DNA of 64,000 nt, from the NCBI GenBank assembly GCA_013334825.1, contig JAAXWR010000001.1, positions 75,769-139,768 of the forward strand, given 5' to 3'. Both the position numbers and the translations under genes were made by a program. Shown here piece after piece: positions 1-64,000 of this stretch; positions within the stretch are counted from its first letter, which is position 1; every line of letters starts with the position of its first letter. This DNA is from Candidatus Yonathbacteria bacterium (GTDB lineage: Bacteria > Patescibacteriota > Minisyncoccia > Phycocordibacterales > JACNGX01). The notes beneath the pieces are model-generated. The model was not told the origin of the DNA. It was given only the letters and a program-made list of their open reading frames with translations, and did not search any database.

Positions 1-1470
<1,470 letters not shown>

Positions 1471-1620
1471 GACGCCCGTTTCGCGGATAGCGAAACTGAT
1501 GTCGGTCCTATCTTTTTTGATAGAGAAGTGTTTGTCTCGGAGCTTTGAATTGAGACAGCAGTAGCGTGCGCTACAAACAACGAACGAGACAAAAGAAAGA
1601 GCGTTTTCATACGAAAAGAA

Positions 1621-1647
1621 AAACGCCTATTAGGCGTTTTTCTTTTG
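1621..1647 (+). terminator. Rho-independent terminator after 16S (AAACGCC-TATTA-GGCGTTT + T-run); a second GC hairpin follows at 1657-1681
   Basis: Perfect 7-bp stem followed by TTTTTCTTTTG. Confidence 0.7.
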
Positions 1648-1833
1648 CCCAAAAAAGCGCGCCGACACGCTGTCGGCGCGCCAAATTCTAAATTCTAAAT
1701 CCGAAATCCTAAACAAATAAGAAGCGCAAGAGCAAACCGCGTGCTTCGCCGGAGAAGGAAAGCATTGACATATTATATATCTATAGTAGTATTTTTTTAG
1801 ATTGTAAATCAATATAAACTAAAAGTATCAGCA

Positions 1834-2412
1834 ATGAAACAAGAAACCAGGGATTCTTTAAGGGATATCGTAAGGAGATTTGCGGTAAGTGAAATCTTTG
1901 AGAATAAGATATCAATTTCAACGCCAACGATGTTTGTCGTTGATGGCGTATGGGGAAAGTGGGATTCGCAAAAGCTCGTTGCACGCATAAAAGACAGGAT
2001 CACGCATTCCATGGTACAAAAACTTCTTGGAGTGAAAGATTCGGAACTTAATAACGTTGATGGAGAATTGCGCAATCTCCTCAAGGGTCTTATCGAGAGA
2101 AAGATGAAGTACCATATTTTGGTCTACGAGAATCTCACCATCGTCACAGCCTATATGGATTTTCTTGTTGAGATTACAGCCGAGCATGGTGCTGATATGA
2201 AGAAACTGTTAAGTCGCCTGAAGCCCTCTATGGTTGATGACATGGTTACGAAGCTATTATCTGTCGAACCTCTGCCGGCACTTCTCTCGGGGGTTTACGG
2301 ACATGAGATGGATGCTCCGTATGAGTATCCTTCGGTTCTAACAACGCGCAAGCAGATATTGGCAAATGCTATAGAAATGCAAAAAATGCTTGTGACACTT
2401 GAAGCTATTTGA
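1834..2412 (+). CDS. hypothetical protein (192 aa)
   Basis: Clean ORF, no recognisable motif. Confidence 0.5.
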   Translation: MKQETRDSLRDIVRRFAVSEIFENKISISTPTMFVVDGVWGKWDSQKLVARIKDRITHSMVQKLLGVKDSELNNVDGELRNLLKGLIERKMKYHILVYENLTIVTAYMDFLVEITAEHGADMKKLLSRLKPSMVDDMVTKLLSVEPLPALLSGVYGHEMDAPYEYPSVLTTRKQILANAIEMQKMLVTLEAI

Positions 2413-2475
2413 TGAATACACGCTCCTCTTCGAGGAGCGTTTTATATATCTAATGTCTCGTGATACAATGTCTCC

Positions 2476-3069
2476 ATGACAAAAGCTATATTGTTTGACC
2501 TGGATGGTCTTGTGATTATCGGACAGGGAAAATTGTTCAGCGATCGCGTTTCGGAAGAAATGCATATTCCGTCGGAGTCGATATCCGAATTCTTTACCAA
2601 AGATTTCCGAGAGTGTTCTTTCGGGAGGTCTGATTTGAAAGAGAATATTGCACCCTATCTTGTCGCTTGGGGATATAAAGGAACGGTTGATGATTTTTTA
2701 AGATACTGGTTTGAAGGGGAGAGTCATACAGATGAAGAGGTTTTATCATTGGTAAATACGCTACGTTCTCGCGGAATTGAATGCTATATCGCGACACGTC
2801 AAGAAAAGTACAGAAAAGAATATTTGATGAATGTTGTGGGGTTGAAAGACAAGTTTGATGGTATATTCGCAACATGTGATATCGGATACGATAAATGGGA
2901 GGAAGGATATTGGAAATATGTTTTTGATAAGTTGAATATGATCCCGGAGGAAATTATGTTCTTTTGTGATAGTGAGAAGAATGTTGAGAACGCAAAGACA
3001 TTTGGTGTCGAAGCATACTTCTACACAGATATAAATCTTTTAAAAGAAAAGATTGCACATCTTTTGTAA
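2476..3069 (+). CDS. HAD-superfamily hydrolase
   Basis: N-terminal ILFDLDGLVI (HAD motif I DxDG); -10-like TACAAT 6 nt upstream of the ATG. Confidence 0.75.
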   Translation: MTKAILFDLDGLVIIGQGKLFSDRVSEEMHIPSESISEFFTKDFRECSFGRSDLKENIAPYLVAWGYKGTVDDFLRYWFEGESHTDEEVLSLVNTLRSRGIECYIATRQEKYRKEYLMNVVGLKDKFDGIFATCDIGYDKWEEGYWKYVFDKLNMIPEEIMFFCDSEKNVENAKTFGVEAYFYTDINLLKEKIAHLL

Positions 3070-3449
3070 TAGTGCACACGTCCAGTCGTCTGTTTTTGGT
3101 CTACACTGTGGGATGTTTTTGTTTTGAATGTGTGTCACTTGAACATTTGAATTTGTTTAGGATTTAGAGCTTCATGCTTCGGATTTCGCCCGTTTGGGTT
3201 TTGTTGCCTATTGGGGTTATTTTTGCTATAGTTTTCTTCGGTTCGCCGAAGCGAATGAGATTCGCGAAGGCGACCCTTGATGCGCTTTCAGTACGCCGAA
3301 GCCTTGGCGGAGGCGACCTGCCTTCGCTAAAGCTTCGGCGAGGTGAAGCCCGCCTTCGTCCGCAAGCGGACTTCGGCGAGGTGAAACAGTCCTGATATGT
3401 TCCATATAAATACGTCACTCGGACGTTATAAGAATGAATACGACCAATA

Positions 3450-3486
3450 GTGCGCTTCGTGCGCGTTTATCAGGCAGGTTAGAGCG
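3450..3486 (+). pseudogene. truncated copy of the tRNA-Ile(GAU) 5' half (acceptor through anticodon loop), ends in the CCTGAT|ATGTTCCATATA junction
   Basis: GCGCGTTTATCAGGCAGGTTAGAGCGCAGTCCTGAT matches the 5' half of the intact tRNA at 3562; part of a ~100-nt tandem duplicated unit (3397-3561). Confidence 0.7.
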
Positions 3487-3561
3487 CAGTCCTGATATGT
3501 TCCATATATGCACTGCACTCGGATGATATACAAATGAGTACAATCAAATAGTGTCCCGTGT

Positions 3562-3635
3562 GCGCGTTTAGCTCAGGTGGTTAGAGCGCAGTCCTGATAA
3601 GACTGAGGTCCCAGGTTCGAGTCCTGGAACGCGCA
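3562..3635 (+). tRNA. tRNA-Ile (anticodon GAU)
   Basis: Acceptor GCGCGTT/AACGCGC, D-arm TAGCTCAGGTGGTTAGAGC, anticodon loop CTGATAA, T-arm CCAGGTTCGAGTCCTGG. No encoded CCA. Flanked by a perfect 17-bp inverted repeat (3529-3545 / 3648-3664). Confidence 0.9.
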
Positions 3636-3689
3636 CACGGAACAGTATTGTACTCATTTGTATGACATCCTCGTTTGTGCATATAAGAC

Positions 3690-3960
3690 AGAGGTCCCAT
3701 GTTCCTGCCATGAACCCTACGTGGTTCATGGCGAGTCCTGGAACGCGCACGAAGCGCAGTACGTATTCATTCTTATGCCGTCCTCGCTAGTATTTATAAG
3801 ACTGAGGTCCCAGGTTTTTACCATGAACCCTACGTGGTTCATGGCGAGTTCTGGAACGCGCACGAAGCGCAGTACGTATTCATTCTTATGCCGTCCTCGC
3901 TAGTATTTATAAGACTGAGGTCCCAGGTTCCTGCCGTGAACCACGTAGGGTTCATCGCGA
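3690..3960 (+). repeat. ~2.5 tandem ~114-nt units, each a copy of the tRNA-Ile 3' half with a 29-nt palindrome (CCATGAACCCTACGTGGTTCATGG) inserted in the T-loop
   Basis: ATAAGACTGAGGTCCCAGGTT-[palindrome]-GAGTCCTGGAACGCGCAC repeated at 3690-3800 and 3805-3915, with a partial third copy. Confidence 0.8.
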
Positions 3961-4046
3961 GCCCCGGAGTTTGTGTGTGTGAAAAAAGATATGTTTCTGC
4001 AATATTGAGCCTGAGGATATTTGATTATAAATGAGCCCCACTAATT

Positions 4047-6875
4047 ATGGAATTACTGTCCTTGGTAAAAATAGGAATTCATAAATTGCCGATAAATATA
4101 TCCGGGTGGTTTAAACGTGAAAATTCTCCTGTAGATAAAAGACACATTGAGACAACTGTAAATGTTGGGAGTGTTACCCAACACATACAACAAAATATAC
4201 TAATTGCTTCCAACAATACACTCCCAGACCTTTTACAAAAAGGTACTGATTCTTTGGCTCAACTTCGTCAACCCTCAGCCGTGTTACCTAATAGTTTAAG
4301 TGAGACTATTGTAATCGAAACAACAAAAGAAGATAAAACAGTAATTAATAAAAGACTTGATGAAGTTGTGGCGCTTATGAATCTCAACAGAATTGATGAA
4401 GCTCTTCCATTACTTTTAACAATTCTGGCGGAAATAAAAAATAAATCAACATACATCAAAGAACAAACAAGAACATACAATAATCTTGGAGTAATTTATA
4501 ATCAACCAAAACCATCAAGTGATTACGACAAAGCAATTGAGTATTTCAATTTAGCTTTAGAAAAAGACCCGTCATTCACAAAATCCAAAGTAAATCTTAT
4601 ATCAGCTTATCTTAATAAGGATACAACAGAATCAATTGAAAGGGCCCATGATATGGCTAGGGCTTTGTGGTCTGTAGAAAAAACAGGAGATGTTTTGCAA
4701 GTTTTGCTTTGGGGTATTTATAAAAAATCTAACACAGAAGAAGTTTTTAAGTTTCTTCATGAAGAAAAATCTACCACAAGTGATTTAATAGAAAATAAAA
4801 GTGGTTTACTTAATATGGTGTCCGCTTTCTATCTTGAAGCTGGAAAATTTGAAGAAGGTTTTGTTTGTGCAGATAAAGCTGTTACTTTGTCTCCAGATGA
4901 ACCAGAATTTTTAACCATGAAAGCTAAAGCATCAATGGTAAAAGTTCAACAAAATGAAATCCCTTCAGAATTTGATGTCGTGCCACGTTTGAGTGACTAT
5001 AAAGGAATAAGTACGGCCTTGGATTTATTTTATCAGGCAGAAAAAATGGCCGAGATGCAACAAAAAACATATCTTCTACCTGAAATACGATATGGAATAA
5101 GTATGGGATTGATATGGCTTGGCAAATATGATGAATCAAAGTATAAATTAAAACAATTAAGAGCAGTACCTGATTTATCTGAACCTTTAGAGCATCAAAT
5201 CAATGTCTTAGATTTCGCAACACATTTGCATAATCGTGATTTTGAAACTGCTTATAATACACTCATTACAAGCTCCACCTATTCAAAAATAAGCTACCAA
5301 GAGAAACGCAGGATCTCAAGAGTATTTCTGCTTAACGGCGCACCCGAACAAGCAAAAAACTTATTAGATGAATTAGCAGTAGAAGCAGAGCAGAAAAAAG
5401 ATGTTTACTATTGGTTTGATTTAAGCACAGCATCAGTCCTTCTTGGAAATCACCAAGAGGCTATTAGTTCTGCGAGTAAGGTAAAAGAACTTACAAAGGG
5501 GGCTGAAGAAGAGTTACGAAAAACAGCACTCTCTCATTTTAATGCAGTTAACTATCATTACAGCAAGCCAGATAATGGAGAAAATAGTGAGACAGACAGA
5601 ATGGTTCAAGGAATGATGGATTTTCAAAATGAATTTCCAGCTGAAAAAATAATGACGCCCATTCAAGCAATAGATGAAAGTGGACAGTTAACAAATGAAA
5701 TAAAAGATATGTTGACCTCATTTAAAGATCGCTATGAAAACATTAGAGAAGTATTTAAGACCACTCCAACCCCAGTATATTTTCTTGAAAAAACATTTCA
5801 TAGGTCTTTTGCGCATGAAATAACTTTTAGAAATGATCCAGAATTTACTATTGAATTTAATGCTGTTGACCCAGCCACTTTTGATGAATTAAAAAATAAC
5901 TTTGGGCAAGCTGAGTCTTTTGTTTTTGATTATCTCTCATTGCTTGATTTAGCAAAAATGGACTTCTTGGGTTTTTTGGATAAATTGAATAAACCTATTT
6001 TTATACACGAAGAACTTTTTCAAAAAATTCAATTGGAATTACTTCAAAATGAAATTGATGAATTGCGCACCCTGTGGAATTTCCTAAGAAAAAGTAAAAC
6101 TGTACATTTCATTCATGGAGACACAGAAGCGGATATTAAATTAGAGAGAATTGATGACGTGTTTGATAAATGGTTGGTTCAAAGTATTAAGTATGCTAAA
6201 TCTAAAAAAGCTACATTTGTAACTAATGATTTTAGAATGTATATTTCCTTGAAATTTGAAGAAATAACCCCTTTGAATATAATGCCGATTCTTAATTTTT
6301 GGCTTGAAGGAAAATTCATTGATGAAAAGATGTATTCTAGGGCAATTGGTGACCTGGCTGAAAGATTTTATATTTTTATTCCGTACAGCAGTGACCAGCT
6401 TTTCGAAATCGTTTTAGAAGATAAGGGGAAAATAACGTTGAGAAGTTATCATTTAGTGCAAGAAATCTTCCTACCCGGATCAAATGTTCAGAGTTTCGCA
6501 AGAGTTTTTGCCGGTTTTATCAATTTATTTTGGAAAACAGGTTCATTATCTGAAGACAAAATAAACTGGGTCAAGTTTCTTACAAACGTAATTGTCGAAA
6601 CTATTGACAACCGTTTCTCAATAGTAAAAGGCAGTATCAACAAAGTCGATTATGATATTTTATGTAAAGATTTAGAGCCCATTGTCATAAATCTCGGTGT
6701 TATTTGGAATATGGCAATTCAGAATGGAACGAGAGATGATCTAATTGCATTAAGGGGTATAGTTGATGAGGCCTTGAATAAAGAATATCTTGTTAGATCA
6801 AAAGATATTTTTCATGAAAAAATCAAAAAATCCATAGAGGGCCTTACTTTAAAGAAGGAATTAGTAGAGAATTAG
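4047..6875 (+). CDS. large hypothetical protein (942 aa) with N-terminal TPR-like repeats; markedly AT-rich versus its neighbours
   Basis: TPR-like NNLGVIYNQ...AIEYFNLALEKDP; compositional shift; sits directly downstream of the tRNA-Ile repeat scar. Confidence 0.6.
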   Translation: MELLSLVKIGIHKLPINISGWFKRENSPVDKRHIETTVNVGSVTQHIQQNILIASNNTLPDLLQKGTDSLAQLRQPSAVLPNSLSETIVIETTKEDKTVINKRLDEVVALMNLNRIDEALPLLLTILAEIKNKSTYIKEQTRTYNNLGVIYNQPKPSSDYDKAIEYFNLALEKDPSFTKSKVNLISAYLNKDTTESIERAHDMARALWSVEKTGDVLQVLLWGIYKKSNTEEVFKFLHEEKSTTSDLIENKSGLLNMVSAFYLEAGKFEEGFVCADKAVTLSPDEPEFLTMKAKASMVKVQQNEIPSEFDVVPRLSDYKGISTALDLFYQAEKMAEMQQKTYLLPEIRYGISMGLIWLGKYDESKYKLKQLRAVPDLSEPLEHQINVLDFATHLHNRDFETAYNTLITSSTYSKISYQEKRRISRVFLLNGAPEQAKNLLDELAVEAEQKKDVYYWFDLSTASVLLGNHQEAISSASKVKELTKGAEEELRKTALSHFNAVNYHYSKPDNGENSETDRMVQGMMDFQNEFPAEKIMTPIQAIDESGQLTNEIKDMLTSFKDRYENIREVFKTTPTPVYFLEKTFHRSFAHEITFRNDPEFTIEFNAVDPATFDELKNNFGQAESFVFDYLSLLDLAKMDFLGFLDKLNKPIFIHEELFQKIQLELLQNEIDELRTLWNFLRKSKTVHFIHGDTEADIKLERIDDVFDKWLVQSIKYAKSKKATFVTNDFRMYISLKFEEITPLNIMPILNFWLEGKFIDEKMYSRAIGDLAERFYIFIPYSSDQLFEIVLEDKGKITLRSYHLVQEIFLPGSNVQSFARVFAGFINLFWKTGSLSEDKINWVKFLTNVIVETIDNRFSIVKGSINKVDYDILCKDLEPIVINLGVIWNMAIQNGTRDDLIALRGIVDEALNKEYLVRSKDIFHEKIKKSIEGLTLKKELVEN

Positions 6876-6968
6876 CAAAAAAGATACAAAATATAAAATC
6901 TACAAGAAAAGTATAGGAGTCGTATGTAATTAATCATTGAAATCAACCAGCTTTCTTCGTGTAGAAAA

Positions 6969-7379
6969 ATGTTATACTACCCTCATATGAACAAAGTCAC
7001 ACATTTTGAATTTCCTTGGGATGACAAGGAACGGGCTCGCGCCTTTTATCAGAACGTTTTTGACTGGAAGCCGTTTGACTGGGAACAGTTCGGCTACACC
7101 AGTTGGCAGACCGGACCGATTGACGAAAAGATGCAACCGACGGAGCCGGGCTTTATCAATGGAGGATCAAGCAAACGTGATCCGGAGATGCCGCACCCGA
7201 TGTTCTACGTTGATGTGGACGACATCGACGCGGCACTCGCCAAAATCACCGTAAACGGTGGCGCAGTCGTGCGTCCCAAAACCCCGCTCGGCGAGAACGG
7301 CGCGATGGGCTTCCTCGCGTGGTTCAAAGATTCCGAAGGCAACATCCTCGGACTCTCCCAGTACAAGAAGGGGGAGTAG
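6969..7379 (+). CDS. VOC (glyoxalase/bleomycin-resistance/PhnB-like) family protein; GC-rich relative to surroundings
   Basis: THFEFPWDD...RARAFYQNVFDW N-terminus typical of the VOC family. Confidence 0.6.
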   Translation: MLYYPHMNKVTHFEFPWDDKERARAFYQNVFDWKPFDWEQFGYTSWQTGPIDEKMQPTEPGFINGGSSKRDPEMPHPMFYVDVDDIDAALAKITVNGGAVVRPKTPLGENGAMGFLAWFKDSEGNILGLSQYKKGE

Positions 7380-7554
7380 AACTATACTCTCAGACGTATT
7401 CTTTCAGAATACAATACAAACACCTTGCGTTAACTCGTGGGGTATTTGTGGAGATAAGACAACTATTTTCTAACCGTTGACACACTACAAGACGAGTGAT
7501 ATTCTCCAATTCGGAAGTACGAACAAACAATATCAATGAATAAATCAGATAATC

Positions 7555-7911
7555 ATGTTACAGCAATCCGATGTACGGGAAGTCTCTCAGGAGATTATCG
7601 AACGTCTCCGTGAAGCCAGCGGTTTTGACGCAGATCATCCTGAAAAAAAAGAAGGGGAAGTGTTTTTGATGAATTCCCCTGACAAGGTCAATCCTGAAAC
7701 GGGACGTACGTTTTTTGAAGACATCCCCTATACGACAAAACGCAAGGGCATATGCGCATACGACAGGGACGGCATCCCGTACGGTTCCTTATTGTTCTAT
7801 GAAAAATATAACAAATTCTCCGGAGTAGGACATTTCCCTGTCTTTGTCGAGGAGTGGGAAATCGGGGATAAATTGTTTGCCGCCATGAAAGCGTTGGGTA
7901 TCGCTTTTTGA
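7555..7911 (+). CDS. hypothetical protein (118 aa)
   Basis: ORF only. Confidence 0.4.
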   Translation: MLQQSDVREVSQEIIERLREASGFDADHPEKKEGEVFLMNSPDKVNPETGRTFFEDIPYTTKRKGICAYDRDGIPYGSLLFYEKYNKFSGVGHFPVFVEEWEIGDKLFAAMKALGIAF

Positions 7912-8073
7912 TGCGTACCAGTATTGTCATTGTTTTTAAGCGCACGCTTCCCAGTCGTGCGCTTTTTATTGTGAAAATGAAATGCTCTGGCGCGCAAAGC
8001 CCATCCGATGTACCATATACGTATGGATTGCCGTGTATACGGTACCATTACCATTCATCTCTAAGACATATAC

Positions 8074-8521
8074 TATGAGTGAAGTTGAAATGAAAAATGA
8101 AGAAACTTCGTCCGCTCCCACGCCTGCGGTGGCGGAAAAGCCGAAGGCGGTCGTCTCTATGCCAACCGATTGGTCGTGGGGAGGGTTTATGTTTGGACCT
8201 GCATACCTCATTGCAGTGAAGAAGTATCAATATCTTTTGGGATACCTGCTTATGCTCATTCCCATTATTAACTTTGTTGCAATGATTGGTATTGCGATTT
8301 ATCTGGGAATCAAAGGACACACACTTGTTGTCGAGAGCCCGATGTTTGCAAACAATGACGAACGTGCGGGATTTAATCGTGCGATTGATCACGCGGGACG
8401 AATCATGTTCTTTGTTTCGCTCGCATGTGCAGTGATTGCGCTTATTTTCGCAAGTCTTTTTGTGGGGCTTATGGTTTCTCTGTTTGGTGGTCCACAGTTT
8501 GGTGGAATGCCCATGCGTTAA
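8074..8521 (+). CDS. membrane protein, DUF2628-like
   Basis: WSWGGFMFGPAYLIAVKKY motif plus TM helices; start taken at internal MSEVEM. Confidence 0.5.
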
Positions 8522-8548
8522 TCCTTTGGATAGTATTTGCAAAACATC

Positions 8549-8578
8549 CCCTCGACAGGGGATGTTTTGTAACATAAT
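8549..8578 (+). terminator. Rho-independent terminator (AAAACATCCCCTCGACAGGGGATGTTTTG)
   Basis: Perfect hairpin with T-run. Confidence 0.75.
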
Positions 8579-8850
8579 GGGCGCTTTCTTTTTTGGGGGA
8601 TGTAGTGATATACTAGATATATTATGAATTCTTTCGCATCCGTCATTTCTTTTCTCGTTATGGTTGGTTTTTTGCTTGCCATTCTTACTGGTCATGTACC
8701 GGGGTTTTTTGAAAAAAAGCCTAAGACGCGGAAGTCCACGTCCGGCCAAGAGAAAAACGAAAAATAAAAATGACGGACGAGGAGATTAGGAGATTAAGCA
8801 TGAGGAGATTAATGAGTAAAAACAAAATCGGCCTCTTGCGAGGCCGAGTG

Positions 8851-9429
8851 TTATTCGTATAGCGGGTGGGTGTTTATCCCGCCTACAACAAGTATGTTAC
8901 TTGTTGGGAGACTAGTATTAATGGGGACAAGTTTGAGTCCGACACCTCCGAGTGGAAGCGCCGGAACAACAAATATTGTTGACCCAAGATCGGATGGAGG
9001 AAGAGGAAGAGGTTTTGTTTTAAAAACAATGTATTTTTTTCTCTCCGTATATGTCTTAACTCTGGAAATCTCATTGGCGTACCGGAGAATAAACTCCATG
9101 GGCAAATAACTGCCGAATTTTGAAACGCGTAACACATCTCCTAGCTCGATTTTTGGCGCATATATTCCTTCTGTTGCATCAAGCACACGTAACGTTGTGC
9201 TGATGGACGATAGGAGTGGTTGGAAGCACATCCCGTTTAATACGGAAAAAAAATTGTCCAAAAGATACCCTCGATCATAGCAACGTACCGCTTCTTTGAG
9301 AAGCGTGTCCATTGAATAATACGGGTGCACCACGAGAGGGGCGCTCCCTGAAAGAATATCGGATGTTTTTGTTTTTGGCATTGTTCGTGTTTTTGTTGTG
9401 TATAGAAACTGCAAAGAAACTGCCACCAC
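8851..9429 (-). CDS. hypothetical protein (192 aa)
   Basis: ORF followed on the minus strand by a hairpin (8829-8850) plus T-run. Confidence 0.4.
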   Translation of the reverse strand: MVAVSLQFLYTTKTRTMPKTKTSDILSGSAPLVVHPYYSMDTLLKEAVRCYDRGYLLDNFFSVLNGMCFQPLLSSISTTLRVLDATEGIYAPKIELGDVLRVSKFGSYLPMEFILRYANEISRVKTYTERKKYIVFKTKPLPLPPSDLGSTIFVVPALPLGGVGLKLVPINTSLPTSNILVVGGINTHPLYE

Positions 9430-9499
9430 ATTACCACATATTCATAAGAATGCAAGGGGTGGGGGAGGGGCATGCTTTTGTGGTATACTTTTCTTCATT

Positions 9500-10861
9500 A
9501 TGACGTCAAAAGAATTGCATACATTCTTTTCAGGAAAGAAGATTACCGTTCTTGGTCTGGGTGTTCTTGGTCGAGGGAGCGCGGTAACAAGTTTTCTCGC
9601 GCGACATGGCGCAATCCTTACGGTCACTGATCTCAAAACGAAAGAAGAATTGAAAGCATCGTTGTCCATACTCGCCAAATATCCGAAAATTCGTTATGTG
9701 CTCGGTGAACATCGTATGGAGGATATGACGAGCGCTGACATGGTGATGCGGAGTCCTGATGTGCGATACGATTCGCCGTATGTACTCGCGGCAAAAGATG
9801 CTGATGTTCCCGTGGAGATGGATGCGTCGCTTTTTATGAAACTGATGCCCGAGGGTGTTCGTGTGGTTGGGGTGACAGGTACGCGCGGTAAGTCAACGGT
9901 AACGTATGCGATTGCACATATTTTGGAGCAAGCAAAGAGTTTCAAGGGCGCTGTGTATTTGGGTGGTAATGTGCGTCATGGCGCGACACTCCCACTTCTT
10001 GCCAAGGTAAAAGCAGGAGATGTGGTGGTACTCGAACTCGATTCATGGCAACTCCAAGGATTTGGTGAAGTAAAACGCTCCCCACATATTGCTGTGTTTA
10101 CCAATCTCATGCGCGACCATATGAATTATTATCGGGGGGATATGAAACGATACGCTATCGACAAGTCGCATATCTATCGATGGCAAAAAAAAGATGACAC
10201 GCTTATTATGAGTCCGCAAGCAAAGGAAGCAGTGAAGACGTATCGATTACCCAAGCCGAAAGGCGATGTTCGCACAGGGAGGGCGCTTTTTCTCTCGATG
10301 TCCACGCGTCTTCCAGGGGCGCACAATCGCCTGAACATGGGTATGGCTGCGGAAGCGTGTCGTGCGCTCGGTGTTCTAGAAAAAGATATTGTGCGTGGTG
10401 TTGCGTCATTCCCCGGTATTGAGGGACGTCTCCAATTTCTCCGCTCGATTCGTGGTGTGTCGTGGTATAACGACAACAATGCGACATGTCCAGACGCCAC
10501 TCTTGTCGCGCTTGATGTCTTTAAAAAAGAAAAGAAGCCAGTGGTCTTGATTGCCGGTGGTGCGGATAAGGATATGGATTTTTCTGGGTTTATCAAAACA
10601 GTGCCAATGTCCGTGAAAGCGCTTATTCTTTTTCCGGGGAGCGCTACGGATGTGATTCTCGCAGGACTTCGCCATACAAAACATGTGCCACCCGTTGCTT
10701 TGGCAGAAAACATGAAAGAAGCAGTGCGTCTTGCACGAGACATTGCGGTGCGTGGTGATGTGGTACTTTTATCTCCCGGGGCAGCGAGTTTTGGTGTGTT
10801 TAAAAATGCATACGAACGCAATGACATGTTTGTTGCCTCGGTAAAACGTTTACGAGCATAG
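9500..10861 (+). CDS. murD: UDP-N-acetylmuramoylalanine--D-glutamate ligase
   Basis: MTSKELH...KITVLGLGVLGRG, P-loop GVTGTRGKST, Mur ligase C-terminal domain. Confidence 0.88.
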   Translation: MTSKELHTFFSGKKITVLGLGVLGRGSAVTSFLARHGAILTVTDLKTKEELKASLSILAKYPKIRYVLGEHRMEDMTSADMVMRSPDVRYDSPYVLAAKDADVPVEMDASLFMKLMPEGVRVVGVTGTRGKSTVTYAIAHILEQAKSFKGAVYLGGNVRHGATLPLLAKVKAGDVVVLELDSWQLQGFGEVKRSPHIAVFTNLMRDHMNYYRGDMKRYAIDKSHIYRWQKKDDTLIMSPQAKEAVKTYRLPKPKGDVRTGRALFLSMSTRLPGAHNRLNMGMAAEACRALGVLEKDIVRGVASFPGIEGRLQFLRSIRGVSWYNDNNATCPDATLVALDVFKKEKKPVVLIAGGADKDMDFSGFIKTVPMSVKALILFPGSATDVILAGLRHTKHVPPVALAENMKEAVRLARDIAVRGDVVLLSPGAASFGVFKNAYERNDMFVASVKRLRA

Positions 10862-10864
10862 TGT

Positions 10865-12199
10865 ATGGATGATAATTCTTTTCACATTGAACATGTGCAT
10901 TATGTGCATATGATTGGTATTGGTGGCATTGGTGTGTCCGCGCTTGCGCGAATGTTTCTCGCGCGTGGTATTACGGTATCGGGATCTGATATATCGGAGA
11001 GCGTTGTAACGCGCGCGCTTGAGGAGAGGGGTGCCGTCGTCACCATTGGGCAGGCTGTCAATAACATTCCAGAAGATGTGGACATGATTGTGTATTCGCC
11101 GGCAATTGTTCCTGGAAATCCTGAATATGATGAGGCAGTGCGTCGCGGTGTGCCTATGTTTTCGTATCCAGAGACGCTTGGTATTATCTCGTGTGGTATG
11201 ACAACGATTGCGGTATCAGGTACGCACGGTAAGACCACGACAACAGCGATGATTGCGCATATTCTGGTGAAGACGGGGAAGAGTCCGACTGTTGTCGCGG
11301 GGAGTTTGATGAACTCTATGCCTGCACACGGTATCTCAGAGCGGACGAATTTTATCGCAGGAGAGAGTGATATGTTTGTTGTAGAAGCCTGTGAGTACAA
11401 ACGTTCGTTTCTGAATCTTTCGCCTTCAGTACTTGTTATCACAAATATTGAAGAAGACCATCTGGATTATTATAAAGACATTGATGATATTCTTGATGCG
11501 TTCAAAGCGCTTGTGGAAAAGACGGGTGAGAAGGGAACAGTGATCGTTGATATGTCGCTCCCGCATATGAGAGAGGCACTTGATGGATATACAGGGACGA
11601 TTGTCGATACACGAAGTGTTGAAGGAGACATCACACTTGCAGTGCCAGGGATGCATAATGTGGCGAATGCGCGCGCGGCGGTCGCCGCCGCGCGCGCATG
11701 TGGTGTTTCGGGAGAAGATGCACGAAAGGCACTCGAAGACTTTAAAGGTACATGGCGACGAAGCGAATACAAGGGACTTACACCACAAGGAGCACGTGTC
11801 TTTGATGATTATGCGCATCATCCGACAGAAATACGAGCAACACTTGCAGGTTTTCGCACTACATATCCCCAAAAGCGTCTGACAGTCGTCTTTCAACCGC
11901 ACTTGTATTCTCGCACGCGAGAGTTTTTGCATGATTTTGCTGAGGCGTTTTCTGATGCGGATACGATTATTGTCACGGATATTTATGCCGCACGTGAAAA
12001 AGATACAGGGCTTGTGCATGCGCGTGACATTGTCGCATTATCAACACATGCTGATATGCGCTATGGTGGAACACATGATACGAGTATACATATTCTTGAA
12101 GACACAACACAGCTCGACGAGCATACTATTCTTATCACTATGGGAGCGGGCGATGTGTATACGATAGGGGAACGTCTTTTATTGAATGAAGAAATGTGA
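10865..12199 (+). CDS. murC: UDP-N-acetylmuramate--L-alanine ligase
   Basis: MIGIGGIGVSALA, AVSGTHGKTTTTAMI; directly follows murD. Confidence 0.88.
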   Translation: MDDNSFHIEHVHYVHMIGIGGIGVSALARMFLARGITVSGSDISESVVTRALEERGAVVTIGQAVNNIPEDVDMIVYSPAIVPGNPEYDEAVRRGVPMFSYPETLGIISCGMTTIAVSGTHGKTTTTAMIAHILVKTGKSPTVVAGSLMNSMPAHGISERTNFIAGESDMFVVEACEYKRSFLNLSPSVLVITNIEEDHLDYYKDIDDILDAFKALVEKTGEKGTVIVDMSLPHMREALDGYTGTIVDTRSVEGDITLAVPGMHNVANARAAVAAARACGVSGEDARKALEDFKGTWRRSEYKGLTPQGARVFDDYAHHPTEIRATLAGFRTTYPQKRLTVVFQPHLYSRTREFLHDFAEAFSDADTIIVTDIYAAREKDTGLVHARDIVALSTHADMRYGGTHDTSIHILEDTTQLDEHTILITMGAGDVYTIGERLLLNEEM

Positions 12200-12212
12200 T
12201 ATACATGACAGT

Positions 12213-12893
12213 ATGGCAACACTTTCTATTGTAGCAACACCAATTGGTAATCTCGAAGACATAACGCTTCGTGCTATTCGTGTACTCAAAGAAGCGGATA
12301 TCGTGTTGTGTGAAGATACGCGTGTGACAAAGCATCTGCTCGATAAGTATGATATTGCCACACCAACAATGCGATATGACGCACACAGCACGCCCACACA
12401 ACAAGAACGTATTTTTAGTCTCCTTGATGAAGGGAAGCACGTGGCACTAGTATCTGACGCGGGAACGCCTGGTATTTCAGACCCAGGGACACACTTAGTG
12501 GGGCTTGTAAGAAAGCGATTGGGAGAGGAAGTTACTATCGAAGCGATTCCCGGACCATCCGCGCTTACTGCAGCACTCTCAATTAGTGGTTTATCACTCG
12601 CATCCTTTATATTTCTCGGTTTTCTTCCACAGAAAAAAGGGAGACAAACACTCTTTACGGAAATTGCTAGATCTGAACGTGCGGTCGTGTTGTATGAATC
12701 ACCACACCGTATCATAAAGACACTAGAAACCTTTGCGGAAATGATGCCAGAACGTACAGTGGCAATTGGAAGAGAGCTGACAAAGATACATGAAGAATTT
12801 GTTTCAGGAAGTGCTGATGAACTTCTTGCATATTTCATTGCGCACCCTGATAAAGTGAGAGGGGAATTTGTCGTCATTGTTGGTGGGTTGTAG
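12213..12893 (+). CDS. rsmI: 16S rRNA (cytidine1402-2'-O)-methyltransferase (tetrapyrrole-methylase family)
   Basis: MATLSIVATPIGNLEDITLRAIRVLKEADIVLCEDTR. Confidence 0.85.
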   Translation: MATLSIVATPIGNLEDITLRAIRVLKEADIVLCEDTRVTKHLLDKYDIATPTMRYDAHSTPTQQERIFSLLDEGKHVALVSDAGTPGISDPGTHLVGLVRKRLGEEVTIEAIPGPSALTAALSISGLSLASFIFLGFLPQKKGRQTLFTEIARSERAVVLYESPHRIIKTLETFAEMMPERTVAIGRELTKIHEEFVSGSADELLAYFIAHPDKVRGEFVVIVGGL

Positions 12894-12914
12894 TAAAGGA
12901 AAAAGATATATTCG

Positions 12915-13250
12915 GTGCGCTTTTCTTTTTGTATATTTAGCCTTATAATGGCATATATGCAACGACTTATCACCACTATCATTCTTGCTCTTGTTGTCGC
13001 CGTGTTTCCGCATCTTGGTTTTCCTGGATATATCAAGACCGCGGCAATAACACTTTTTTCACTTGCCATCGCTCTCATTGCGTATATGGGGTATCGTGAA
13101 GCAAAACACGAGACCCCGTTACCCATGGTATCTTTGCCGCATATGCGCATGCCGTCGTTAAAGAAAAAGAAAACACCAGCGTTTTTCTCAGGCGAGACGT
13201 CTCCTCGTTCATCTGATGAAGATACAGTTTCTAGAGAAGAGACACATTAA
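12915..13250 (+). CDS. small membrane protein (111 aa)
   Basis: Two predicted TM helices. Confidence 0.45.
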   Translation: MRFSFCIFSLIMAYMQRLITTIILALVVAVFPHLGFPGYIKTAAITLFSLAIALIAYMGYREAKHETPLPMVSLPHMRMPSLKKKKTPAFFSGETSPRSSDEDTVSREETH

Positions 13251-14522
13251 TTGTCTCTTGTGAACATCGTGCCCATGCGAAACATTTTCTCACATCTCGG
13301 TCCTATTGGGCACGGACTTCTTGCGGGATCCGTGATGCTTGGCTCAATCGCCATAGCGTATTTTGGTGTACCATTTTCATCTATGGAATATGATGCAGAC
13401 GGTGAATCTGAGACAGCAAATGTTTTTGACATGTTTAATGCATCAAAAACACAAGAAGAAGAGACACCTCTTATTATCTCTGCTTCGCACGTACGTATCC
13501 CCGAACCACTCAAAGCGGTGTATATGACAGCATGTGCTGCGGCGACACCATCTTTTCGTGAACATATTGTGAACATCGCTGAAACAACTGCAGTAAATGC
13601 GGTTATTATTGATATTAAAGATTATAGTGGAACGATATCATTTGCCACCGGCATCCCCGAACTTGATGATGCGACAGAGAATGCCCCCGGATGTGTCGTC
13701 AATGACATGAAAGAATTCGTTGCCGACCTGCACGCAAAACATGTCTATGTGATTGGACGTATCACTGTTTTTCAAGATCCTTATTACGCACCCAAACATC
13801 CAAGTCTTGCAGTACAACGTAAGAGTGACGGTGCCGTATGGAAAGATAGAAAAGGTATTAGTTTTGTGGATGTGTCGGCACAGGAGTATTGGGATGTTAT
13901 TGTGTCTTTGTCGCGCGCGTCATATCTTGCTGGTTTTGACGAACTTAACTACGATTATGTACGGTTTCCATCTGATGGAAATATGACAGATATTCGTTTC
14001 CCAAAAAGCGCGACCATTCTCGCTGAGAATGGAGAACAAGGCAAGGCAATTGCATTGGAAAACTTTTTTATATATCTTTCCACAAAGATGCATGAGACGG
14101 AATGGCTTCCCAAAGGGGATACAGGACCGATGCTATCCGCTGATCTTTTTGGTATGACAGCATCCAATACCGATGACTTGGGTATAGGACAAGTGCTTGA
14201 GCGAGCGGCACCACATTTTGATTTTATCGCGCCGATGGTATACCCTTCACATTATCCACCACAATTCAATGGATATGCTGATCCCAACGACCATCCCTAT
14301 GATATTATTAAATACGCCATGGACACTGCGTCTGCACGACTTGTTGCGATAGGAGAAAGTCCACTTAAGTTGCGTCCTTGGCTTCAGGATTTTGATTATC
14401 CCGTTGATTATACACCTGCGATGGTGTCGGCACAGATTCGTGCGACATATGACGCAGGATTGACGTCATGGATGATGTGGGACCCCGCAAACACCTATAC
14501 ACCATCGGTATTAAGCAATTAA
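13251..14522 (+). CDS. putative glycoside-hydrolase-like TIM-barrel protein (DUF4015/GHL-type), N-terminal TM
   Basis: Family resemblance around YVIGRITVFQD...NYDYVRFPSDG; assignment tentative. Confidence 0.45.
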   Translation: MSLVNIVPMRNIFSHLGPIGHGLLAGSVMLGSIAIAYFGVPFSSMEYDADGESETANVFDMFNASKTQEEETPLIISASHVRIPEPLKAVYMTACAAATPSFREHIVNIAETTAVNAVIIDIKDYSGTISFATGIPELDDATENAPGCVVNDMKEFVADLHAKHVYVIGRITVFQDPYYAPKHPSLAVQRKSDGAVWKDRKGISFVDVSAQEYWDVIVSLSRASYLAGFDELNYDYVRFPSDGNMTDIRFPKSATILAENGEQGKAIALENFFIYLSTKMHETEWLPKGDTGPMLSADLFGMTASNTDDLGIGQVLERAAPHFDFIAPMVYPSHYPPQFNGYADPNDHPYDIIKYAMDTASARLVAIGESPLKLRPWLQDFDYPVDYTPAMVSAQIRATYDAGLTSWMMWDPANTYTPSVLSN

Positions 14523-14535
14523 TTTTTTTACTTGT

Positions 14536-15792
14536 ATGATAACTCGTCGGATTATTTTTTCATTTGTTGCATTACTTTTCCTATGTGTGATGCCATTTGG
14601 CGCACGTGCGGCAGCAGATGATGTAACAGTGTACCTTTTTTACGGAGATGGATGCCCGCATTGCGCTCATGAAGAAGCGTTTCTTGATACACTAGAAGCG
14701 CAGGGCATGCTTCGCACAGAACGACTTGAAGTGTGGTACCACCCAGAGAACAGAGAGCTACTGCAAGACGTGGCGACACGTTTGAATATAACGGTTTCTG
14801 GCGTTCCGGTTACCGTCGTTCGCGACAAAGCATTTGTGGGTTGGCAGAGTGATGAGACTTCGGGTGCGCAACTTGTCACCTTGGTGAATGCGCTTCGGGG
14901 TGGAGATGCACCTGATGTCGTTGCGGAGATTCGCGGTGGCACAAAAGGAGAAGGGGAAGCATCTGTAGATACAACAGGTGGTGATGTTTCCGATGCTATA
15001 CCAGATACGACATCATTTGTTCCCGATACGGTTAGTTCCGCATTTGATACACACACTCTCCCGTCTCTTGGCGGATGGTCGGTTGCTGACATGTCACTTC
15101 CGTTTGCGACGGCAGTGTTCGGGCTTCTTGATGGTTTTAATCCGTGCGCGATGTGGGCGCTTGTCTTTTTGATAACGCTTCTCTTTCATATGAAAGACCG
15201 ACGTAAGATGTGGATACTCGGTGGGACATTTATCCTTGTGTCGGGTATTGTGTATTTTCTTTTTCTTGCAGCATGGCTCAATGTCATGTTTGTGCTTGGA
15301 GGACTTGGATGGATGCGCGCAGTTATTGGGTTTGTGGCGCTCGGAGGTGGAGGATGGTATTTATATGAATGGAAGACAGCACCTCCCGCAGGGTGTGTTG
15401 TGACAAATGAATCACAAAAGGAACGATTGTTAGAACGTATGCGTGGCGCGATTGGACAAAAAAGTTTTTTGTTGTCGCTTGGAGGTATTATTGTTGTCGC
15501 GGTACTCATCAATGCCGTTGAGCTTGTATGTTCGGCAGGACTTCCCGCTGTGTATACGCAAATTATCGCATTGCATGACTTGCCGTTTTGGGCGTATTAT
15601 GGATATCTTTTATTGTACATACTCTTTTTCATGCTTGATGACATGATTGTATTTGGTGCAGCGATGGCGACACTTCGTCTCACGGGTATTAATGCCAAAT
15701 ACACACGTATCTCACATCTCATCGGTGGTATACTCATGATTATTATCGGCATACTCCTCATCCTCAAGCCAGAATTGTTGCTGTTCGGGTAA
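14536..15792 (+). CDS. thioredoxin-like domain (CPHC) fused to a DsbD/CcdA-like multi-TM thiol-disulfide transporter domain
   Basis: Signal peptide, VYLFYGDGCPHCAHEEAFL, then a TM domain with conserved Cys (FNPCAMWALVFL, ELVCSAGLP). Confidence 0.55.
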   Translation: MITRRIIFSFVALLFLCVMPFGARAAADDVTVYLFYGDGCPHCAHEEAFLDTLEAQGMLRTERLEVWYHPENRELLQDVATRLNITVSGVPVTVVRDKAFVGWQSDETSGAQLVTLVNALRGGDAPDVVAEIRGGTKGEGEASVDTTGGDVSDAIPDTTSFVPDTVSSAFDTHTLPSLGGWSVADMSLPFATAVFGLLDGFNPCAMWALVFLITLLFHMKDRRKMWILGGTFILVSGIVYFLFLAAWLNVMFVLGGLGWMRAVIGFVALGGGGWYLYEWKTAPPAGCVVTNESQKERLLERMRGAIGQKSFLLSLGGIIVVAVLINAVELVCSAGLPAVYTQIIALHDLPFWAYYGYLLLYILFFMLDDMIVFGAAMATLRLTGINAKYTRISHLIGGILMIIIGILLILKPELLLFG

Positions 15793-15862
15793 TACTTGCA
15801 AAGTTTTGTATTTTGTGGTATATGTGTATCTGGTTATATTTTTTCAAATTAAATGAATAAAG

Positions 15863-16075
15863 ATGCCGGTAAAAACTTTTGTTCGAGAGTATTCTTCAGT
15901 TGAGGATGGTACCATAAAGGAAATATTTGAAAGCCTCGATAATGAGGTGTACGAATGTTTTCGTAACATGGAGATTGATGTTGCTGACTCCATCCTTGCA
16001 ATGCCTCGAGGGATTCTTATTCTTCGTAAGGTTACATACCGTGGATCCCCTTTTTATCCCCCAGGGGCTGACTAG
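15863..16075 (+). CDS. hypothetical protein (70 aa)
   Basis: ORF followed by a terminator. Confidence 0.35.
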   Translation: MPVKTFVREYSSVEDGTIKEIFESLDNEVYECFRNMEIDVADSILAMPRGILILRKVTYRGSPFYPPGAD

Positions 16076-16091
16076 AGAATGATGTTTTGAA

Positions 16092-16120
16092 GCGCGGACG
16101 GCAGTCCGCGTTTTTTTGTT
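16092..16120 (+). terminator. Rho-independent terminator (CGCGGAC-GGCA-GTCCGCG + T7)
   Basis: Hairpin plus T-run. Confidence 0.75.
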
Positions 16121-16315
16121 TCATTTTTTATTGTCATAGATTGAATCCTGCATAGTTTTAGTTGTTTTTCGATATCACTTTTATACATAACGGATGTGCA
16201 TAAAGTGAAATTAGTATCAGTCCATTCACTTTTTCAGTAACAATGTCATTTGCAAAAGTGGGGATGAATCCACATTGTGAGTAACATAAAACAGTCGTCT
16301 TCGTATGTTCCCTAG

Positions 16316-16400
16316 CACTATGCACTGTGCACCACGTAGGATGCACAGCAAGCCACGTGGGATGCACAGCACGCCATGTAGGGTGCAGGGCAAGCGTACT
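16316..16400. repeat. three tandem ~21-nt repeats (CCACGTRGGATGCACAGCA); inverted copy at 49681-49790
   Basis: Direct reading; RC matches the 49681-49790 block. Confidence 0.8.
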
Positions 16401-16455
16401 CGTTTGTACTTCGTAACCACTATACTATTCGTAAACAAAAACGAACTCAAAAAAA

Positions 16456-16487
<32 letters not shown>

Positions 16488-16532
16488 AACTAGCAACTGA
16501 CAACTGACGACTAGTTCTGCTATACTATAGTC

Positions 16533-18686
16533 ATGTCTTCTGATGCTCAACAGATAACCTATTTTGCTGAAACTGATTTTCGCAATAAGCGACAAAAGTT
16601 TGGTGTCAAAGCAAGTGACCGCACACGTCACATGTATGTGATTGGAAAGACGGGTATGGGAAAGTCTACCATGCTCGAGAATATGGCGATTCAAGATATC
16701 TTGAACGGTAATGGTGTCGCGGTGATGGACCCGCACGGAGACTTTGCGGAAAAGATTCTTGAATATGTGCCCGAAGAACGCATCAATGATGTTGTGTATT
16801 TTGCGCCGTTTGATATGGATTACCCCATCTCATTTAACGTGATGGAAGACGTTGGATATGACAAGCGACACTTGGTGGTATCTGGTCTCATGAGCGCGTT
16901 TGAAAAGATTTGGGCGGACGCATGGTCGGCGCGTATGGCGTATATTTTGCAAAATACACTTTTTGCATTGCTCGAATATCCAGACTCGACGCTTCTTGAT
17001 ATCAATAAAATGCTTGTCAACAAGACGTTTCGCAAGGATGTCGTGGACAAGGTGACAGACCCGACGGTGAAATCATTTTGGGTTGATGAATTTGCCAAAT
17101 ATACTGACCGGTATACGCAAGAGGCGACACCTGCCATTCAAAACAAAATCGGACAGTTTACTTCCAATCCACTCATTAGAAATATTGTTGGACAGCCGAA
17201 CTCAACCTTTGATATTCGCAAGATAATGGATGATAAAAAGATTCTCATCATGAACTTGTCCAAAGGACGTATCGGTGAAAGTAATACCAATCTGCTCGGA
17301 AGTATGCTCATTACAAAGATTTATCTTGCCGCGATGTCTCGTGCTGATGATCCCAACAGAGCAAATTTACCAAACTTTTATTTCTTTGTGGACGAGTTTC
17401 AGTCATTTGCGAATAAATCGTTTGCGGATATTTTGTCCGAGGCACGTAAATATAAATTAAATCTCACCATCGCACACCAGTATATTGAGCAGATGGATGA
17501 AGAGGTGCGCAGTGCGGTCTTTGGTAACGTCGGTTCTATGATTGTTTTTCGTGTTGGTTCGTTTGACGCGGATATTTTTGAAAAAGAATTTGCCCCACAA
17601 TTTGTTGCCGAGGATATTGTGAATCTTGGTTTCGCACAAATATATTTGCGTCTGATGATTGATGGTGTGGGATCCAAGCCGTTTTCCGCGACGACATTAC
17701 CACCGATTCAATTGCCCCCAGTATCCATGAAGAATCGTGTGATTGAAACATCGCGTGCATTGTACGCGCGCCCGCGTGTGGAAATTGAAGAAGTGGTGCG
17801 CACACGGCAAGCATTTTTGGCAGAAGATGCTTCGGCATCATCGGCAAAGCCAGCAGGATCATATGACCGTAAGACAGCAGGAGGGCAGGGGACAGTAAAT
17901 GGGTATGTTCCGCGTCCTTCCGGAGGAGGTTCAAACGGAGTGCGTCCACAATCAACTCCCCAAGGGAGCGGTGGATTTTCTCGTAATGATCGTCCTCAAG
18001 AACGAGATACACGTTCGCCCGTTTCGCCTGTGCCATCTACTCCGTCCAATCCTTCTTTGGGGAATGCGGAAGGTCGTCAGGGAGGAGTATCTCTTGATAC
18101 TGTACAAACAAAAGATGTGGGTGTTGCAACAAAATTTACCCCGCCTCTTTCTCATGGAAACCAGACTCCGTCTGTGTCTATTCTTCCTTCACGCGATACG
18201 TCTCGTACCAAGGGAGCGGTAACACCCCTTCCCGGGAGACGTCAGTTTACTGGTCCTGCTCCATCAGTATCTGATAATCGTAGACCTTCTCCCTCTGCGC
18301 AGTCTCGTCCCGCGACTTCCTCACCTATGAGAGAAGAGCGTCAAGTGTCTCTTAGTTCACTTAAAAAAGATATTGCGCATACTGCTCACTCGACACAAAA
18401 TAAAAATGCTCTTCGCGACGCGCTTCAAGGTGTGCTTGCTACTGTAGAAGCGCAAGGAAAAGCTTCCGCGTCTGTTCCTTTGCCGTCTTCCACGCATACG
18501 GCGCCTGTGTCAGAAGATGATGGATGGAAAACTATTCATGGAGAACCAGAGTTTGTAAAAAAACCTCTCACAGAAAATGCAGAAAAATCATCCGTTACTC
18601 CTTCACAAGACGCGCAAAAAGAACATGCATCTACACCAAAAGAAATTCCCGAAACTATTCTTCGTAAAGTACTTGATGATTTATAA
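16533..18686 (+). CDS. P-loop ATPase of the TraG/VirD4/HerA-FtsK (DUF87/AAA_10-like) family, no TM, with a ~280-aa disordered S/T/P-rich C-terminal tail
   Basis: Walker A VIGKTGMGKST, Walker B FFVDEFQ, coupling-protein-like LSEARKYKLNLTIAHQY...GNVGSMIVFRVG; TATACT 8 nt before ATG. Confidence 0.6.
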   Translation: MSSDAQQITYFAETDFRNKRQKFGVKASDRTRHMYVIGKTGMGKSTMLENMAIQDILNGNGVAVMDPHGDFAEKILEYVPEERINDVVYFAPFDMDYPISFNVMEDVGYDKRHLVVSGLMSAFEKIWADAWSARMAYILQNTLFALLEYPDSTLLDINKMLVNKTFRKDVVDKVTDPTVKSFWVDEFAKYTDRYTQEATPAIQNKIGQFTSNPLIRNIVGQPNSTFDIRKIMDDKKILIMNLSKGRIGESNTNLLGSMLITKIYLAAMSRADDPNRANLPNFYFFVDEFQSFANKSFADILSEARKYKLNLTIAHQYIEQMDEEVRSAVFGNVGSMIVFRVGSFDADIFEKEFAPQFVAEDIVNLGFAQIYLRLMIDGVGSKPFSATTLPPIQLPPVSMKNRVIETSRALYARPRVEIEEVVRTRQAFLAEDASASSAKPAGSYDRKTAGGQGTVNGYVPRPSGGGSNGVRPQSTPQGSGGFSRNDRPQERDTRSPVSPVPSTPSNPSLGNAEGRQGGVSLDTVQTKDVGVATKFTPPLSHGNQTPSVSILPSRDTSRTKGAVTPLPGRRQFTGPAPSVSDNRRPSPSAQSRPATSSPMREERQVSLSSLKKDIAHTAHSTQNKNALRDALQGVLATVEAQGKASASVPLPSSTHTAPVSEDDGWKTIHGEPEFVKKPLTENAEKSSVTPSQDAQKEHASTPKEIPETILRKVLDDL

Positions 18687-18701
18687 GTTATTGTAAATCG
18701 T

Positions 18702-20294
18702 ATGAGACACATCTCACTCTCTATACACTATCAGTATATGATTGCCGTAGTGTTTTTGTTCGTGCCTGTTTTTGTGTTTGCCGATGTACGTATGACAGAG
18801 GTGATGTATGATCCTTCAGGCACAGACACGGGAAGAGAATGGATAGAAGTGTGCAATACTGGTGATACGGATATCACACTTTCAACATGGCGTCTATTTG
18901 AGGGTGATACTAATCACAAAATTACGACAACGACATCTTCGGAAAACGGTATACTTGGTGGACATGCATGCGCGATTATTGCAGATAAGCCTGATGCTTT
19001 TGCAAACGACTTTTCCGAGTATACGGGGCGAGTGTTTGACAGTACGTTTTCATTGAATAACACGGGAGAAACACTTATTCTTCGTGACGGTGATTTGATA
19101 GATAGTGATACTACTGTCTATGATGTATCAGCAAGTGGTGCTGGCGATGGTAATACTCTTTCGCGAACTGTATCAGGGGCATGGGTCGCCACTGCTCCCA
19201 ACCCAGGCGTTTGGGATCCTTCATCTTTTCCTGCTCCGATAGAAGCAGAAAAGGACGATACATCAAATACGAATGATGAAGAAGAAACAGAATCAAAAAC
19301 TGTCGAATCATCAGTACTTTCTTGGATTCCCAAACCATCTATCTATGCATACGCAGGGAAGGATACTACAGTGCTTGCGGGCGCATCAGTAGCATTTACA
19401 GGGCAGGGCGCGGGGACGACAAAAACACCACTTAAAATTGCCGAGTATGTATGGAACTTTGGTGACGGTACTATTATGCGTGGACAAAGCGTGTTTCATA
19501 CGTATCGGTACCCGGGAACATATATTGCATATCTCACTGTGGTGTCGGGGGACGTACAAGGAGGAGATAGTGTAACAATCACTGTCAAAGAGCCAAAACT
19601 TACTCTATCTGCGGTGGGGATGGAGTCTGATGATCGATATGTTGAAATAACGAACGGAGCATCAGAAGAAATTGAATTGTCATATTGGTATTTGCGCGCG
19701 GGAGAAAGACAGTTTCGGATCCCTGAACATACGTATATACAGGGAGGCGCATCCGTGCGTTTTCTGGAAGAAGTAACACAATTATCGCCCATGTCTCCTG
19801 ATAGAGTAGCGCTTCTGTATCCCAATCTTCGGACATATACGTCATACGCGGAGACAGTATCAAGAGATGGAGAAACACCTGTTGCGCGTGCAGTCGCATC
19901 CGTTACATCGGCGGTCAAGTCTGTCGCTCAGGCGATTACTACTCCTGTTGTCGAGACATCACAAGCGTCGCGCGCAAATATTGCGACACCAAACCCTACA
20001 GTTCCCGCGGTTTCCTCTGCTGTGGATGAAGGAATACCTCATCAAGAAGCGATACTACAAGACGGAGAAGAGGTAACTCTGTCTACTACACCAGAAGTGC
20101 TTTCTGTGAGCAATGCGGTCGCAGCATCCGCCGCGACAAGTGGCAGTCCCGAACGGTCGTTTTGGTATCTTGCACTTGGAGGTGTCATTATTCTTGGTAT
20201 GGCGGGTGCATTTATCGCAAGTGGGGGAGAAGGGAGAAAGCAAGAAAAAGAAGAAGAAACAAGAGAATCGGATGAATATGAGATTGTGGAGTAA
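18702..20294 (+). CDS. surface protein: signal peptide, lamin-tail domain, PKD domain, second lamin-tail domain, C-terminal TM anchor
   Basis: LTD: RMTEVMYDPSGTDTGREWIEVCNTGDTDITLSTWRL...NTGETLILRDGD; PKD: WNFGDGT...HTYRYPGTYIAYLTV; second LTD VEITNGASEEIELSYWYL. Confidence 0.7.
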   Translation: MRHISLSIHYQYMIAVVFLFVPVFVFADVRMTEVMYDPSGTDTGREWIEVCNTGDTDITLSTWRLFEGDTNHKITTTTSSENGILGGHACAIIADKPDAFANDFSEYTGRVFDSTFSLNNTGETLILRDGDLIDSDTTVYDVSASGAGDGNTLSRTVSGAWVATAPNPGVWDPSSFPAPIEAEKDDTSNTNDEEETESKTVESSVLSWIPKPSIYAYAGKDTTVLAGASVAFTGQGAGTTKTPLKIAEYVWNFGDGTIMRGQSVFHTYRYPGTYIAYLTVVSGDVQGGDSVTITVKEPKLTLSAVGMESDDRYVEITNGASEEIELSYWYLRAGERQFRIPEHTYIQGGASVRFLEEVTQLSPMSPDRVALLYPNLRTYTSYAETVSRDGETPVARAVASVTSAVKSVAQAITTPVVETSQASRANIATPNPTVPAVSSAVDEGIPHQEAILQDGEEVTLSTTPEVLSVSNAVAASAATSGSPERSFWYLALGGVIILGMAGAFIASGGEGRKQEKEEETRESDEYEIVE

Positions 20295-20688
20295 ATGAAT
20301 GTTTATTGTAAGAGAAAATATATTTGAGAAAACCATTTTTATACGTGATATAATTATGTTGTGATAGTGAATTATTATTTTATTTTTTATATATGAAATC
20401 AATACAGATAACTATTTGTAAAAACGGTGAATGTAATAACTATAGAATACCAAAAGAATATGGTTTTGATTTGGTTGATATGATTGCTTTGAGTAATCCA
20501 GCGGAAGCGAAAATGTCTGGAGCAACAATGCCCGAATATTATATAGAAAAAATTGAGATAGAAGAATAATATACGTTGTTTTGATTTGTGTGATGAAATT
20601 ATTTTTTCTCCACAATAACTTATTTTGACAAGCAATGTCTACGAGATACAATATAGTCGTTATTTATTCGCTCTCGTTATTCTTCATA

Positions 20689-21258
20689 ACCAATATGAGA
20701 AATATACTTATACTTACATGCGCAATACTCCTTGGGGTGGGAGGTTTTTTAGCGCTTGCGATTTTTGTTAATCCCACGGATACACTTGCATATTCTTATT
20801 CTGGTAAAAAATGGAACACAACATCTGTTGGTGTTGATGTGAGTGACGCAAGTTGGCCCAGCAGTTGGATTTCTCCTCTCGCATCTGCCATGAGCGCGTG
20901 GAATGGAGCGTCATCTCCGTTTACCTTTTCTTCCAGCGCATCAGGACATAAGTTCACGAGATCAAATATGGGTGTCGGCCCTTTGGCGGTTAATACGACT
21001 TCCTACATTGGAAGTACTATCGTCGATTGCGATACAAATTTCAATCTCTACTACAGCTGGTCCACTTCGGGAAGCGGTTGTTGTTATGACGTACAAAGTG
21101 TCGCCACACATGAATTGGGACACTGGTTAATGCTCTATGATCTTTATGGTGGAGGTGATACTGAAAAAACGATGTATTGGAGCGCCACGACAGGAGAGAC
21201 AAAAAAGAGGTCTCTCCATTCCGACGACATTAACGGCATTAACTATATTTATCCTTAA
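20689..21258 (+). CDS. metzincin-like zinc metalloprotease (matrixin/snapalysin-like), secreted/membrane-anchored
   Basis: HELGHWLMLYD (HExxH...D), Met-turn-like KTMYW, matrixin-like SLHSDDINGINYIY. Confidence 0.55.
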   Translation, partial: TNMRNILILTCAILLGVGGFLALAIFVNPTDTLAYSYSGKKWNTTSVGVDVSDASWPSSWISPLASAMSAWNGASSPFTFSSSASGHKFTRSNMGVGPLAVNTTSYIGSTIVDCDTNFNLYYSWSTSGSGCCYDVQSVATHELGHWLMLYDLYGGGDTEKTMYWSATTGETKKRSLHSDDINGINYIYP

Positions 21259-21293
21259 GATTTCAAATTATTAGTTTTTTTATTTTCAACAAT

Positions 21294-21860
21294 ATGACAA
21301 TTCAGAAAATACTTATCCCAGTAATGATTTTGGTTGTCGTAGCCGTGGGCATCTTTAGTGCCGTGTCATTTGGACGTCAAGATCAAAAGGTTACGATTCA
21401 ATCAAATGCTTCTTTTGCAAAAGTGACGAAAGACGAACTCATACAAAACTCAGATGCACTCGCGATTGTAACGGTGGAAAATATCAAAAGTTTCGAGGAT
21501 GTTTCAGATATTCGACCCGGAAAGCAAGATGTGTTCAGTGATGTTACTGTGGTAGTTAACGAATATCTTTATAATCCTCAAAAATTGACAGACTCCGAGC
21601 TAGTGTTGCGTGTATTGGGAGGGGAAACTGAAGATACGAAAATGATTGTAAACGGAGGAGCTTCCTTTGAAGAGGGCGAACAAGCAGCTGTATTTTTGAA
21701 AAGAAAAGATGACCAGGTTTTTGAAGTTGTAGGTTGGGCACAAGGTAAATATACCATTAAAGAAGACAGTATTGGGCAAGGTCAAGAAAAAGTATTTATG
21801 AAAGATATCTTTGGAAAAGAAATGACCCTTGATGACTTTAGATCCGAATTTACCGAGTAA
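21294..21860 (+). CDS. membrane-anchored hypothetical protein (188 aa)
   Basis: N-terminal TM, then a soluble domain. Confidence 0.45.
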   Translation: MTIQKILIPVMILVVVAVGIFSAVSFGRQDQKVTIQSNASFAKVTKDELIQNSDALAIVTVENIKSFEDVSDIRPGKQDVFSDVTVVVNEYLYNPQKLTDSELVLRVLGGETEDTKMIVNGGASFEEGEQAAVFLKRKDDQVFEVVGWAQGKYTIKEDSIGQGQEKVFMKDIFGKEMTLDDFRSEFTE

Positions 21861-21940
21861 GATAATTTTACGCTCAAAGCGCAAAAAACACCCACAAGGG
21901 TGTTTTTTGCTTAACTATCGCTCGGATGTTGGGCGTGAGT

Positions 21941-21983
21941 GGGTGTACCAGGACTTGAACCTGGAACCGCCGAGGTATATGTT
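21941..21983 (-). pseudogene. tRNA 3'-half fragment (anticodon-loop 3' side, T-arm CCAGGTTCAAGTCCTGG, acceptor TACACCC) with no 5' half; bounded by the junction TATATGGAACAT
   Basis: RC reads ATATACCTCGGCGGTTCCAGGTTCAAGTCCTGGTACACCCA; no matching GGGTGTA acceptor upstream. Confidence 0.6.
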
Positions 21984-22018
21984 CCATATAATGACGGCAC
22001 TCAAACGTTAAAAATACG

Positions 22019-22092
22019 TGGGCGCACAGGGACTTGAACCCCGAACCGCCGAGGTATAAGCTCGGTGCTCTAACCAATTGAGCTATGCGCCC
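22019..22092 (-). tRNA. tRNA-Ile (anticodon UAU; decodes AUA)
   Basis: RC: GGGCGCA-TA-GCTCAATTGGTTAGAGC-A-CCGAG-CTTATAC-CTCGG-CGGTT-CGGGGTTCAAGTCCCTG-TGCGCCC-A; 5-bp anticodon stem, U33, anticodon T-A-T. Confidence 0.75.
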
Positions 22093-22190
22093 ACGTATTC
22101 TCACGTTTTCGTTTGTCATTATATATAAACATATAATGACATCATTCGAACGATATGTATGCAAGCATACAATCGATTCTCATTCGTCAT

Positions 22191-22228
22191 TATAAGCTCG
22201 GTGCTCTAACCAATTGAGCTATGCGCCC
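22191..22228 (-). pseudogene. partial duplicate of the tRNA-Ile(UAU) 5' half
   Basis: TATAAGCTCGGTGCTCTAACCAATTGAGCTATGCGCCC identical to the corresponding part of the 22019-22092 gene. Confidence 0.8.
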
Positions 22229-22762
22229 ACGTCCGGTCTCCGTTCTTTCGTGAAATTTTAAGTTCGGGGCTCCTTCGCCTTGTCAGAGCTTTAGGGCAGG
22301 TAACCAACTGCCGTGTCCTCCGAAGCCTTGGCGAAGGAGAATGCTAGGCACCCCTATATGTTCCCTTATGTGATATAAAATACATAACTTGGGATATAAG
22401 CATGGTACTACAGAATAACTTTTTTTTCCACCTATTGTAATAGAGTGAGTGCAGTAAGTGTTGCTTCCTACATTCTAGTTTGAATTGCAACAAATAGTAT
22501 TCCTTGGTGGCACTTTTCCTAACACAAACACCTCATACTGAATCAAATAGCCGAGACGTTTTTTCGCCTGATAATTCCGAAAGGACGGGCCTCTTTAAAA
22601 TGAAAAAAATGTGGTGTAATGTTGTTGTTCAATTGCCCGCCATATCCCAGTATCTCTCATACCAAGGTTAAACCTTGGGAGTATGCCCTGTACCAACATT
22701 AAGAGTTGGTACAGAACGTGTATTGTCATGTCATGGAGCATTGCTCGTGTTACAATACTCGT

Positions 22763-25015
22763 ATGACATTAGAACAACGAAAGCCGATTCATCTTGCTGA
22801 CTCAATTGACATACACACCCGTATGTCTGAACCACAAAAGAAGGCACTTGCTTCACTTGGTATTGTGACGGTACACGATATGCTGTATCACTTTCCGGCG
22901 CGATATCATCATATTGCGTCAATGAAACGTATTGCTGACCTTGTTATGGGTGATGAAGCGGTCGTGTATGGTAAAGTCATATCTGCAAAGACGACCAAAG
23001 CATATAAGAAAAAGATTCCCATTGGCGAGATTACGATTGATGATGGGACAGGTAAGATAAAAGCAGTGTGGTTTCATCAGGCATTTGCTGCGGCTGTGCT
23101 CAAAGAGGGAACCTATGTGAAGCTTGCCGGTCGTGTACAGCAAAAAAAGACGGGAGAATTGTATTTGGGTAATCCGGAATTTGAAAAAACGAAAGCACTT
23201 CCTATTGATGTGGGGAATTCACTTTTTGCTGGTGGTCTGCATGATGATGTGTTTGCTGCGCCAGTATATCCAGAGAGTAGAGGTGTATCATCGCGGTTTA
23301 TCGCCCATGCTGTGGAACGATTGTTTGCGCGTGGCGCGCTTGATGGATTGGCAGATCCTATCCCAGAGGATATGTTGAAGCGGTATAATCTGCCGACACT
23401 CGCGACCGCACTCGTGTGGATACATACCCCTCAGAAAGAAGCTGATGCGCGCGCAGCGCGCAAACGATTTGCGTTTGAAGAAATATTTTTTATTCAGCTC
23501 GCACGTCAGCGGGCACGTCGTGCGTATCGAGACCTTGAAGCATTTGATATTGATACCGACCGCGAGGCGATTGCACCGTTTCTCAAGAAGTTTTCTTTTC
23601 CGCTTACTGGAGCGCAAGAACGCGCGATTGATGCAATACTGTCGGACATGGGAAGTGGAGAGCCGATGACGCGACTCCTTGAGGGAGATGTGGGGTCGGG
23701 AAAGACGGCGGTCGCTGCCGCGACCGCCTACGCCACCGTCTCCACACGCCCAAAAGGACAGGACTTCGGGACACTCCAGGTTGCCTATATGGCGCCAACG
23801 GAGATTCTTGCGACGCAGCATTTTCTCTCATTTATTGAATATTTTAGAAACACACCGATACAGGTGGGGCTTATTACGGGAAGTGGATGTAAAAAGTTTC
23901 CGTCAAAAAACGACCCCAATAAACCGACGGATATTTCTCGTGCGCAACTTTTGAAATGGGTGGCAAGTGGAGAAATCGCGATTGTGTTCGGCACACATGC
24001 ACTTATTCAAAAGAGCGTGAAGTTTAAACATCTTGCATACGCTATCATTGATGAACAACACCGATTCGGTACACATCAGCGCGGAGCGCTGATACGCGGA
24101 AGTGACGCGGACACTACGCAGACTCAAGCGGAACATACGCAGAATAATGCAGATGGTACTTCGCGACCTTCCGCGTATGTTCCGCATCTGCTGTCGATGA
24201 CGGCGACACCGATTCCGCGCACGCTCGCACTCACTATCTATGGTGATCTTGACCTCACACTTTTGGATGAATTGCCTGCGGGACGCAAGGATGTGAAAAC
24301 TGCGGTGATTCCTCCCGATAGACGTGATGAAGTGTATACGCATATGCGTATTGCTCTCGATGAAGGACGACAAGCGTATGTGATATGTCCGCGTATTGAC
24401 GAACCAGATCCGGACAAAGCGGCAGCGCTCAATACCAAGTCGGTGAAGGCCGAGGCGGAGCGTCTCAAGCGCAATATCTTTCCTGACAAGACAATAGATA
24501 TTCTGCACAGTAAAATGACACCGAAAGAAAAAGATGCGACGATGGCGCGTTTTGCGGCGGGGGAGACAGATATACTTGTCGCGACATCTGTTGTTGAGGT
24601 GGGTGTGAATGTCCCCAATGCGACGGAGATTATTATCGAGGGTGCGGAGCGTTTTGGTTTGGCACAGCTCCATCAATTGCGCGGGCGTGTGCAACGAAGC
24701 GCATATCAGGCGCACTGTTATTTGTTTACTGACTCAGGCGCAGTTACTGCGTCTGAACGATTGGGAGCATTTGTAAAAGCGCGTGACGGTTTCGCACTCG
24801 CGGAAATGGATTTATCATTGCGAGGCTCGGGCGAACTGGGAGGAGGGAAGCAATGGGGCGTGACAGATGTCGGCATGGAAGCAATCAAAAATCTTCCTAT
24901 GGTAGAGGCAGCGCGCAATGAAGCGACGCGTATGTTGGATGAAGATGTTGATTTTCAGAGGCACCCACTTATTGCGCAAAGAGTCAAAGACGCGGAAGAG
25001 ATGCATTTTGAATAG
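22763..25015 (+). CDS. recG: ATP-dependent DNA helicase RecG
   Basis: N-terminal wedge region (LASLGIVTVHDMLYHFPARY), FPLTGAQERAIDAIL, Walker A GDVGSGKT, DEQHRFG, RecG C-terminus; TACAAT 6 nt upstream of the ATG. Confidence 0.88.
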   Translation: MTLEQRKPIHLADSIDIHTRMSEPQKKALASLGIVTVHDMLYHFPARYHHIASMKRIADLVMGDEAVVYGKVISAKTTKAYKKKIPIGEITIDDGTGKIKAVWFHQAFAAAVLKEGTYVKLAGRVQQKKTGELYLGNPEFEKTKALPIDVGNSLFAGGLHDDVFAAPVYPESRGVSSRFIAHAVERLFARGALDGLADPIPEDMLKRYNLPTLATALVWIHTPQKEADARAARKRFAFEEIFFIQLARQRARRAYRDLEAFDIDTDREAIAPFLKKFSFPLTGAQERAIDAILSDMGSGEPMTRLLEGDVGSGKTAVAAATAYATVSTRPKGQDFGTLQVAYMAPTEILATQHFLSFIEYFRNTPIQVGLITGSGCKKFPSKNDPNKPTDISRAQLLKWVASGEIAIVFGTHALIQKSVKFKHLAYAIIDEQHRFGTHQRGALIRGSDADTTQTQAEHTQNNADGTSRPSAYVPHLLSMTATPIPRTLALTIYGDLDLTLLDELPAGRKDVKTAVIPPDRRDEVYTHMRIALDEGRQAYVICPRIDEPDPDKAAALNTKSVKAEAERLKRNIFPDKTIDILHSKMTPKEKDATMARFAAGETDILVATSVVEVGVNVPNATEIIIEGAERFGLAQLHQLRGRVQRSAYQAHCYLFTDSGAVTASERLGAFVKARDGFALAEMDLSLRGSGELGGGKQWGVTDVGMEAIKNLPMVEAARNEATRMLDEDVDFQRHPLIAQRVKDAEEMHFE

Positions 25016-25250
25016 GGACAAAAAAATCGTATCCGCGTTTTGCGGTGGGTTTACCCTCCGTTCACATTTCGCAGTCATTTCACATTGTCCGTTCGCATTC
25101 GCTCACAGAGCCTCTCCCGTGTTTGCTTCGTATTCGCTCTATGGCTTCGTTGAAGTCCGTGGTAATTCTAGAAAAGCGGATTGTGTTGAGGCATAAATAA
25201 GTTTATATATGCTTGCCCCACCCAACCAGTGCGCGCACAAGCAGTGCCCC

Positions 25251-27452
25251 CTAAACTTTCTCAAGTAGTGTGAGAAAGTCCTTCAATTTTTGTATTTTTT
25301 CTGGTTCACGCAATTTAATGGTCTCGTGTTGATCGTGCATATGCTCGTGCCAGTTGTTACTTAGAATCTCATCTTTGACTGCACATTTTCCATCGATTTT
25401 TTCTAGATACGCAGATATGCTCCCGTCTGCAAGCGTGCTTTTATCAAGCATGAAGTAATACTTATGTCTCAAGATTCTCTCTAGACATTTTCGGACTTTT
25501 CCTATGGCTTCGTCTACATTACGAGAGTTATCTGCCGCATCTTTAATATATTTGATATCTTTGAAATACTGCTCTTCAATCAACTCATCCACGTCACATT
25601 CTTCAAGTACTGAACCAAATGTTTTAGAATGTTTAATTCTTAGTATTTTCGTATCTGAAGAAGGCAACTTTTCTTGCAGTCTTCCCAAAAAACTATCATC
25701 ATGAGTTAGGATAATTACCTGTTCTGGTAAATCATCACTCTCATTTCTAATATCAATTATTGCTTTTGCTAGATAGTCTTTTCTGTTTGAATCAAAACTT
25801 GAAAAAGGATCATCTAGAATGACTATTTTACTTTTCAAATTTGAATCCGTTTTAAGACTTGAAATGAAAAAAGCCATTGCTAAGAGTCTTCGATCACTGT
25901 CACTGAGTGTGTTTCCAAAATACGCTTTATCCAAAGGCTCTTCATCTGACTGAGAACGTTTATTGGAAATTGGTACTGTTTCCCCATCGATAACAAACTC
26001 ATAATCAAGAAAGTGTGCATCAGATCGTGTGAGATTTGATTTGCTATTTAACTTTTGTATTGTAAAATCTGCCTTTAAAACATCCCTCAAGACCATGTTG
26101 ATTTGTTCCTGATTCTTTTCAATTGTACTTTTCGTTATCTTGTCTATCTTTTTCCGTAATGCATCAATTTTTACTTTCTTCATTTCAACAGCTTTTCCAG
26201 CTTGCTGGTATTTTTCTGCGAGAGTTACACCTTCTTTACTATGGCGGTATTGCGACAATTGAAACTGTTTCAATTCATTTTCAAGACCTTGTAATTTGAG
26301 AGCAGAAAACTCTTGTGTTTTTAATTCATTTAAAATTGAATGTAATTTTTTGATTTCTGAAACAAATACTTGAAAATGACTGTCTTCCGCTTCACAATTG
26401 ATAGGATGATTCAGATTTTTTAGTTTTTTTGCAACATCTTCATCAAGAGCTTTTTTGTTTTCCAACAATAGTTTTTTATCTAAAATATCTTCACACTTAA
26501 CCCCGAGAGAAGTGAATTTCGCTATTTCTGCTTCTGGATCAAAGCGCAAGAATCTCTCTCCGTATGTTTCTATTTCTTGTCGTGTTGTTGTGTAAGTTTC
26601 CCCGAAGACTTTTTTGAAATCCTTAATCAGATCGGTGACTGGTGCAAGATTTTGTCCGCAGAATATACATGCATCTGAATCTTTTTTCAACAAGGTGACA
26701 CCGTCTGCCAGAAAATTCTTTGACGCATGTTCATCATTCCAGTGATTGCGAATATGTTCATCAATATTCTTTTCAGCGGATGTGTCCAGGGTTTTCTGCA
26801 TTGCAGCAAAAAAATTATCAAACGTACTTGCAAGAGGTGATGTTGGTACTAACTGCTTGAGTGCATCACTATTTTTTAGTCTTTGAATTTTTTCTTTTTT
26901 CTTTTCAACCTCCTCATCAATATTTGTAATCTCTATGGCTTTCAAGAAAAAATCAAATGTGCCTAGATCATATTTTGTATATTCTGTTTTTATTTGGTCA
27001 CGTTGTTTCTCTAGAGCATCTTGTTCATCACGCAATTCCTTTAACTTCGTGACTTTTTGTCCCACGTTTTCACCAACAAAGATGCCGTGTAAAGATGATT
27101 TGTGTTTATGATCTATCTCGTCACCTACAAAAACTGAATTATGTATAAAATTGTTATCAAATATAGCAATGTTTGGATTATTCCAATTTCCATTTGCTAG
27201 AGTTAGATGCTTGTTGCTACTATCTAAAATATCAATCACGATGTCGCCAGTGTGCCCAAAACTTTTCTTTCCTTTTATACATTTCTGATCAGAATTTTTG
27301 AGAGATCTAAAAATGGTGGTTAGGGTACTTTTACCATAGGTGTTGTAACCAAAAATGATTGTATGTTTAAGAAACCTTAAATCGTCATTGCCACCATTGG
27401 CAAAGTTTTTGAATTTTCCCAACCCCTCAATTTTTAATATCTTACTAATCAT
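25251..27452 (-). CDS. SMC-like ABC ATPase (733 aa) with a coiled-coil insert carrying CxxC (CIFCGQ, res ~262) and a ~150-aa C-terminal extra domain; candidate RloC/PrrC-like anticodon nuclease
   Basis: Walker A GYNTYGKST, signature-like LSDSDRRLLAMAF, Walker B/D-loop IVILDDPFSSFD, H-loop ILTHDD; C-terminus VRKCLERILRH; last gene of the R-M operon. Confidence 0.45.
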   Translation of the reverse strand: MISKILKIEGLGKFKNFANGGNDDLRFLKHTIIFGYNTYGKSTLTTIFRSLKNSDQKCIKGKKSFGHTGDIVIDILDSSNKHLTLANGNWNNPNIAIFDNNFIHNSVFVGDEIDHKHKSSLHGIFVGENVGQKVTKLKELRDEQDALEKQRDQIKTEYTKYDLGTFDFFLKAIEITNIDEEVEKKKEKIQRLKNSDALKQLVPTSPLASTFDNFFAAMQKTLDTSAEKNIDEHIRNHWNDEHASKNFLADGVTLLKKDSDACIFCGQNLAPVTDLIKDFKKVFGETYTTTRQEIETYGERFLRFDPEAEIAKFTSLGVKCEDILDKKLLLENKKALDEDVAKKLKNLNHPINCEAEDSHFQVFVSEIKKLHSILNELKTQEFSALKLQGLENELKQFQLSQYRHSKEGVTLAEKYQQAGKAVEMKKVKIDALRKKIDKITKSTIEKNQEQINMVLRDVLKADFTIQKLNSKSNLTRSDAHFLDYEFVIDGETVPISNKRSQSDEEPLDKAYFGNTLSDSDRRLLAMAFFISSLKTDSNLKSKIVILDDPFSSFDSNRKDYLAKAIIDIRNESDDLPEQVIILTHDDSFLGRLQEKLPSSDTKILRIKHSKTFGSVLEECDVDELIEEQYFKDIKYIKDAADNSRNVDEAIGKVRKCLERILRHKYYFMLDKSTLADGSISAYLEKIDGKCAVKDEILSNNWHEHMHDQHETIKLREPEKIQKLKDFLTLLEKV

Positions 27453-27458
27453 ACAAAT

Positions 27459-28229
27459 TTATTTCTTCATTCTTTGCTTGGCGATTCTTGCATATTCTTT
27501 ATCTTGCTCAATTCCAATCCATTTTCGACCATATTTTTTTGCTACATATGTCGTTGTGCCACTTCCCAAAAATGGATCAAGAACAATATCGCCTTTGTTG
27601 GAGCTTGCTAAAATAATACGCGTGAGCATTTCCTCAGGCTTTTGCGTAGGATGCAATGCGCGACCATTATCGCCACGCAAGCGCTCTTTTCCTTGGACAA
27701 GCGGAAGTTCCCAGAAATCACGCATTTGTTTTAGGTTTCCGTCCTTTTGCTTATTAGGATTTATTTTCTTTATTTCTTCGTAGTTGAATGTCCATCCACT
27801 TCCTTTTACAGCCCAAATAACAAACTCAGTTGAGTGTGTGAAGACACGCCTTGTCATATTCGGCATGGCGTTTGTCTTGTACCAAGTGATGACGTTATTT
27901 ACTTTGTAATCAAGTTGTTTTAATACAATCATCACCTCCGCGATGTTGTGATAACTACAGGCGACATAAATTGATCCTTTATCTTTCAAAGCTCTATCGC
28001 AAGCACCCAGCCATTTTCTCGTAAATTGTAAATATTCCGGTGCAGACATTTTGTCCCATTCTTCGTCGACCATGTACCAATCTCCGCCAGTCTTGTTGCC
28101 TTTCCAGTGCAAACCGTTTCCAGATAGATTATAAGGAGGATCAGCAAAAACCAAATCAATAGATTTTTCCTCAACCTTTTTATTGAGAGTGTCTATACAG
28201 TCTCCATTGTAAATAATATTTGTTTTCAT
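27459..28229 (-). CDS. beta-class DNA methyltransferase (N6-adenine or N4-cytosine, DPPY motif)
   Basis: DLVFADPPYNL (motif IV) N-terminal, VLDPFLGSGTT (motif I) C-terminal. Confidence 0.85.
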   Translation of the reverse strand: MKTNIIYNGDCIDTLNKKVEEKSIDLVFADPPYNLSGNGLHWKGNKTGGDWYMVDEEWDKMSAPEYLQFTRKWLGACDRALKDKGSIYVACSYHNIAEVMIVLKQLDYKVNNVITWYKTNAMPNMTRRVFTHSTEFVIWAVKGSGWTFNYEEIKKINPNKQKDGNLKQMRDFWELPLVQGKERLRGDNGRALHPTQKPEEMLTRIILASSNKGDIVLDPFLGSGTTTYVAKKYGRKWIGIEQDKEYARIAKQRMKK

Positions 28230-28232
28230 GTT

Positions 28233-30056
28233 TTATGTTTGAGAAATAAGGCTTTCTTGCCATACTGAAATGGTATTTGGAATATTTCGTAACCATTCAT
28301 TTGAATCGCTAAATAATTTTGATGACTCCAAGATTTCATCATACAGGCGAGCAATTTCTGAGTGTTGCAAAAATCTCTTTTTTGATTTCATTTGCACCAA
28401 CACTTTCAACACAGAAACAAATTGTCTAATCGAAAGAGGTATGATTCTTTGTGGTTGTCCCTCGTACTCGTATTTTATTGCTGTCCAGAAAGTGTTTACT
28501 GTATCTCTGTGCAACTTCGGGGCAATAAACAGACAATAGGAAGGCTTGTTATTATGTTTTTGTTCGAAGTCTCGTAAATGTCGCATAACTGGTTGACCTT
28601 CGTTGTACCATTGATCGCGACCATTCAGCATCGTGACTTCACAAATGGCATTAAAACTATCGTAAAAACACTCTATGTCTGGTGTGTTTGCGGGGGCAGT
28701 AAATGTTGGTTCATTGTCGTCACCGACAGGATAGTTTGGTTGAATTTTCAATGCATCATTTAAAGCGTGCAATCCAAGTGCAGATAATTTTTCAAGTAAG
28801 ATCGGACGATCATCAAAATCAAAAATGTTTTCAAGATCATTTATGTAAGATTCGACCTGTTCAATCGCTTGAGATTTACTGTGACTTTCTGCGTTTTGTA
28901 GTTCTCGTCTATATACTCTCAATTCTGTAATATATTTTCTTAGTTCATCAACCTGCATTTCCTGGTGACTCTTAATTTCAAGATTATCTTCCTGCAAAGT
29001 AGATTCGTATTCACGTATTTCCTCAATAAGTCTTTCGGCAATCTCATTATATTTTTCTGCAGTTTCCCAAGGTAGTTTCGGTTCCGAAATATCGGAAATG
29101 TAAGCAAGATAATCTTCTTTTGATTCGAAATGTTTTGCTTGTGCGTTATCATATGCAAGCAGAGAATCAATTTCGATTTTTCTCCTTTCCTCAAGATCAA
29201 CATAGAAACCACCGCCACGAATATGAATGTATCGAGTTAAGCGGAAATAACGGATTGCATTATCTCCATAATCTTGCAAATTGCTTAATAAGCCACCTAT
29301 TTCTTGTTCATCATCGGTTTCTAGAAAATCACTTGCAAACCGCCGTTTGTAAGCATCAAATATTTCTTTTTGCTCCTGCTTTGTTTTGCCACTTAATTCA
29401 TCTCGCAAGGTGATGATTTTTTCTGCATACATGCTGATACTTTGATAATGTATCAAAGTAGGAGCAAAGAGAGACAATTCTTTTTTACTAATGCCTTTTG
29501 CATTGTTGCCACGCGCAGTCTCTTTTTGGTTAACTTCGTTGATTAAATGGAGTGTTCCTATAAACGGTTTGATATCGTAGTCTCCGTTATCTTGATAATC
29601 TCGACTGTCTGGATTTGGTATTTGCCACTTTAAGAAGCTTCTAAAAAATATTTCTCCAAAATCAAAATCATCTTTTAGAAATAATTTTCCTAATTCTGTT
29701 ATTTTTACCTTGTTATCTTCGATGGCGACAAGCCCTATTTTTTTGAGAGGGTTCATTGACTGCCTCCCACGCATTGCAGGATCTTCATAATTTTTCGCAT
29801 TAAAAATTTCTTCCGCCTGCTCAAGAGAGATGTCTCTTGATGGATCATCAACCAAATCAACATGATCTTGCATAAGTCCATTGTAGAATTGGCGACTTCC
29901 ATAACCGTATATTCTGTTCTGGATCAGCAAAATTTGATATTTCTTTTGGTTCTCAAGATTCCACTCAAAATTTTCAAGCTGTTGCAAAACAATCAAGAAA
30001 TTTCTCAATCTCTCAGGATTTCGTAATGTTGTTGTGATTGACCAGGGTTTTTTCAT
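28233..30056 (-). CDS. putative restriction endonuclease (607 aa; size and two-MTase context suggest a Type IIS, AlwI-family-like enzyme)
   Basis: AT-rich ORF sandwiched between two MTase genes with 2-3 nt spacers; possible PD...ExK-like PDIE...CEVT near the C-terminus; family assignment is inference only. Confidence 0.4.
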   Translation of the reverse strand: MKKPWSITTTLRNPERLRNFLIVLQQLENFEWNLENQKKYQILLIQNRIYGYGSRQFYNGLMQDHVDLVDDPSRDISLEQAEEIFNAKNYEDPAMRGRQSMNPLKKIGLVAIEDNKVKITELGKLFLKDDFDFGEIFFRSFLKWQIPNPDSRDYQDNGDYDIKPFIGTLHLINEVNQKETARGNNAKGISKKELSLFAPTLIHYQSISMYAEKIITLRDELSGKTKQEQKEIFDAYKRRFASDFLETDDEQEIGGLLSNLQDYGDNAIRYFRLTRYIHIRGGGFYVDLEERRKIEIDSLLAYDNAQAKHFESKEDYLAYISDISEPKLPWETAEKYNEIAERLIEEIREYESTLQEDNLEIKSHQEMQVDELRKYITELRVYRRELQNAESHSKSQAIEQVESYINDLENIFDFDDRPILLEKLSALGLHALNDALKIQPNYPVGDDNEPTFTAPANTPDIECFYDSFNAICEVTMLNGRDQWYNEGQPVMRHLRDFEQKHNNKPSYCLFIAPKLHRDTVNTFWTAIKYEYEGQPQRIIPLSIRQFVSVLKVLVQMKSKKRFLQHSEIARLYDEILESSKLFSDSNEWLRNIPNTISVWQESLISQT

Positions 30057-30058
30057 AA

Positions 30059-31867
30059 TTATTTTGTTACTTTACAGTAGAAAATGCGTTCCGCATTATC
30101 TTCTCCGTTACTTTTTCCTGTCGTAAAGGCTTTGTAATCTTTTTCAAAAATCTCAACATCACCCTTGTCGTTTAGAATTTGTAGAATTTCATCATCACTC
30201 ATACGCGCATTAGAACGCCCATCTTTGGAATCTCCAGTATTATTGTATGAAAGTAAAATATGCTCGCAGTTTGCATTTCTGATAAGGTCTGCAAAAGCAC
30301 TCGTTGCACTTTTTAGGCAATAGTCACTTTTAATGTGAGAGCGATCCATTTTTTTACCAATCCCAATAACCTCTGGCTTTTTCCATTCCGCAAGATTTTC
30401 TAAAAGATGGTAGGCATCCGAGTATTGACGTGAATTATATGGTGGATCTACGTATAAAACATCACAAGAAATTTTTCTGATAAGGGTATTTGCGTCTTCT
30501 CTATAAATTTCATTATTTGTGTTGCGAATGTAATCAACATCAGGAATCAAAAGCTTTATGGGCTGCAACATGTCTAGCTTTTTACGAAAAGCGTCATAAT
30601 GACCAACGGTATTGGCAACTTTATCGACAGCATAAAGCAAGGAACAAATCAAAATATTTTTTTCTTCCTCATTTTCTGCTATCTTTTCAATTTCTGCACG
30701 CATTGCCCCAATCTTTCTTGCGTTTTCTTTTGTAAAATACGTCCCGCCAAAATGTTCAGAAAAATAGTTTTCCTTGTCGTTCGATAAATTATTAAGAACC
30801 TCTATCTTTTCAGAGATGCCTTGTCGCATGTCCCGATTGACTCCCAAAAACGCATATAGGCAAGCATAATTTGCTGAGAGAAAATCATTGGAAATGATTT
30901 TGATTTCTGGACTATTGAACCTTTCTCCAACGACACCTGTGCCTGCAAAAATATCGCAAAGTGAATTGATTGATCCACATTTTTCAGAAATTATGTCTTC
31001 GATAAATCCAAGCAATTTGTGTTTATTTCCCAAATATCTTCTGTTTTGAAGTTGGAAATACCCGCTTTTTGATGCTTGGGGCTGGAAGTAATGTTTATCA
31101 ATTTTTTTTATACTTACTTCGTAAGTCGGTTTTTCAATTTCTAATAGACCAAACAGCGTTTCTTGCATCCCGTCAGCGACATAATCAAAACCTTTATTTT
31201 GATCCTTTAGTTTTTCGTAAAAACTGTAATATCCTTTTTGAGAGACAATGACAAAATCAATGACAGAAATTCCCATTATTTCTCCTGCTTGTGCTATTTT
31301 TTCAACAATTTGAATATCTTTCTCGCTCGGCGTTGAATCACCAGACGGATGATTGTGTATAAGAATCACGCTTGCGGCGTTAAGTTCTGTTGCAGGATAG
31401 AAAATCTCTCTCGGGTGCAGTAGTGTCTTATCAAGAAGTCCAACACTGATAACTTCTTTTTTTAATAAAATATTTCTTGCATTCAGATACAGACAAACGA
31501 GATGTTCTTTTTTCTTATCTCTCAAATCGTAAGTTAAAGAGATAACATCTTGAGAATTACTGATTTTTATTTCGTTTGTCCGATCATCTGCATAAAATCT
31601 TTTTACTAAAGAAATTGCTGACGCAATTTGCAACGCTTTTGCTTGTCCGATTCCAGAGATTTCTTGCAAATTATCAACGGTAATATTCAAAAAGTTTTTG
31701 CCAAATTTCCTAATTATTTCTTGAGACAATTCTTGAACATTCGTGCCTTTGATACCGCTACCGAGCAAAATAGCCAAAAGATCACTTTTTGAAAGTGCTT
31801 CAGGACCTTTCTTGAGAAATCTTTCTCGCGGTCTATCAATTTTTGGAATATCTTTGATCTTTGTCAT
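30059..31867 (-). CDS. fusion protein: N-terminal RadC-like JAB/MPN domain + C-terminal Dam-family (alpha-class, D12) N6-adenine DNA methyltransferase
   Basis: RadC: HLVCLYLNARN...ILIHNHPSGDSTPSEKDIQI; MTase: RRYLGNKHKLL (motif I region), DVLYVDPPYNS (motif IV). Confidence 0.8.
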   Translation of the reverse strand: MTKIKDIPKIDRPRERFLKKGPEALSKSDLLAILLGSGIKGTNVQELSQEIIRKFGKNFLNITVDNLQEISGIGQAKALQIASAISLVKRFYADDRTNEIKISNSQDVISLTYDLRDKKKEHLVCLYLNARNILLKKEVISVGLLDKTLLHPREIFYPATELNAASVILIHNHPSGDSTPSEKDIQIVEKIAQAGEIMGISVIDFVIVSQKGYYSFYEKLKDQNKGFDYVADGMQETLFGLLEIEKPTYEVSIKKIDKHYFQPQASKSGYFQLQNRRYLGNKHKLLGFIEDIISEKCGSINSLCDIFAGTGVVGERFNSPEIKIISNDFLSANYACLYAFLGVNRDMRQGISEKIEVLNNLSNDKENYFSEHFGGTYFTKENARKIGAMRAEIEKIAENEEEKNILICSLLYAVDKVANTVGHYDAFRKKLDMLQPIKLLIPDVDYIRNTNNEIYREDANTLIRKISCDVLYVDPPYNSRQYSDAYHLLENLAEWKKPEVIGIGKKMDRSHIKSDYCLKSATSAFADLIRNANCEHILLSYNNTGDSKDGRSNARMSDDEILQILNDKGDVEIFEKDYKAFTTGKSNGEDNAERIFYCKVTK

Positions 31868-31869
31868 AA

Positions 31870-32079
31870 TTATTTCAAAAGGGTATCGATACTCACGCTA
31901 AGCACCTTGGCGACCTTTTCCATTGTCCTAATTGTAAGATTTTGTTTGCCGTTCTCGACATTGCTAATATATGCTCGGTCTAATCCCAAATCTCGGCAAA
32001 TGTCGCCTTGCGACATGCCTTTTTCGAGCCGAATCTTTTTCATGTTTTCGCCAAATTTTTGTGCTGTGGTTTTTGCCAT
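31870..32079 (-). CDS. XRE-family helix-turn-helix transcriptional regulator (candidate R-M controller protein)
   Basis: MAKTTAQKFGENMKKIRLEKGMSQGDICRDLGLDRAYISNVENGKQNLTIRTMEKVAKVL; first gene of the operon. Confidence 0.75.
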   Translation of the reverse strand: MAKTTAQKFGENMKKIRLEKGMSQGDICRDLGLDRAYISNVENGKQNLTIRTMEKVAKVLSVSIDTLLK

Positions 32080-32239
32080 AATGTATGAAAACTTATCAAC
32101 ATTGGTATTATAGCATTCTATTGTGTTTTGGCTCAATGTTAAGCTATAATACAAGTGCGCAAAACAGTATTTTTATGAAGCGTCGGAACCAAAACCAAAA
32201 TTTTCCTTTCCATTTTTTGTCGGCTCCGCTCCTACGCAC

Positions 32240-32620
32240 CGCCGAAAAAGGGGAGGGAGGGAGGGATTCTCTCCTTACAGGAGCAGTACAGGTTTTCCAT
32301 TTTTTTGGAGCAAAGCACCTCAAACATATGGGAGAACCTTTTTCCGCGACATCCCCGCTCTTTGCTCCGCAAAGGACGGGGTGCGCGGACCCGCCCAGCT
32401 CTTTCAAAAAGGGCTGGGCGGGCGAATCATTTCTGGGAGGGATTCGGTCACCAGTTCTAAGCATATTGCTCCAAGTATTCGCAATCCGCTAAGAACTCGC
32501 GACCCCGTCGCCGCGCTCCGACAAGATAAATCTTGTCGGGCTTCGCGCGCGGCTTTTTCGAATCCCTCCCTCTCTCGCAACATATAAATCGCCGGGCGAA
32601 TTCTCGCCCGGCTCATTATG
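32240..32620. repeat. GC-rich non-coding stretch with multiple partial copies of the tRNA-Ser T-arm/acceptor motif (GGAGGGATTC / GAATCCCTCC) and a long inverted repeat abutting the tRNA 3' end
   Basis: Copies at ~32246, ~32436, 32560-32583 (inverted) and in the tRNA itself; no coherent ORF; overlapping ORFs on both strands are spurious. Confidence 0.6.
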
Positions 32621-32623
32621 TTG

Positions 32624-32710
32624 CGGAGAGGGAGGGATTCGAACCCTCGAGACGATTGCTCGCCTAACACCTTAGCAGGGTGCCCCGTTCGACCGCTCCG
32701 GCACCTCTCC
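32624..32710 (-). tRNA. tRNA-Ser (anticodon GCU), long variable arm
   Basis: RC: GGAGAGG-TG-CCGGAGCGGTCGAACGG-GGCACC-CTGCTAA-GGTGT-[long variable arm]-GAGGGTTCGAATCCCTC-CCTCTCC-G. Confidence 0.88.
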
Positions 32711-32737
32711 AAATTATTTCTTTGTATTATTTAGCTT

Positions 32738-32818
32738 TCTCGGTGATGACGATTGCTCGCCTCACGCCTTAGCTGGGATGGGAGCGAGACCCGGAAGCTC
32801 CCATGGTCGACCGCTCCG
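32738..32818 (-). pseudogene. degenerate partial copy of tRNA-Ser (5' two-thirds) with a 27-nt hairpin insertion, lacking T-arm and 3' end
   Basis: GACGATTGCTCGCCTCACGCCTTAGCTGGG-[ATGGGAGCGAGACCCGGAAGCTCCCAT]-GGTCGACCGCTCCGGCACCTCTCC versus the intact gene. Confidence 0.75.
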
Positions 32819-32960
32819 GCACCTCTCCAATATAACAAGCGCCTTTAGGAAAGTGCTTGGTTTGGACAGTGTAGCATAGTTTTTTTGATTTGAGGAGACG
32901 GATGCGAGGTTTGTAAAAAATCTGGACGGTTACCCGTCCAGTATTATTTCGGTATGTTTG

Positions 32961-33340
32961 TCAGTCGTCACCTTCGTAGGTGTCATGTCTTGAATTGTTG
33001 TGGGAGGCGACCGAGAACGCCTCTTTTAGTTGCTCAATATCCGTTCTGTCGAAAACAATTTGGACGGATTTGTTGTCGTAGGAGCGTTCTCCTATTTTGT
33101 GCCAGTCATGCGACTGTATATATCCGTCTGATCGCATATATCTCCAGAGATTTTTCTCCAGATCAATTTCGAGTTTGTTTTCGCCTTCTTTTTGCGGGAA
33201 GTTCTCGACGAGATCCATTGCAAGGAAATTATTTCCCGCATTGTAGAGATAACACAGATTGTCCATGTCGGTAGTGTTGTGATAGTTGATGTTTTGCCAG
33301 GTACTTTGTTCATGGGGCAATCTATACAATTGAGTGTATT
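32961..33340 (-). CDS. hypothetical protein; start uncertain (longest ORF would overlap the divergent hydrolase gene)
   Basis: ORF with ordinary composition; weak. Confidence 0.25.
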
Positions 33341-33369
33341 CTGTCAAGTATTTGGTATAATCTAACTTT

Positions 33370-34260
33370 ATGCCTTTCACCCAAAAACACGTCCAATCTG
33401 CCGACCTGGGCATCTTCACCGAATCGCTTGGCAATCCCACTGATCCGGCGGTGCTTCTCATCATGGGTGCGATGAATCCGGGGTTGTGTTGGTATGACGC
33501 TTTTTGTGAAGCACTTGTTGCGCGGGGGTTTTTCGTTATTCGGTATGATCATCGCGACACGGGACAATCTTCTGTCGTTGATTTTGCTATACATCCATAT
33601 GACATGGACGACCTCACGAGCGATGCGCTCGCGGTTCTTGATGGATATGGTATTGCCAAAGCGCATATCGTCGGGCTCTCTATGGGCGGATATATCGGAC
33701 AGATTCTTGGCGCACGCCATGGCGACCGCGTTCTCTCGCTCACGCTCATCTCAACAACTGTTGATCATCGTCCGTATATGGAGGCGACGACATTCGCACG
33801 ACGTGGGGAGTATGACCTGCCGTTTCCCGAGGAACGGTATCTGGCGTACCTCAAAAATGTGGCAGAGCATCCGCCGACAACACCCGAAGGATTTGCTGAA
33901 GCACGTATGCGCGGATGGGAAGTTATCTGTGGTGGACCGCTCGCGGGCGCGGATAGGGAAGCGCTCGTTGCGATGCTTGCCGATATTGACGCACATTCGC
34001 CGCACCCGGCGTCGGCATGGAATCATGGTCCAGCAGTCGCACGTTCCACTGTGCGGACTCAACTTGTGCAAGACATTCATGTGCCGACACTCATTATTCA
34101 TGGAGAGAACGACCCGTGTTTCCCTGTTGCGCATGGAGAGCGTCTGCACGCGCTCATCCCTGATGCGAAACTCGTCGTGGTTCCTGGTATGGGGCATATG
34201 TACACACTCACGGAAGCGTTGTCACTTGTGGATGTGATTGCGGGTGAAATATTATTATAG
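33370..34260 (+). CDS. alpha/beta-fold hydrolase; GC-rich relative to the genome
   Basis: PAVLLIMGAMNPGLCW, nucleophile elbow VGLSMGG, C-terminal GMGHM; TATAAT 8 nt upstream of ATG. Confidence 0.75.
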   Translation: MPFTQKHVQSADLGIFTESLGNPTDPAVLLIMGAMNPGLCWYDAFCEALVARGFFVIRYDHRDTGQSSVVDFAIHPYDMDDLTSDALAVLDGYGIAKAHIVGLSMGGYIGQILGARHGDRVLSLTLISTTVDHRPYMEATTFARRGEYDLPFPEERYLAYLKNVAEHPPTTPEGFAEARMRGWEVICGGPLAGADREALVAMLADIDAHSPHPASAWNHGPAVARSTVRTQLVQDIHVPTLIIHGENDPCFPVAHGERLHALIPDAKLVVVPGMGHMYTLTEALSLVDVIAGEILL

Positions 34261-34345
34261 AAATGTATATTAATTGACATGAATATAAAAAAAGCGTATT
34301 CTGATGGAAGAAGTTTTAAGAAAATGTTTTTGAAATGGAGGAATT

Positions 34346-34555
34346 ATGTGCATAAACCCAATGTATGTACTGTACATGTTGTGTGGACTGGTATTTCTGC
34401 ATTTTGTTAATTTCATACGGATATTGCGATTCGTATGGAAAGGACAAGAGATGAGAGAACGAGAACGACGGGAACCGTTGTATCCATCTACAAAAAATAA
34501 TGTACGCATCCCACTTCCTGATGGTTTGGTGGAATATGTGCAAAAAAAAAGATAA
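34346..34555 (+). CDS. small membrane protein, paralog of the next ORF
   Basis: TM helix + ...YPSTKNNVRIPLPDGLVEYV; GGAGG Shine-Dalgarno 7 nt upstream. Confidence 0.5.
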   Translation: MCINPMYVLYMLCGLVFLHFVNFIRILRFVWKGQEMRERERREPLYPSTKNNVRIPLPDGLVEYVQKKR

Positions 34556-34567
34556 AACGGAGGAAGT

Positions 34568-34801
34568 ATGGAACAGGATGTTTTTGCAAATACATTTGTT
34601 ATTTGCGCGATTCTCTCCTCTTTTTCAGCGTTTGGAGTTTTGGGAATGATAATTTCCAAAAAAAGAGAAGAGAGAAAAAAAGAACGAGAGGATTTTTTCG
34701 GAGGTTTACATCCCCCGACAGAATATAACGTTGTTGTCCCGATCGATGACGAACTTGCAAAGTTCGTCGGAGCAAAAAAAAGAAAAGGAACTACATCATG
34801 A
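34568..34801 (+). CDS. small membrane protein, paralog of the previous ORF
   Basis: TM helix + ...HPPTEYNVVVPIDDELAKFV; GGAGGA SD upstream. Confidence 0.5.
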   Translation: MEQDVFANTFVICAILSSFSAFGVLGMIISKKREERKKEREDFFGGLHPPTEYNVVVPIDDELAKFVGAKKRKGTTS

Positions 34802-34870
34802 GGGCGCGTGCGCTCTCTTTTTTATGGTATGATGAGTGTATTAAGAATGTAGTGTTCTCATAGTATTGGT

Positions 34871-35173
34871 ATGGTGTACATTTTAAAAAAATTTATCGTC
34901 GTATTTTTTATATGTGCTGTTATTGCGGTGGTTGGGTATGTAATGACGCGAGATGCATTGTTTGATGAAAGTGTCGCGCAAGAAAGCGAATCATTGCCTC
35001 TCGGGTATACGTTAGAGAAGTATACAGTAATAGAAACTACGAACATTGCTTGCAAAGAACATGAAGAATGCATCACATCGGCTGAGTATCTTGTACGTTC
35101 AAACTGCCCCTATACGTCATTGTGTTTAGAAAAGAAATGTACGGTCGTATGTCCGCAGTATGTGGGTGAGTGA
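34871..35173 (+). CDS. small secreted Cys-rich protein (6 Cys)
   Basis: N-terminal TM/signal, CKEHEEC...C...C...C...C pattern. Confidence 0.4.
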   Translation: MVYILKKFIVVFFICAVIAVVGYVMTRDALFDESVAQESESLPLGYTLEKYTVIETTNIACKEHEECITSAEYLVRSNCPYTSLCLEKKCTVVCPQYVGE

Positions 35174-35212
35174 TTGATGTAATGGTATTGTACCTCGTGA
35201 TATCCTAGTGAT

Positions 35213-35962
35213 ATGAAAAAGAAAGTAATGAAAATAGTAGCCCCCACAGAGCATGTGACACGATCAAAATCATCGACGTCAACACGCGTGAAAGAAAAGA
35301 CGCGCGATGTTGTCGTGTATCAAACAAAGTCGGGAGCTATTGAGCTTCGGGGGGATAATGTGCATGAGACCGTATGGGCGACCCAGGCGCAGATTGCTGA
35401 TGTTTTTTGGGTTGATGTGAGAACGGTAAATGAACATATCAAAAATATTTATAAAATGAAAGAATTGACAGAAGAAGGAACTATCCGGAATTTTCGGATA
35501 GTTCGAAAGGAAGGACATCGTGAAGTTTTTCGCGATGTGATGCACTACAATCTCGATATGATTCTTTCTGTTGGGTATAGGGTTAATTCAAAAACGGCGA
35601 CAGAATTTCGCCAGTGGGCGACCAAGACACTCCGTGATCATATAGTGAAAGGATACACATTTAACGCATCACGAATTGCAACACAGTATGATGCGTTTAT
35701 CAAAGACGTAAGGAATATCCAAGCGCTTTTACCTGAGCATGTCGCACTTGACCCAAATAACGTTCTTGAACTGGTGAAAGAATTTGCCGACGTGTGGGTA
35801 TCACTCGACGCATATGATAAAGAAACACTTTCTCTCAAACAGACGAGTAAGAAAAAAGTAACCCTCGATACAGAAAAACTTTTAAGGGCAATTGGTGACT
35901 TGAAGATGAGTTTCATGAAAAAAGGAGAAACGACGGAGCTTTTTGCGTCTGAACGTGGATAG
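35213..35962 (+). CDS. RhuM-family (virulence_RhuM) DNA-binding protein; ends at an in-frame TAG immediately before a Doc/Fic domain ORF
   Basis: VWATQAQIADVF...VNEHIKNIY...EVFRDVMHYNLDMILSVGYRVNSKTATEFRQWAT. Confidence 0.75.
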   Translation: MKKKVMKIVAPTEHVTRSKSSTSTRVKEKTRDVVVYQTKSGAIELRGDNVHETVWATQAQIADVFWVDVRTVNEHIKNIYKMKELTEEGTIRNFRIVRKEGHREVFRDVMHYNLDMILSVGYRVNSKTATEFRQWATKTLRDHIVKGYTFNASRIATQYDAFIKDVRNIQALLPEHVALDPNNVLELVKEFADVWVSLDAYDKETLSLKQTSKKKVTLDTEKLLRAIGDLKMSFMKKGETTELFASERG

Positions 35963-35968
35963 GGGAAT

Positions 35969-36259
35969 GTGGAAGGTATTGTTGGAAATGTCATGAAATC
36001 ATTTGGTGGTAAAGATGTGTATTCGTCGATTGAGGAAAAGGCTGCGCATTTCTTGTATTTTATGGTGAAGAATCATCCATTTTCTGATGGTAATAAGCGT
36101 TCGGGCGCATTTTCCTTTGTATGGTTTTTGCGAACATTTCGTGTGAAAGGTGGACGCATGATTGCCCCTGCAACATTGACCGCGCTTACTCTTCTTATTG
36201 CGGAGAGCGACCCAAAGAAAAAAGCTCAGATGACCGCGCTCGTAACACGACTTTTGTAA
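35969..36259 (+). CDS. Doc/Fic-family domain protein, same frame as the upstream RhuM ORF
   Basis: Doc-type motif HPFSDGNKRSG. Confidence 0.7.
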   Translation: MEGIVGNVMKSFGGKDVYSSIEEKAAHFLYFMVKNHPFSDGNKRSGAFSFVWFLRTFRVKGGRMIAPATLTALTLLIAESDPKKKAQMTALVTRLL

Positions 36260-36399
36260 TAAGTCATACGTATGATGATGGTAGTTTGAGGATATGTTAG
36301 TTATGTGAAATAACTATCTTTTGATATACTTGAAAGAGTCATCATGGAAATGCGTAATAATATTTATATCATAGCATTTAATCCATCATATTTTATTTT

Positions 36400-36975
36400 A
36401 TGCAAAAAACAACAACCATTATTACATCACTTGTCGCTATTATCGGTATAGGTGCTATTGCGTATGCCAGTTATGTGTTTGTGCGCCCCGATAGTGCATT
36501 GGCACCAGTAGGTGAACTTGCTGAAAATACAATTGAAAATGAAGCAAATGAAACAGGTGAGATTTCTGAGGAGAATACTATTCCCACAACACAGACAACT
36601 TCCCCAACATCTGTCACAAAGAAGCCGGGGACTGCGACGACAGGATCAACATCAAGTTCTCCAAGTGGTTCTCCGACAACAGGGGGAACGACGACTACTT
36701 CTACGACAGAATCAGGTTCTTCTACGGGTGGGACAACAACGCCAAGTGGCATAACGATGGCACAAGTTGCCCAACATGCATCAAAAACAGATTGTTGGTT
36801 GGTAGTTAGTGGCAGTGCGTATAATGCGACAAATTATATTTATGAACATCCAGGAGGTTCGGGATCTATCATCCGCTCATGTGGTAAGGATGTGACAAGC
36901 GATTACAGTGGAGAAAGGGCACATCGTGGAGTAGATGTTGCAAATCTTTTGACTTTTGTTGGATATGTCAAATAG
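36400..36975 (+). CDS. membrane-anchored cytochrome b5-like heme-binding domain protein with S/T/G-rich linker
   Basis: N-terminal TM; ITMAQVAQHASKTDCWLVVSGSAYNATNYIYEHPGG (b5 HPGG motif). Confidence 0.7.
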   Translation: MQKTTTIITSLVAIIGIGAIAYASYVFVRPDSALAPVGELAENTIENEANETGEISEENTIPTTQTTSPTSVTKKPGTATTGSTSSSPSGSPTTGGTTTTSTTESGSSTGGTTTPSGITMAQVAQHASKTDCWLVVSGSAYNATNYIYEHPGGSGSIIRSCGKDVTSDYSGERAHRGVDVANLLTFVGYVK

Positions 36976-38266
36976 TATTGTTCGCGCACTCTGGTATACG
37001 CTGTTTATCGCTATAGGGGTTATCCTCATAGTTATTTGGCTCGCACATTCCGGGTATCTTCTTATAGAGGGTACAGGAGATGTTTTTGTCGCTCTCGGAC
37101 GTTTGGCGGGAATTGCCCTTGGGTACGCGGTACTTCTGGAACTTCTTCTGGTTGCGCGAGTACCAGCTCTTGAGCGTGCGTTTGGCTTTGACCGCATGAA
37201 TCGGTTTCATCGCGGTGCGGGTATTGCGATTCTCTATACTATCGTCGCGCATCTTATATTTCTTGTGGGAGGATATGCGATTCGCAATGATGCCAATATT
37301 GTAAATCAATTCGTTGAATTTTTTGAATCATGGGAAGATGTTTCCTCTGCGGTGTGGGGTGCGGGGCTGATGCTTCTTGCTGGCGTGCTCTCTATCAAAG
37401 CGGTGAAAAAATATCTCACGTATGATTTATGGTATGCAGTACATCTCCTCATGTATATCGGAGCAATTCTTGCGTTTGGTCACACGATACAAAGTGGTGA
37501 TTTCGCGAGCGGGGGACCTCTCATTTTTTGGCTCCTTCTTACAGGGGAAGTTGCTCTTGTGTTCGTTGGGTATCGTATTGCATTACCGTTTGTATATGAT
37601 CTCATGCATAAGTTTAAAGTAGAACGTGTGGTGCAAGAGTCACCGAGTACATACTCTGTATATATTGGTGGAAAACACATGGAGAAGTTTCATTTTGAAG
37701 CAGGACAATTTGCGCAATTTACTTTTTTGCGCAGAGGAATCATGCGCCATCGCCCGTTTTCTTTTTCTGCGCCGTATGATGGCAAACATATACGTATCAC
37801 CGTTAAAGATTTTAACGGGACGGTCACATCAAAAATTCGTACACTTGTTCCCGGGACGCGCGTTATCGTGGATGGTCCCCTGGGACGATTTACCCTTGCT
37901 TCTGCGGAGACAGAGAAATGCTGTCTCATTGGGGGAGGTGTCGGGGTGACACCGATATCCTCTCTCGCACGTGATGCCAAGGCAAAAGGGAAAGACGCGG
38001 TTGTATTGATTTCTCATAGGAATCCGTCCGACGCACCACTTCTTGAAGAAATGCGTACAACAGGAGTCCGAACAGAAGTATTTTTTGCTGAAGGACAAGG
38101 TGGACAAAAACTTTCCGGTGAATTGATTGAAAAGATATGTCCAGATATTCATGAACGTGATGTATATATTTGTGGACCCGCTCCGATGATGGACGCACTT
38201 ACCGAAGGACTTGTTGTACGAGGTATTTCTCGCAACCGTATCCACACGGAACGCTTCTCAATGTAG
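36956..38266 (+). CDS. ferric-reductase/NOX-like flavocytochrome: 6-TM heme domain + FAD-binding + NAD(P)H-binding domains
   Basis: TM His residues (HRGAGIAILYTIVAHL, HLLMYIGAILAFGH), FAD motif HRPFSFS, NAD motif CLIGGGVGVTP; overlaps the b5 gene by 20 nt. Confidence 0.7.
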   Translation: MLDMSNSIVRALWYTLFIAIGVILIVIWLAHSGYLLIEGTGDVFVALGRLAGIALGYAVLLELLLVARVPALERAFGFDRMNRFHRGAGIAILYTIVAHLIFLVGGYAIRNDANIVNQFVEFFESWEDVSSAVWGAGLMLLAGVLSIKAVKKYLTYDLWYAVHLLMYIGAILAFGHTIQSGDFASGGPLIFWLLLTGEVALVFVGYRIALPFVYDLMHKFKVERVVQESPSTYSVYIGGKHMEKFHFEAGQFAQFTFLRRGIMRHRPFSFSAPYDGKHIRITVKDFNGTVTSKIRTLVPGTRVIVDGPLGRFTLASAETEKCCLIGGGVGVTPISSLARDAKAKGKDAVVLISHRNPSDAPLLEEMRTTGVRTEVFFAEGQGGQKLSGELIEKICPDIHERDVYICGPAPMMDALTEGLVVRGISRNRIHTERFSM

Positions 38267-38346
38267 CAAGAGAGGCGTATCATAAAAGATAGAATACTTT
38301 GTTTTCAATTTTTTCTTTTTAGTTTTTTATTTTTCACGTATCCTCT

Positions 38347-38805
38347 ATGCTCGGATATATTATTTCCATTCTCATTGCACAACTTGCAGGTCTTGTTGGC
38401 TCAATATTTACTATGCCCGCTATTACGACGTGGTATGCTGAACTTGCGAAACCTTCATTCACTCCACCATCGTACGTGTTTGGCCCCGCGTGGGCGATGC
38501 TCTATACACTCATGGGACTTGCGGCATATCGTATATGGGAAAAGCGTTCCACGTCGGGAGCCCGTCGCGCACTGGTATTGTATGGCACACAACTTGTGCT
38601 TAATGCATTGTGGTCCTATGCGTTTTTCGGCTTGCATAATCCATTGGCAGGTGTTGGTGTCATTGTTCTCTTGTGGATTGCTGTGTTTATGACGATGATA
38701 TTCTTTTATCGCGTTGATAAAACCGCTGGTTGGCTGTTGGTACCGTATGTGGTGTGGATATCATTTGCAGGAGCACTTAACTATGCCGTGTGGATGCTGA
38801 ACTAA
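38347..38805 (+). CDS. tspO: TspO/MBR family tryptophan-rich sensory protein
   Basis: WYAELAKPSFTPPSYVFGPAWAMLYTLMGLAAY...; five TM helices. Confidence 0.85.
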   Translation: MLGYIISILIAQLAGLVGSIFTMPAITTWYAELAKPSFTPPSYVFGPAWAMLYTLMGLAAYRIWEKRSTSGARRALVLYGTQLVLNALWSYAFFGLHNPLAGVGVIVLLWIAVFMTMIFFYRVDKTAGWLLVPYVVWISFAGALNYAVWMLN

Positions 38806-38975
38806 CGCGGAAACATGCGGAACAAACGCAGAACATCGCGGAAAAAAATGAAGAATGAAGACCACATGTTGGAAGACCTATAAACAAAATGAAAGTTTGT
38901 GATATGTTACGAATGTCTTTTGATTATTGTGATTTGTTTTGGGTTTGATGCTTGTAATTTGGTTTTTATATTTAC

Positions 38976-39437
38976 TTGCTCATACCCTCATGTTTCCCGT
39001 ATACTGGTGATATTAGCATTAACTTCTCACATACACCTATGAATGGTTACGTTGCAAATATTGAACAATTAACAAAAGAAAATGAAAATTTTCGCACTGT
39101 TTTATATACGGCTCCAAATAGTCAACTTGTCGTAATGTCGCTTCTCCCTGGGGAAGACATTGGTGAAGAGGTACATGAACTTGATCAATTTATTCGTATT
39201 GAAGAAGGGAAGGGGAAAGCAGTCTTGAATGATATTGAATACGATATTGAAGATGATTTCGCGATTGTTATTCCTGCGGGGACAAAGCACAATATCATCA
39301 ATGGTGGAGATGGAACGATGAAGCTTTATACGGTATATAGTCCAGCAGAACACAAAGACGGCACGATTCATATCACGAAAGAGGATGCAATGGAAAACGA
39401 AGAACATTTTGATGGTGTGACGACGGAGAGTGAGTAA
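38976..39437 (+). CDS. cupin-domain protein
   Basis: LPGEDIGEEVHELDQFIRIEEGKGK...AIVIPAGTKHNIIN (cupin_2 motifs). Confidence 0.65.
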   Translation: MLIPSCFPYTGDISINFSHTPMNGYVANIEQLTKENENFRTVLYTAPNSQLVVMSLLPGEDIGEEVHELDQFIRIEEGKGKAVLNDIEYDIEDDFAIVIPAGTKHNIINGGDGTMKLYTVYSPAEHKDGTIHITKEDAMENEEHFDGVTTESE

Positions 39438-39916
39438 GTCGTTATTCGTACTATAAAAAATTCAAACAAAAAACGTGGAGCAATGCTTCACGTTTTTTGT
39501 TTGACTTTGTTTGTATCACAGTGTATATATGGATAGAGAGTTTTGCTTTAATAATAAAAAAAGGGGGGGTCGTGAAATACGAATCTCTTTCGCTCTTGTT
39601 TCTTGTACTTCTTGTTACTCCCGGAGCATTCGCGCTTCTTGCGAGTATTCTTTCGGGATACCATGCGCGTATGTTCTGGCACGTGGTGATGAAAAAATCA
39701 TCCCTCTTGGGAGAGATGATGATTCCTCGGATGGGGAGGTGATATGGGAGAATTAGTATTGTTTACGTCTCTCTTCCTCATCGCATATGTTCCCCGTATT
39801 ATTGGAGAACAGGTAGTGTGTGTATGCATCCGCCCGTGAGGCGGATTTTTGTGATATAAAAAATATTTTTGGATGATGCTGTCTTGGAAATATCCGTATG
39901 ATATACTGTATGTATT

Positions 39917-40699
39917 ATGGACATTGAACATCTTACCAAAACACAAATTGTATTACTCGTTCTTCTTGTAAGTTTTGTAACTTCAATGGCGACAGGGATT
40001 GTAACTGTTTCGCTTATGGACCAAGCGCCACAAGGAATGACGTATACTATCAATCGTATTATTGAACAAAGTGCTGAAGCGGTGACGGGTATGGTTACTG
40101 AAGAAGTAAAAGAAGCAGATCAGACACAAACAATATCGGGGACAAAAACCGTTGCTGATGTTGTTGCCGAAGCGAGTCCGTCTCTCGTGCGTGTGTATAC
40201 TCCAGTGGTGGAAGGGGGTGAAGAGTATGCTGGACTTGGTGTTGTTGCCTTTGACATACAAACAGTTGTCACGACTGTGCCTGGTATTGTGTCTGACACC
40301 GTTTATAGTGTCCATCTCTCTGATGGTAGTCGGGCGTCTGCTACAGTACGTCTTACCGATAGTGTCTCTGGTATTTCTATCCTCACACTTTCTCTCCCAG
40401 AGGGAGGGGTACCCCCTTCGGCGATTCGTCTCACGACAGAGACAAATCTTCGTTTAGGACAAGCACTTATGTTACTTGGGGGAAGGGATAGTGTCGAGCT
40501 TGTTACTGGGCTTCTGACAGCGATTCCTGAAGAGGGACTTCTTGGTACCAACATAACCGCAGGGACACGTTTTGTGGGAGGTCCTGCCGTAACGTCCTCA
40601 GGATCTTGTGCGGGCATCATCTCTGTTCTAGAGGGTGTTGTCTCTGTAGTGCCGTTTAGTCATATCAGTGCTCTGCTTGAAACATCTGCCGCAGAGTAA
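39917..40699 (+). CDS. membrane-anchored hypothetical protein, possible degenerate trypsin-like fold
   Basis: N-terminal TM; C-terminal ...FVGGPAVTSSGSCAGIISVLEGV is reminiscent of, but lacks, the GNSGG serine-protease motif. Confidence 0.4.
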   Translation: MDIEHLTKTQIVLLVLLVSFVTSMATGIVTVSLMDQAPQGMTYTINRIIEQSAEAVTGMVTEEVKEADQTQTISGTKTVADVVAEASPSLVRVYTPVVEGGEEYAGLGVVAFDIQTVVTTVPGIVSDTVYSVHLSDGSRASATVRLTDSVSGISILTLSLPEGGVPPSAIRLTTETNLRLGQALMLLGGRDSVELVTGLLTAIPEEGLLGTNITAGTRFVGGPAVTSSGSCAGIISVLEGVVSVVPFSHISALLETSAAE

Positions 40700-40759
40700 T
40701 CACTGTTTTTATTTGTTTGTATTTGACGTATCTTTAAAATTGTGCTATTTTGAATATCT

Positions 40760-43498
40760 ATGATGCCACCAATGAACAACTTCACAACCAAGGCAAAAGA
40801 AGCCATTCGTCGTGCGCATGAGCTTGCTATTGAGCGTGGACAAAATCATGTTTCCGCGACACATTTATTGACGGCGCTCATGCTTCAGGAGGAATCAATG
40901 GTGATTGCCGCACTTGATCGTCTTGATGTAGACACACTCCTTCTTACGGATTCACTCCTTGAGGCTATTGAGTCTGATGATGGGTCTAATGTGTTGTCGC
41001 CTTCGTATCAAATCTATTTAACACCAGATCTTGCACAAGTCTTGGAGAATTCTGTCCGCATCGCACAATCTCTCAAAGATGAATTTGTTTCAACAGAACA
41101 TCTCTTTCTTGCTATTCTTGATGTGCCCGGACAAGCACGTGAAATTGTTGCACGATTCCGTATCGATAAACAGCATGTTTTTCGTATTGTGGAAGAACTC
41201 CGCAATGAAAACATCACTGACGCGACTCCTGCAAAAAAACCGCGTGCGCTTGCCAAATATGCACGCAATCTGACTGCGCTTGCCTCCGAAGACAAGCTCG
41301 ACCCAGTGATTGGACGTGATAATGAAATCCGTCGCATTATGGAAATTCTTTCGCGACGCACCAAGAATAATCCTATTTTGATTGGTGAACCCGGCGTGGG
41401 AAAGACAGCTATCGCCGAAGGACTTGCTGTGCGTATTGCCAAAGGTGACGCACCAGATTCACTCAAAGACAAAGAGATTGTATCACTTGATTTAGGGCTT
41501 CTCATTGCGGGAACAAAGTTTCGTGGTGAATTTGAAGAGCGTTTCAAGAATGTCATGAAAGAAGTAGAACGTTCTGAAGGAAAGGTGATTTTGTTTATTG
41601 ACGAGCTTCACACAATTGTTGGTGCCGGTGGTGCCGAAGGGTCGCTTGATGCATCCAATATGTTAAAGCCCGCTCTTGCACGGGGAGAACTTCGCGCGAT
41701 TGGCGCAACGACGCTCAAGGAATATCAAAAGTATATTGAAAAAGATGCGGCGCTCGCGCGCCGCTTCCAACCCGTCTTTATCGACGAACCATCGGTAGAG
41801 GATGCAGTGGCTATCATGCGCGGACTCAAAGAAAAATACGAACTCTATCATGGTGTGCGTATTACAGATGACGCGATTATCTCGTCCGTAACACTGTCTA
41901 GTCGATATATCACGGGACGCTATTTGCCTGACAAGGCCGTTGATCTCATTGACGAAGCAGCATCATCTATGCGCATCTCACTCGAGAGCATGCCTCCTGC
42001 GCTTGAAGAAACACATCGCGCTGTTATGCGATTGGAAGTAGAAAAAGAAGCACTTAAGAAAGAGGCGGGTTCAAGTGCCAATACCGAGGCGGTACGCAAA
42101 GCCAAAGCGCGTGTGCATGCGATTGAAAAAGAGGTTGCAAACCTGAATGAAAAGACACGCGAACTTGAACTCAAATGGAAAAATGAAAAAGAACTGCTCG
42201 ATGATATTCGTAGCCTTAAAAAGAAATTAGAAACTCTTCGTCTCGATGCGGAGCGTGCTGAAATGCGTGCCGATTTAGGAACTGCGGCTGAAATTTTGTA
42301 TGGTAAGATTCCTGTTATTGATCGCGAACTCAAAGGAAAGACAACACGTCTCAAATCAATGCAGAAAAAGCGTCGCATTCTCAAAGAAGAAATTACCGAA
42401 GAGGAAATCGCGGCAGTCGTCGCACGGTGGACGGGCGTGCCGGTGTCGCGCATGCTTGAAGAAGAAGCCATCAAATTGACACGTATGGAAGAAGAACTGG
42501 GCAAACGTGTGATTGGACAAACCGACGCGGTAAAAAAAGTGTCAGATGCAATCAAGCGTTCGCGCGCGGGTGTTTCTGACCCGAACAAGCCAATTGGTTC
42601 ATTCATGTTTTTGGGTCCGACAGGAGTTGGTAAAACAGAACTCACCAAAGCACTTGCGGCATTTATGTTTGATGACGACAAGGCGCTTATTCGCGTGGAC
42701 ATGTCTGAATATATGGAACGACACTCAACAGCAAAGCTTGTGGGTGCTCCTCCGGGTTATGTAGGGTATGAAGAATCGGGGCAATTAACTGAAGCGGTGC
42801 GTCATCGTCCGTATTCCGTGGTACTCTTTGATGAAGTTGAGAAAGCGCATCCGGAAGTCTTTAATATATTGCTCCAAGTGCTTGACGAAGGAATGCTTAC
42901 AGATGCAAAGGGTCGCCGTATTAATTTTCGCAATACGGTCGTTATTCTGACATCGAATATTGGGTCGGAACATATCGACAAGATGCAGACCATTGGATTT
43001 TCAAACGGTGATGACACGACAGCGTATGCGGATGCGAAAGAGCGCGTGACCGCCACCCTTCGTGACCATTTCCGCCCTGAATTTTTGAATCGTCTCGACG
43101 AGATTGTTATCTTTGATATTTTGTCACCAGAGACAATCCGGGGCATCGTGGATGTGCAACTCGATATTGTAGGGAAACGTCTCGTGGAAAAGAATATCAC
43201 GTTTTCAGTGTCTGATAGTGCGCGAGATTATCTTGCCAAAGAGGGGTACGACCCGAAGTATGGCGCGCGTCCACTTAAACGTCTCATTCAAACCGCCATC
43301 TTAAATCCTGTGGCGAGCGCCATCATTGCGCATGGTTCAACTGAAGGAGGAACAGTATCTGTGGATATGAAAAATGGAGAACTTTCTGTGATTGCGGAAG
43401 GGAAGGGGAAGAAAAAAAGAAAGAATCAAGAAGAAAGAATCAAGAAGACCGGGATGAAGGAAAAGAAGGTAGCGGAAACGACACATATTAAACTGTAA
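40760..43498 (+). CDS. clpB: ATP-dependent chaperone ClpB with a Lys-rich C-terminal extension
   Basis: Clp N-domain, two AAA+ modules ([15 protein letters not shown]; [15 protein letters not shown]), long coiled-coil M-domain, sensor-2 GARPLKR. Confidence 0.92.
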
Positions 43499-43520
43499 AC
43501 AATATAGTAAACAATACCAA

Positions 43521-43550
43521 AAACAGCGGGCATACGCCCGCTGTTTTTAT
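43521..43550 (+). terminator. Rho-independent terminator after clpB (AAACAGCGGG-CATA-CGCCCGCTGTTTTT)
   Basis: Perfect hairpin with T-run. Confidence 0.8.
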
Positions 43551-43551
43551 T

Positions 43552-43742
43552 TGTGCGCCGGATTGGAATCTCACTGCTCTCGAACACAACTCTTACTGCT
43601 GCAAGAGTTGTGTTCGATGCGCTCGCGAAACCCACGGTTTCGCGGTCATCCTCCACAGGGGCGTTCTGCCGCCCCCGACCCCCTGCAGATTCGAATCCAA
43701 CCAGGCGCACGAAAAAAATCCCCATGTGGGGATTTTTCCTTG
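43552..43742. other. structured ~190-nt element: direct copy of the tRNA-Tyr 3' end (43552-43567), internal perfect hairpins, inverted copy of the tRNA-Tyr 3' end (43697-43722), then a bidirectional terminator AAAATCCCCA-TG-TGGGGATTTT
   Basis: Direct reading of inverted and direct repeats; long-range ~20-bp stem possible between 43552-43567 and 43705-43722. Confidence 0.6.
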
Positions 43743-43826
43743 TGCGCCGGGTTGGATTCGAACCAACGTAGGCATAAAGCCGACAGATTTACAGTCTGTT
43801 GCGATTGACCACTCCGCCACCGACGC
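43743..43826 (-). tRNA. tRNA-Tyr (anticodon GUA), long variable arm
   Basis: RC: GCGTCGG-TG-GCGGAGTGGTCAATCGC-A-ACAGA-CTGTAAA-TCTGT-CGGCTTTATGCCTAC-GTTGGTTCGAATCCAAC-CCGGCGC-A. Confidence 0.85.
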
Positions 43827-43868
43827 AGTAAAAAGTATTGTAGCATATTTAGGTATAATGGAAAGGCA

Positions 43869-43896
43869 TTGACTTGTTGTTTCTTAATGATATAAT
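43869..43896 (+). promoter_or_regulatory. consensus sigma-70-type promoter TTGACT-16nt-TATAAT, followed by a ~105-nt structured leader and an AAGGAGG SD
   Basis: Exact hexamers; leader hairpins CCTGATCCGTTATGGTCAGG and GGCCCCGTGAGGGGC. Confidence 0.6.
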
Positions 43897-44005
43897 AAAA
43901 AAAGAATTCCTGATCCGTTATGGTCAGGTGGCCCCGTGAGGGGCAACGAGGTATGATTTCCTCCCTCATATTTTAAGAAGGAAATAGTAAAAAAAGGAGG
44001 CCGTT

Positions 44006-44344
44006 ATGGCTGACAACACGACCATAGAAAGACAAATCATAGACGGTCCTGGATTGTGGGACCTCGCAATGTCTTTTTTTGAAGGCAAGGAAGTAGTCTT
44101 CAAAATCAAAACAGCAGGCGTGCTGCCCAGAGCTCTTGCCTTTGGGTTTAAGGAGAAAAGTATCATAACTGGCATTCTGCAAGAGGACGGATCGAGAAGA
44201 AGGTTTATCCTTCAGACAATAGATCCTGAACATGGAGGTTCCCATCTTCTCTATTACGATGTGGAACGTAGAACCGGGACTGTCGTCACGGATGACAAGT
44301 ATCTGGGTATCGCCAAGAAGAAAAAGTTCGTCATTCACACATAA
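44006..44344 (+). CDS. hypothetical protein (112 aa) with a canonical Shine-Dalgarno
   Basis: AAAAAAGGAGGccgttATG; terminator downstream. Confidence 0.55.
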   Translation: MADNTTIERQIIDGPGLWDLAMSFFEGKEVVFKIKTAGVLPRALAFGFKEKSIITGILQEDGSRRRFILQTIDPEHGGSHLLYYDVERRTGTVVTDDKYLGIAKKKKFVIHT

Positions 44345-44350
44345 TATCAA

Positions 44351-44380
44351 AGAGGTCGCGGAAGCGACCTCTTTTTGTTA
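44351..44380 (+). terminator. Rho-independent terminator (AAGAGGTCGC-GGAA-GCGACCTCTTTTTG); second GC hairpin at 44402-44430
   Basis: Perfect hairpin with T-run. Confidence 0.8.
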
Positions 44381-44495
44381 TACTAATTGATAGTATTACT
44401 AGACGTCGGGCGGCGAAGCCGCCCGACCCTAACAAGCTATAAGCTAATTTCTATAAACTCATTCCCATCTTCTTAATCTCCTAATCTCCTCACGT

Positions 44496-44936
44496 ATGTC
44501 CATCATTCAAGAATTCAAAGAGTTTGCCGTGAAAGGTAATGCCATTGATATGGCGGTCGGTATTGTTATCGGTTCCGCGTTCGGCACAATCGTAAAATCG
44601 CTTGTGGACGATATCATCATGCCTCCGTTTGGGCTTCTCCTTGGTGGTGTTGATTTTAGTAATCTCTTCGTCAATCTTTCTCAAGGGTCGTACGAATCTC
44701 TTTCTCTTGCCAAAGACGCAGGTGCGGCGACCATCAATTATGGTTTGTTTGTTAATGCGCTTATCTCGTTTATTATCATTGCATGGGCGCTCTTTATGAT
44801 TGTCAAAGCGACAAATAAACTAAAAAAAGCGGAACCTGTTGCTGAAGTTGCTCCGATGACAAAAGAATGCCCGTTTTGTAAGATGTCTATACACAAAGAC
44901 GCGACACGTTGTCCGCATTGTACAGCACAACTGTAA
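44496..44936 (+). CDS. mscL: large-conductance mechanosensitive channel MscL with C-terminal zinc-ribbon extension
   Basis: MSIIQEFKEFAVKGNAIDMAVGIVIGSAFG...IIMPPFGLLLGGVDFSNLF; C-terminus CPFCKMSIHKDATRCPHC. Confidence 0.85.
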   Translation: MSIIQEFKEFAVKGNAIDMAVGIVIGSAFGTIVKSLVDDIIMPPFGLLLGGVDFSNLFVNLSQGSYESLSLAKDAGAATINYGLFVNALISFIIIAWALFMIVKATNKLKKAEPVAEVAPMTKECPFCKMSIHKDATRCPHCTAQL

Positions 44937-45010
44937 TATGTGAAATATACACAACACGCCACACGTTTCTATGCGAACGTGTGGCGTGTGTTATGGTACA
45001 ATAAAAATAA

Positions 45011-45898
45011 ATGAAACAATCTTCGCATCAGACAAAAAAAGAATTTTGGGTGTATGTACGCAAAGCGATACTGTGGCTCATCATTCTTGTGCTACTCGCG
45101 ACACTTGCTGATATTGCGCGTTTTGCTGCGACTGTCGCTGTTCTTCCTACGATAGGAAAAGCTGGGGTTGGATATGACAATCCGTTTTCACAGACTGTTG
45201 TCAGTGCACGCGAACGCATACTGGTGATCGGTGATAGCACCGCGGTTGGTATTGGGGCGTATATTCCCAAAGAGACAATCGCAGGCATGCTCGCGACGGA
45301 TTTTCCTGATGCTGATATTATAAACAAAGCGATATCTGGTTCACGTATTGCAGATGTCCGTTTTCAACTCGATGCGACAGAAGGAGATTTCGATATGATT
45401 TTCATGCAAGCGGGAGCAAATGATGTGGTATTTATGACAGAGCCAGAAGATGTGGAACGTGAGCTATCTGCCTTGATGGACAGTGCGCTTATTCGTTCGT
45501 CTCGTGTTGTGGTGGTTTCGTCGATTGACGCGAGCATTCTCCCTCTCTTACCTAAAATTGCATCACTCTTTCTTGCTGAAAGATCGGCAAACATATTCCC
45601 TGACATTGAGCGTATTGTAACTGCAAAGGGGGGATTTTTTGTAAATTTATATAAAAGTAAAGAAGAAGAAGCGTTTGCCGAAAACGCGGATACACTATTT
45701 TCTGCGGATGGATTTCATCCAAGTAGCGATGGTTATCGTCTCGCGTATGCACGTATCCGAAATGATCTGATTACCGCGGGTGAGGTTACTGAAGAAGACG
45801 GACGATTGTATTTTGTTCCTCATACGGCTGGGGTATTGGGTGAAGAAGCGCAGGAAAAAGAACAATCTACCGCGGTGGAGACATCGCCTGAGATATGA
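45011..45898 (+). CDS. SGNH/GDSL-family hydrolase, N-terminal TM anchor
   Basis: Block I LVIGDSTAVG, block III QAGANDV, block V DGFHPS; TACAAT 8 nt upstream of ATG. Confidence 0.7.
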   Translation: MKQSSHQTKKEFWVYVRKAILWLIILVLLATLADIARFAATVAVLPTIGKAGVGYDNPFSQTVVSARERILVIGDSTAVGIGAYIPKETIAGMLATDFPDADIINKAISGSRIADVRFQLDATEGDFDMIFMQAGANDVVFMTEPEDVERELSALMDSALIRSSRVVVVSSIDASILPLLPKIASLFLAERSANIFPDIERIVTAKGGFFVNLYKSKEEEAFAENADTLFSADGFHPSSDGYRLAYARIRNDLITAGEVTEEDGRLYFVPHTAGVLGEEAQEKEQSTAVETSPEI

Positions 45899-45956
45899 GG
45901 GGACGTATTTTGATGATATCGCGCGGTATATAGTTTTATGATATGCTGTTTTATAC

Positions 45957-46027
45957 GGGAGATTAGTTAAGTGGCATAACGGCGGTCTCCAAAACCGCGG
46001 TCGGGGGTTCGATTCCCTCATCTCCCG
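45957..46027 (+). tRNA. tRNA-Trp (anticodon CCA)
   Basis: GGGAGAT-TA-GTTAAGTGGCATAAC-G-GCGGT-CTCCAAA-ACCGC-GGTCG-GGGGTTCGATTCCCTC-ATCTCCC-G. Confidence 0.85.
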
Positions 46028-46400
46028 CCCTGCACCACGTAGGGTGCAGGGCAGGCCTCGCCATTAACAATGTTTGGCACGAAACGTCATAGGCCTGTCC
46101 TGTGCCATACGTGGTATGCAGGGCGTGCCATGAACCCCACGTGGTTTATGGCCGCCCGAGTTTATGTGTACATTTGTGCGTTTGAAATCTTTTATATAGA
46201 GTTATGTGATAAAGGGATAACCCTGCACCACGTAGGGTGCAGGGCAGGCCTCGCCATTAACAATGTTTGGCACGAAACGTCATAGGCCTGTCCTGTGCCA
46301 TACGTGGTATGCAGGGCGTGCCATGAACCCCACGTGGTTTATGGCCGCCCGAGTTTATGTGTACACTTGTGCGTTTGAAATCTTTTATATAGAGAGAGGT
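46027..46400. repeat. two tandem ~190-nt multi-hairpin repeat units abutting the tRNA-Trp 3' end; third copy at 49474-49660
   Basis: Unit = CCCTGCACCACGTAGGGTGCAGGG ... CAGGCCT..AGGCCTG ... GTGCCATGAACCCCACGTGGTTTATGGC ... GATAAAGGGATAA; near-identical copies by direct reading; ORFs 46070..46285 and the N-terminal part of 46263.. are translations of the repeat. Confidence 0.85.
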
Positions 46401-46403
46401 TAT

Positions 46404-46667
46404 ATGTACTACACGTACGTTTTACAAAGCAAGAAAGATGATAAGTTATACATCGGATTTTCTTCAGATTTGAAGAAAAGATTATGTGAACATAATGATG
46501 GTTTGGTCGTCTCTACCAAACATCGGAGACCGTTTGAGTTGATTTTTTATGAGGCATTTAAACAAAAAGAGGATGCAATGAGAAGGGAAGTATATTTTAA
46601 AACTAATAAAGGGAAGTCTTCTCTCAAACAAATACTTAGAAACTCTTTCTCAGGACTAAAAGAATAA
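46404..46667 (+). CDS. GIY-YIG nuclease-domain protein (87 aa)
   Basis: MYYTYVLQSKKDDKLYIGFSSDLKKRLCEHNDG...RRPFELIFYEAF; GAGAGG SD-like upstream. Confidence 0.75.
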   Translation: MYYTYVLQSKKDDKLYIGFSSDLKKRLCEHNDGLVVSTKHRRPFELIFYEAFKQKEDAMRREVYFKTNKGKSSLKQILRNSFSGLKE

Positions 46668-46689
46668 CAAAAGAAGACCCTCTACACAT

Positions 46690-46745
46690 GCGCAAAACAT
46701 GCTCTAAAAAGCATGTTTTGCGCATGTGTATGTCTTTGCGTCAAG
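46690..46745. terminator. long perfect palindrome (20-bp stem ACACATGCGCAAAACATGCT / AGCATGTTTTGCGCATGTGT)
   Basis: Direct reading. Confidence 0.6.
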
Positions 46746-46804
46746 GGTATGACCAATGATATGCTATGAAGAGTTATTGTAAATTCCAAAAACACTTTTG
46801 AACA

Positions 46805-47347
46805 ATGAATTCATTGCAACAAAAAGAAGTGGTGCATTCTCTTCCTGTTTTCTTGGGTTTATACGCAAAAAAAGATCGACGGGGTAAAAATATATACGGT
46901 GTATATCGTTGCGCATGCGGAAAACTATTTTTTGCAAGGAAAAGTCATGTTGAAAAAGAGGCTTCACTGAGTTGCGGTTGTTATCGAAAGAAAAAAGCGA
47001 CCGTACATGGTATGTCCAATACTGCCGAGTATCGTACGTGGACAGATATGCTTCAACGATGCAAAAATCCAAATAATCCTTTTTTTAAGGATTATGGAGA
47101 AAGAGGTATTTTTGTGGATCCACGGTGGCTCGGAGAACATGGTTTCCAACATTTTTTTGAAGATATGGGAGAACGTCCTGGAAAAGGATATAGTCTGGAG
47201 CGCAATGATAATGATGGTCCGTACGCACCATATAATTGTCGATGGGCAACAGCGTGGGAACAAGCGCAGAATAGACGCCCAGTATCTCAAGGGAATGCTT
47301 CGGTGTTGGAGTACTTAAAAGAGCCAACAGTATACAGTCCATTTTAA
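46805..47347 (+). CDS. phage-type HNH endonuclease (HNH_3/AP2-like)
   Basis: [34 protein letters not shown]...[40 protein letters not shown]. Confidence 0.7.
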
Positions 47348-47348
47348 A

Positions 47349-47375
47349 GGAGGGGAGACCCTCCTTTTTGTTATG
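47349..47375. terminator. bidirectional terminator (AAAGGAGGGGAGACCCTCCTTTTTG) between the convergent HNH and pfkB-family genes
   Basis: Hairpin with A-run and T-run on either side. Confidence 0.75.
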
Positions 47376-48402
47376 AGAGTTTTTGCGGGGTGTAATTTTC
47401 GGGACAATTGGTAAGGTATCGTTCCAGTTCTTCACGAGAAAGAAGTCCTTCTTGCGCTCCGACATGTTGTACAACAGACATGGAGTTGATAGGTGCGCGA
47501 ACAAGTGCTTCTTCTGGAGTCATGCCTAGGGCAAGGAATGAAGTGAATGTGCTTGCGAATGAGTCTCCCGCCCCAGTACGTTCAAGGGGTTGTTGGGGGT
47601 CGGGGTAAATAGGCATATACCATACACCATTCTCTGTTGCCATATATGCGCCTTTTGGTCCATCGGTAATGAGTGCAATGCGCGGGCCGTGTTCGCGCAT
47701 GGCGACAGCAAGCGTTGGTCCATCGGCACTTGGCAGAGAGAGAATAAGTTGTGCTTCTTCAATATTACAGAAAAACACTTCAGCACGTTCGTAAAATACT
47801 TTGAGACGTTCGTATCCGAGTTTGATTTGGAATGTGCCGGGTTGAAATGCGAGTTTGATATCAGGATGTGCCGACAGATGACTTGCAATCGTGTCATGAT
47901 AGGGGAGAGATTGTTCTCCGAGAGATGAGAGATAAACCCACGTAGGTGTACCAATGTCGGGCAATGTGTAGGGATATTCTTCGTGCTTGATGAGAATGGT
48001 GCGATCGGCTTTATGCCAGAGGACGTAATGATAGTTGCTTTGCAAACCTTTGTGAGTGCGCACGAAACGCGTGTCGATGCGGTTTTTGCGAAGCGTAGCG
48101 AATGTGTCGGTGCCGTATGCATCATCACCTAGGTCGGTAACGAGTGCAGCGGAAAGCCCTAATCGTGTTGCTGATACAGTTGCATTGGGGCTGTTGCCGA
48201 CAGCAGGGAGAACAGTAACGGATTCATAAGGAATTTTCGCACCGTTCTCAAGACAAATTTGCGCGTCGCCGTCGCGGTCATAGAGTACACTTGCATGATT
48301 GATGCGAATAAATGCGTCTGTGACAATATCGCCGATTGCGAGAAAGTCGATATCTGTACGTGATGATGTGGGTATGCCAAACATATGTGTATATGGTATC
48401 AT
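47371..48402 (-). CDS. PfkB-family carbohydrate kinase (ribokinase-like)
   Basis: FLAIGDIVTD..., C-terminal TGAGDSFASTF (PfkB signature 2). Confidence 0.8.
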   Translation of the reverse strand: MIPYTHMFGIPTSSRTDIDFLAIGDIVTDAFIRINHASVLYDRDGDAQICLENGAKIPYESVTVLPAVGNSPNATVSATRLGLSAALVTDLGDDAYGTDTFATLRKNRIDTRFVRTHKGLQSNYHYVLWHKADRTILIKHEEYPYTLPDIGTPTWVYLSSLGEQSLPYHDTIASHLSAHPDIKLAFQPGTFQIKLGYERLKVFYERAEVFFCNIEEAQLILSLPSADGPTLAVAMREHGPRIALITDGPKGAYMATENGVWYMPIYPDPQQPLERTGAGDSFASTFTSFLALGMTPEEALVRAPINSMSVVQHVGAQEGLLSREELERYLTNCPENYTPQKLS

Positions 48403-48566
48403 ACATACGTTGATGATGCAGTGTGTTGCACAGAATAGTGAATGTATGAGGTATGATAACTGTTAGTTTATTATTTTTTTAATAACATAGGATTCTCCAC
48501 AGATTGAATAGTATCCGCATAAAACAAGAGTACAGTTTTTATAGTTTTTTATTTTTATTTTTTCAT

Positions 48567-49427
48567 ATGATATCTCTTCGTGAAGCTCTGGGTGAAGCAG
48601 TTCGTGACGGTCGCGCAATTGCACATTTTAATATTACGGGTATCGATATGGTACATGCTGTGGTTCGTGCCGCGCGCAAAGTTGGTGACCCAGTCATCAT
48701 CGGTGTCTCTGAAGGGGAACGGGATTTTTTTGGTGTGAGGCAAATTGTTGCTGTTGTTGACAGTCTCCGCAAAGAAACAGGGCACCCTATCTTTTTAAAC
48801 GCTGACCATACATATTCAGTGGAACGTGTCGAAGAGGTGATTGACGCAGGTTTTGATGCAGTCATTTATGATGGTGCGAAGTTGTCGTTCGAGGAAAATG
48901 TTGCTCATATGAAGGCGTCTGTTGCGTACGCACGTGTCTCTGGACGTGATGTGCTCCTTGAAGGGGAACTCGGATATATTGGCGGTTCATCAAAAGTGCT
49001 CGATGCTATTCCCGAAGGAGTAACTCCTGAATCTATGACGACACCAGAGCAAGCTCGCACGTTTGTTGAGGAGACGGGTATTGATTTGTTTTCTCCATCC
49101 GTGGGGAATATCCATGGTATGTTGCGACACGCTCCCAATCCACGTCTTGATATTTCCCGTGTGAAAGAAATCGCCGAAGTATGTGGAAAGCCGTTGGTAC
49201 TTCATGGCGGTTCAGGGACATCAGACGAAGATTTTCGTGCCGCGATAGACGCGGGGATTCGTATTGTTCATGTGAGTACCGAGCTTCGTCGCGCGTATCG
49301 TGAGACACTTGATGAAACGTTTCGTGCCAATCCAGACGAAGTTGCGCCGTATAAATATTTACAGCCTGGGGTGGAAGCAGTGGAAAAGGTGGCGGAAGAG
49401 CGAATGAGACTCTTTGGAAGAAAGTGA
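48567..49427 (+). CDS. fba: class II fructose-bisphosphate aldolase
   Basis: MISLREALGEAVRDGRAIAHFNITGIDMVHAVVRAA...NADHTYS...LEGELGYIGGSS...HGGSGTSDEDF. Confidence 0.85.
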   Translation: MISLREALGEAVRDGRAIAHFNITGIDMVHAVVRAARKVGDPVIIGVSEGERDFFGVRQIVAVVDSLRKETGHPIFLNADHTYSVERVEEVIDAGFDAVIYDGAKLSFEENVAHMKASVAYARVSGRDVLLEGELGYIGGSSKVLDAIPEGVTPESMTTPEQARTFVEETGIDLFSPSVGNIHGMLRHAPNPRLDISRVKEIAEVCGKPLVLHGGSGTSDEDFRAAIDAGIRIVHVSTELRRAYRETLDETFRANPDEVAPYKYLQPGVEAVEKVAEERMRLFGRK

Positions 49428-49473
49428 GTATAAGTTTCAAGATTGATTTCGAAGTATGAACTGGTATGCTTGC

Positions 49474-49790
49474 CCTGCACCACGTAGGGTGCAGGGCAGG
49501 CCTCGCCATTCACAATGTTTGGCACGAAACGTCGTAGGCCTGTCCTGTGCCATACGTGGCATGCAGGGCGTGCCATGAACCCTACGTGGTTTATGGCCGC
49601 CCGAGTTTACGTGCACACCTGTGTGTCTGAAATCTTTTATAGTAGAATTGTATGATAAAGGGATAACCCTGCAACCCGCGTGGCGTGTTGTGCATCTTAC
49701 GTTGCCTGCTGTGCATCCACGTGGCTTGCTGTGCATCCTACGTGGTGCACAGTGCACAGTGCTAGGGAACATACGAAAGCGCGGCGGGCT
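49474..49790. repeat. third copy of the ~190-nt multi-hairpin repeat (49474-49660) followed by four tandem ~21-nt repeats (49681-49790), inverted relative to 16316-16400
   Basis: Direct sequence comparison. Confidence 0.85.
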
Positions 49791-49833
49791 CAAAGCCCGC
49801 CGCGCTTAATTGCTAAAAACAAAAAACTGGACA

Positions 49834-50208
49834 TTAGTGTCCAGTGTGTGGGATGTTTTTCCATTCAAGCGGTATACCACGATATTTCGCAAGTGCAATG
49901 ACTGCCTGAAGGAACGAGACCTTTTTTCGCATCATGTAGTAGTCAATAATGGTGCCGTGACGTCCACAACCGTAGCATTTCCAACGGAAGGTTTGGTCAC
50001 GTTTTGATTTTTGTGGGAAAAATACTACAAATGAAGGGTGGTGATCCGGTTTTTCGAATACTCGAAGGAGAGGACAGCGTGTCTTTGTCATTCCATATCC
50101 CAGAGGTGTGAATTTCTGGAATTCTGGTAACAGAGAGGCGTATGTCGGAAATTCTTCTTGAGTTAATTCCTTCAACACGTATTCAAAATTTACGATGTTT
50201 CTTTTCAA
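49834..50208 (-). CDS. standalone CHC2-type (DnaG-primase-like) zinc-finger protein
   Basis: CPLLRVFEKPDHHPSFVVF...QTFRWKCYGCGRHGTIIDYYMMRKKVSFLQAV (CxxH...CxxC); hairpin terminator at 49786-49812. Confidence 0.6.
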   Translation of the reverse strand: MKRNIVNFEYVLKELTQEEFPTYASLLPEFQKFTPLGYGMTKTRCPLLRVFEKPDHHPSFVVFFPQKSKRDQTFRWKCYGCGRHGTIIDYYMMRKKVSFLQAVIALAKYRGIPLEWKNIPHTGH

Positions 50209-50503
50209 TAGTATCTCCTAAAAAATATCGCTTTCTCGATCATATAACGCTCCCCGTAGTGTATGCGTAGTGACCATCTTAGGTGAAAAAACCAAAAACC
50301 TACGAGAAAGCGAAAACGGTTTATTGATAGTATCATTGACGGTCGGGAAGTGTTGATATATTTTTATAGCAAAAGTACAAGATTGTCAATCCATTGACCC
50401 ATATGTAAAATCGTGTACAATACGGTGCACGACTCTGAAAGGATATTTCGTCATAGCGGAATGCTTTTTTATCGTTTATTGTTAATTTTGTATCGTTATC
50501 TTT

Positions 50504-51139
50504 ATGACCTTCACTATTGCTGCAACAATCCGTCCTGCGCAACCCTCTGCCGAAGCACTTCGCGCTGAAGGTCGTTTGCCTGCTGTTGTGTATGGACCAA
50601 AGACTGAAAACACGTCTCTTTCTTTTGACGCACGTGAGTTTAAAAAGTTGTGGAAAGATGCCGGAGAAACATCTGTCGTGTCCGTCGTTGTCACGAGTGG
50701 CAAGACATATGATGTTCTCATCCATGAAATTGCTTATCATCCTGTTACCGACGAACCTATGCATGTTGACTTGTATGCGGTAGACAAAACAAAGACTGTT
50801 GAAGTCGATATACCGCTTGAATTCGTCGGCATTGCTCCTGCAGTCAAAGATATGGGTGGTACCCTTGTGAAAGTGCTCCATGACCTCACCGTTGAAGGAC
50901 TTCCTGACAAGCTTCCGCATGAGATTGAAATTGATATTTCGTCACTTGTTGATCTCGATAGCGTCATCACAGTTGCCGATATTGTGCTTCCCGAAGGCGT
51001 GACGGCGACACTTGATGGAGAAGAAATTATTGCGTCGATTGCGACACAACGAGAAGAAGAAGAGACTGCTGGTGCAGTAGACTTCTCCACGATTGAAGTA
51101 GAAAAGAAAGGTAAGAAAGAAGAAGACGCAACTGTCTAA
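50504..51139 (+). CDS. rplY: 50S ribosomal protein L25 / general stress protein Ctc
   Basis: MTFTIAATIRPAQPSAEALRAEGRLPAVVYGPKTENTSLSFDAREFKKL...; candidate promoter TTGACC-16-TACAAT at ~50389-50425. Confidence 0.85.
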   Translation: MTFTIAATIRPAQPSAEALRAEGRLPAVVYGPKTENTSLSFDAREFKKLWKDAGETSVVSVVVTSGKTYDVLIHEIAYHPVTDEPMHVDLYAVDKTKTVEVDIPLEFVGIAPAVKDMGGTLVKVLHDLTVEGLPDKLPHEIEIDISSLVDLDSVITVADIVLPEGVTATLDGEEIIASIATQREEEETAGAVDFSTIEVEKKGKKEEDATV

Positions 51140-51159
51140 TGCGTATACAATCTTATAAA

Positions 51160-51193
51160 CAGGCGCGCCCCGAAGGGGCGCGCCTGTTTATAT
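51160..51193 (+). terminator. Rho-independent terminator (ACAGGCGCGCCCC-GAA-GGGGCGCGCCTGTTTAT)
   Basis: Perfect 13-bp stem with T-run. Confidence 0.85.
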
Positions 51194-51266
51194 ATGACGT
51201 GAGTATGTATATCCCTGTGGACACCGCACTTCACCGCGAAGGCATATCGGGGTACAATAGAAGTTC

Positions 51267-52598
51267 ATGATATCTTTACATACGTTCTCTCTTTTTTCAC
51301 GTCCGCGTACGCGCATAGTCGGATATCTATCTCTTGTAGCACTTATTATTGTGGGAACATGGGATATGCGTATTGTTGACGCGCAACTGACGCCCGAACG
51401 TAAAGCACAACTTGAAGCAGAACTTGCGCAAATTGAAAAAGAAATTGCTACGCAAAAAAGTATTCTTGGCGCAAAGCAACAAGAAAAGGTTTCACTTGAG
51501 CGTGATGTCGCGATTCTTGACGCGGAGATTAAAGAAGCACAACTATCTATTCGTGCTCGCGATCTGTCCATTCAAAGTCTTACGGGGGAGATTGGACAGA
51601 AGGGTGAAGTTATTGGTTTGTTATCTGATAAACTTTCTCGCGAAAAAGAATCTCTCGCGCGACTCATTAAAAAAACAGATGAGCTTGATTCATTTTCTCT
51701 CGTTGAAGTGATGCTTTCCAATCGCGACTTATCGGACTTTTTTTCAGATGTTGACACGTTTGATGTGATTGAACAATCACTCTCGACATCTTTCGCGGAT
51801 ATTGAACAAACAAAATCTTATACATCTGAACAAAAAATGTCGCTTGAAGAGAAAAAGACAGAAGAAATGGAACTCCGTAAAATTCAGCAGTTGCAAAAAG
51901 CACGTATTGAAGAAAAGCGTGTTGAGCGTAACCAGGTACTCAAAGAAACAAAAGGACAAGAAAAACTCTATCAAGAGCTTCTTGCTAATAAAGAACAAAA
52001 CGCTGCCGTTATCAAGAGTGAGCTCTTCGCGATGCGCGGATCAGCAGCAATTCCTTTTGGACAAGCCCTTGATTATGCGAAGGTGGCTTCACAGGCGACA
52101 GGTGTTCGTCCCGCACTTATTCTCGGCATCATTCGTGAAGAGACAAATCTCGGCGCCAACGTTGGTACGGGAACATGGAGTGCGGACATGCATCCAACAC
52201 GTGATGTACCAGTGTTTAAGGAAATCTGCGCAGGCTTGGGACTTAATCCTGATACGATGCCTGTTTCAAAAAAGGCATGGTATGGATGGGGAGGAGCAAT
52301 GGGTCCAGCACAATTTATTCCGTCAACATGGGTCATGTACAAGGATCGTGTCGCTGCACTGACAGGGCATAATCCGCCCAATCCATGGAATCCACTCGAT
52401 GCATTTACCGCATCGGCAGTTCTGCTGAAAGATAACGGTGCGGCAAAAGGTACTTATGCTGCTGAACGTCTCGCCGCGTTGCGATATCTTGCGGGATGGA
52501 AGAATGCAGAAAATCCATCATATGCGTTTTATGGAGATGATGTGATGGGATTTGCCACAGAATATCAACGACAAATCGATATTTTGGAAGGGAAGTAG
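51267..52598 (+). CDS. membrane-anchored coiled-coil protein with C-terminal MltB-like lytic transglycosylase domain
   Basis: N-terminal TM, ~250-aa coiled coil, then ALILGIIREETNLG...GWGGAMGPAQFIPSTW. Confidence 0.6.
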   Translation: MISLHTFSLFSRPRTRIVGYLSLVALIIVGTWDMRIVDAQLTPERKAQLEAELAQIEKEIATQKSILGAKQQEKVSLERDVAILDAEIKEAQLSIRARDLSIQSLTGEIGQKGEVIGLLSDKLSREKESLARLIKKTDELDSFSLVEVMLSNRDLSDFFSDVDTFDVIEQSLSTSFADIEQTKSYTSEQKMSLEEKKTEEMELRKIQQLQKARIEEKRVERNQVLKETKGQEKLYQELLANKEQNAAVIKSELFAMRGSAAIPFGQALDYAKVASQATGVRPALILGIIREETNLGANVGTGTWSADMHPTRDVPVFKEICAGLGLNPDTMPVSKKAWYGWGGAMGPAQFIPSTWVMYKDRVAALTGHNPPNPWNPLDAFTASAVLLKDNGAAKGTYAAERLAALRYLAGWKNAENPSYAFYGDDVMGFATEYQRQIDILEGK

Positions 52599-52694
52599 AT
52601 CCTATGCGGAATAGACGCGGAGTGTCGCTGAACCTACGCGGAATACGTATAAAAACTTGACTATCATTCTATTTTCCCCTATACTCCAAGAACT

Positions 52695-52922
52695 ATGAAA
52701 ACAGATATCCACCCGACATATTATCCTCATGCCACGGCAACGTGTGCCTGTGGCGCCACATTTGATGTAGGTTCTGTTAAAGAAACAATTGCTGTTGAAA
52801 TCTGCAGTAAATGTCATCCGTTTTATACGGGAGACGACAAGAAAGTACTTGACACTGCTGGACGTGTTGATAAATTCAAGCGTCGCATGGAAGCGGCAAA
52901 GAAGCCTGCGTCCAAGAAATAA
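52695..52922 (+). CDS. rpmE: 50S ribosomal protein L31
   Basis: MKTDIHPTYYPHATATCACGATFDVGS...CSKCHPFYTG. Confidence 0.9.
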   Translation: MKTDIHPTYYPHATATCACGATFDVGSVKETIAVEICSKCHPFYTGDDKKVLDTAGRVDKFKRRMEAAKKPASKK

Positions 52923-52931
52923 CGTGGTAAT

Positions 52932-52971
52932 AGGAGCCGCCGCGTCCCTTCATAGGGACGCGGCGGCTCCT
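52932..52971 (+). terminator. Rho-independent terminator (GGAGCCGCCGCGTCCCT-TCATA-GGGACGCGGCGGCTCC + T-rich)
   Basis: Perfect 17-bp stem. Confidence 0.8.
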
Positions 52972-52991
52972 TCTTTGGTATACTTTATCTT

Positions 52992-53987
52992 ATGGCAGAT
53001 ATACAAGAACAACACGATATCGATATTACGGCACTTCGGGAAAACCCAAAGACGGCCTTTCTTGCGTCTGAACTTGAACGTTTGACACGAGAAGAAGAAG
53101 CAACGCGGGAACTCTTAGCTGCAGATCTATCGATGGCAGAACTTGCTGCGGAGGATTTGGCAATGATTGAGACACAACGAAAAGGACTTTTCGCGCAAGT
53201 CGCAGGGATACTCAAGGCAGATGAAGAAGAAGACCTTTTTCCGAATGAATTGATTCTTGAAGTCCGCGCGGGTGCGGGAGGGGAAGAAGCTGCGCTTTTT
53301 GCACGTGAACTTGCGGATATGTATGGGAAATATGCAGAACGAAAAGGATGGTCATTTCGTGCTCTTGATGAATCGGAAAGTGAAATGGATGGATACAAAG
53401 AGGCGTCGTTTGAAATGAAAGGTGTCGGATGTTATAAAGAACTTCGCTATGAAATGGGTGTACATCGTGTGCAGCGTATTCCCGCGACTGAAAAGCAGGG
53501 GCGTATTCATACATCAACCGCGTCTGTTGCTATCATGCCCGTGCGAAAGAAAACGAGTATTGTGATTGACCCTGCAGATTTGGAGATCGAGTTTTCTCGT
53601 TCAGGAGGCGCGGGAGGACAAAATGTAAACAAGGTAGAAACTGCTGTTCGTCTCACACATAAACCAACAGGCATTACTGTCCGGTGTCAGAGTGAACGTA
53701 CTCAATTGAAAAATCGTGAAAAAGCGCTTGGTATGCTTGCGACACGTTTACAGTCCAAAAAAGACGAAGATGACGCAAAGAAACATGCCGATACGCGTCG
53801 CGACCAAATCGGTACGGGTGACCGGTCAGAAAAAATTCGCACATATAATGTCCCTCAAAACCGTGTGACGGACCATCGTATTAAGCAGTCCTGGCACAAT
53901 ATTGAAGAGATTCTGGGAGGAGATATTACGGCTATTGTCGCAGCTTTTGAACATCCGACTATAGGCGAAGGCAATGATGATGAATAA
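52992..53987 (+). CDS. prfA: peptide chain release factor 1
   Basis: PATE (PxT) codon-recognition motif, GGQ motif ([20 protein letters not shown]). Confidence 0.9.
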
Positions 53988-54087
53988 AGTTATGCACAGT
54001 TTTTTGAAAAACGCTTCACAGAAGCGTTTTTTGTTTGGTATACTGAATGAAAGGTGAATATTAATAGACACATTTTTACATAATCCT

Positions 54088-57000
54088 ATGTCTGTATCCT
54101 TGAGAGTTTTTCTGCTCTCTCTCTGTCTTATTGTCTTCTCAAGTCCTATTGTAAGGGCACAAGAAACAGAATCTCTTGATTTTGATATTGCGGAAGATGC
54201 CTCTATTACGGATGTAGTAGATGATTCTTCTGTATCAAATATTTTACATACACCAAAAGATGCTGTAGTTGTTGCGTCTATTGCTGTTCATGATGCTGAA
54301 CTCATTTCACAAGAAGGAGACGTTTTGCACATAAATTTTTCTCTTTCTAATGGTGGTGAGGATGTACAACCAGATATCCGGTATGCTATTGAAGTACTTC
54401 AAATAGTTCCAGGGAAACCCTCTGGTGAGGGAAGGATTGTTGATAGAAAAATATTTGATGAAACACTCGTGTTAGATTCTGGTCAGACGATAAAACGAGA
54501 AGTTGAATATAAAGCCCCTGATGCCCTTGGTGGTGTATACGACGTGCGTGTATACGCCGAGACTGTGCGTGGTTTACCATTATCTGGAAGAACTGTTGGG
54601 ACTGTCCGTTTTCTACAAGAAGAAGGTTCGCTCATCGTTGATCCGTCATCGTGCTATTTATCTGTCGAAGGTCAGCCAACGAAATATTCTCTTTCTCAGG
54701 GAGTAGATGTGGGGATAACAGAAACGCTTGTATTGACTTGTCCAGTAAACAATAGAGGAGATAATCGTTCTGTCATTCCATATATTGAAACATATGAACG
54801 GACTGTATTTGGAAATCTTTCGACAAGTGTTCAAAGTGACACCGTGTCTCTTCCTAATGGTCTTTCCACTATTAGTTTAGTGATTCCTCTCGCAAAAAAA
54901 CCTCAATCATACGATGTAAAAGTGTCATGGAGACAAGAAGGAAGTGAAGTGGGGATTCCTGTTGTTGCACACTATGTATTGCAAGGAGATTCGGCTACTG
55001 TTCAGAACATTCGTCTTGACAAACGTTCTTATGAGAAAGGAGATGTAGCGATTGTTTCATATCTGGTTGCGGGTATCACGGATCAATTTGATGGCTCACG
55101 CGCAGGTGATAGAAATTTATCGGGCACAACAATTACATTGACAATTGCAGATGAATCAGGCGCGAGATGTGCCGATGATGCAGTGATTACACTTACCGAT
55201 ATTGATAAAGGAAGTGTGTCTGTTGGGGAAGAAAAAATAAATATAGCTCGAACATGTGAGAATGCACGTATAACGGCTTTAATTTCGGATGGTATAGGAA
55301 ATCGTCTTGATGAGTATACTGTTTCAACAGGTATGTCAGAAAGAGGGTGGTTTTTCTGGGTGACACTTTTTATTGTACTTATTCTCACAGTTGTTTTTGT
55401 TATCGTGATGAAAAAGAAACAATATATTGATTGGAAAAAACTTTTTGTAGCTGTTTTTTTCCTCGTATTAATATTGGGAGGAAAGGTTGTTTATGGAGGG
55501 GGAAATGGTCTTCCAGTGGATGAAACGCCCATTGTTGAAGATCCACTTGTAAAGACATTTTATTGTGTTACCGATCCAGAATCCGGGCGTACAACTTGTA
55601 CCAGGGCTAGTATATCAAGATCTTCTTACTTTACACAAAGTCTAATCGACCTTTCTGCAGAAAATACTCCGTGTTCTGCGTTTGCTTCTGATGGTTCCTG
55701 CTTGTATTGGCGGTGGGAAAATTCTTCGACATGGATAAACTCAGATTCCGAAGAACTTATTATTACGCCGAGTACTCCAGGAACGTATCGTCTGTATGTC
55801 GATTATGCAACATGGGAAGGGGCATTGGGCGGTAGTGATGTTCAATATTTTACTGTAACAGTGACCTCACGACCAGCAAGTGTTGGCGGAGTAACATTGA
55901 TTGAATATGGTAAACTTACTGGATCTGAGATTGTTACGTGGTTTAATATTGGTAAAAGTGACTTTTTTCCTGGAGAAACAATACATATTGAATCTCAGAT
56001 GGAAGTTGTTGCATGTCTTAACACTCCCGAAGGAGGAGTATTCTCTTTTAAGGGTCCAGAAGATTCTGATTATGCCAATCTCATTTCTTTTGATTCGACG
56101 TATACAGGAGAACATTCATGGAGTGATTTTTGGAGTGGTGTGATTACCGCTGTTCGTACGGCGCCTCTTGATATGGGACCGTATCATTTTGATTTACGGT
56201 TGGAAGCAATAGATTCAGGTTTAAAGAATACAATTGAATCAGAACGGCTTGCGGGAATTTCGACATTCAATGCGAAATCTTCATCGGATAAAACGGCCAT
56301 ACTTACACAAACGTCATATATTGTTGATACATATAATGCAAGAATTGCTGCGGGAGATTCTACATTGAATGCAGCTACCTATGTGAAGAATCATTTCATG
56401 ACCACATTCCCTCTTTCCGTCAGAAAAATTGGTAATGATTTGTATGAGGATCCTTATGACATAAGATCCTACGCAAGAACATATGGTGAATATACACCCG
56501 GAGAACGTGCGCCGTATGCTTTGAGGAGTAATTGTTTTAGATATATGAAGTATGACTGTTCTTCAGTGAGGTATCCTAGCCGTGGTATTGATGTGTGGTA
56601 TACGCAGGAAACGGGGCGTGTTGATTTCAATGTCGTTGATCCTTCTGCAAGGGTTGAAATAACAGCTGCTTCTTCCTCTGTTATATCAGGGCAATCAACG
56701 ACACTTTCATGGAATGCAGTACATGTAAATTCATGTACTGCAAGTGGATCGTGGTCAGGATCAAAAACAACTTCAGGAGCAGTTTCTACGGGACCACTTA
56801 CACAAGATGCTACATATACTATTACATGTGTATATGAAGGAGGAAGTGTGTCAGACACAGTAAATGTCTACTCTCTTGATCAGTGCGAAGATGGTCTTGA
56901 TAATGATGGTGACGGATTTATTGATTTACTCGATTTGGGTTGCGCAACGTCTGGTGACACAAACGAAACGAATCCTGCCACGGTCGAAATTGTCGCAAAC

Positions 57001-58563
57001 CCTGCTGCTGTAGCATATCTTGGTGCGACTGTGCTTACTTGGGAGTCGAAGAATTGGTATAGTTCTCTTCTTGCTCCATTTGTCGTAAACTTCCAACCAG
57101 AAAATCCTGCTGTTCTTACCGGAGCTCCTCAACAACCATATGGTGGTTCAGTAAGAAGTATTCCTGGGAGAATTCAATTTGAGGATTATGATACGGGGGG
57201 ACAGGGAGTTGCTTATAATGATACTACAAGTGTGAATTCAGGAGGAGCATATCGTACTTCCGATCGTGTTGACATAAGTTCGACGAGTGATACTGGAGGA
57301 GGATATGTTGTTGCATGGGTCGCTAGTGGTGAGTGGCTCGAATATACAGTTAATATAGCTAATCCAGGTACTTATGCACTTTCAATTCGTCTTGGTGCAA
57401 CATCATCAAATGCAAGTGCTTTGCGCCTATATGTTGATGATGTTGATATTTCTGGAGCTATAGCAGTTTCTTCAACGGGGTCTACTTCAACATATACGAC
57501 GTTGAATGTAGGAAATGTGACTCTTCCTGCAGGAAGACATGTATTGAAGATTTCTCTGAGTATGAACTCAGGAATTTCTATCAACTGGTTTGAACTTCAG
57601 CCGGTATCTGTGGGGTGGAACGCTGACACATTTGTTCTCCTTGATAACGGAACTGTCTATGGTAACAAATCTAATGGGTATACATATGGATGGAATACAG
57701 ATAATACTGTAGCAACAGTTGACCGAAATGCCAGCACTGATCAATTGGTTGATACTGCGATTCATACAAATGCACGAACGTGGAATTTTGCCGTACCAAA
57801 TGGTACATATAAGGTTACAATGAGTGCCGGAGATTTCTCGTATTATGATTCTGTGTATGTAACAAATGTCGAAGGAGTAGAAGTGCTTCGGGGAACGCCA
57901 ACTTCTGGAAATAGATTCTTTACTGCGACAAAGACAATTGATGTGTCTGATGGTATGTTGACGGTAACAAATGGCTCAGGTGCGTCGAATAATAAATTAA
58001 ACTGGATTCGTGTTGAACAGGTACCTTCAACAACTGGTATTACTTGCACAGCCTCTGGTGGTTGGTCGGGGGCAAAAGCTTCTGTAGGAACACAAACGGT
58101 TTCAAATCTCTCTGCAGATACTAACTTTACGATTACTTGTTCAAATGACGGCGGTAATGTCTCTGATAGTGCTTTCGTCGATGTCGCTCCAGGTCCTGAC
58201 TTTGGTCTTTACAATGGTGGTATGATTACGATACCGTATGGTTCAACATCAGGAACAACACGGGTGAAAGTTTCCGCACTTAATGGATTTATATCTCCAG
58301 TAACCATGTCGATTACTGGCATAAGCCCCGCATTGCCTACGGGAATATCCGTATCTCTTACGGGCTCTTCTCTCAATTCTGGAACATATGGTACAGGTTT
58401 GGTGGTGACCGCCAGAGTGTCTAATAGAGTAATAAATCCCGGTCCCTATTCAGTCACGGTTTCTGGAACCGACGGTTCTCGTACGCGTCAGACAACATTC
58501 GCACTCGATCTTTCTGCTCTTGCTGATGGAGATGCACCAGATGTAAATTATACGGAGTTTTAG
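54088..58563 (+). CDS. giant surface protein (1491 aa): signal peptide, ~420-aa N-domain, TM helical hairpin, Ca-binding DxDxDG repeats, CBM6/35-like and malectin-like carbohydrate-binding modules
   Basis: SP MSVSLRVFLLSLCLIVFSSPIVRA; TMs WFFWVTLFIVLILTVVFVIVM / LFVAVFFLVLILGG; DGLDNDGDGFIDLLDLGC; CBM-like GRIQFEDYDTGGQGVAY...EWLEYTVNIANPGTYALSIRL; malectin-like WNADTFVLLDNGTVYGNKSNGYTYGWN...TYKVTMSAGDFSYYD. Confidence 0.65.
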   Translation: MSVSLRVFLLSLCLIVFSSPIVRAQETESLDFDIAEDASITDVVDDSSVSNILHTPKDAVVVASIAVHDAELISQEGDVLHINFSLSNGGEDVQPDIRYAIEVLQIVPGKPSGEGRIVDRKIFDETLVLDSGQTIKREVEYKAPDALGGVYDVRVYAETVRGLPLSGRTVGTVRFLQEEGSLIVDPSSCYLSVEGQPTKYSLSQGVDVGITETLVLTCPVNNRGDNRSVIPYIETYERTVFGNLSTSVQSDTVSLPNGLSTISLVIPLAKKPQSYDVKVSWRQEGSEVGIPVVAHYVLQGDSATVQNIRLDKRSYEKGDVAIVSYLVAGITDQFDGSRAGDRNLSGTTITLTIADESGARCADDAVITLTDIDKGSVSVGEEKINIARTCENARITALISDGIGNRLDEYTVSTGMSERGWFFWVTLFIVLILTVVFVIVMKKKQYIDWKKLFVAVFFLVLILGGKVVYGGGNGLPVDETPIVEDPLVKTFYCVTDPESGRTTCTRASISRSSYFTQSLIDLSAENTPCSAFASDGSCLYWRWENSSTWINSDSEELIITPSTPGTYRLYVDYATWEGALGGSDVQYFTVTVTSRPASVGGVTLIEYGKLTGSEIVTWFNIGKSDFFPGETIHIESQMEVVACLNTPEGGVFSFKGPEDSDYANLISFDSTYTGEHSWSDFWSGVITAVRTAPLDMGPYHFDLRLEAIDSGLKNTIESERLAGISTFNAKSSSDKTAILTQTSYIVDTYNARIAAGDSTLNAATYVKNHFMTTFPLSVRKIGNDLYEDPYDIRSYARTYGEYTPGERAPYALRSNCFRYMKYDCSSVRYPSRGIDVWYTQETGRVDFNVVDPSARVEITAASSSVISGQSTTLSWNAVHVNSCTASGSWSGSKTTSGAVSTGPLTQDATYTITCVYEGGSVSDTVNVYSLDQCEDGLDNDGDGFIDLLDLGCATSGDTNETNPATVEIVANPAAVAYLGATVLTWESKNWYSSLLAPFVVNFQPENPAVLTGAPQQPYGGSVRSIPGRIQFEDYDTGGQGVAYNDTTSVNSGGAYRTSDRVDISSTSDTGGGYVVAWVASGEWLEYTVNIANPGTYALSIRLGATSSNASALRLYVDDVDISGAIAVSSTGSTSTYTTLNVGNVTLPAGRHVLKISLSMNSGISINWFELQPVSVGWNADTFVLLDNGTVYGNKSNGYTYGWNTDNTVATVDRNASTDQLVDTAIHTNARTWNFAVPNGTYKVTMSAGDFSYYDSVYVTNVEGVEVLRGTPTSGNRFFTATKTIDVSDGMLTVTNGSGASNNKLNWIRVEQVPSTTGITCTASGGWSGAKASVGTQTVSNLSADTNFTITCSNDGGNVSDSAFVDVAPGPDFGLYNGGMITIPYGSTSGTTRVKVSALNGFISPVTMSITGISPALPTGISVSLTGSSLNSGTYGTGLVVTARVSNRVINPGPYSVTVSGTDGSRTRQTTFALDLSALADGDAPDVNYTEF

Positions 58564-58686
58564 AAAGGGTTGACGAAGTGGAGTTATCCACGTACCAATC
58601 GCACAAATGTGTTGAATTCGCTATAATAACAACAGTATTGCGTATACTGTCGTTATGTTATTGGATTATTTATTATACTATTTATT

Positions 58687-61314
58687 ATGATACAGCATTC
58701 TTTTCTTAGGCATCTCATTGGAATAATGACGATGATGTCCGTTGTGTTTCCAAGCACTTTTGTTTTTGCTCAGGAAATTGAAACATTTAATCTCAACGAC
58801 ATGAGTGATTTGACGATCGTTGCTACTGTCGGAGTATATAATGCACACGTCATAAGTCAAAATGACCAGTATGTGTCAGTTGCATTTGACATCGCAAATG
58901 GAGATATGGTGCAACCAGATATTCGTTATGGAGTCGAAGTGGTGAAAAAAACGACAAATGGAAGTTCGGTTATTGTCGATACTGTTGTATATGACGAAAT
59001 TGTTTCTTTGGGTGCTGGTGAGAAAGTGTCACGACAGGTGTCGTATGCGATACCTGCATATTTAAATGGTATTTATGATGTACGTATTTTGACAGAAACA
59101 GGAAAGGGACTTTCTCTTGGTGAGATGACAGCTGGGACAGTACGTTTTAGTGGTTCTTCATCTATCTCCCTTGATGTGGCTACATGTTATCTTTCTGTAG
59201 GTTCGGAAGAAGCAAGATACACACTTCGACAAGGAATAGACATACTTCCCTCTGAGATTCTTTCGGTAACATGTCAGGTGACGAATACTTCATCTGAAAA
59301 AAGTGTCGTCCCTTTATTTGAAACCTATGAAAGAAGTGTATTTGGGAATATGATTTCAAGTTCCTCTGGGGAAAGTTTTAGTATTCCAGCGGGTATTTCA
59401 AAAGTTTCTTTCCCTCTGCCTGTTTCAGATAAGCCTCAAGCATATGATGTACGTGTTTCTTTGACAGAAAACGGTAGTCCTGTCACAACACCTACTATTG
59501 TGCATTATGTCATTCAAGGAGATTCTGCAACTATTCAAAATATTCGTTTAGATAAGAAAATGTATTCTGCAGGAGAAGTTGCTACTGTTTCTTTCTTTAT
59601 CTCTGGTATGGCGGATCAATTTCCAGATTCACGTGCGGAAGAAAAATCTCTTGAACAGACGTCTCTTGTAGTGTCAATGTATGACAAAGATGGTGTTTCC
59701 TGTGGAGATCCCGTGACAGTCTCTTCTCAGGATTTGGATTTGTCTGGTGTGTCCATATCATCAGTGTCAGTACCCGTGTCCGTTACGTGTGCAGATCCAT
59801 CGGTCTCAGTGACATTAAAAGATGCATCAGGGAATACTCTTGATTCATCAATAGTCTCTACATTTATGCAAAGTCCTGAGTTTACTGCATGGATTTCACT
59901 GATTGTTGTAATAATTGCAGCGATTATCATTCTTATCCTTGTTCGTCGTGTAGGAACAAAGTCATCTCTCACCACTGTTCTTCTGCTAGGTATAATTTTT
60001 TCACCGATGCTCATTTTTGCAGGCGGAGCTGGAGATGGGGGAATAAATAGTGTGAATACTTTGAAGACAGACCCTGTAAGTACGGAAAAGGATACTACTA
60101 CTTCAACCCAAGAGACACCTCTTGTTACGAGTTTTACTGCGACAAAGAAATTTGAAACCGTCACTATTACGGTTAATGCAAATCTTAATAAACAAGAGTA
60201 TGCTCCTTATGAACCAGTTTATATTGAAGGAAAGGCGACACTGTCTCTCTGTAAAAATGACTGGCTAAATTCGGATCTTTTTTGGGCGATTGAAAGTGTC
60301 CCTGACACAACATTTCATTCGGTAAATTGTCGTTCACAAATGGATACAGATCTTTGCTCAAGTGTATCTAATCTCTTGGAAATGTCAGATGAGGATTATG
60401 AAAGAACGATTTTAGGGTATCATAAAAGTACATTTCGCGAAGATATCCGAGAAGCGATTCTTAAAATTGCTCGCATCTCGATTTCATTGAGAAATCCAGT
60501 TGCTCCTGATAAATCAAAGATAGGATCTCTTTTGTCAAAAGCAGAGTGTAGTGCTTTCTCTTATGGAGAGAGATGTAAGACTTCGACGTTGACCACATCA
60601 AAACCTGCACCAGAAGAACCAGGTATTCATCAAGCCAATGTTCATTTTTCTGGAAAAACGGGAGAGTCATTTAGAGAACTTGATCGTGGAGATGTGAAAA
60701 AAGTTTTTGAGGCAGATGGTATTTTGACATTCAGAGTAAAGGGTGGAACTACACCATCAGTTGATCTTTCGGCAATTCCTTCTGTGCTTCCCAGTGGAAG
60801 TGTTACGGATTTGAGATGGACTGTTTCTAATGCGACATCATGTACCGCAACTGCAAATCCTTCTTCGACAACATGGGAGGGTCTAAAGAGCGCTACAGGA
60901 GGTGCAGAAACATCCGTGGGTCTATATGCGGATACGATATTTACGATTACATGTACAAATGACGATTTTGTGAGCGCAACAGATAGTGTAACGGTATTTG
61001 TCACTGATTTACCAGCATGTTCTGATGGAAGAGATAATGATGGAGATGGTTGGGTTGATAATGAAGATCCTGAGTGTGTAGGAGGAGGTACTTCAGAATC
61101 AGGCATACCCGTAAGTGTTATATGTGCTGATGGAATTGATAATGATACGGATGGACAAATTGATGGAAATGATCCAGGATGTGTAGATTCATTGGATGTG
61201 GATGAATATAATGAACCAATATCTTCTGAAACAACTTCTGGAGGACAGGGAAGTGGAAGCACCTCTTCCGATGGAGATACTGATCCAGGAGATATAGATT
61301 TTAAAGAATTCTAA
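58687..61314 (+). CDS. giant surface protein (875 aa), paralog of the upstream gene over the N-domain and TM hairpin, C-terminal DxDxDG Ca-binding repeats
   Basis: Shared blocks (DVRILTETGKGLSLGEMTAGTVRF vs DVRVYAETVRGLPLSGRTVGTVRF; ETYERSVFGNM vs ETYERTVFGNL; VHYVIQGDSATIQNIRLDKK vs AHYVLQGDSATVQNIRLDKR); CSDGRDNDGDGWVDNEDPECV, CADGIDNDTDGQIDGNDPGCV. Confidence 0.65.
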   Translation: MIQHSFLRHLIGIMTMMSVVFPSTFVFAQEIETFNLNDMSDLTIVATVGVYNAHVISQNDQYVSVAFDIANGDMVQPDIRYGVEVVKKTTNGSSVIVDTVVYDEIVSLGAGEKVSRQVSYAIPAYLNGIYDVRILTETGKGLSLGEMTAGTVRFSGSSSISLDVATCYLSVGSEEARYTLRQGIDILPSEILSVTCQVTNTSSEKSVVPLFETYERSVFGNMISSSSGESFSIPAGISKVSFPLPVSDKPQAYDVRVSLTENGSPVTTPTIVHYVIQGDSATIQNIRLDKKMYSAGEVATVSFFISGMADQFPDSRAEEKSLEQTSLVVSMYDKDGVSCGDPVTVSSQDLDLSGVSISSVSVPVSVTCADPSVSVTLKDASGNTLDSSIVSTFMQSPEFTAWISLIVVIIAAIIILILVRRVGTKSSLTTVLLLGIIFSPMLIFAGGAGDGGINSVNTLKTDPVSTEKDTTTSTQETPLVTSFTATKKFETVTITVNANLNKQEYAPYEPVYIEGKATLSLCKNDWLNSDLFWAIESVPDTTFHSVNCRSQMDTDLCSSVSNLLEMSDEDYERTILGYHKSTFREDIREAILKIARISISLRNPVAPDKSKIGSLLSKAECSAFSYGERCKTSTLTTSKPAPEEPGIHQANVHFSGKTGESFRELDRGDVKKVFEADGILTFRVKGGTTPSVDLSAIPSVLPSGSVTDLRWTVSNATSCTATANPSSTTWEGLKSATGGAETSVGLYADTIFTITCTNDDFVSATDSVTVFVTDLPACSDGRDNDGDGWVDNEDPECVGGGTSESGIPVSVICADGIDNDTDGQIDGNDPGCVDSLDVDEYNEPISSETTSGGQGSGSTSSDGDTDPGDIDFKEF

Positions 61315-61431
61315 GTTTTTTCTAGGTGTTGTGAAAGGAAGTTTATACAATACACACCCCAGTCAGGGTGTGTATTGTATAGATAGAGATGGTTGCATAA
61401 TGAGAGCGTTTCTGGTACAATCTTCGGGTAT

Positions 61432-62184
61432 ATGAATAAATCATCCATCACTGATATGTTTTCCGCAGGTGCTCATTTTGGTTATGCAAAAGCGCGCCGG
61501 CACCCGTCCATGAAGACGTTTATCTTCGGGGCGAAAAATAAGACAGAAGTTTTCGATCTTGAAAAGACCGAAAAGAAGCTTGTCGACGCATTGTCCTATG
61601 TAGCGACTCTCGCCGAAGGAGGTCGTAAGATTCTCTTTGTGGGAGGTAAACCAGAGGCAAGAAAATCGGTTACCGATGCTGCTATGGCACTCGGTATGCA
61701 CTTTGTTGCTTCACGCTGGATTGGTGGCACACTTACCAACTGGTCTGAAGTTAAGAAACGTGTCGCACGTCTTGAGGATCTTACTGATAAACGTGAAAAA
61801 GGTGAACTTGCTGTATATACCAAAAAAGAACGCCTCATGTTTGATCGTGAAATTGAAGACCTTGAAAAATCATTCGGTGGTCTTCGTGGTATGAAGGAAA
61901 TGCCCGCAGCACTCTTTGTTGTAGATCCACGCGCAGAATCAATCGCTGTTTCTGAAGCGAGTAAGAAAAAGATTCCCGTTATCGCCCTTGCGTCGTCTGA
62001 TTGTAATGCAACAGAAGTTGCATATGTGATTCCGGCAAATGATTCATCGTCAAAAAGCATTGCTCTCTTTACGGGTGAAATTGTAACAGCATACAAAGAG
62101 GCGCAAGCAAAAGCTCCTGCTAAAAATGACGAAGTAAAGAAAGAAGAAGACTCTAAAGAAGAAGTGGTAGAATCATCTATTTAA
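61432..62184 (+). CDS. rpsB: 30S ribosomal protein S2
   Basis: ITDMFSAGAHFGYAKARRHPSMK...; start set at MNKSS (TACAAT 10 nt upstream). Confidence 0.9.
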   Translation: MNKSSITDMFSAGAHFGYAKARRHPSMKTFIFGAKNKTEVFDLEKTEKKLVDALSYVATLAEGGRKILFVGGKPEARKSVTDAAMALGMHFVASRWIGGTLTNWSEVKKRVARLEDLTDKREKGELAVYTKKERLMFDREIEDLEKSFGGLRGMKEMPAALFVVDPRAESIAVSEASKKKIPVIALASSDCNATEVAYVIPANDSSSKSIALFTGEIVTAYKEAQAKAPAKNDEVKKEEDSKEEVVESSI

Positions 62185-62261
62185 GCATAGAGACAACATT
62201 GTTTCTGCATCACACGTTTGTTTTTAAGAAGGGAGTGTTGCTATATAAATATTTTTTATAC

Positions 62262-62314
62262 TAACCTCCTCATTTACTAACCTCCTAACTTCCTAATTTC
62301 CTAACCTCCTATTT
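62262..62314 (+). repeat. five tandem TAAYYTCC units (TAACCTCC/TAACTTCC/TAATTTCC) ending 5 nt before the tsf ATG; related copies upstream of mscL (44475-44490) and inverted at 8781-8815
   Basis: Direct reading. Confidence 0.7.
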
Positions 62315-62902
62315 ATGATTTCCACCGACGACATTAAAGCGCTCCGTGAACGTACAGGTGTATCTGTTATGCAATGCAAGAAGGCACTTGAAGAAGCGGG
62401 AGGCGATGCAGAAAAGGCACTCGTCTTGCTTCATAAATTGAGTTCCGCAGCCGCTGCAAAGAAAGCAGACCGTACTCTTGGTGCAGGTGTTGTCTCTGCA
62501 TACCGACACAATTCTGGTACGGTTGGTGCAATGGTTGAGCTTTTGTGTGAAACTGATTTTGTCGCAAAAAATGAAGACTTTCAGACGCTCGCACATGATA
62601 TTGCTATGCATATTGCTGCGACTGACCCAGCATTTCTTTCTATGGATGACGTAACAGAAGAAGAACGTACTAAAGCGTATGAAGCGTTTAAAAAGGAGGT
62701 TGATGAATCAGATAAACCAGAAGATATTAAAACAAAGATGCTTGAAGGAAAAATCAATGGATATCTGAAAGAACGTGTTCTTCTCGAGCAGCCGTTTATT
62801 AAGGACCCATCTGTTACCATTGGTGGACTTGTGGAACAAGCTGTGCAGAAGTTTGGTGAAAAGACGGAGATTGGACGTTTTGCCCGATTTTCTGTCGCGT
62901 AG
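62315..62902 (+). CDS. tsf: elongation factor Ts (short form)
   Basis: ISTDDIKALRERTGVSVMQCKKALEEAGGDAEKA...TDFVAKNEDFQ. Confidence 0.88.
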   Translation: MISTDDIKALRERTGVSVMQCKKALEEAGGDAEKALVLLHKLSSAAAAKKADRTLGAGVVSAYRHNSGTVGAMVELLCETDFVAKNEDFQTLAHDIAMHIAATDPAFLSMDDVTEEERTKAYEAFKKEVDESDKPEDIKTKMLEGKINGYLKERVLLEQPFIKDPSVTIGGLVEQAVQKFGEKTEIGRFARFSVA

Positions 62903-62917
62903 TATCTGTTACTGTAC

Positions 62918-63415
62918 ATGTTTTGTACACAAGAACAATGTTTTATGGATATCGCTCTCTTTGTCATGATAAGTTCCGCGTTTGGCATGTTTGCCATGCT
63001 TTCGTTTCGCGCATGGGAAATTTCACACGGTGTGGTGGTTCACAAGTATCCGCAGGCGATCTTGCATGTTTCTGACAGCATGAAAGTGTATACACTCCGT
63101 ATTCGGGACATGCTTCTCGATATATGGTTTGAGCGTCTTGCGCCACCACTTGCGCGTGTATGGATATATACCGTACGAACATGCAAATGGAGCGTGATAA
63201 AAAAGTTTCTTGTGGATATGTATCATTCCGTACGTGGAAGTCACGCACATCATGTGAATAAAGATGGAGAGACTTCAGCTTCGGATTTTTTGAACTCCAT
63301 GACCGAACATAAAAAGAAAAAAACGGGAATAAAACTGTCTACACCTGTACATAAAAAAAGGGAATTACATGCTGAAGAGATATCTTTAGAACAAGAGGTG
63401 AAAGAGGAGAGTTAA
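62918..63415 (+). CDS. hypothetical membrane protein (165 aa)
   Basis: N-terminal TM; no motif. Confidence 0.4.
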   Translation: MFCTQEQCFMDIALFVMISSAFGMFAMLSFRAWEISHGVVVHKYPQAILHVSDSMKVYTLRIRDMLLDIWFERLAPPLARVWIYTVRTCKWSVIKKFLVDMYHSVRGSHAHHVNKDGETSASDFLNSMTEHKKKKTGIKLSTPVHKKRELHAEEISLEQEVKEES

Positions 63416-63421
63416 CCATAT

Positions 63422-63497
63422 GCCGATGTAGCTCAGTTGGTAGAGCAACGGTTTTGTAAACCGTCGGTCGTCGGTTCGAATCCGACCATCGGCTCCA
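63422..63497 (+). tRNA. tRNA-Thr (anticodon UGU), CCA encoded
   Basis: GCCGATG-TA-GCTCAGTTGGTAGAGC-A-ACGGT-TTTGTAA-ACCGT-CGGTC-GTCGGTTCGAATCCGAC-CATCGGC-T-CCA. Confidence 0.88.
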
Positions 63498-63542
63498 TAA
63501 AAACAGCGCGCTTAGGCTTAAGCGCGCTGTTTTTATGGAGCC
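63498..63542 (+). terminator. Rho-independent terminator whose extended stem includes the tRNA-Thr 3' end (GGCTCCATAAAAACAGCGCGC...GCGCGCTGTTTTTATGGAGCC)
   Basis: Perfect hairpin; outer arms are the tRNA acceptor 3' strand and its inverted copy. Confidence 0.8.
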
Positions 63543-63546
63543 GTTA

Positions 63547-63999
63547 TTATTTCTTTGCTGATGTTTTTGTAGATACTCCTGCTTCGGTTGTCGATTCTTC
63601 AGATGGTTTTTTCAATGATTCAGGAAGAAGTGATTCCAGTGTTTCTTTTTCTTGAAATCCATACAGTGTCTTTTTGCCAATGACAACTGAGGGGAGGAGG
63701 TTTTCCGTTACATTATACATTGATGTAAATGTACTGACGGCAGAGAGTCCAATGTGATAATCAAACGCATATACACGAACTCCAGGATAATTTTCTCTCA
63801 GGTAGGTAAGTACGTAGCCCTCTTTCTCACAATCAGGACAATCACCCTCGTTTGAATAGAAATAGAGAATGGAGACAGGTTCATCACCGCACTCTTTTCC
63901 TATTTTCTTCATGAGAAGATAATCTTTGATTTGCATGAGGGAATAGTATTCCTTGAGACGCTCTACTTCCGTGTCATCCTTACCTCGTTGTTGTTCCAT
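63547..63999 (-). CDS. thioredoxin-like-fold protein (CPDC motif); may extend beyond window edge
   Basis: GDCPDCEKEGYVLTY. Confidence 0.4.
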   Translation of the reverse strand: MEQQRGKDDTEVERLKEYYSLMQIKDYLLMKKIGKECGDEPVSILYFYSNEGDCPDCEKEGYVLTYLRENYPGVRVYAFDYHIGLSAVSTFTSMYNVTENLLPSVVIGKKTLYGFQEKETLESLLPESLKKPSEESTTEAGVSTKTSAKK

Positions 64000-64000
64000 G

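Follow-up and report, generated by a model that had tools for sequence, protein, structure and literature searches.

A RadC–adenine methyltransferase fusion with a candidate clamp-binding linker motif in a predicted Type IIS restriction-modification cassette

Gene organisation of the locus

The window analysed here is a 64,000-nucleotide stretch of a Candidatus Yonathbacteria contig (JAAXWR010000001.1, positions 75,769 to 139,768), and all coordinates refer to this stretch. The locus contains a compact operon on the reverse strand, in the order C, RadC·M1, R, M2 and then an AAA_13 gene, with gaps of 2-6 nt between genes. The features are as follows:

32623..32710 (-), tRNA-Ser(GCT), island border; its 3' end recurs as three partial copies within 32259-32570
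31870..32154 (-), small HTH_3 protein, probably a controller (C) protein (HTH_3 E=4e-15; PADLOC Control_protein E=1e-16)
30059..31867 (-), RadC·M1 fusion gene, 602 aa: RadC (HhH+JAB), linker and D12 N6-adenine DNA methyltransferase (MTase)
28233..30056 (-), R, AlwI / Nt.BspD6I-family Type IIS restriction or nicking endonuclease, 607 aa (RE_AlwI PF09491, E=1e-85, 288 bits)
27459..28229 (-), second MTase M2, 256 aa: beta-class N6_N4, CcrM/HinfI-like adenine methylase
25251..27452 (-), AAA_13 ATPase, 733 aa (PADLOC defence candidate PDC-S06)

The C protein probably starts from the ATG at 32079. The stop of its gene is separated by 2 nt from the start codon of the fusion, and the fusion stop lies 2 nt from the endonuclease start. 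A C gene is located upstream in only a minority of the related loci (L005, L009, L015, L031, L087). Promoter-like sites were located upstream of the C gene at 32142-32107 but are generic and not above chance; scans for promoters and terminators yielded no more hits than shuffled sequence did.

The endonuclease was matched to Nt.BspD6I in the PDB (2ewf, E=3e-31), and its best PADLOC model was 'Type II nicking endonuclease' (E=3e-135). The cassette carries two adenine MTase genes, of the D12 (M1) and N6_N4 (M2) types. Asymmetric sites of Type IIS systems are handled by two MTases (PMC4081073), and M1 and M2 are predicted to represent this usual solution, with one methylase per strand. K-mer counts in the window were uninformative on the site (GAGTC 0.82 and GGATC 1.31 of expectation), and GATC was generally depleted (0.53 of expectation), a depletion not attributable to the RadC·M1 cassette. 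A recognition site other than GATC is hinted at, because M2 is CcrM/HinfI-like and because a related cassette (L084) co-occurs with a DpnI-like gene.

About 30 genomes, spread over many phyla, have the genes RadC·M1-R-M2 in colinear arrangement, and nucleotide homology to the related loci is bounded exactly by 27457-31881. As judged from these alignments, the unit conserved between genomes is the three-gene core only. The AAA_13 gene begins 6 nt downstream of M2, within the low-GC island that holds the cassette, and AAA_13 genes trail some cassettes (those of the window, L025, L039 and L087); as a conserved partner it was rejected on sequence grounds, only ATPase motifs being common between loci. 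The copies of the tRNA-Ser 3' end are present on one side only. Around the cassette, no conserved att repeats or inverted repeats were found, the homology stopping at the first and last core codons. Plasmid, phage and viral-contig collections contained no full-length match to the fusion, and the cassette was not found there.

Domains and motifs of the fusion gene

RadC·M1 is a single ATG-to-stop frame with exactly the bounds given above and no interruption (ORF listing), as proposed in a first-pass annotation made from the sequence letters. It is divided as follows:

31634..31858 (-), UPF0758_N / helix-hairpin-helix (HhH) DNA-binding domain of RadC, aa 4-78 (Pfam PF20582, E=3e-23)
31211..31564 (-), RadC-type JAB domain, aa 102-219 (Pfam, E=3e-38)
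31316..31357 (-), JAMM zinc motif HNHPSGDSTPSEKD, aa 171-184 (37-sequence alignment)
31037..31210 (-), inter-domain linker, aa 220-277, ~55 aa, prone to indels
31145..31192 (-), conserved linker motif DYVADGMQETLFGLL, aa 226-241
31151-31165 (-), motif core QETLF, candidate beta-sliding-clamp-binding motif, aa 235-239
30062..31036 (-), D12-class (alpha-group) N6-adenine MTase domain, aa 278-602

The zinc site H-x-H-x7-S-x2-D is intact in the RadC half. In an alignment of 37 homologues, H171, H173 and D184 were invariant, and E154 and S181 were kept in at least 90% of the sequences. The RadC structure 2qlc was matched over aa 100-218 (E=3.5e-25), and the protein scored 220.5 bits with the RadC equivalog model NF000642 (NCBIfam, cutoff 180) and 207.6 bits with TIGR00608 (cutoff 133.85). 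The N-terminal part is a full-length RadC whose catalytic zinc site is preserved.

The D12 domain was matched by MethyltransfD12 PF02086 (aa 278-508, E=5e-34) and by the PADLOC MTase_II model PDLC03373 (E=1e-112). Its motifs follow in the order RRYLGNK (276-282), DIFAGTGVVG (305-314) and DPPY (474-477). We take RRYLGNK to be the N-terminal Dam-type (R/K)(Y/W)xGxK motif of alpha-class MTases, and DIFAGTGVVG to be the canonical AdoMet motif I (FxGxG), by alpha-class motif order. With the 'dam' subfamily model TIGR00571 (NCBIfam), RadC·M1 scored only 23.9 bits, short of the cutoff (114.85), and is for this reason not regarded as a Dam orthologue; the domain is predicted to be an ordinary adenine methylase of the R-M type.

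The strings quoted in the first-pass annotation were all located (HNHPSGDSTPSEKD at aa 171-184, RRYLGNKHKLL at aa 276-286, DVLYVDPPY at aa 469-477), and both domain models that it named, RadC PF04002 and MethyltransfD12 PF02086, matched. It had allowed for an N-terminus that fails RadC models, and the NF000642 score speaks against this. Two details had to be corrected: RRYLGNKHKLL had been taken for motif I, which lies at aa 305-314, and the term 'Dam-family' holds at the level of the D12 class but fails for Dam in the strict sense. The JAB domain had also been likened to those of mobile elements, whereas the protein has the full, untruncated HhH+JAB of the housekeeping type.

For the full protein, structure prediction (AF2, 37-sequence alignment) was poor (pLDDT 49.8, pTM 0.30). 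In this model, aa 224-283 gave a weak hint of lacking structure and the linker had no predicted secondary structure; because the model is poor overall, disorder of the linker is weakly supported.

Recurrence and selection

At least 35 independent GTDB assemblies have RadC and D12 in a single open frame, which excludes an assembly or frameshift artefact. Across many phyla, the fusion is represented by at least 119 protein clusters, and the three Pfam domains and a length of ~600 aa are common to all of the best 120 protein clusters. The survey of CPR relatives suggested by the first-pass annotation found recurrence that is not CPR-specific: many of the carriers are Patescibacteria, and beyond the CPR the fusion is carried by Gammaproteobacteria, Spirochaetes, Cloacimonadota, Omnitrophota, Margulisiibacteriota and others. 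The carriers seen so far are all uncultured organisms, and the fusion cassette is also found in genomes of 2-5 Mb in many phyla.

Estimated by region, dN/dS was 0.11 for HhH, 0.09 for JAB, 0.17 for the linker (the highest value within the protein) and 0.08 for D12. Every part of RadC·M1 is, by these estimates, under purifying selection (dN/dS ~0.1).

RadC as an exchangeable module

By clustering of RadC sequences, the fused RadCs group apart from solo RadCs. Members of this one clade are joined to methylases of the D12, N6_N4 and C5 types: C5 fusions were found in P0150, P0156, P0216, P0135 and L060, N6_N4 fusions in P0196 and L063, and a fusion to C5+D12 in L052. These fusions adjoin MTaX1, NgoFVII, EcoRII-C and HpaII endonucleases, and this dedicated clade adjoins at least five endonuclease families or R-M types. 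One subgroup shares 69-85% identity with the window in RadC but only 42-45% in D12. Cassettes lacking RadC are dispersed within the RadC-positive clade, and one of them (L035) has retained the final ~15 aa of RadC.

The RadC module is, by these distributions, exchangeable and has been repeatedly lost from cassettes. Because it was deleted several times, though under purifying selection, RadC is predicted to be an accessory, dispensable for methylation itself; RadC may contribute little, or in a host-dependent manner, since the cassette stays when it is lost. Other N-termini were found in its place. A LexA-S24-D12 fusion occurs within an AlwI/N6_N4 cassette (P0125, L084), MerR-like HTH N-termini are carried by plasmid relatives of the D12 methylase, and the N-terminus of P0124 consists of HhH only. 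The plasmid relatives, with D12, a second MTase and an AlwI endonuclease, are without RadC.

As the first-pass annotation had suggested, a functional coupling of RadC and methylase is supported, because the fusion recurs, is under purifying selection and joins the same RadC clade to three unrelated MTase classes. The placement of the methylase in an R-M operon was also confirmed by the AlwI-family gene next downstream and the second MTase after it.

The linker motif

Within the variable linker, Q235, L238, F239 and L241 were invariant in the 37-sequence alignment, and the motif has the form Q-x-[TS]-L-F-D-L. The core Q..LF was found in 119/119 close homologues and only once among the five operon proteins. 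Variants of the pentapeptide in the family include QETLF, QGTLF, QLSLF, QLTLF, QLNLF, QLPLF and QLELF. The motif is also carried by C5-methylase RadC fusions, by the LexA-D12 fusion (as QLPLF), by an Enterococcus HTH-D12 protein (as QLELF) and, at the extreme N-terminus, by relatives lacking RadC (QLALF, QLFLF). In a census of 40 family representatives, it was located upstream of the catalytic domain in 14, against 1 match in 12,977 control residues. The motif is absent from some RadC-MTase fusions (P0156, P0196, P0143) and from three derivatives that lack RadC (L040, L043, L048). One carrier (L033) was binned as an archaeon, which would have PCNA and no beta clamp. The linker motif Q-x-[TS]-L-F-D-L, present also in RadC-less, LexA-fused and HTH-fused relatives, is new here.

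The beta-clamp-binding consensus of bacteria is QL(S/D)LF (PMC9690074). The QETLF of RadC·M1 differs from it at positions 2-3, clamp motifs being short and degenerate. We infer that the invariant peptide between RadC and methylase is a beta-sliding-clamp-binding motif; the candidate clamp-binding peptide of the linker is DGMQETLFGLLE. No clamp-binding motif in a bacterial DNA methylase was found in the searchable literature, and a search of incomplete coverage for a link of RadC to the clamp or to methylases found none, which is absence of evidence only. The clamp idea is new, and also without precedent, because no published report in the literature searched ties RadC or bacterial MTases to the clamp.

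A separate methylase from an internal start at M233 was considered and rejected, most fusions having I or V at this position; two relatives lacking RadC (L038 and L045) begin at the equivalent position.

Comparison with known systems

The AlwI-family Type IIS systems (AlwI; Nt.BspD6I/N.BstNBI/MlyI/PleI; the Lactococcus and Enterococcus plasmid systems L088 and L089) likewise have an AlwI-family endonuclease, two adenine methylase domains and a compact operon (PMC4081073). The D12 domain of RadC·M1 is 45-48% identical to the plasmid enzymes of these systems. They differ from the window in that RadC is missing, the N-terminus of M1 being absent or a MerR-type HTH, and in that M1 and M2, separate in the window, form one protein in AlwI and in the Enterococcus system. 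The architecture was rightly called non-standard in the first-pass annotation, characterised and plasmid-borne MTase relatives being without RadC.

Housekeeping RadC (YicR/UPF0758) has the same HhH + JAB architecture and HxHx7Sx2D site as RadC·M1. It is a standalone protein of 218-234 aa that ends before the linker motif, whereas RadC·M1 is a 602-aa fusion inside an R-M cassette. Iyer et al. [quoted passage not shown] RadC is there, as here, a mobile N- or C-terminal module on DNA-acting enzymes of conflict systems, and the available text of both papers lists no RadC-methylase fusion within an R-M operon. The polyvalent proteins (Iyer et al. 2017) belong to phages, plasmids and conjugative elements and carry many effector domains, whereas RadC·M1 is chromosomal, has two enzymatic domains and lies beside an endonuclease.

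Methylases of the M.SsoII/M.EcoRII type carry an extra DNA-binding module (HTH) in the same N-terminal position, as do the LexA-D12 and MerR-HTH-D12 relatives. RadC·M1 differs from the M.SsoII/M.EcoRII type in having a non-specific HhH plus a metal hydrolase, and in the presence of a separate C protein.

Proposed mechanism and alternative explanations

Our favoured reading, to which we give slightly less than even confidence, is that RadC·M1 is the bifunctional methylase subunit of a horizontally mobile Type IIS R-M cassette, tethered to the clamp and coupled to replication, with RadC co-recruited. The linker peptide would dock the protein on beta clamps at or behind the replication fork, and the docked methylase would re-methylate nascent hemimethylated sites before the endonuclease acts. 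RadC, comprising the HhH DNA-binding domain and the JAB hydrolase, would be carried to the same clamp site, where it may strengthen DNA binding in a non-specific way, act on a DNA structure (for example a nick, a flap or an ss/ds junction), or both. Such a protein would be a bacterial counterpart of Dnmt1-PCNA, the eukaryotic precedent in which a maintenance methylase is tethered to a sliding clamp (PMC9690074). Dnmt1 has a similar short Q-x-x-L-F peptide, placed in a flexible region ahead of the DNA methylase catalytic domain (PMC9690074). The logic of re-methylating nascent DNA would be alike, though there is no homology to RadC·M1, whose clamp binding is a candidate property. A broader form of the proposal, for which our confidence is decidedly tentative, is that a whole family of R-M methylases is tethered to the beta clamp via QLxLF and that RadC is a clamp-associated DNA processor repeatedly captured with the motif.

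RadC could instead direct the methylase to ssDNA that enters by transformation or conjugation. Newly acquired DNA, and with it the cassette, would then be methylated ahead of restriction; this role would resemble that of DpnA in the DpnII system. Patescibacteria, which make up many of the carriers, are thought to depend on DNA uptake, and RadC is competence-induced in several bacteria. We consider this explanation unlikely, given that the cassette was not found on plasmid, phage or viral contigs, that it occurs also in the 2-5 Mb genomes of many phyla, and that the sequence has no feature suggestive of ssDNA specificity. The conserved linker motif, which points to replication coupling, is also left without explanation, and transformation was reported not to need RadC (Attaiech 2008).

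Alternatively, RadC might be a regulatory or self-processing peptidase head, bound to DNA and either cleaved off or cleaving a partner such as the endonuclease; the trigger could be, for example, DNA damage from self-restriction, with G-x-Q-x-x-L-F as a cleavage or docking site. The N-terminal slot alternates between LexA (wHTH + self-cleaving S24), MerR-type HTH and RadC (HhH + peptidase-fold JAB). The occurrence of LexA-S24-D12 in the same AlwI/N6_N4 cassette type (P0125, L084), the HhH-only N-terminus of P0124 and the invariant JAB catalytic residues agree with such a role. The Q..LF motif, however, persists in relatives without any RadC and is for this reason not simply a JAB substrate. 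JAB domains of the RadC type are predicted to be without a peptide-tail groove and to act on nucleic acids (PMC5512222). A role in operator binding is unlikely, because HhH domains are not sequence-specific, and the window has a distinct C protein. Taken as a whole, the peptidase explanation appears quite improbable.

RadC might also repair or process nicks made by the endonuclease of its own cassette at transiently unmethylated host sites, lowering the cost of carriage. The endonuclease is closest to nicking enzymes (Nt.BspD6I / N.BstNBI; PADLOC E=3e-135), and a nuclease role is predicted for RadC by Iyer et al. The same RadC clade is nevertheless fused to methylases beside the double-strand cutters HpaII, NgoFVII and EcoRII-C, so RadC is tied to the methylase and not to nicking, and we hold out little expectation for a role in nick repair. 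Finally, although RadC loss leaves the cassette intact, an accidental or neutral fusion, by stop-codon loss between neighbours with RadC hitch-hiking or as an assembly or frameshift artefact, is effectively refuted by the in-frame fusions (at least 35 assemblies, at least 119 clusters), the dN/dS of ~0.1 for both RadC domains, the invariant catalytic site and the joining of the same clade to three unrelated MTase classes.

Significance

RadC is among the most widespread bacterial proteins without a known activity. Its name has been traced to a mis-assigned mutation, and a nuclease role was predicted for it. A RadC clade repeatedly joined to methylases of three chemistries and kept under strong selection offers a defined partner and phenotypes to test, namely self-restriction, methylation lag and cassette establishment. 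Should the proposed clamp tethering of RadC·M1 prove true, RadC would, after decades of dispute over its function, gain its first concrete cellular address and an assayable context. If QLxLF binds DnaN, selfish R-M systems would win the race between methylase and endonuclease on new DNA via the clamp; riding the clamp for methylation is known in eukaryotic maintenance methylation and not in bacteria. The RadC·M1-R-M2 cassette measures only 4.4 kb and is short enough for synthesis.

Domain composition of the fusion protein

The first-pass annotation had read one ORF at 30059..31867; its exact limits were confirmed, from ATG to stop on the minus strand, and the three strings quoted there were all found in the product. 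In a tightly spaced operon, with intergenic gaps of 2-6 nt, the fusion is gene 2.

Features of the operon and of the fusion protein (all genes on the minus strand)
31870..32154, gene 1: small HTH_3 protein, matching PADLOC 'Control_protein' models
30059..31867, gene 2: RadC·M1 fusion, single frame, 602 aa
aa 4-78 of the fusion: UPF0758_N, helix-hairpin-helix head of RadC (Pfam E=3e-23)
aa 102-219 of the fusion: RadC JAB domain (Pfam E=3e-38)
JAB end (aa ~219) to aa 278 of the fusion: RadC-D12 linker, ~55 aa, indel-prone
aa 278-508 of the fusion: MethyltransfD12 domain (Pfam E=5e-34)
28233..30056, gene 3: 607-aa AlwI-family endonuclease, best PADLOC model 'Type II nicking endonuclease'
27459..28229, gene 4: M2, 256-aa beta-class N6_N4 adenine methylase, CcrM/HinfI-like
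25251-27452, gene 5: AAA_13 ATPase, PADLOC defence candidate PDC-S06 (E=2e-59)

The N-terminal RadC proposed earlier was matched by both Pfam models and passed the NCBIfam RadC equivalog model (220.5 bits, curated cutoff 180); RadC JAB structure 2qlc was the sole PDB sequence match of the protein. The structure model predicted for the fusion was of poor quality. The methylase had been called Dam-family: it belongs to the D12 class, but failed the strict NCBIfam 'dam' model (23.9 bits, cutoff 114.85). The label 'Dam-like motif I' had been given to a string that exists (RRYLGNK), which we take to be the N-terminal Dam-type RYxGNK, separate from the FxGxG AdoMet motif at aa 305-314. By these Pfam, NCBIfam and PDB matches, the N-terminal part is a predicted complete housekeeping-type RadC, ordinary by sequence, and the C-terminal part a predicted D12-class adenine methylase that is no Dam orthologue.

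Recurrence and selection

The exact fusion protein was already recorded from a Candidatus Yonathbacteria MAG. In the best 120 protein clusters (75-93% identity, ~600 aa) these three Pfam domains were always present; their contigs reach 4.9 Mb, and public annotation names such proteins 'DNA repair protein RadC' or 'adenine-specific DNA-methyltransferase'. Among 79 related loci recovered from GTDB contigs (one genome per species), RadC and D12 shared an open frame at 35 or more; the suggested survey for recurrence came out in favour of a genuine fusion. Median pairwise dN/dS, at dS of 1.4-1.8, was 0.11 (HhH), 0.09 (JAB), 0.17 (linker) and 0.08 (D12). The JAMM ligands H171, H173 and D184 were invariant in the homologue alignment, and 90% or more of its sequences kept E154 and S181.

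Operon, island and cassette mobility

A Type IIS enzyme with two methylases, one per strand, is the textbook layout for asymmetric sites (PMC4081073), and the R-M core is an ordinary member of the AlwI-family Type IIS systems. The PDB relative of the endonuclease is the nickase Nt.BspD6I. For the D12 domain, the nearest annotated relatives (45-48% identical) belong to AlwI-family systems on Lactococcus and Enterococcus plasmids; these systems likewise have two methylase domains, but no RadC.

The gene order RadC·M1-R-M2 was kept in about 30 genomes: many Patescibacteria lineages, Gammaproteobacteria, Spirochaetes, Cloacimonadota, Omnitrophota, Margulisiibacteriota, Auribacterota and one bin labelled Woesearchaeota. 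Since all fusion carriers are MAGs, binning errors are possible, for example for the archaeal bin. Nucleotide homology to the window ended sharply at 27457-31881, exactly the three genes; the C gene (gene 1) and a nearby tRNA-Ser were common to the window and one Moraniibacteriota locus (L005) only. The cassette is mobile; no copy was found in the plasmid, phage and viral-contig collections searched.

The operon lies in a low-GC island (GC 0.35 vs about 0.44) adjoining tRNA-Ser(GCT). Between the C gene and this tRNA, 32160-32640 is GC-rich and has no ORF; four copies of the 11-mer GAATCCCTCCC, which belongs to the tRNA's 3' T-arm/acceptor part, are confined to this stretch (0.6 expected). The copies resemble the att-type remnants that successive integrations at tRNA-Ser would leave stacked; no repeat matching them was seen at the other end of the island, and no integrase was found. 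In L005, a tRNA-Ser stands ~2 kb upstream of the cassette.

The AAA_13 gene starts 6 nt past M2. AAA_13 genes also trail a RadC-C5/HpaII/Vsr cassette (L087:3442-6087) and two other D12 cassettes (L025, L039), the four proteins having the ATPase motifs alone in common; R-M with AAA_13 backup defence may be a recurrent pairing.

RadC as an exchangeable module

RadC-less cassettes with D12 67-84% identical were scattered inside the RadC-bearing clade of the D12 tree; one (L035) retained the final ~15 RadC residues, and in two (L038, L045) the protein starts just ahead of the linker motif, which together indicate that RadC was deleted several times. RadC is a dispensable accessory of the R-M methylase. 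In a second subgroup (L029, L031, L033, L034, L036, L037, L051), RadC was 69-85% identical to that of the window and D12 only 42-45%, indicating module swapping; the partner there is a distant AlwI homologue. Two of its loci (L029, L036) carry a conserved 282-aa gene (7150-7998) with its stop 2 nt before the fusion, and ~950 bp of extra coding sequence between methylase and AlwI homologue, so their operon layout differs.

Other RadC-methylase fusions were sought among 50%-identity representatives. RadC was joined to a C5 cytosine methylase (P0150, P0156, P0216, P0135, L060), an N6_N4 methylase (P0196, L063) and a C5-D12 double methylase (L052:1612-4420, at least 936 aa and reaching the contig end). 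The endonucleases beside them were HpaII, MTaX1, NgoFVII and EcoRII-C, the HpaII neighbourhood also holding Vsr and AAA_13, with an HTH gene upstream. Most fused RadCs fell into one clade of a neighbour-joining tree, apart from solo RadCs; the trees are distance-based and carry no support values (no bootstrap for the RadC tree), so this grouping is indicative only. A dedicated RadC clade appears to move between methylases.

A conserved Q-x-x-L-F motif in the linker

No part of the protein is less constrained than the linker, and within it Y229, Q235, L238, F239 and L241 are nevertheless invariant. Q-x-x-L-F stood at this position in 119/119 close homologues (QGTLF in 75, QATLF in 20, others) and in most C5 fusions (QSSLF, QKSLF, QMGLF, QMTFF). 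It also preceded D12 behind other heads: QLPLF in a LexA(wHTH+S24)-D12 fusion occupying the same AlwI/N6_N4 cassette (P0125/L084), QRTLF in P0124, whose N-terminus is HhH-like by eye with no domain match, and QLELF behind the MerR-type HTH of the Enterococcus plasmid enzyme. RadC-less family members have it at the extreme N-terminus (e.g. MSAAQLALF, MNLSETKQLFLF). Of the representatives, 40 have 25 or more residues ahead of the catalytic domain, and 14 of these 40 carry the motif within 60 residues; the control, 12,977 residues from these same proteins, gave one match. Across the five operon proteins it was found once only.

Because solo RadCs end before the motif position and RadC-less relatives keep it, this short linear motif stands on its own. 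Judged by its occurrence, it is independent of RadC, methylase class and partner endonuclease, which points to a universal host factor as its probable ligand. It agrees with the bacterial beta-clamp-binding consensus QL(S/D)LF (PMC9690074); in Dnmt1, a PCNA-binding motif serves methylation of nascent DNA (reviewed in PMC9690074).

Possible role of the fusion

Sequence comparison shows the R-M methylase to bear a RadC head that is intact and under selection, with a conserved Q..LF peptide at the junction. We tentatively favour, at somewhat short of even chances, clamp docking: the peptide would tie the protein to beta clamps trailing the replication fork, and hemimethylated asymmetric sites would be serviced as they emerge, a scenario also raised for fused Type IIS methylases (Pingoud et al.). 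RadC, recruited to the same place, would bind or process DNA there.

Targeting of the fusion to incoming ssDNA, along the lines of the first-pass idea, seems unlikely to us, and a RadC head acting, like LexA, as a regulatory or self-processing peptidase slightly more so. That RadC processes nicks left by the nickase-like endonuclease is improbable. A neutral fusion or artefact is barely credible, the artefact being effectively refuted by the in-frame GTDB loci, the uniform best 120 clusters, the low dN/dS and the invariant JAMM ligands.

Catalogued RadC fusions involve HhH, ArdC, DnaG primase, DinG helicase and polyvalent proteins (PMC3239186, PMC5512222); the portions of these texts searched make no mention of a RadC-methylase fusion within an R-M operon. 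In the literature covered, which was incomplete, no link of RadC or of a bacterial DNA methylase to the clamp was found. New by this comparison are the RadC-methylase combination and its junction motif. They make RadC accessible to experiment and raise a possible link between clamp and methylase in bacteria.

Additional observations

At L084:3121-8282, the LexA DNA-binding domain and S24 self-cleaving peptidase are joined to a D12 methylase of the same family (61% identity), and a gene for a DpnI-like methyl-directed endonuclease comes next. The fusion suggests possible SOS-responsive control of an R-M methylase, and the DpnI-like gene suggests that this cassette type makes no fully methylated GATC. 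Over the entire window, GATC falls far short of expectation (280 observed, 532 expected, ratio 0.53), which suggests that the lineage is or was exposed to GATC-specific restriction, unrelated to or before the cassette.

The 16S rRNA gene (1-1470) is cut at its 5' end by the window edge, and tRNA-Ile(GAT) (3562-3636) lies ~2 kb beyond it; 23S and 5S rRNA had no match in the remaining 62 kb, and the rRNA genes appear unlinked, or the spacer carries an insertion. Just past the island, adjacent plus-strand ORFs of 249 and 96 aa (35213-36259) may form a Fic/Doc toxin-type module, the translated 96-aa ORF carrying the Fic/Doc-type motif HPFSDGNKRSG.

Follow-up and report, generated by a model that had tools for sequence, protein, structure and literature searches.

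Free-standing GIY-YIG homing endonuclease genes are exemplified by the seg genes of phage T4, among which SegB is found inside a tRNA cluster, and the known GIY-YIG homing endonucleases carry a DNA-binding domain. The T-loops and anticodon loops of tRNAs are classic targets (att sites) of tyrosine integrases. To our knowledge, the bacterial UPF0213/COG2827 family of GIY-YIG proteins has no established function. Slx1 is a structure-specific nuclease that acts on branched and stem-loop DNA (PMC7017083). REPs are divided into GTAG- and CGTC-tagged types, both of them unlike the hairpins reported here, and the criterion for RAYT-type systems is a GTAG or GTGG tetranucleotide placed at the hairpin foot, where the RAYT cleaves (PMC3733652). 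The searchable literature, sequence queries included, yielded no description of the cassette or of the hairpins presented below, and no report linking UPF0213/COG2827 to tRNA flanks or hairpin repeats.

The window analysed here, the whole stretch of 64,000 nucleotides, contains an intact tRNA-Trp gene with a CCA anticodon on the + strand (45956-46027; ARAGORN; Rfam 65.2 bits). Its discriminator is G46027 and the terminal CCA is not encoded. The Rfam match stops at 46027, and at 46028 begins a 193-nt unit that is repeated in tandem (TRF: 46028-46394, 1.9 copies, 99% match), in full agreement with an earlier interpretation of this DNA, the sequence-only reading. The tandem pair spans 46028-46403, directly 3′ of the tRNA, and consists of leader unit A (46028-46220, +), delimited by repeat, alignment and fold analyses, and leader unit B (46221-46403, +), which shares 97-99% identity with unit A. 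On the same strand, unit A comprises the hairpins H1 (46028-46051, CCCTGCACC-ACGTAG-GGTGCAGGG), H2 (46052-46097), H3 (46099-46123, a diverged inverted copy of H1) and H4 (46127-46152, GCCATGAACC-CCACGT-GGTTTATGGC), followed by a tail (46153-46220). The tail of unit B leads into GAGAGAGG, which resembles a Shine-Dalgarno sequence, and then into the ATG (46404) of a gene for an 87-aa GIY-YIG-only nuclease of the Slx1/UPF0213 type (46404-46667, +), identified from Pfam PF01541 and from PDB and fold matches. A terminator-like 20-bp hairpin (46683-46730, +) ends the cassette. It is the sole such site, none being found within 46028-46403, and H1 to H4 do not score as terminators because they are not followed by a T-run. 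Upstream of the tRNA, the promoter-like site ATGATA-18-TATGAT (45913-45942, +), a consensus match only, is a candidate promoter of the cassette; no other promoter-like site was seen on the + strand between 45700 and the start of the GIY-YIG gene. In Rfam searches at gathering and permissive thresholds, only the tRNA reached threshold, the next best match being mir-2253 (22 bits vs a gathering score of 47).

The predicted RNA fold of the unit was considerably stronger on the + strand (-90.8 kcal/mol, z -7.8) than on the − strand (-66.5, z -4.0). In the minimum-energy fold, H1 is paired with H3 as a single long, REPIN-like stem. The four consecutive hairpins of the sequence-only reading are thus not independent of one another in this fold. 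The whole 193-nt composite was seen only in the window's organism and in a 99% identical relative (L025), which has one leader unit vs two in the window, a difference that may be a sign of turnover or the result of assembly collapse in L025. The Logan contigs of the window's organism end exactly at the 193-nt unit. By contrast, the 24-26-nt modules and the architecture of the cassette are widespread.

The module itself is 24-26 nt long, with the consensus (G)CCNTGNACC, a 6-nt loop ACGTRG or its complement CYACGT, and GGTNCANGG(C). First hairpins carry the loop ACGTRG and second hairpins its reverse complement CYACGT, and the modules occur as inverted pairs of class I and class II. The feet of the hairpins are CC..GG, and GTAG/GTGG lies inside the loop (ACGTAG/ACGTGG). 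The core is therefore ACGT within a 6-nt loop rather than the CACGTG first put forward, which in its strict form occurs just four times in the loci. Among 38 distinct hairpins, both partners vary in five of the nine stem pairs, and 98% of the cells are paired, a percentage inflated by the pre-selection of this set for at least 7 of 9 pairs. On the sense strand, G.T mismatches were counted 11 times vs 3 for A.C. In distant cassettes, long apical extensions of 15-40 nt replace the loop and the base of the stem is kept; in some of them the stem sequence is unrelated and a hairpin at N74, the first base after the discriminator, is still kept. Such loop extensions on conserved arms argue for a folded nucleic acid and not for a duplex site of fixed spacing.

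Three other loci of the window contain members of the same family. The copies of the 193-nt unit starting at 46028, 46221 and 49473 show 100, 97 and 87% identity (repeat search and alignment), and the last of these, leader unit C (49473-49665, +; 87% identity to unit A), stands alone, without tRNA and without nuclease gene, where a further copy had been noticed near 49.5 kb. It is preceded by a left flank (49444-49472, +) common to the inverted locus at 16382-16419 (82%), and followed by the start of a further unit (CCCTGCAACC) that decays into an array of 21-nt half-hairpins with a shared right flank (49666-49777, +). An inverted partial copy of this 49.4-49.8 kb locus is located at 16300-16419 (−): when its reverse complement was aligned to 49420-49830, the flanks and the 21-nt array matched and the 193-nt unit was absent. 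The two arrays (TRF: 16331-16387, and 49679 to about 49745-49756) are mutually inverted and 98% complementary over 61 nt (repeat search), which corroborates the two derived arrays of opposite orientation that had first been described. We considered that these inverted repeats might be the ends of a recent 33-kb inversion; this was rejected for lack of support, as the sign of the GC skew does not differ between the enclosed segment and its surroundings.

In the fourth locus, hairpins are lodged in 3′ pseudo-halves of tRNA-Ile. An H4-type hairpin lies between C56 and G57 in the T-loop of the first (3707-3732, +) and another in the T-loop of the second (3821-3844, +). The third (3933-3990, +) has an inverted hairpin with the loop ACGTAG, and leader-tail-like sequence replaces the 3′ end of the tRNA; this leader tail assigns the locus to the hairpin family. 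The H4 sequence CCATGAACCCYACGTGGTTYATGG is present six times in the window (3708, 3821, 3934 as reverse complement, 46128, 46321 and 49573), with 0.00 copies expected from shuffles, and three of the six lie between C56 and G57 of the T-loops of the tRNA-Ile 3′ pseudo-copies, as had been noticed for the palindrome in these loops. Altogether, 11-12 hairpins with an ACGT loop occur in the 64 kb at four loci (four instead of the five or more first counted, when adjacent pieces count as one). The family loci make up 1.8% of the window and contain 15 of its 17 CC(Y)ACGT(R)GG motifs. Window-wide, ACGT is neither avoided nor enriched (241 observed vs 237 expected); a host restriction activity against YACGTR was considered and discarded, ACGT not being depleted in the window. 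The set consists of a tRNA-Trp cassette with a duplicated leader, a gene-less copy at 49.47-49.78 kb, an inverted remnant at 16.3 kb and single modules in the T-loops of the tRNA-Ile pseudo-halves. The search for target-site duplications, which the sequence-only reading had recommended, gave an apparent 9-nt repeat, CCCTGCACC. This is not a clean target-site duplication, since it is with CCCTGCA(C/A)C, the sequence seen in the flank, that the next unit starts. The CG found around the T-loop modules is ambiguous, as it can equally be the G...C closing pair of a 26-nt module.

Among GTDB genomes, 21 stretches representing at least five phylum-level groups carry the exact 24-mer of H4, with about 0.02 chance matches expected. 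According to the titles of the MAG records, which supply the taxonomic labels, it is carried by Uhrbacteria, Saccharibacteria, Paceibacterota, Roizmanbacteria, Omnitrophota, Elusimicrobia and Planctomycetia, and also by MAGs labelled Gammaproteobacteria, UBP18 and unclassified bacteria. About three quarters of the sites correspond to a tRNA 3′ end or to the loop of a tRNA fragment. In 6 of the 21 stretches the hairpin overlaps the 3′ CCA of the tRNA by 3 nt; seven or eight sites are in the T-loop of a tRNA 3′ fragment adjoining an intact tRNA, one site is in a D-loop and another follows an anticodon loop. No tRNA is near about six of the sites, and modules distant from any tRNA are those at 16.3 kb and 49.5 kb of the window and in five other loci (L006, L009, L011, L014, L018). 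The hairpins adjoining the 24-mer sites are all built as CCNTGNACC-6 nt-GGTNCANGG and differ in their stems. In 7 of the 21 loci, phmmer detected an orthologue of the window nuclease beside the hairpin, and the order is always tRNA, hairpin(s) and gene on one strand. In three loci (L057, L024, L107) the cassettes are truncated or nested and contain 3′ fragments of foreign tRNAs, which are signs of turnover, and in L012 an identical array is located on either side of the nuclease gene. Exact modules gave 0 and 1 matches among 2.9 M viral contigs, and the one match had neither tRNA nor nuclease; phage as a vehicle was rejected on these counts.

Three types of small nuclease gene had been associated with the hairpins. 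The association with GIY-YIG is general across phyla, whereas the HNH-like ORF (46805-47347) and the CHC2 zinc-finger ORF (49834-50208) are local neighbours only, no homologues of either being detected by phmmer beside the hairpins of the 21 loci. The HNH-like ORF (180 aa) matches PHROG 'HNH endonuclease' families and no Pfam HNH model.

The 87-aa protein matches the Pfam GIY-YIG domain PF01541 (2e-17), and its best solved relatives are the UPF0213 proteins 1zg2 (E 3e-12) and 1ywl (7e-11), that is BH0048 and EF2693, and then the nuclease domain of Slx1. Its AF2 model (pLDDT 92.8) was matched by Foldseek to the Slx1 nuclease domain with a TMq of about 0.60-0.71, and more weakly to I-TevI. Pfam and the AF2 model both indicate the catalytic domain alone, without a DNA-binding domain. 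In an alignment of 52 sequences, R26, E50, R61, E62 and K66 are invariant and Y5, Y16, G18 and H30 near-invariant. The named homologues come from Patescibacteria groups and Omnitrophica. Gene callers lengthen the nuclease ORF into the leader, and P0001 is thus given as 114 aa.

The linkage was then evaluated from the protein side. An alignment of eight nucleases (49-64% identity) retrieved 80 metagenomic loci, and the upstream region was analysed in the 75 relatives for which at least 150 nt was available. A tRNA ended at most 450 nt upstream in 29 of these 75, and all 29 were co-oriented with the gene; together with the hairpin sites, this bears out the proposed association with tRNAs. Family hairpins were present in 23 of the 75, and tRNA and hairpins together in 19. 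The first hairpin began 1-3 nt from the ARAGORN tRNA end in at least 15 loci. A hairpin at N74 followed 28 of 34 nuclease-linked tRNAs vs 8 of 44 other tRNAs of the same loci, and four of these eight carry family hairpins. The association is concentrated in the closest relatives of the nuclease: in a neighbour-joining tree, every tRNA/hairpin-linked nuclease falls into one clade, and the other clade is devoid of both tRNA and hairpin. The linked clade comprises a Ser subclade, with the Trp of the window as an offshoot, and an Asn subclade, with Gln and Met offshoots. The gene is patchily distributed and its clades follow tRNA type, not taxonomy; the insertion junction is precise at N74 and the tRNA type is lineage-specific. 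Identical proteins stayed in one genomic context throughout (P0098 on 24 contigs, P0045 on 23), giving no sign of recent jumping, and none of the tRNA sites yielded a pair of filled and empty alleles. Taken together, these data establish the order of the cassette, from the tRNA through hairpin(s) starting at N74 and a gene of about 85 aa for a GIY-YIG protein to a terminator. They equally establish its recurrence across phyla, the co-orientation with the tRNA, the covariation of the stems, the clade-specific link to the nuclease and the tracking of subclades by tRNA type.

We consider it probable that the 193-nt unit, itself non-coding, is the leader of a cassette that is anchored to a tRNA and presumably selfish, and that this cassette works along the following lines. 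The nuclease gene, which appears to have no promoter of its own, would be transcribed from the promoter of the tRNA. Processing of the tRNA 3′ end past the discriminator, of the RNase Z type, would then release an mRNA with a stable hairpin at its 5′ end, and this hairpin may protect the nuclease message, throttle it, or both. The nuclease, if structure-specific, could cut the folded DNA of tRNA genes at the loops and at the acceptor end, and such cutting would promote the spread of cassette copies to tRNA genes in a homing-like manner. The hairpin modules may be recognition sites of the nuclease, immunity sites or non-autonomous passengers, which would explain the solo modules and the tRNA-fragment debris.

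A bolder reading, which we hold only tentatively, places mobility in the hairpins themselves. The 24-26-nt hairpins would be non-autonomous mobile DNA mobilised by a mini Slx1/UPF0213 GIY-YIG nuclease, which would cut tRNA-gene DNA folded as a cloverleaf or cruciform, both at N73/N74 and within the D-, anticodon- and T-loops, with C56/G57 as a recurrent site. If the nuclease does mobilise the hairpins, they would form a second REP-type system, mechanistically distinct, with a RAYT/REP-like partnership relying on a different chemistry; if true, this would be the first biological role for the large UPF0213/COG2827 family.

It is rather unlikely, in our view, that nothing here is mobile and that the hairpins are ordinary RNA-level signals of the tRNA 3′ flank, acting in processing, stability or termination, with a cellular GIY-YIG gene merely co-transcribed. 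Such signals would account for a hairpin start fixed at N74 even where the stems are unrelated, for the + strand fold being far better than the − strand fold, and for identical nucleases in stable contexts over many samples. A hairpin of some kind is also present at N74 in 4 of the 6 tRNAs of the window, including Ser, Tyr and Thr, so that a hairpin at this position is partly a habit of this genome. Exact 24-mers are nevertheless common to several phyla while the linked protein is merely 50-65% identical, and modules occur far from tRNAs and within the loops of dead tRNA fragments. The reverse complementarity between first and second modules is a signature at the DNA level, H1 to H4 have no T-run, cassettes are truncated or nested (L057, L024), and the gene is patchy, its clades following tRNA type rather than taxonomy.

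Doubtful as well, and more so, is a classical REP/BIME (REPIN) family whose mobility would depend on a RAYT-type Y1 (HUH) transposase from another part of the genome, the adjacency of GIY-YIG reflecting a shared preference for tRNA flanks. The 24-26-nt imperfect palindromes do form head-to-head pairs and arrays, H1 and H3 make a REPIN-like long hairpin, and the tetranucleotides GTAG/GTGG occur; REPs of the CGTC type are likewise without a known transposase (PMC3733652). However, GTAG/GTGG is in the loop, whereas RAYTs cut at the hairpin foot, and Pfam detected no Y1_Tnp, integrase or IS transposase among 40 ORFs of the window. The hairpins are, moreover, statistically linked to one GIY-YIG clade, both from the hairpin side (7 of 21 loci) and from the protein side. 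Very improbable, finally, are duplex-DNA binding or recombination sites (9-6-9, dif/lox-like) or operators of a CACGTG-specific dimer, the binder suggested at the outset: two 9-bp inverted arms do flank a 6-bp centre, the derived arrays are spaced by 21 nt, which is two turns of the helix, and the insertions are in T-loops and anticodon loops of tRNAs, but no recombinase gene was found in the window or by the hairpins of related loci, the arms covary freely, ACGT is at its expected frequency in the window (241 vs 237), and related cassettes replace the 6-nt centre by apical extensions of 15-40 nt with the arms kept, as fits a folded hairpin.

The favoured reading, a tRNA-anchored cassette with a hairpin leader, accounts for the breaks that repeats cause in assemblies of CPR genomes and for the debris of tRNA fragments in them. 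It also suggests that, where genomes are reduced, tRNA genes act as hubs at which tiny selfish cassettes make use of the promoters and the processing of tRNAs. Mini GIY-YIG proteins of the UPF0213/COG2827 family occur widely and their structures have been solved; a clade locked both to tRNA 3′ ends and to an ultra-conserved hairpin provides a concrete hypothesis for a substrate. A cleavage assay would need just the 87-aa protein and a 24-nt oligonucleotide.

Compared with known systems, the hairpin family has traits of REP/RAYT, of free-standing GIY-YIG homing genes and of MITEs, but in each case a defining feature is absent; the unit is neither a free REP nor a free MITE. The REP/BIME- or MITE-like character initially ascribed to it therefore holds for a dispersed family of palindromic hairpins, and not for the features that define REP/RAYT and MITEs. 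As in REP/BIME and in REPIN with RAYT (REPtrons), short dispersed imperfect palindromes form arrays and inverted pairs that give long hairpins, and the palindromes flank a single nuclease-type gene (here in L012), the modules of the window being probably non-autonomous. Unlike in REP/RAYT, the associated enzyme is a GIY-YIG protein and not a Y1/HUH transposase, GTAG/GTGG is found in the loop and not at the hairpin foot, the modules strongly prefer tRNA 3′ ends and tRNA loops, and identical modules are common to several phyla.

With free-standing GIY-YIG homing genes the cassette shares the catalytic domain, the intergenic position beside conserved genes (here tRNAs), the lineage-specific insertion sites and a patchy, horizontally spread distribution. 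It differs from them by a protein of about 85 aa without a NUMOD, HTH or zinc-finger DNA-binding extension, by its location in the chromosomes of CPR and other uncultured bacteria instead of phages, and by the conserved hairpin modules that accompany the gene; homing is here putative. UPF0213/COG2827 (YhbQ, YazA, BH0048, EF2693) and the Slx1 domain are the best sequence and fold matches of the 87-aa protein, which, unlike Slx1, has neither a PHD/RING finger nor an Slx4 partner. MITEs and the small palindromic elements of RNA genes (Correia, RPE) are likewise small, non-coding, structured repeats that enter RNA genes. In contrast to MITEs, the unit has no terminal inverted repeats, its ends being CCCTGCACC... 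and ...GGGATAA, and neither a clear target-site duplication nor a cognate IS transposase was found. The palindromic GC-cluster or double-hairpin elements that accompany GIY-YIG genes in fungal mitochondria (for example PMC7218506) belong to another sequence family and host domain and are not known to have a fixed N74 junction; the mitochondrial GIY-YIG proteins are full-length homing endonucleases, unlike the nuclease of the window. In these compact genomes, as in the present family, mobile palindromic mini-repeats are found together with tRNA genes and with GIY-YIG genes of the free-standing type.

Nesting was seen at both tRNA-Ile genes of the window, with the anticodons GAT (3387-3990, plus strand) and TAT (21939-22232, minus strand). 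Each of these Russian-doll loci begins with a 5′ half that breaks off in the anticodon loop, and continues with segment X, a complete tRNA, segment Y and the 3′ half, and the nesting is double in the GAT gene. Segments X and Y are inverted repeats of about 30 nt, which carry the common motif ATATGTTCCATATAA..ACG..CACTC. The layout reads as a tiny TIR element with its own tRNA-Ile as cargo, the apparent insertion point being position 37/38 of tRNA-Ile genes, and this element appears to re-insert also into its cargo tRNA. No enzyme gene is encoded inside the putative element.

GC-rich stretches of mini-hairpins are located 5′ of both tRNA-Ile loci (3240-3390, plus strand; 22270-22345, minus strand). 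The hairpins are of the types GCCGAAGC, GCTTCGGC and CTTCGCC, with UUCG- and GNRA-like loops, and the stretches gave no match in Rfam. They may belong to a further family of repeats, or form a leader with secondary structure. Motifs of a similar kind lie on either side of the cassette (tRNA, hairpin leader, GIY-YIG nuclease gene and terminator) at a related locus in a Planctomycetia MAG (L012). In the 16S rRNA and downstream region (1-3636), the 16S rRNA has its end at position 1470; tRNA-Ile follows 2 kb downstream, two protein genes (one unknown, one HAD hydrolase) lying between them. The 23S rRNA is absent from the 62 kb following the 16S rRNA end in the window, and the rRNA operon is unlinked.

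The tRNA-Tyr locus (43540-43830, minus strand) is a further case of tRNA 3′-fragment debris in this genome: after the gene come a terminator and then the gene's own T-arm/acceptor 3′ end, repeated in inverted orientation. Farther along lies a second, degenerate 3′ fragment, in which an unrelated hairpin of 14 bp (43585-43612) breaks the sequence close to the T-loop. At tRNA-Thr (63422-63543), the gene is followed by a perfect 25-bp hairpin (63490-63543) that takes in the acceptor 3′ strand of the tRNA itself, and at tRNA-Ser (32518-32623) there is likewise a hairpin, which starts at N74, the first base after the discriminator. It is thus common here for a hairpin to adjoin the 3′ end of a tRNA, even when the ACGT family of palindromic modules is set aside.

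On a Magasanikbacteria-type contig (L107, 2900-3450), the gene of the GIY-YIG homologue P0098 lies among tRNA-Cys copies. It is flanked on one side by a pseudo-tRNA-Cys, in which a GC-rich hairpin replaces the 5′ side of the T-loop at C56/G57, and on the other by an intact tRNA-Cys that overlaps the end of the ORF and is followed by a second pseudo-tRNA-Cys. Because ARAGORN misses these pseudo-tRNAs, the tRNA association is undercounted.

Elsewhere in the window, a (TAAC)n/AACTAAC microsatellite (16456-16513) adjoins the 16.3-kb hairpin remnant, directly 5′ of a VirD4/TraG-like coupling-protein gene (16533-18686). The region 24000-34000, of negative GC skew and low GC content (0.36 versus 0.43 for the window), contains an N6/N4 DNA methylase gene (27459-28229, minus strand) between large minus-strand genes; a restriction-modification island or a defence island is the probable reading. 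The cassette itself is adjoined by a 180-aa ORF (46805-47347, plus strand), also present in the close relative. This ORF gave no match to any Pfam HNH model; it matches PHROG 'HNH endonuclease' families (phrog_374, 4e-44) and probably corresponds to that part of a phage-type homing endonuclease which binds DNA.
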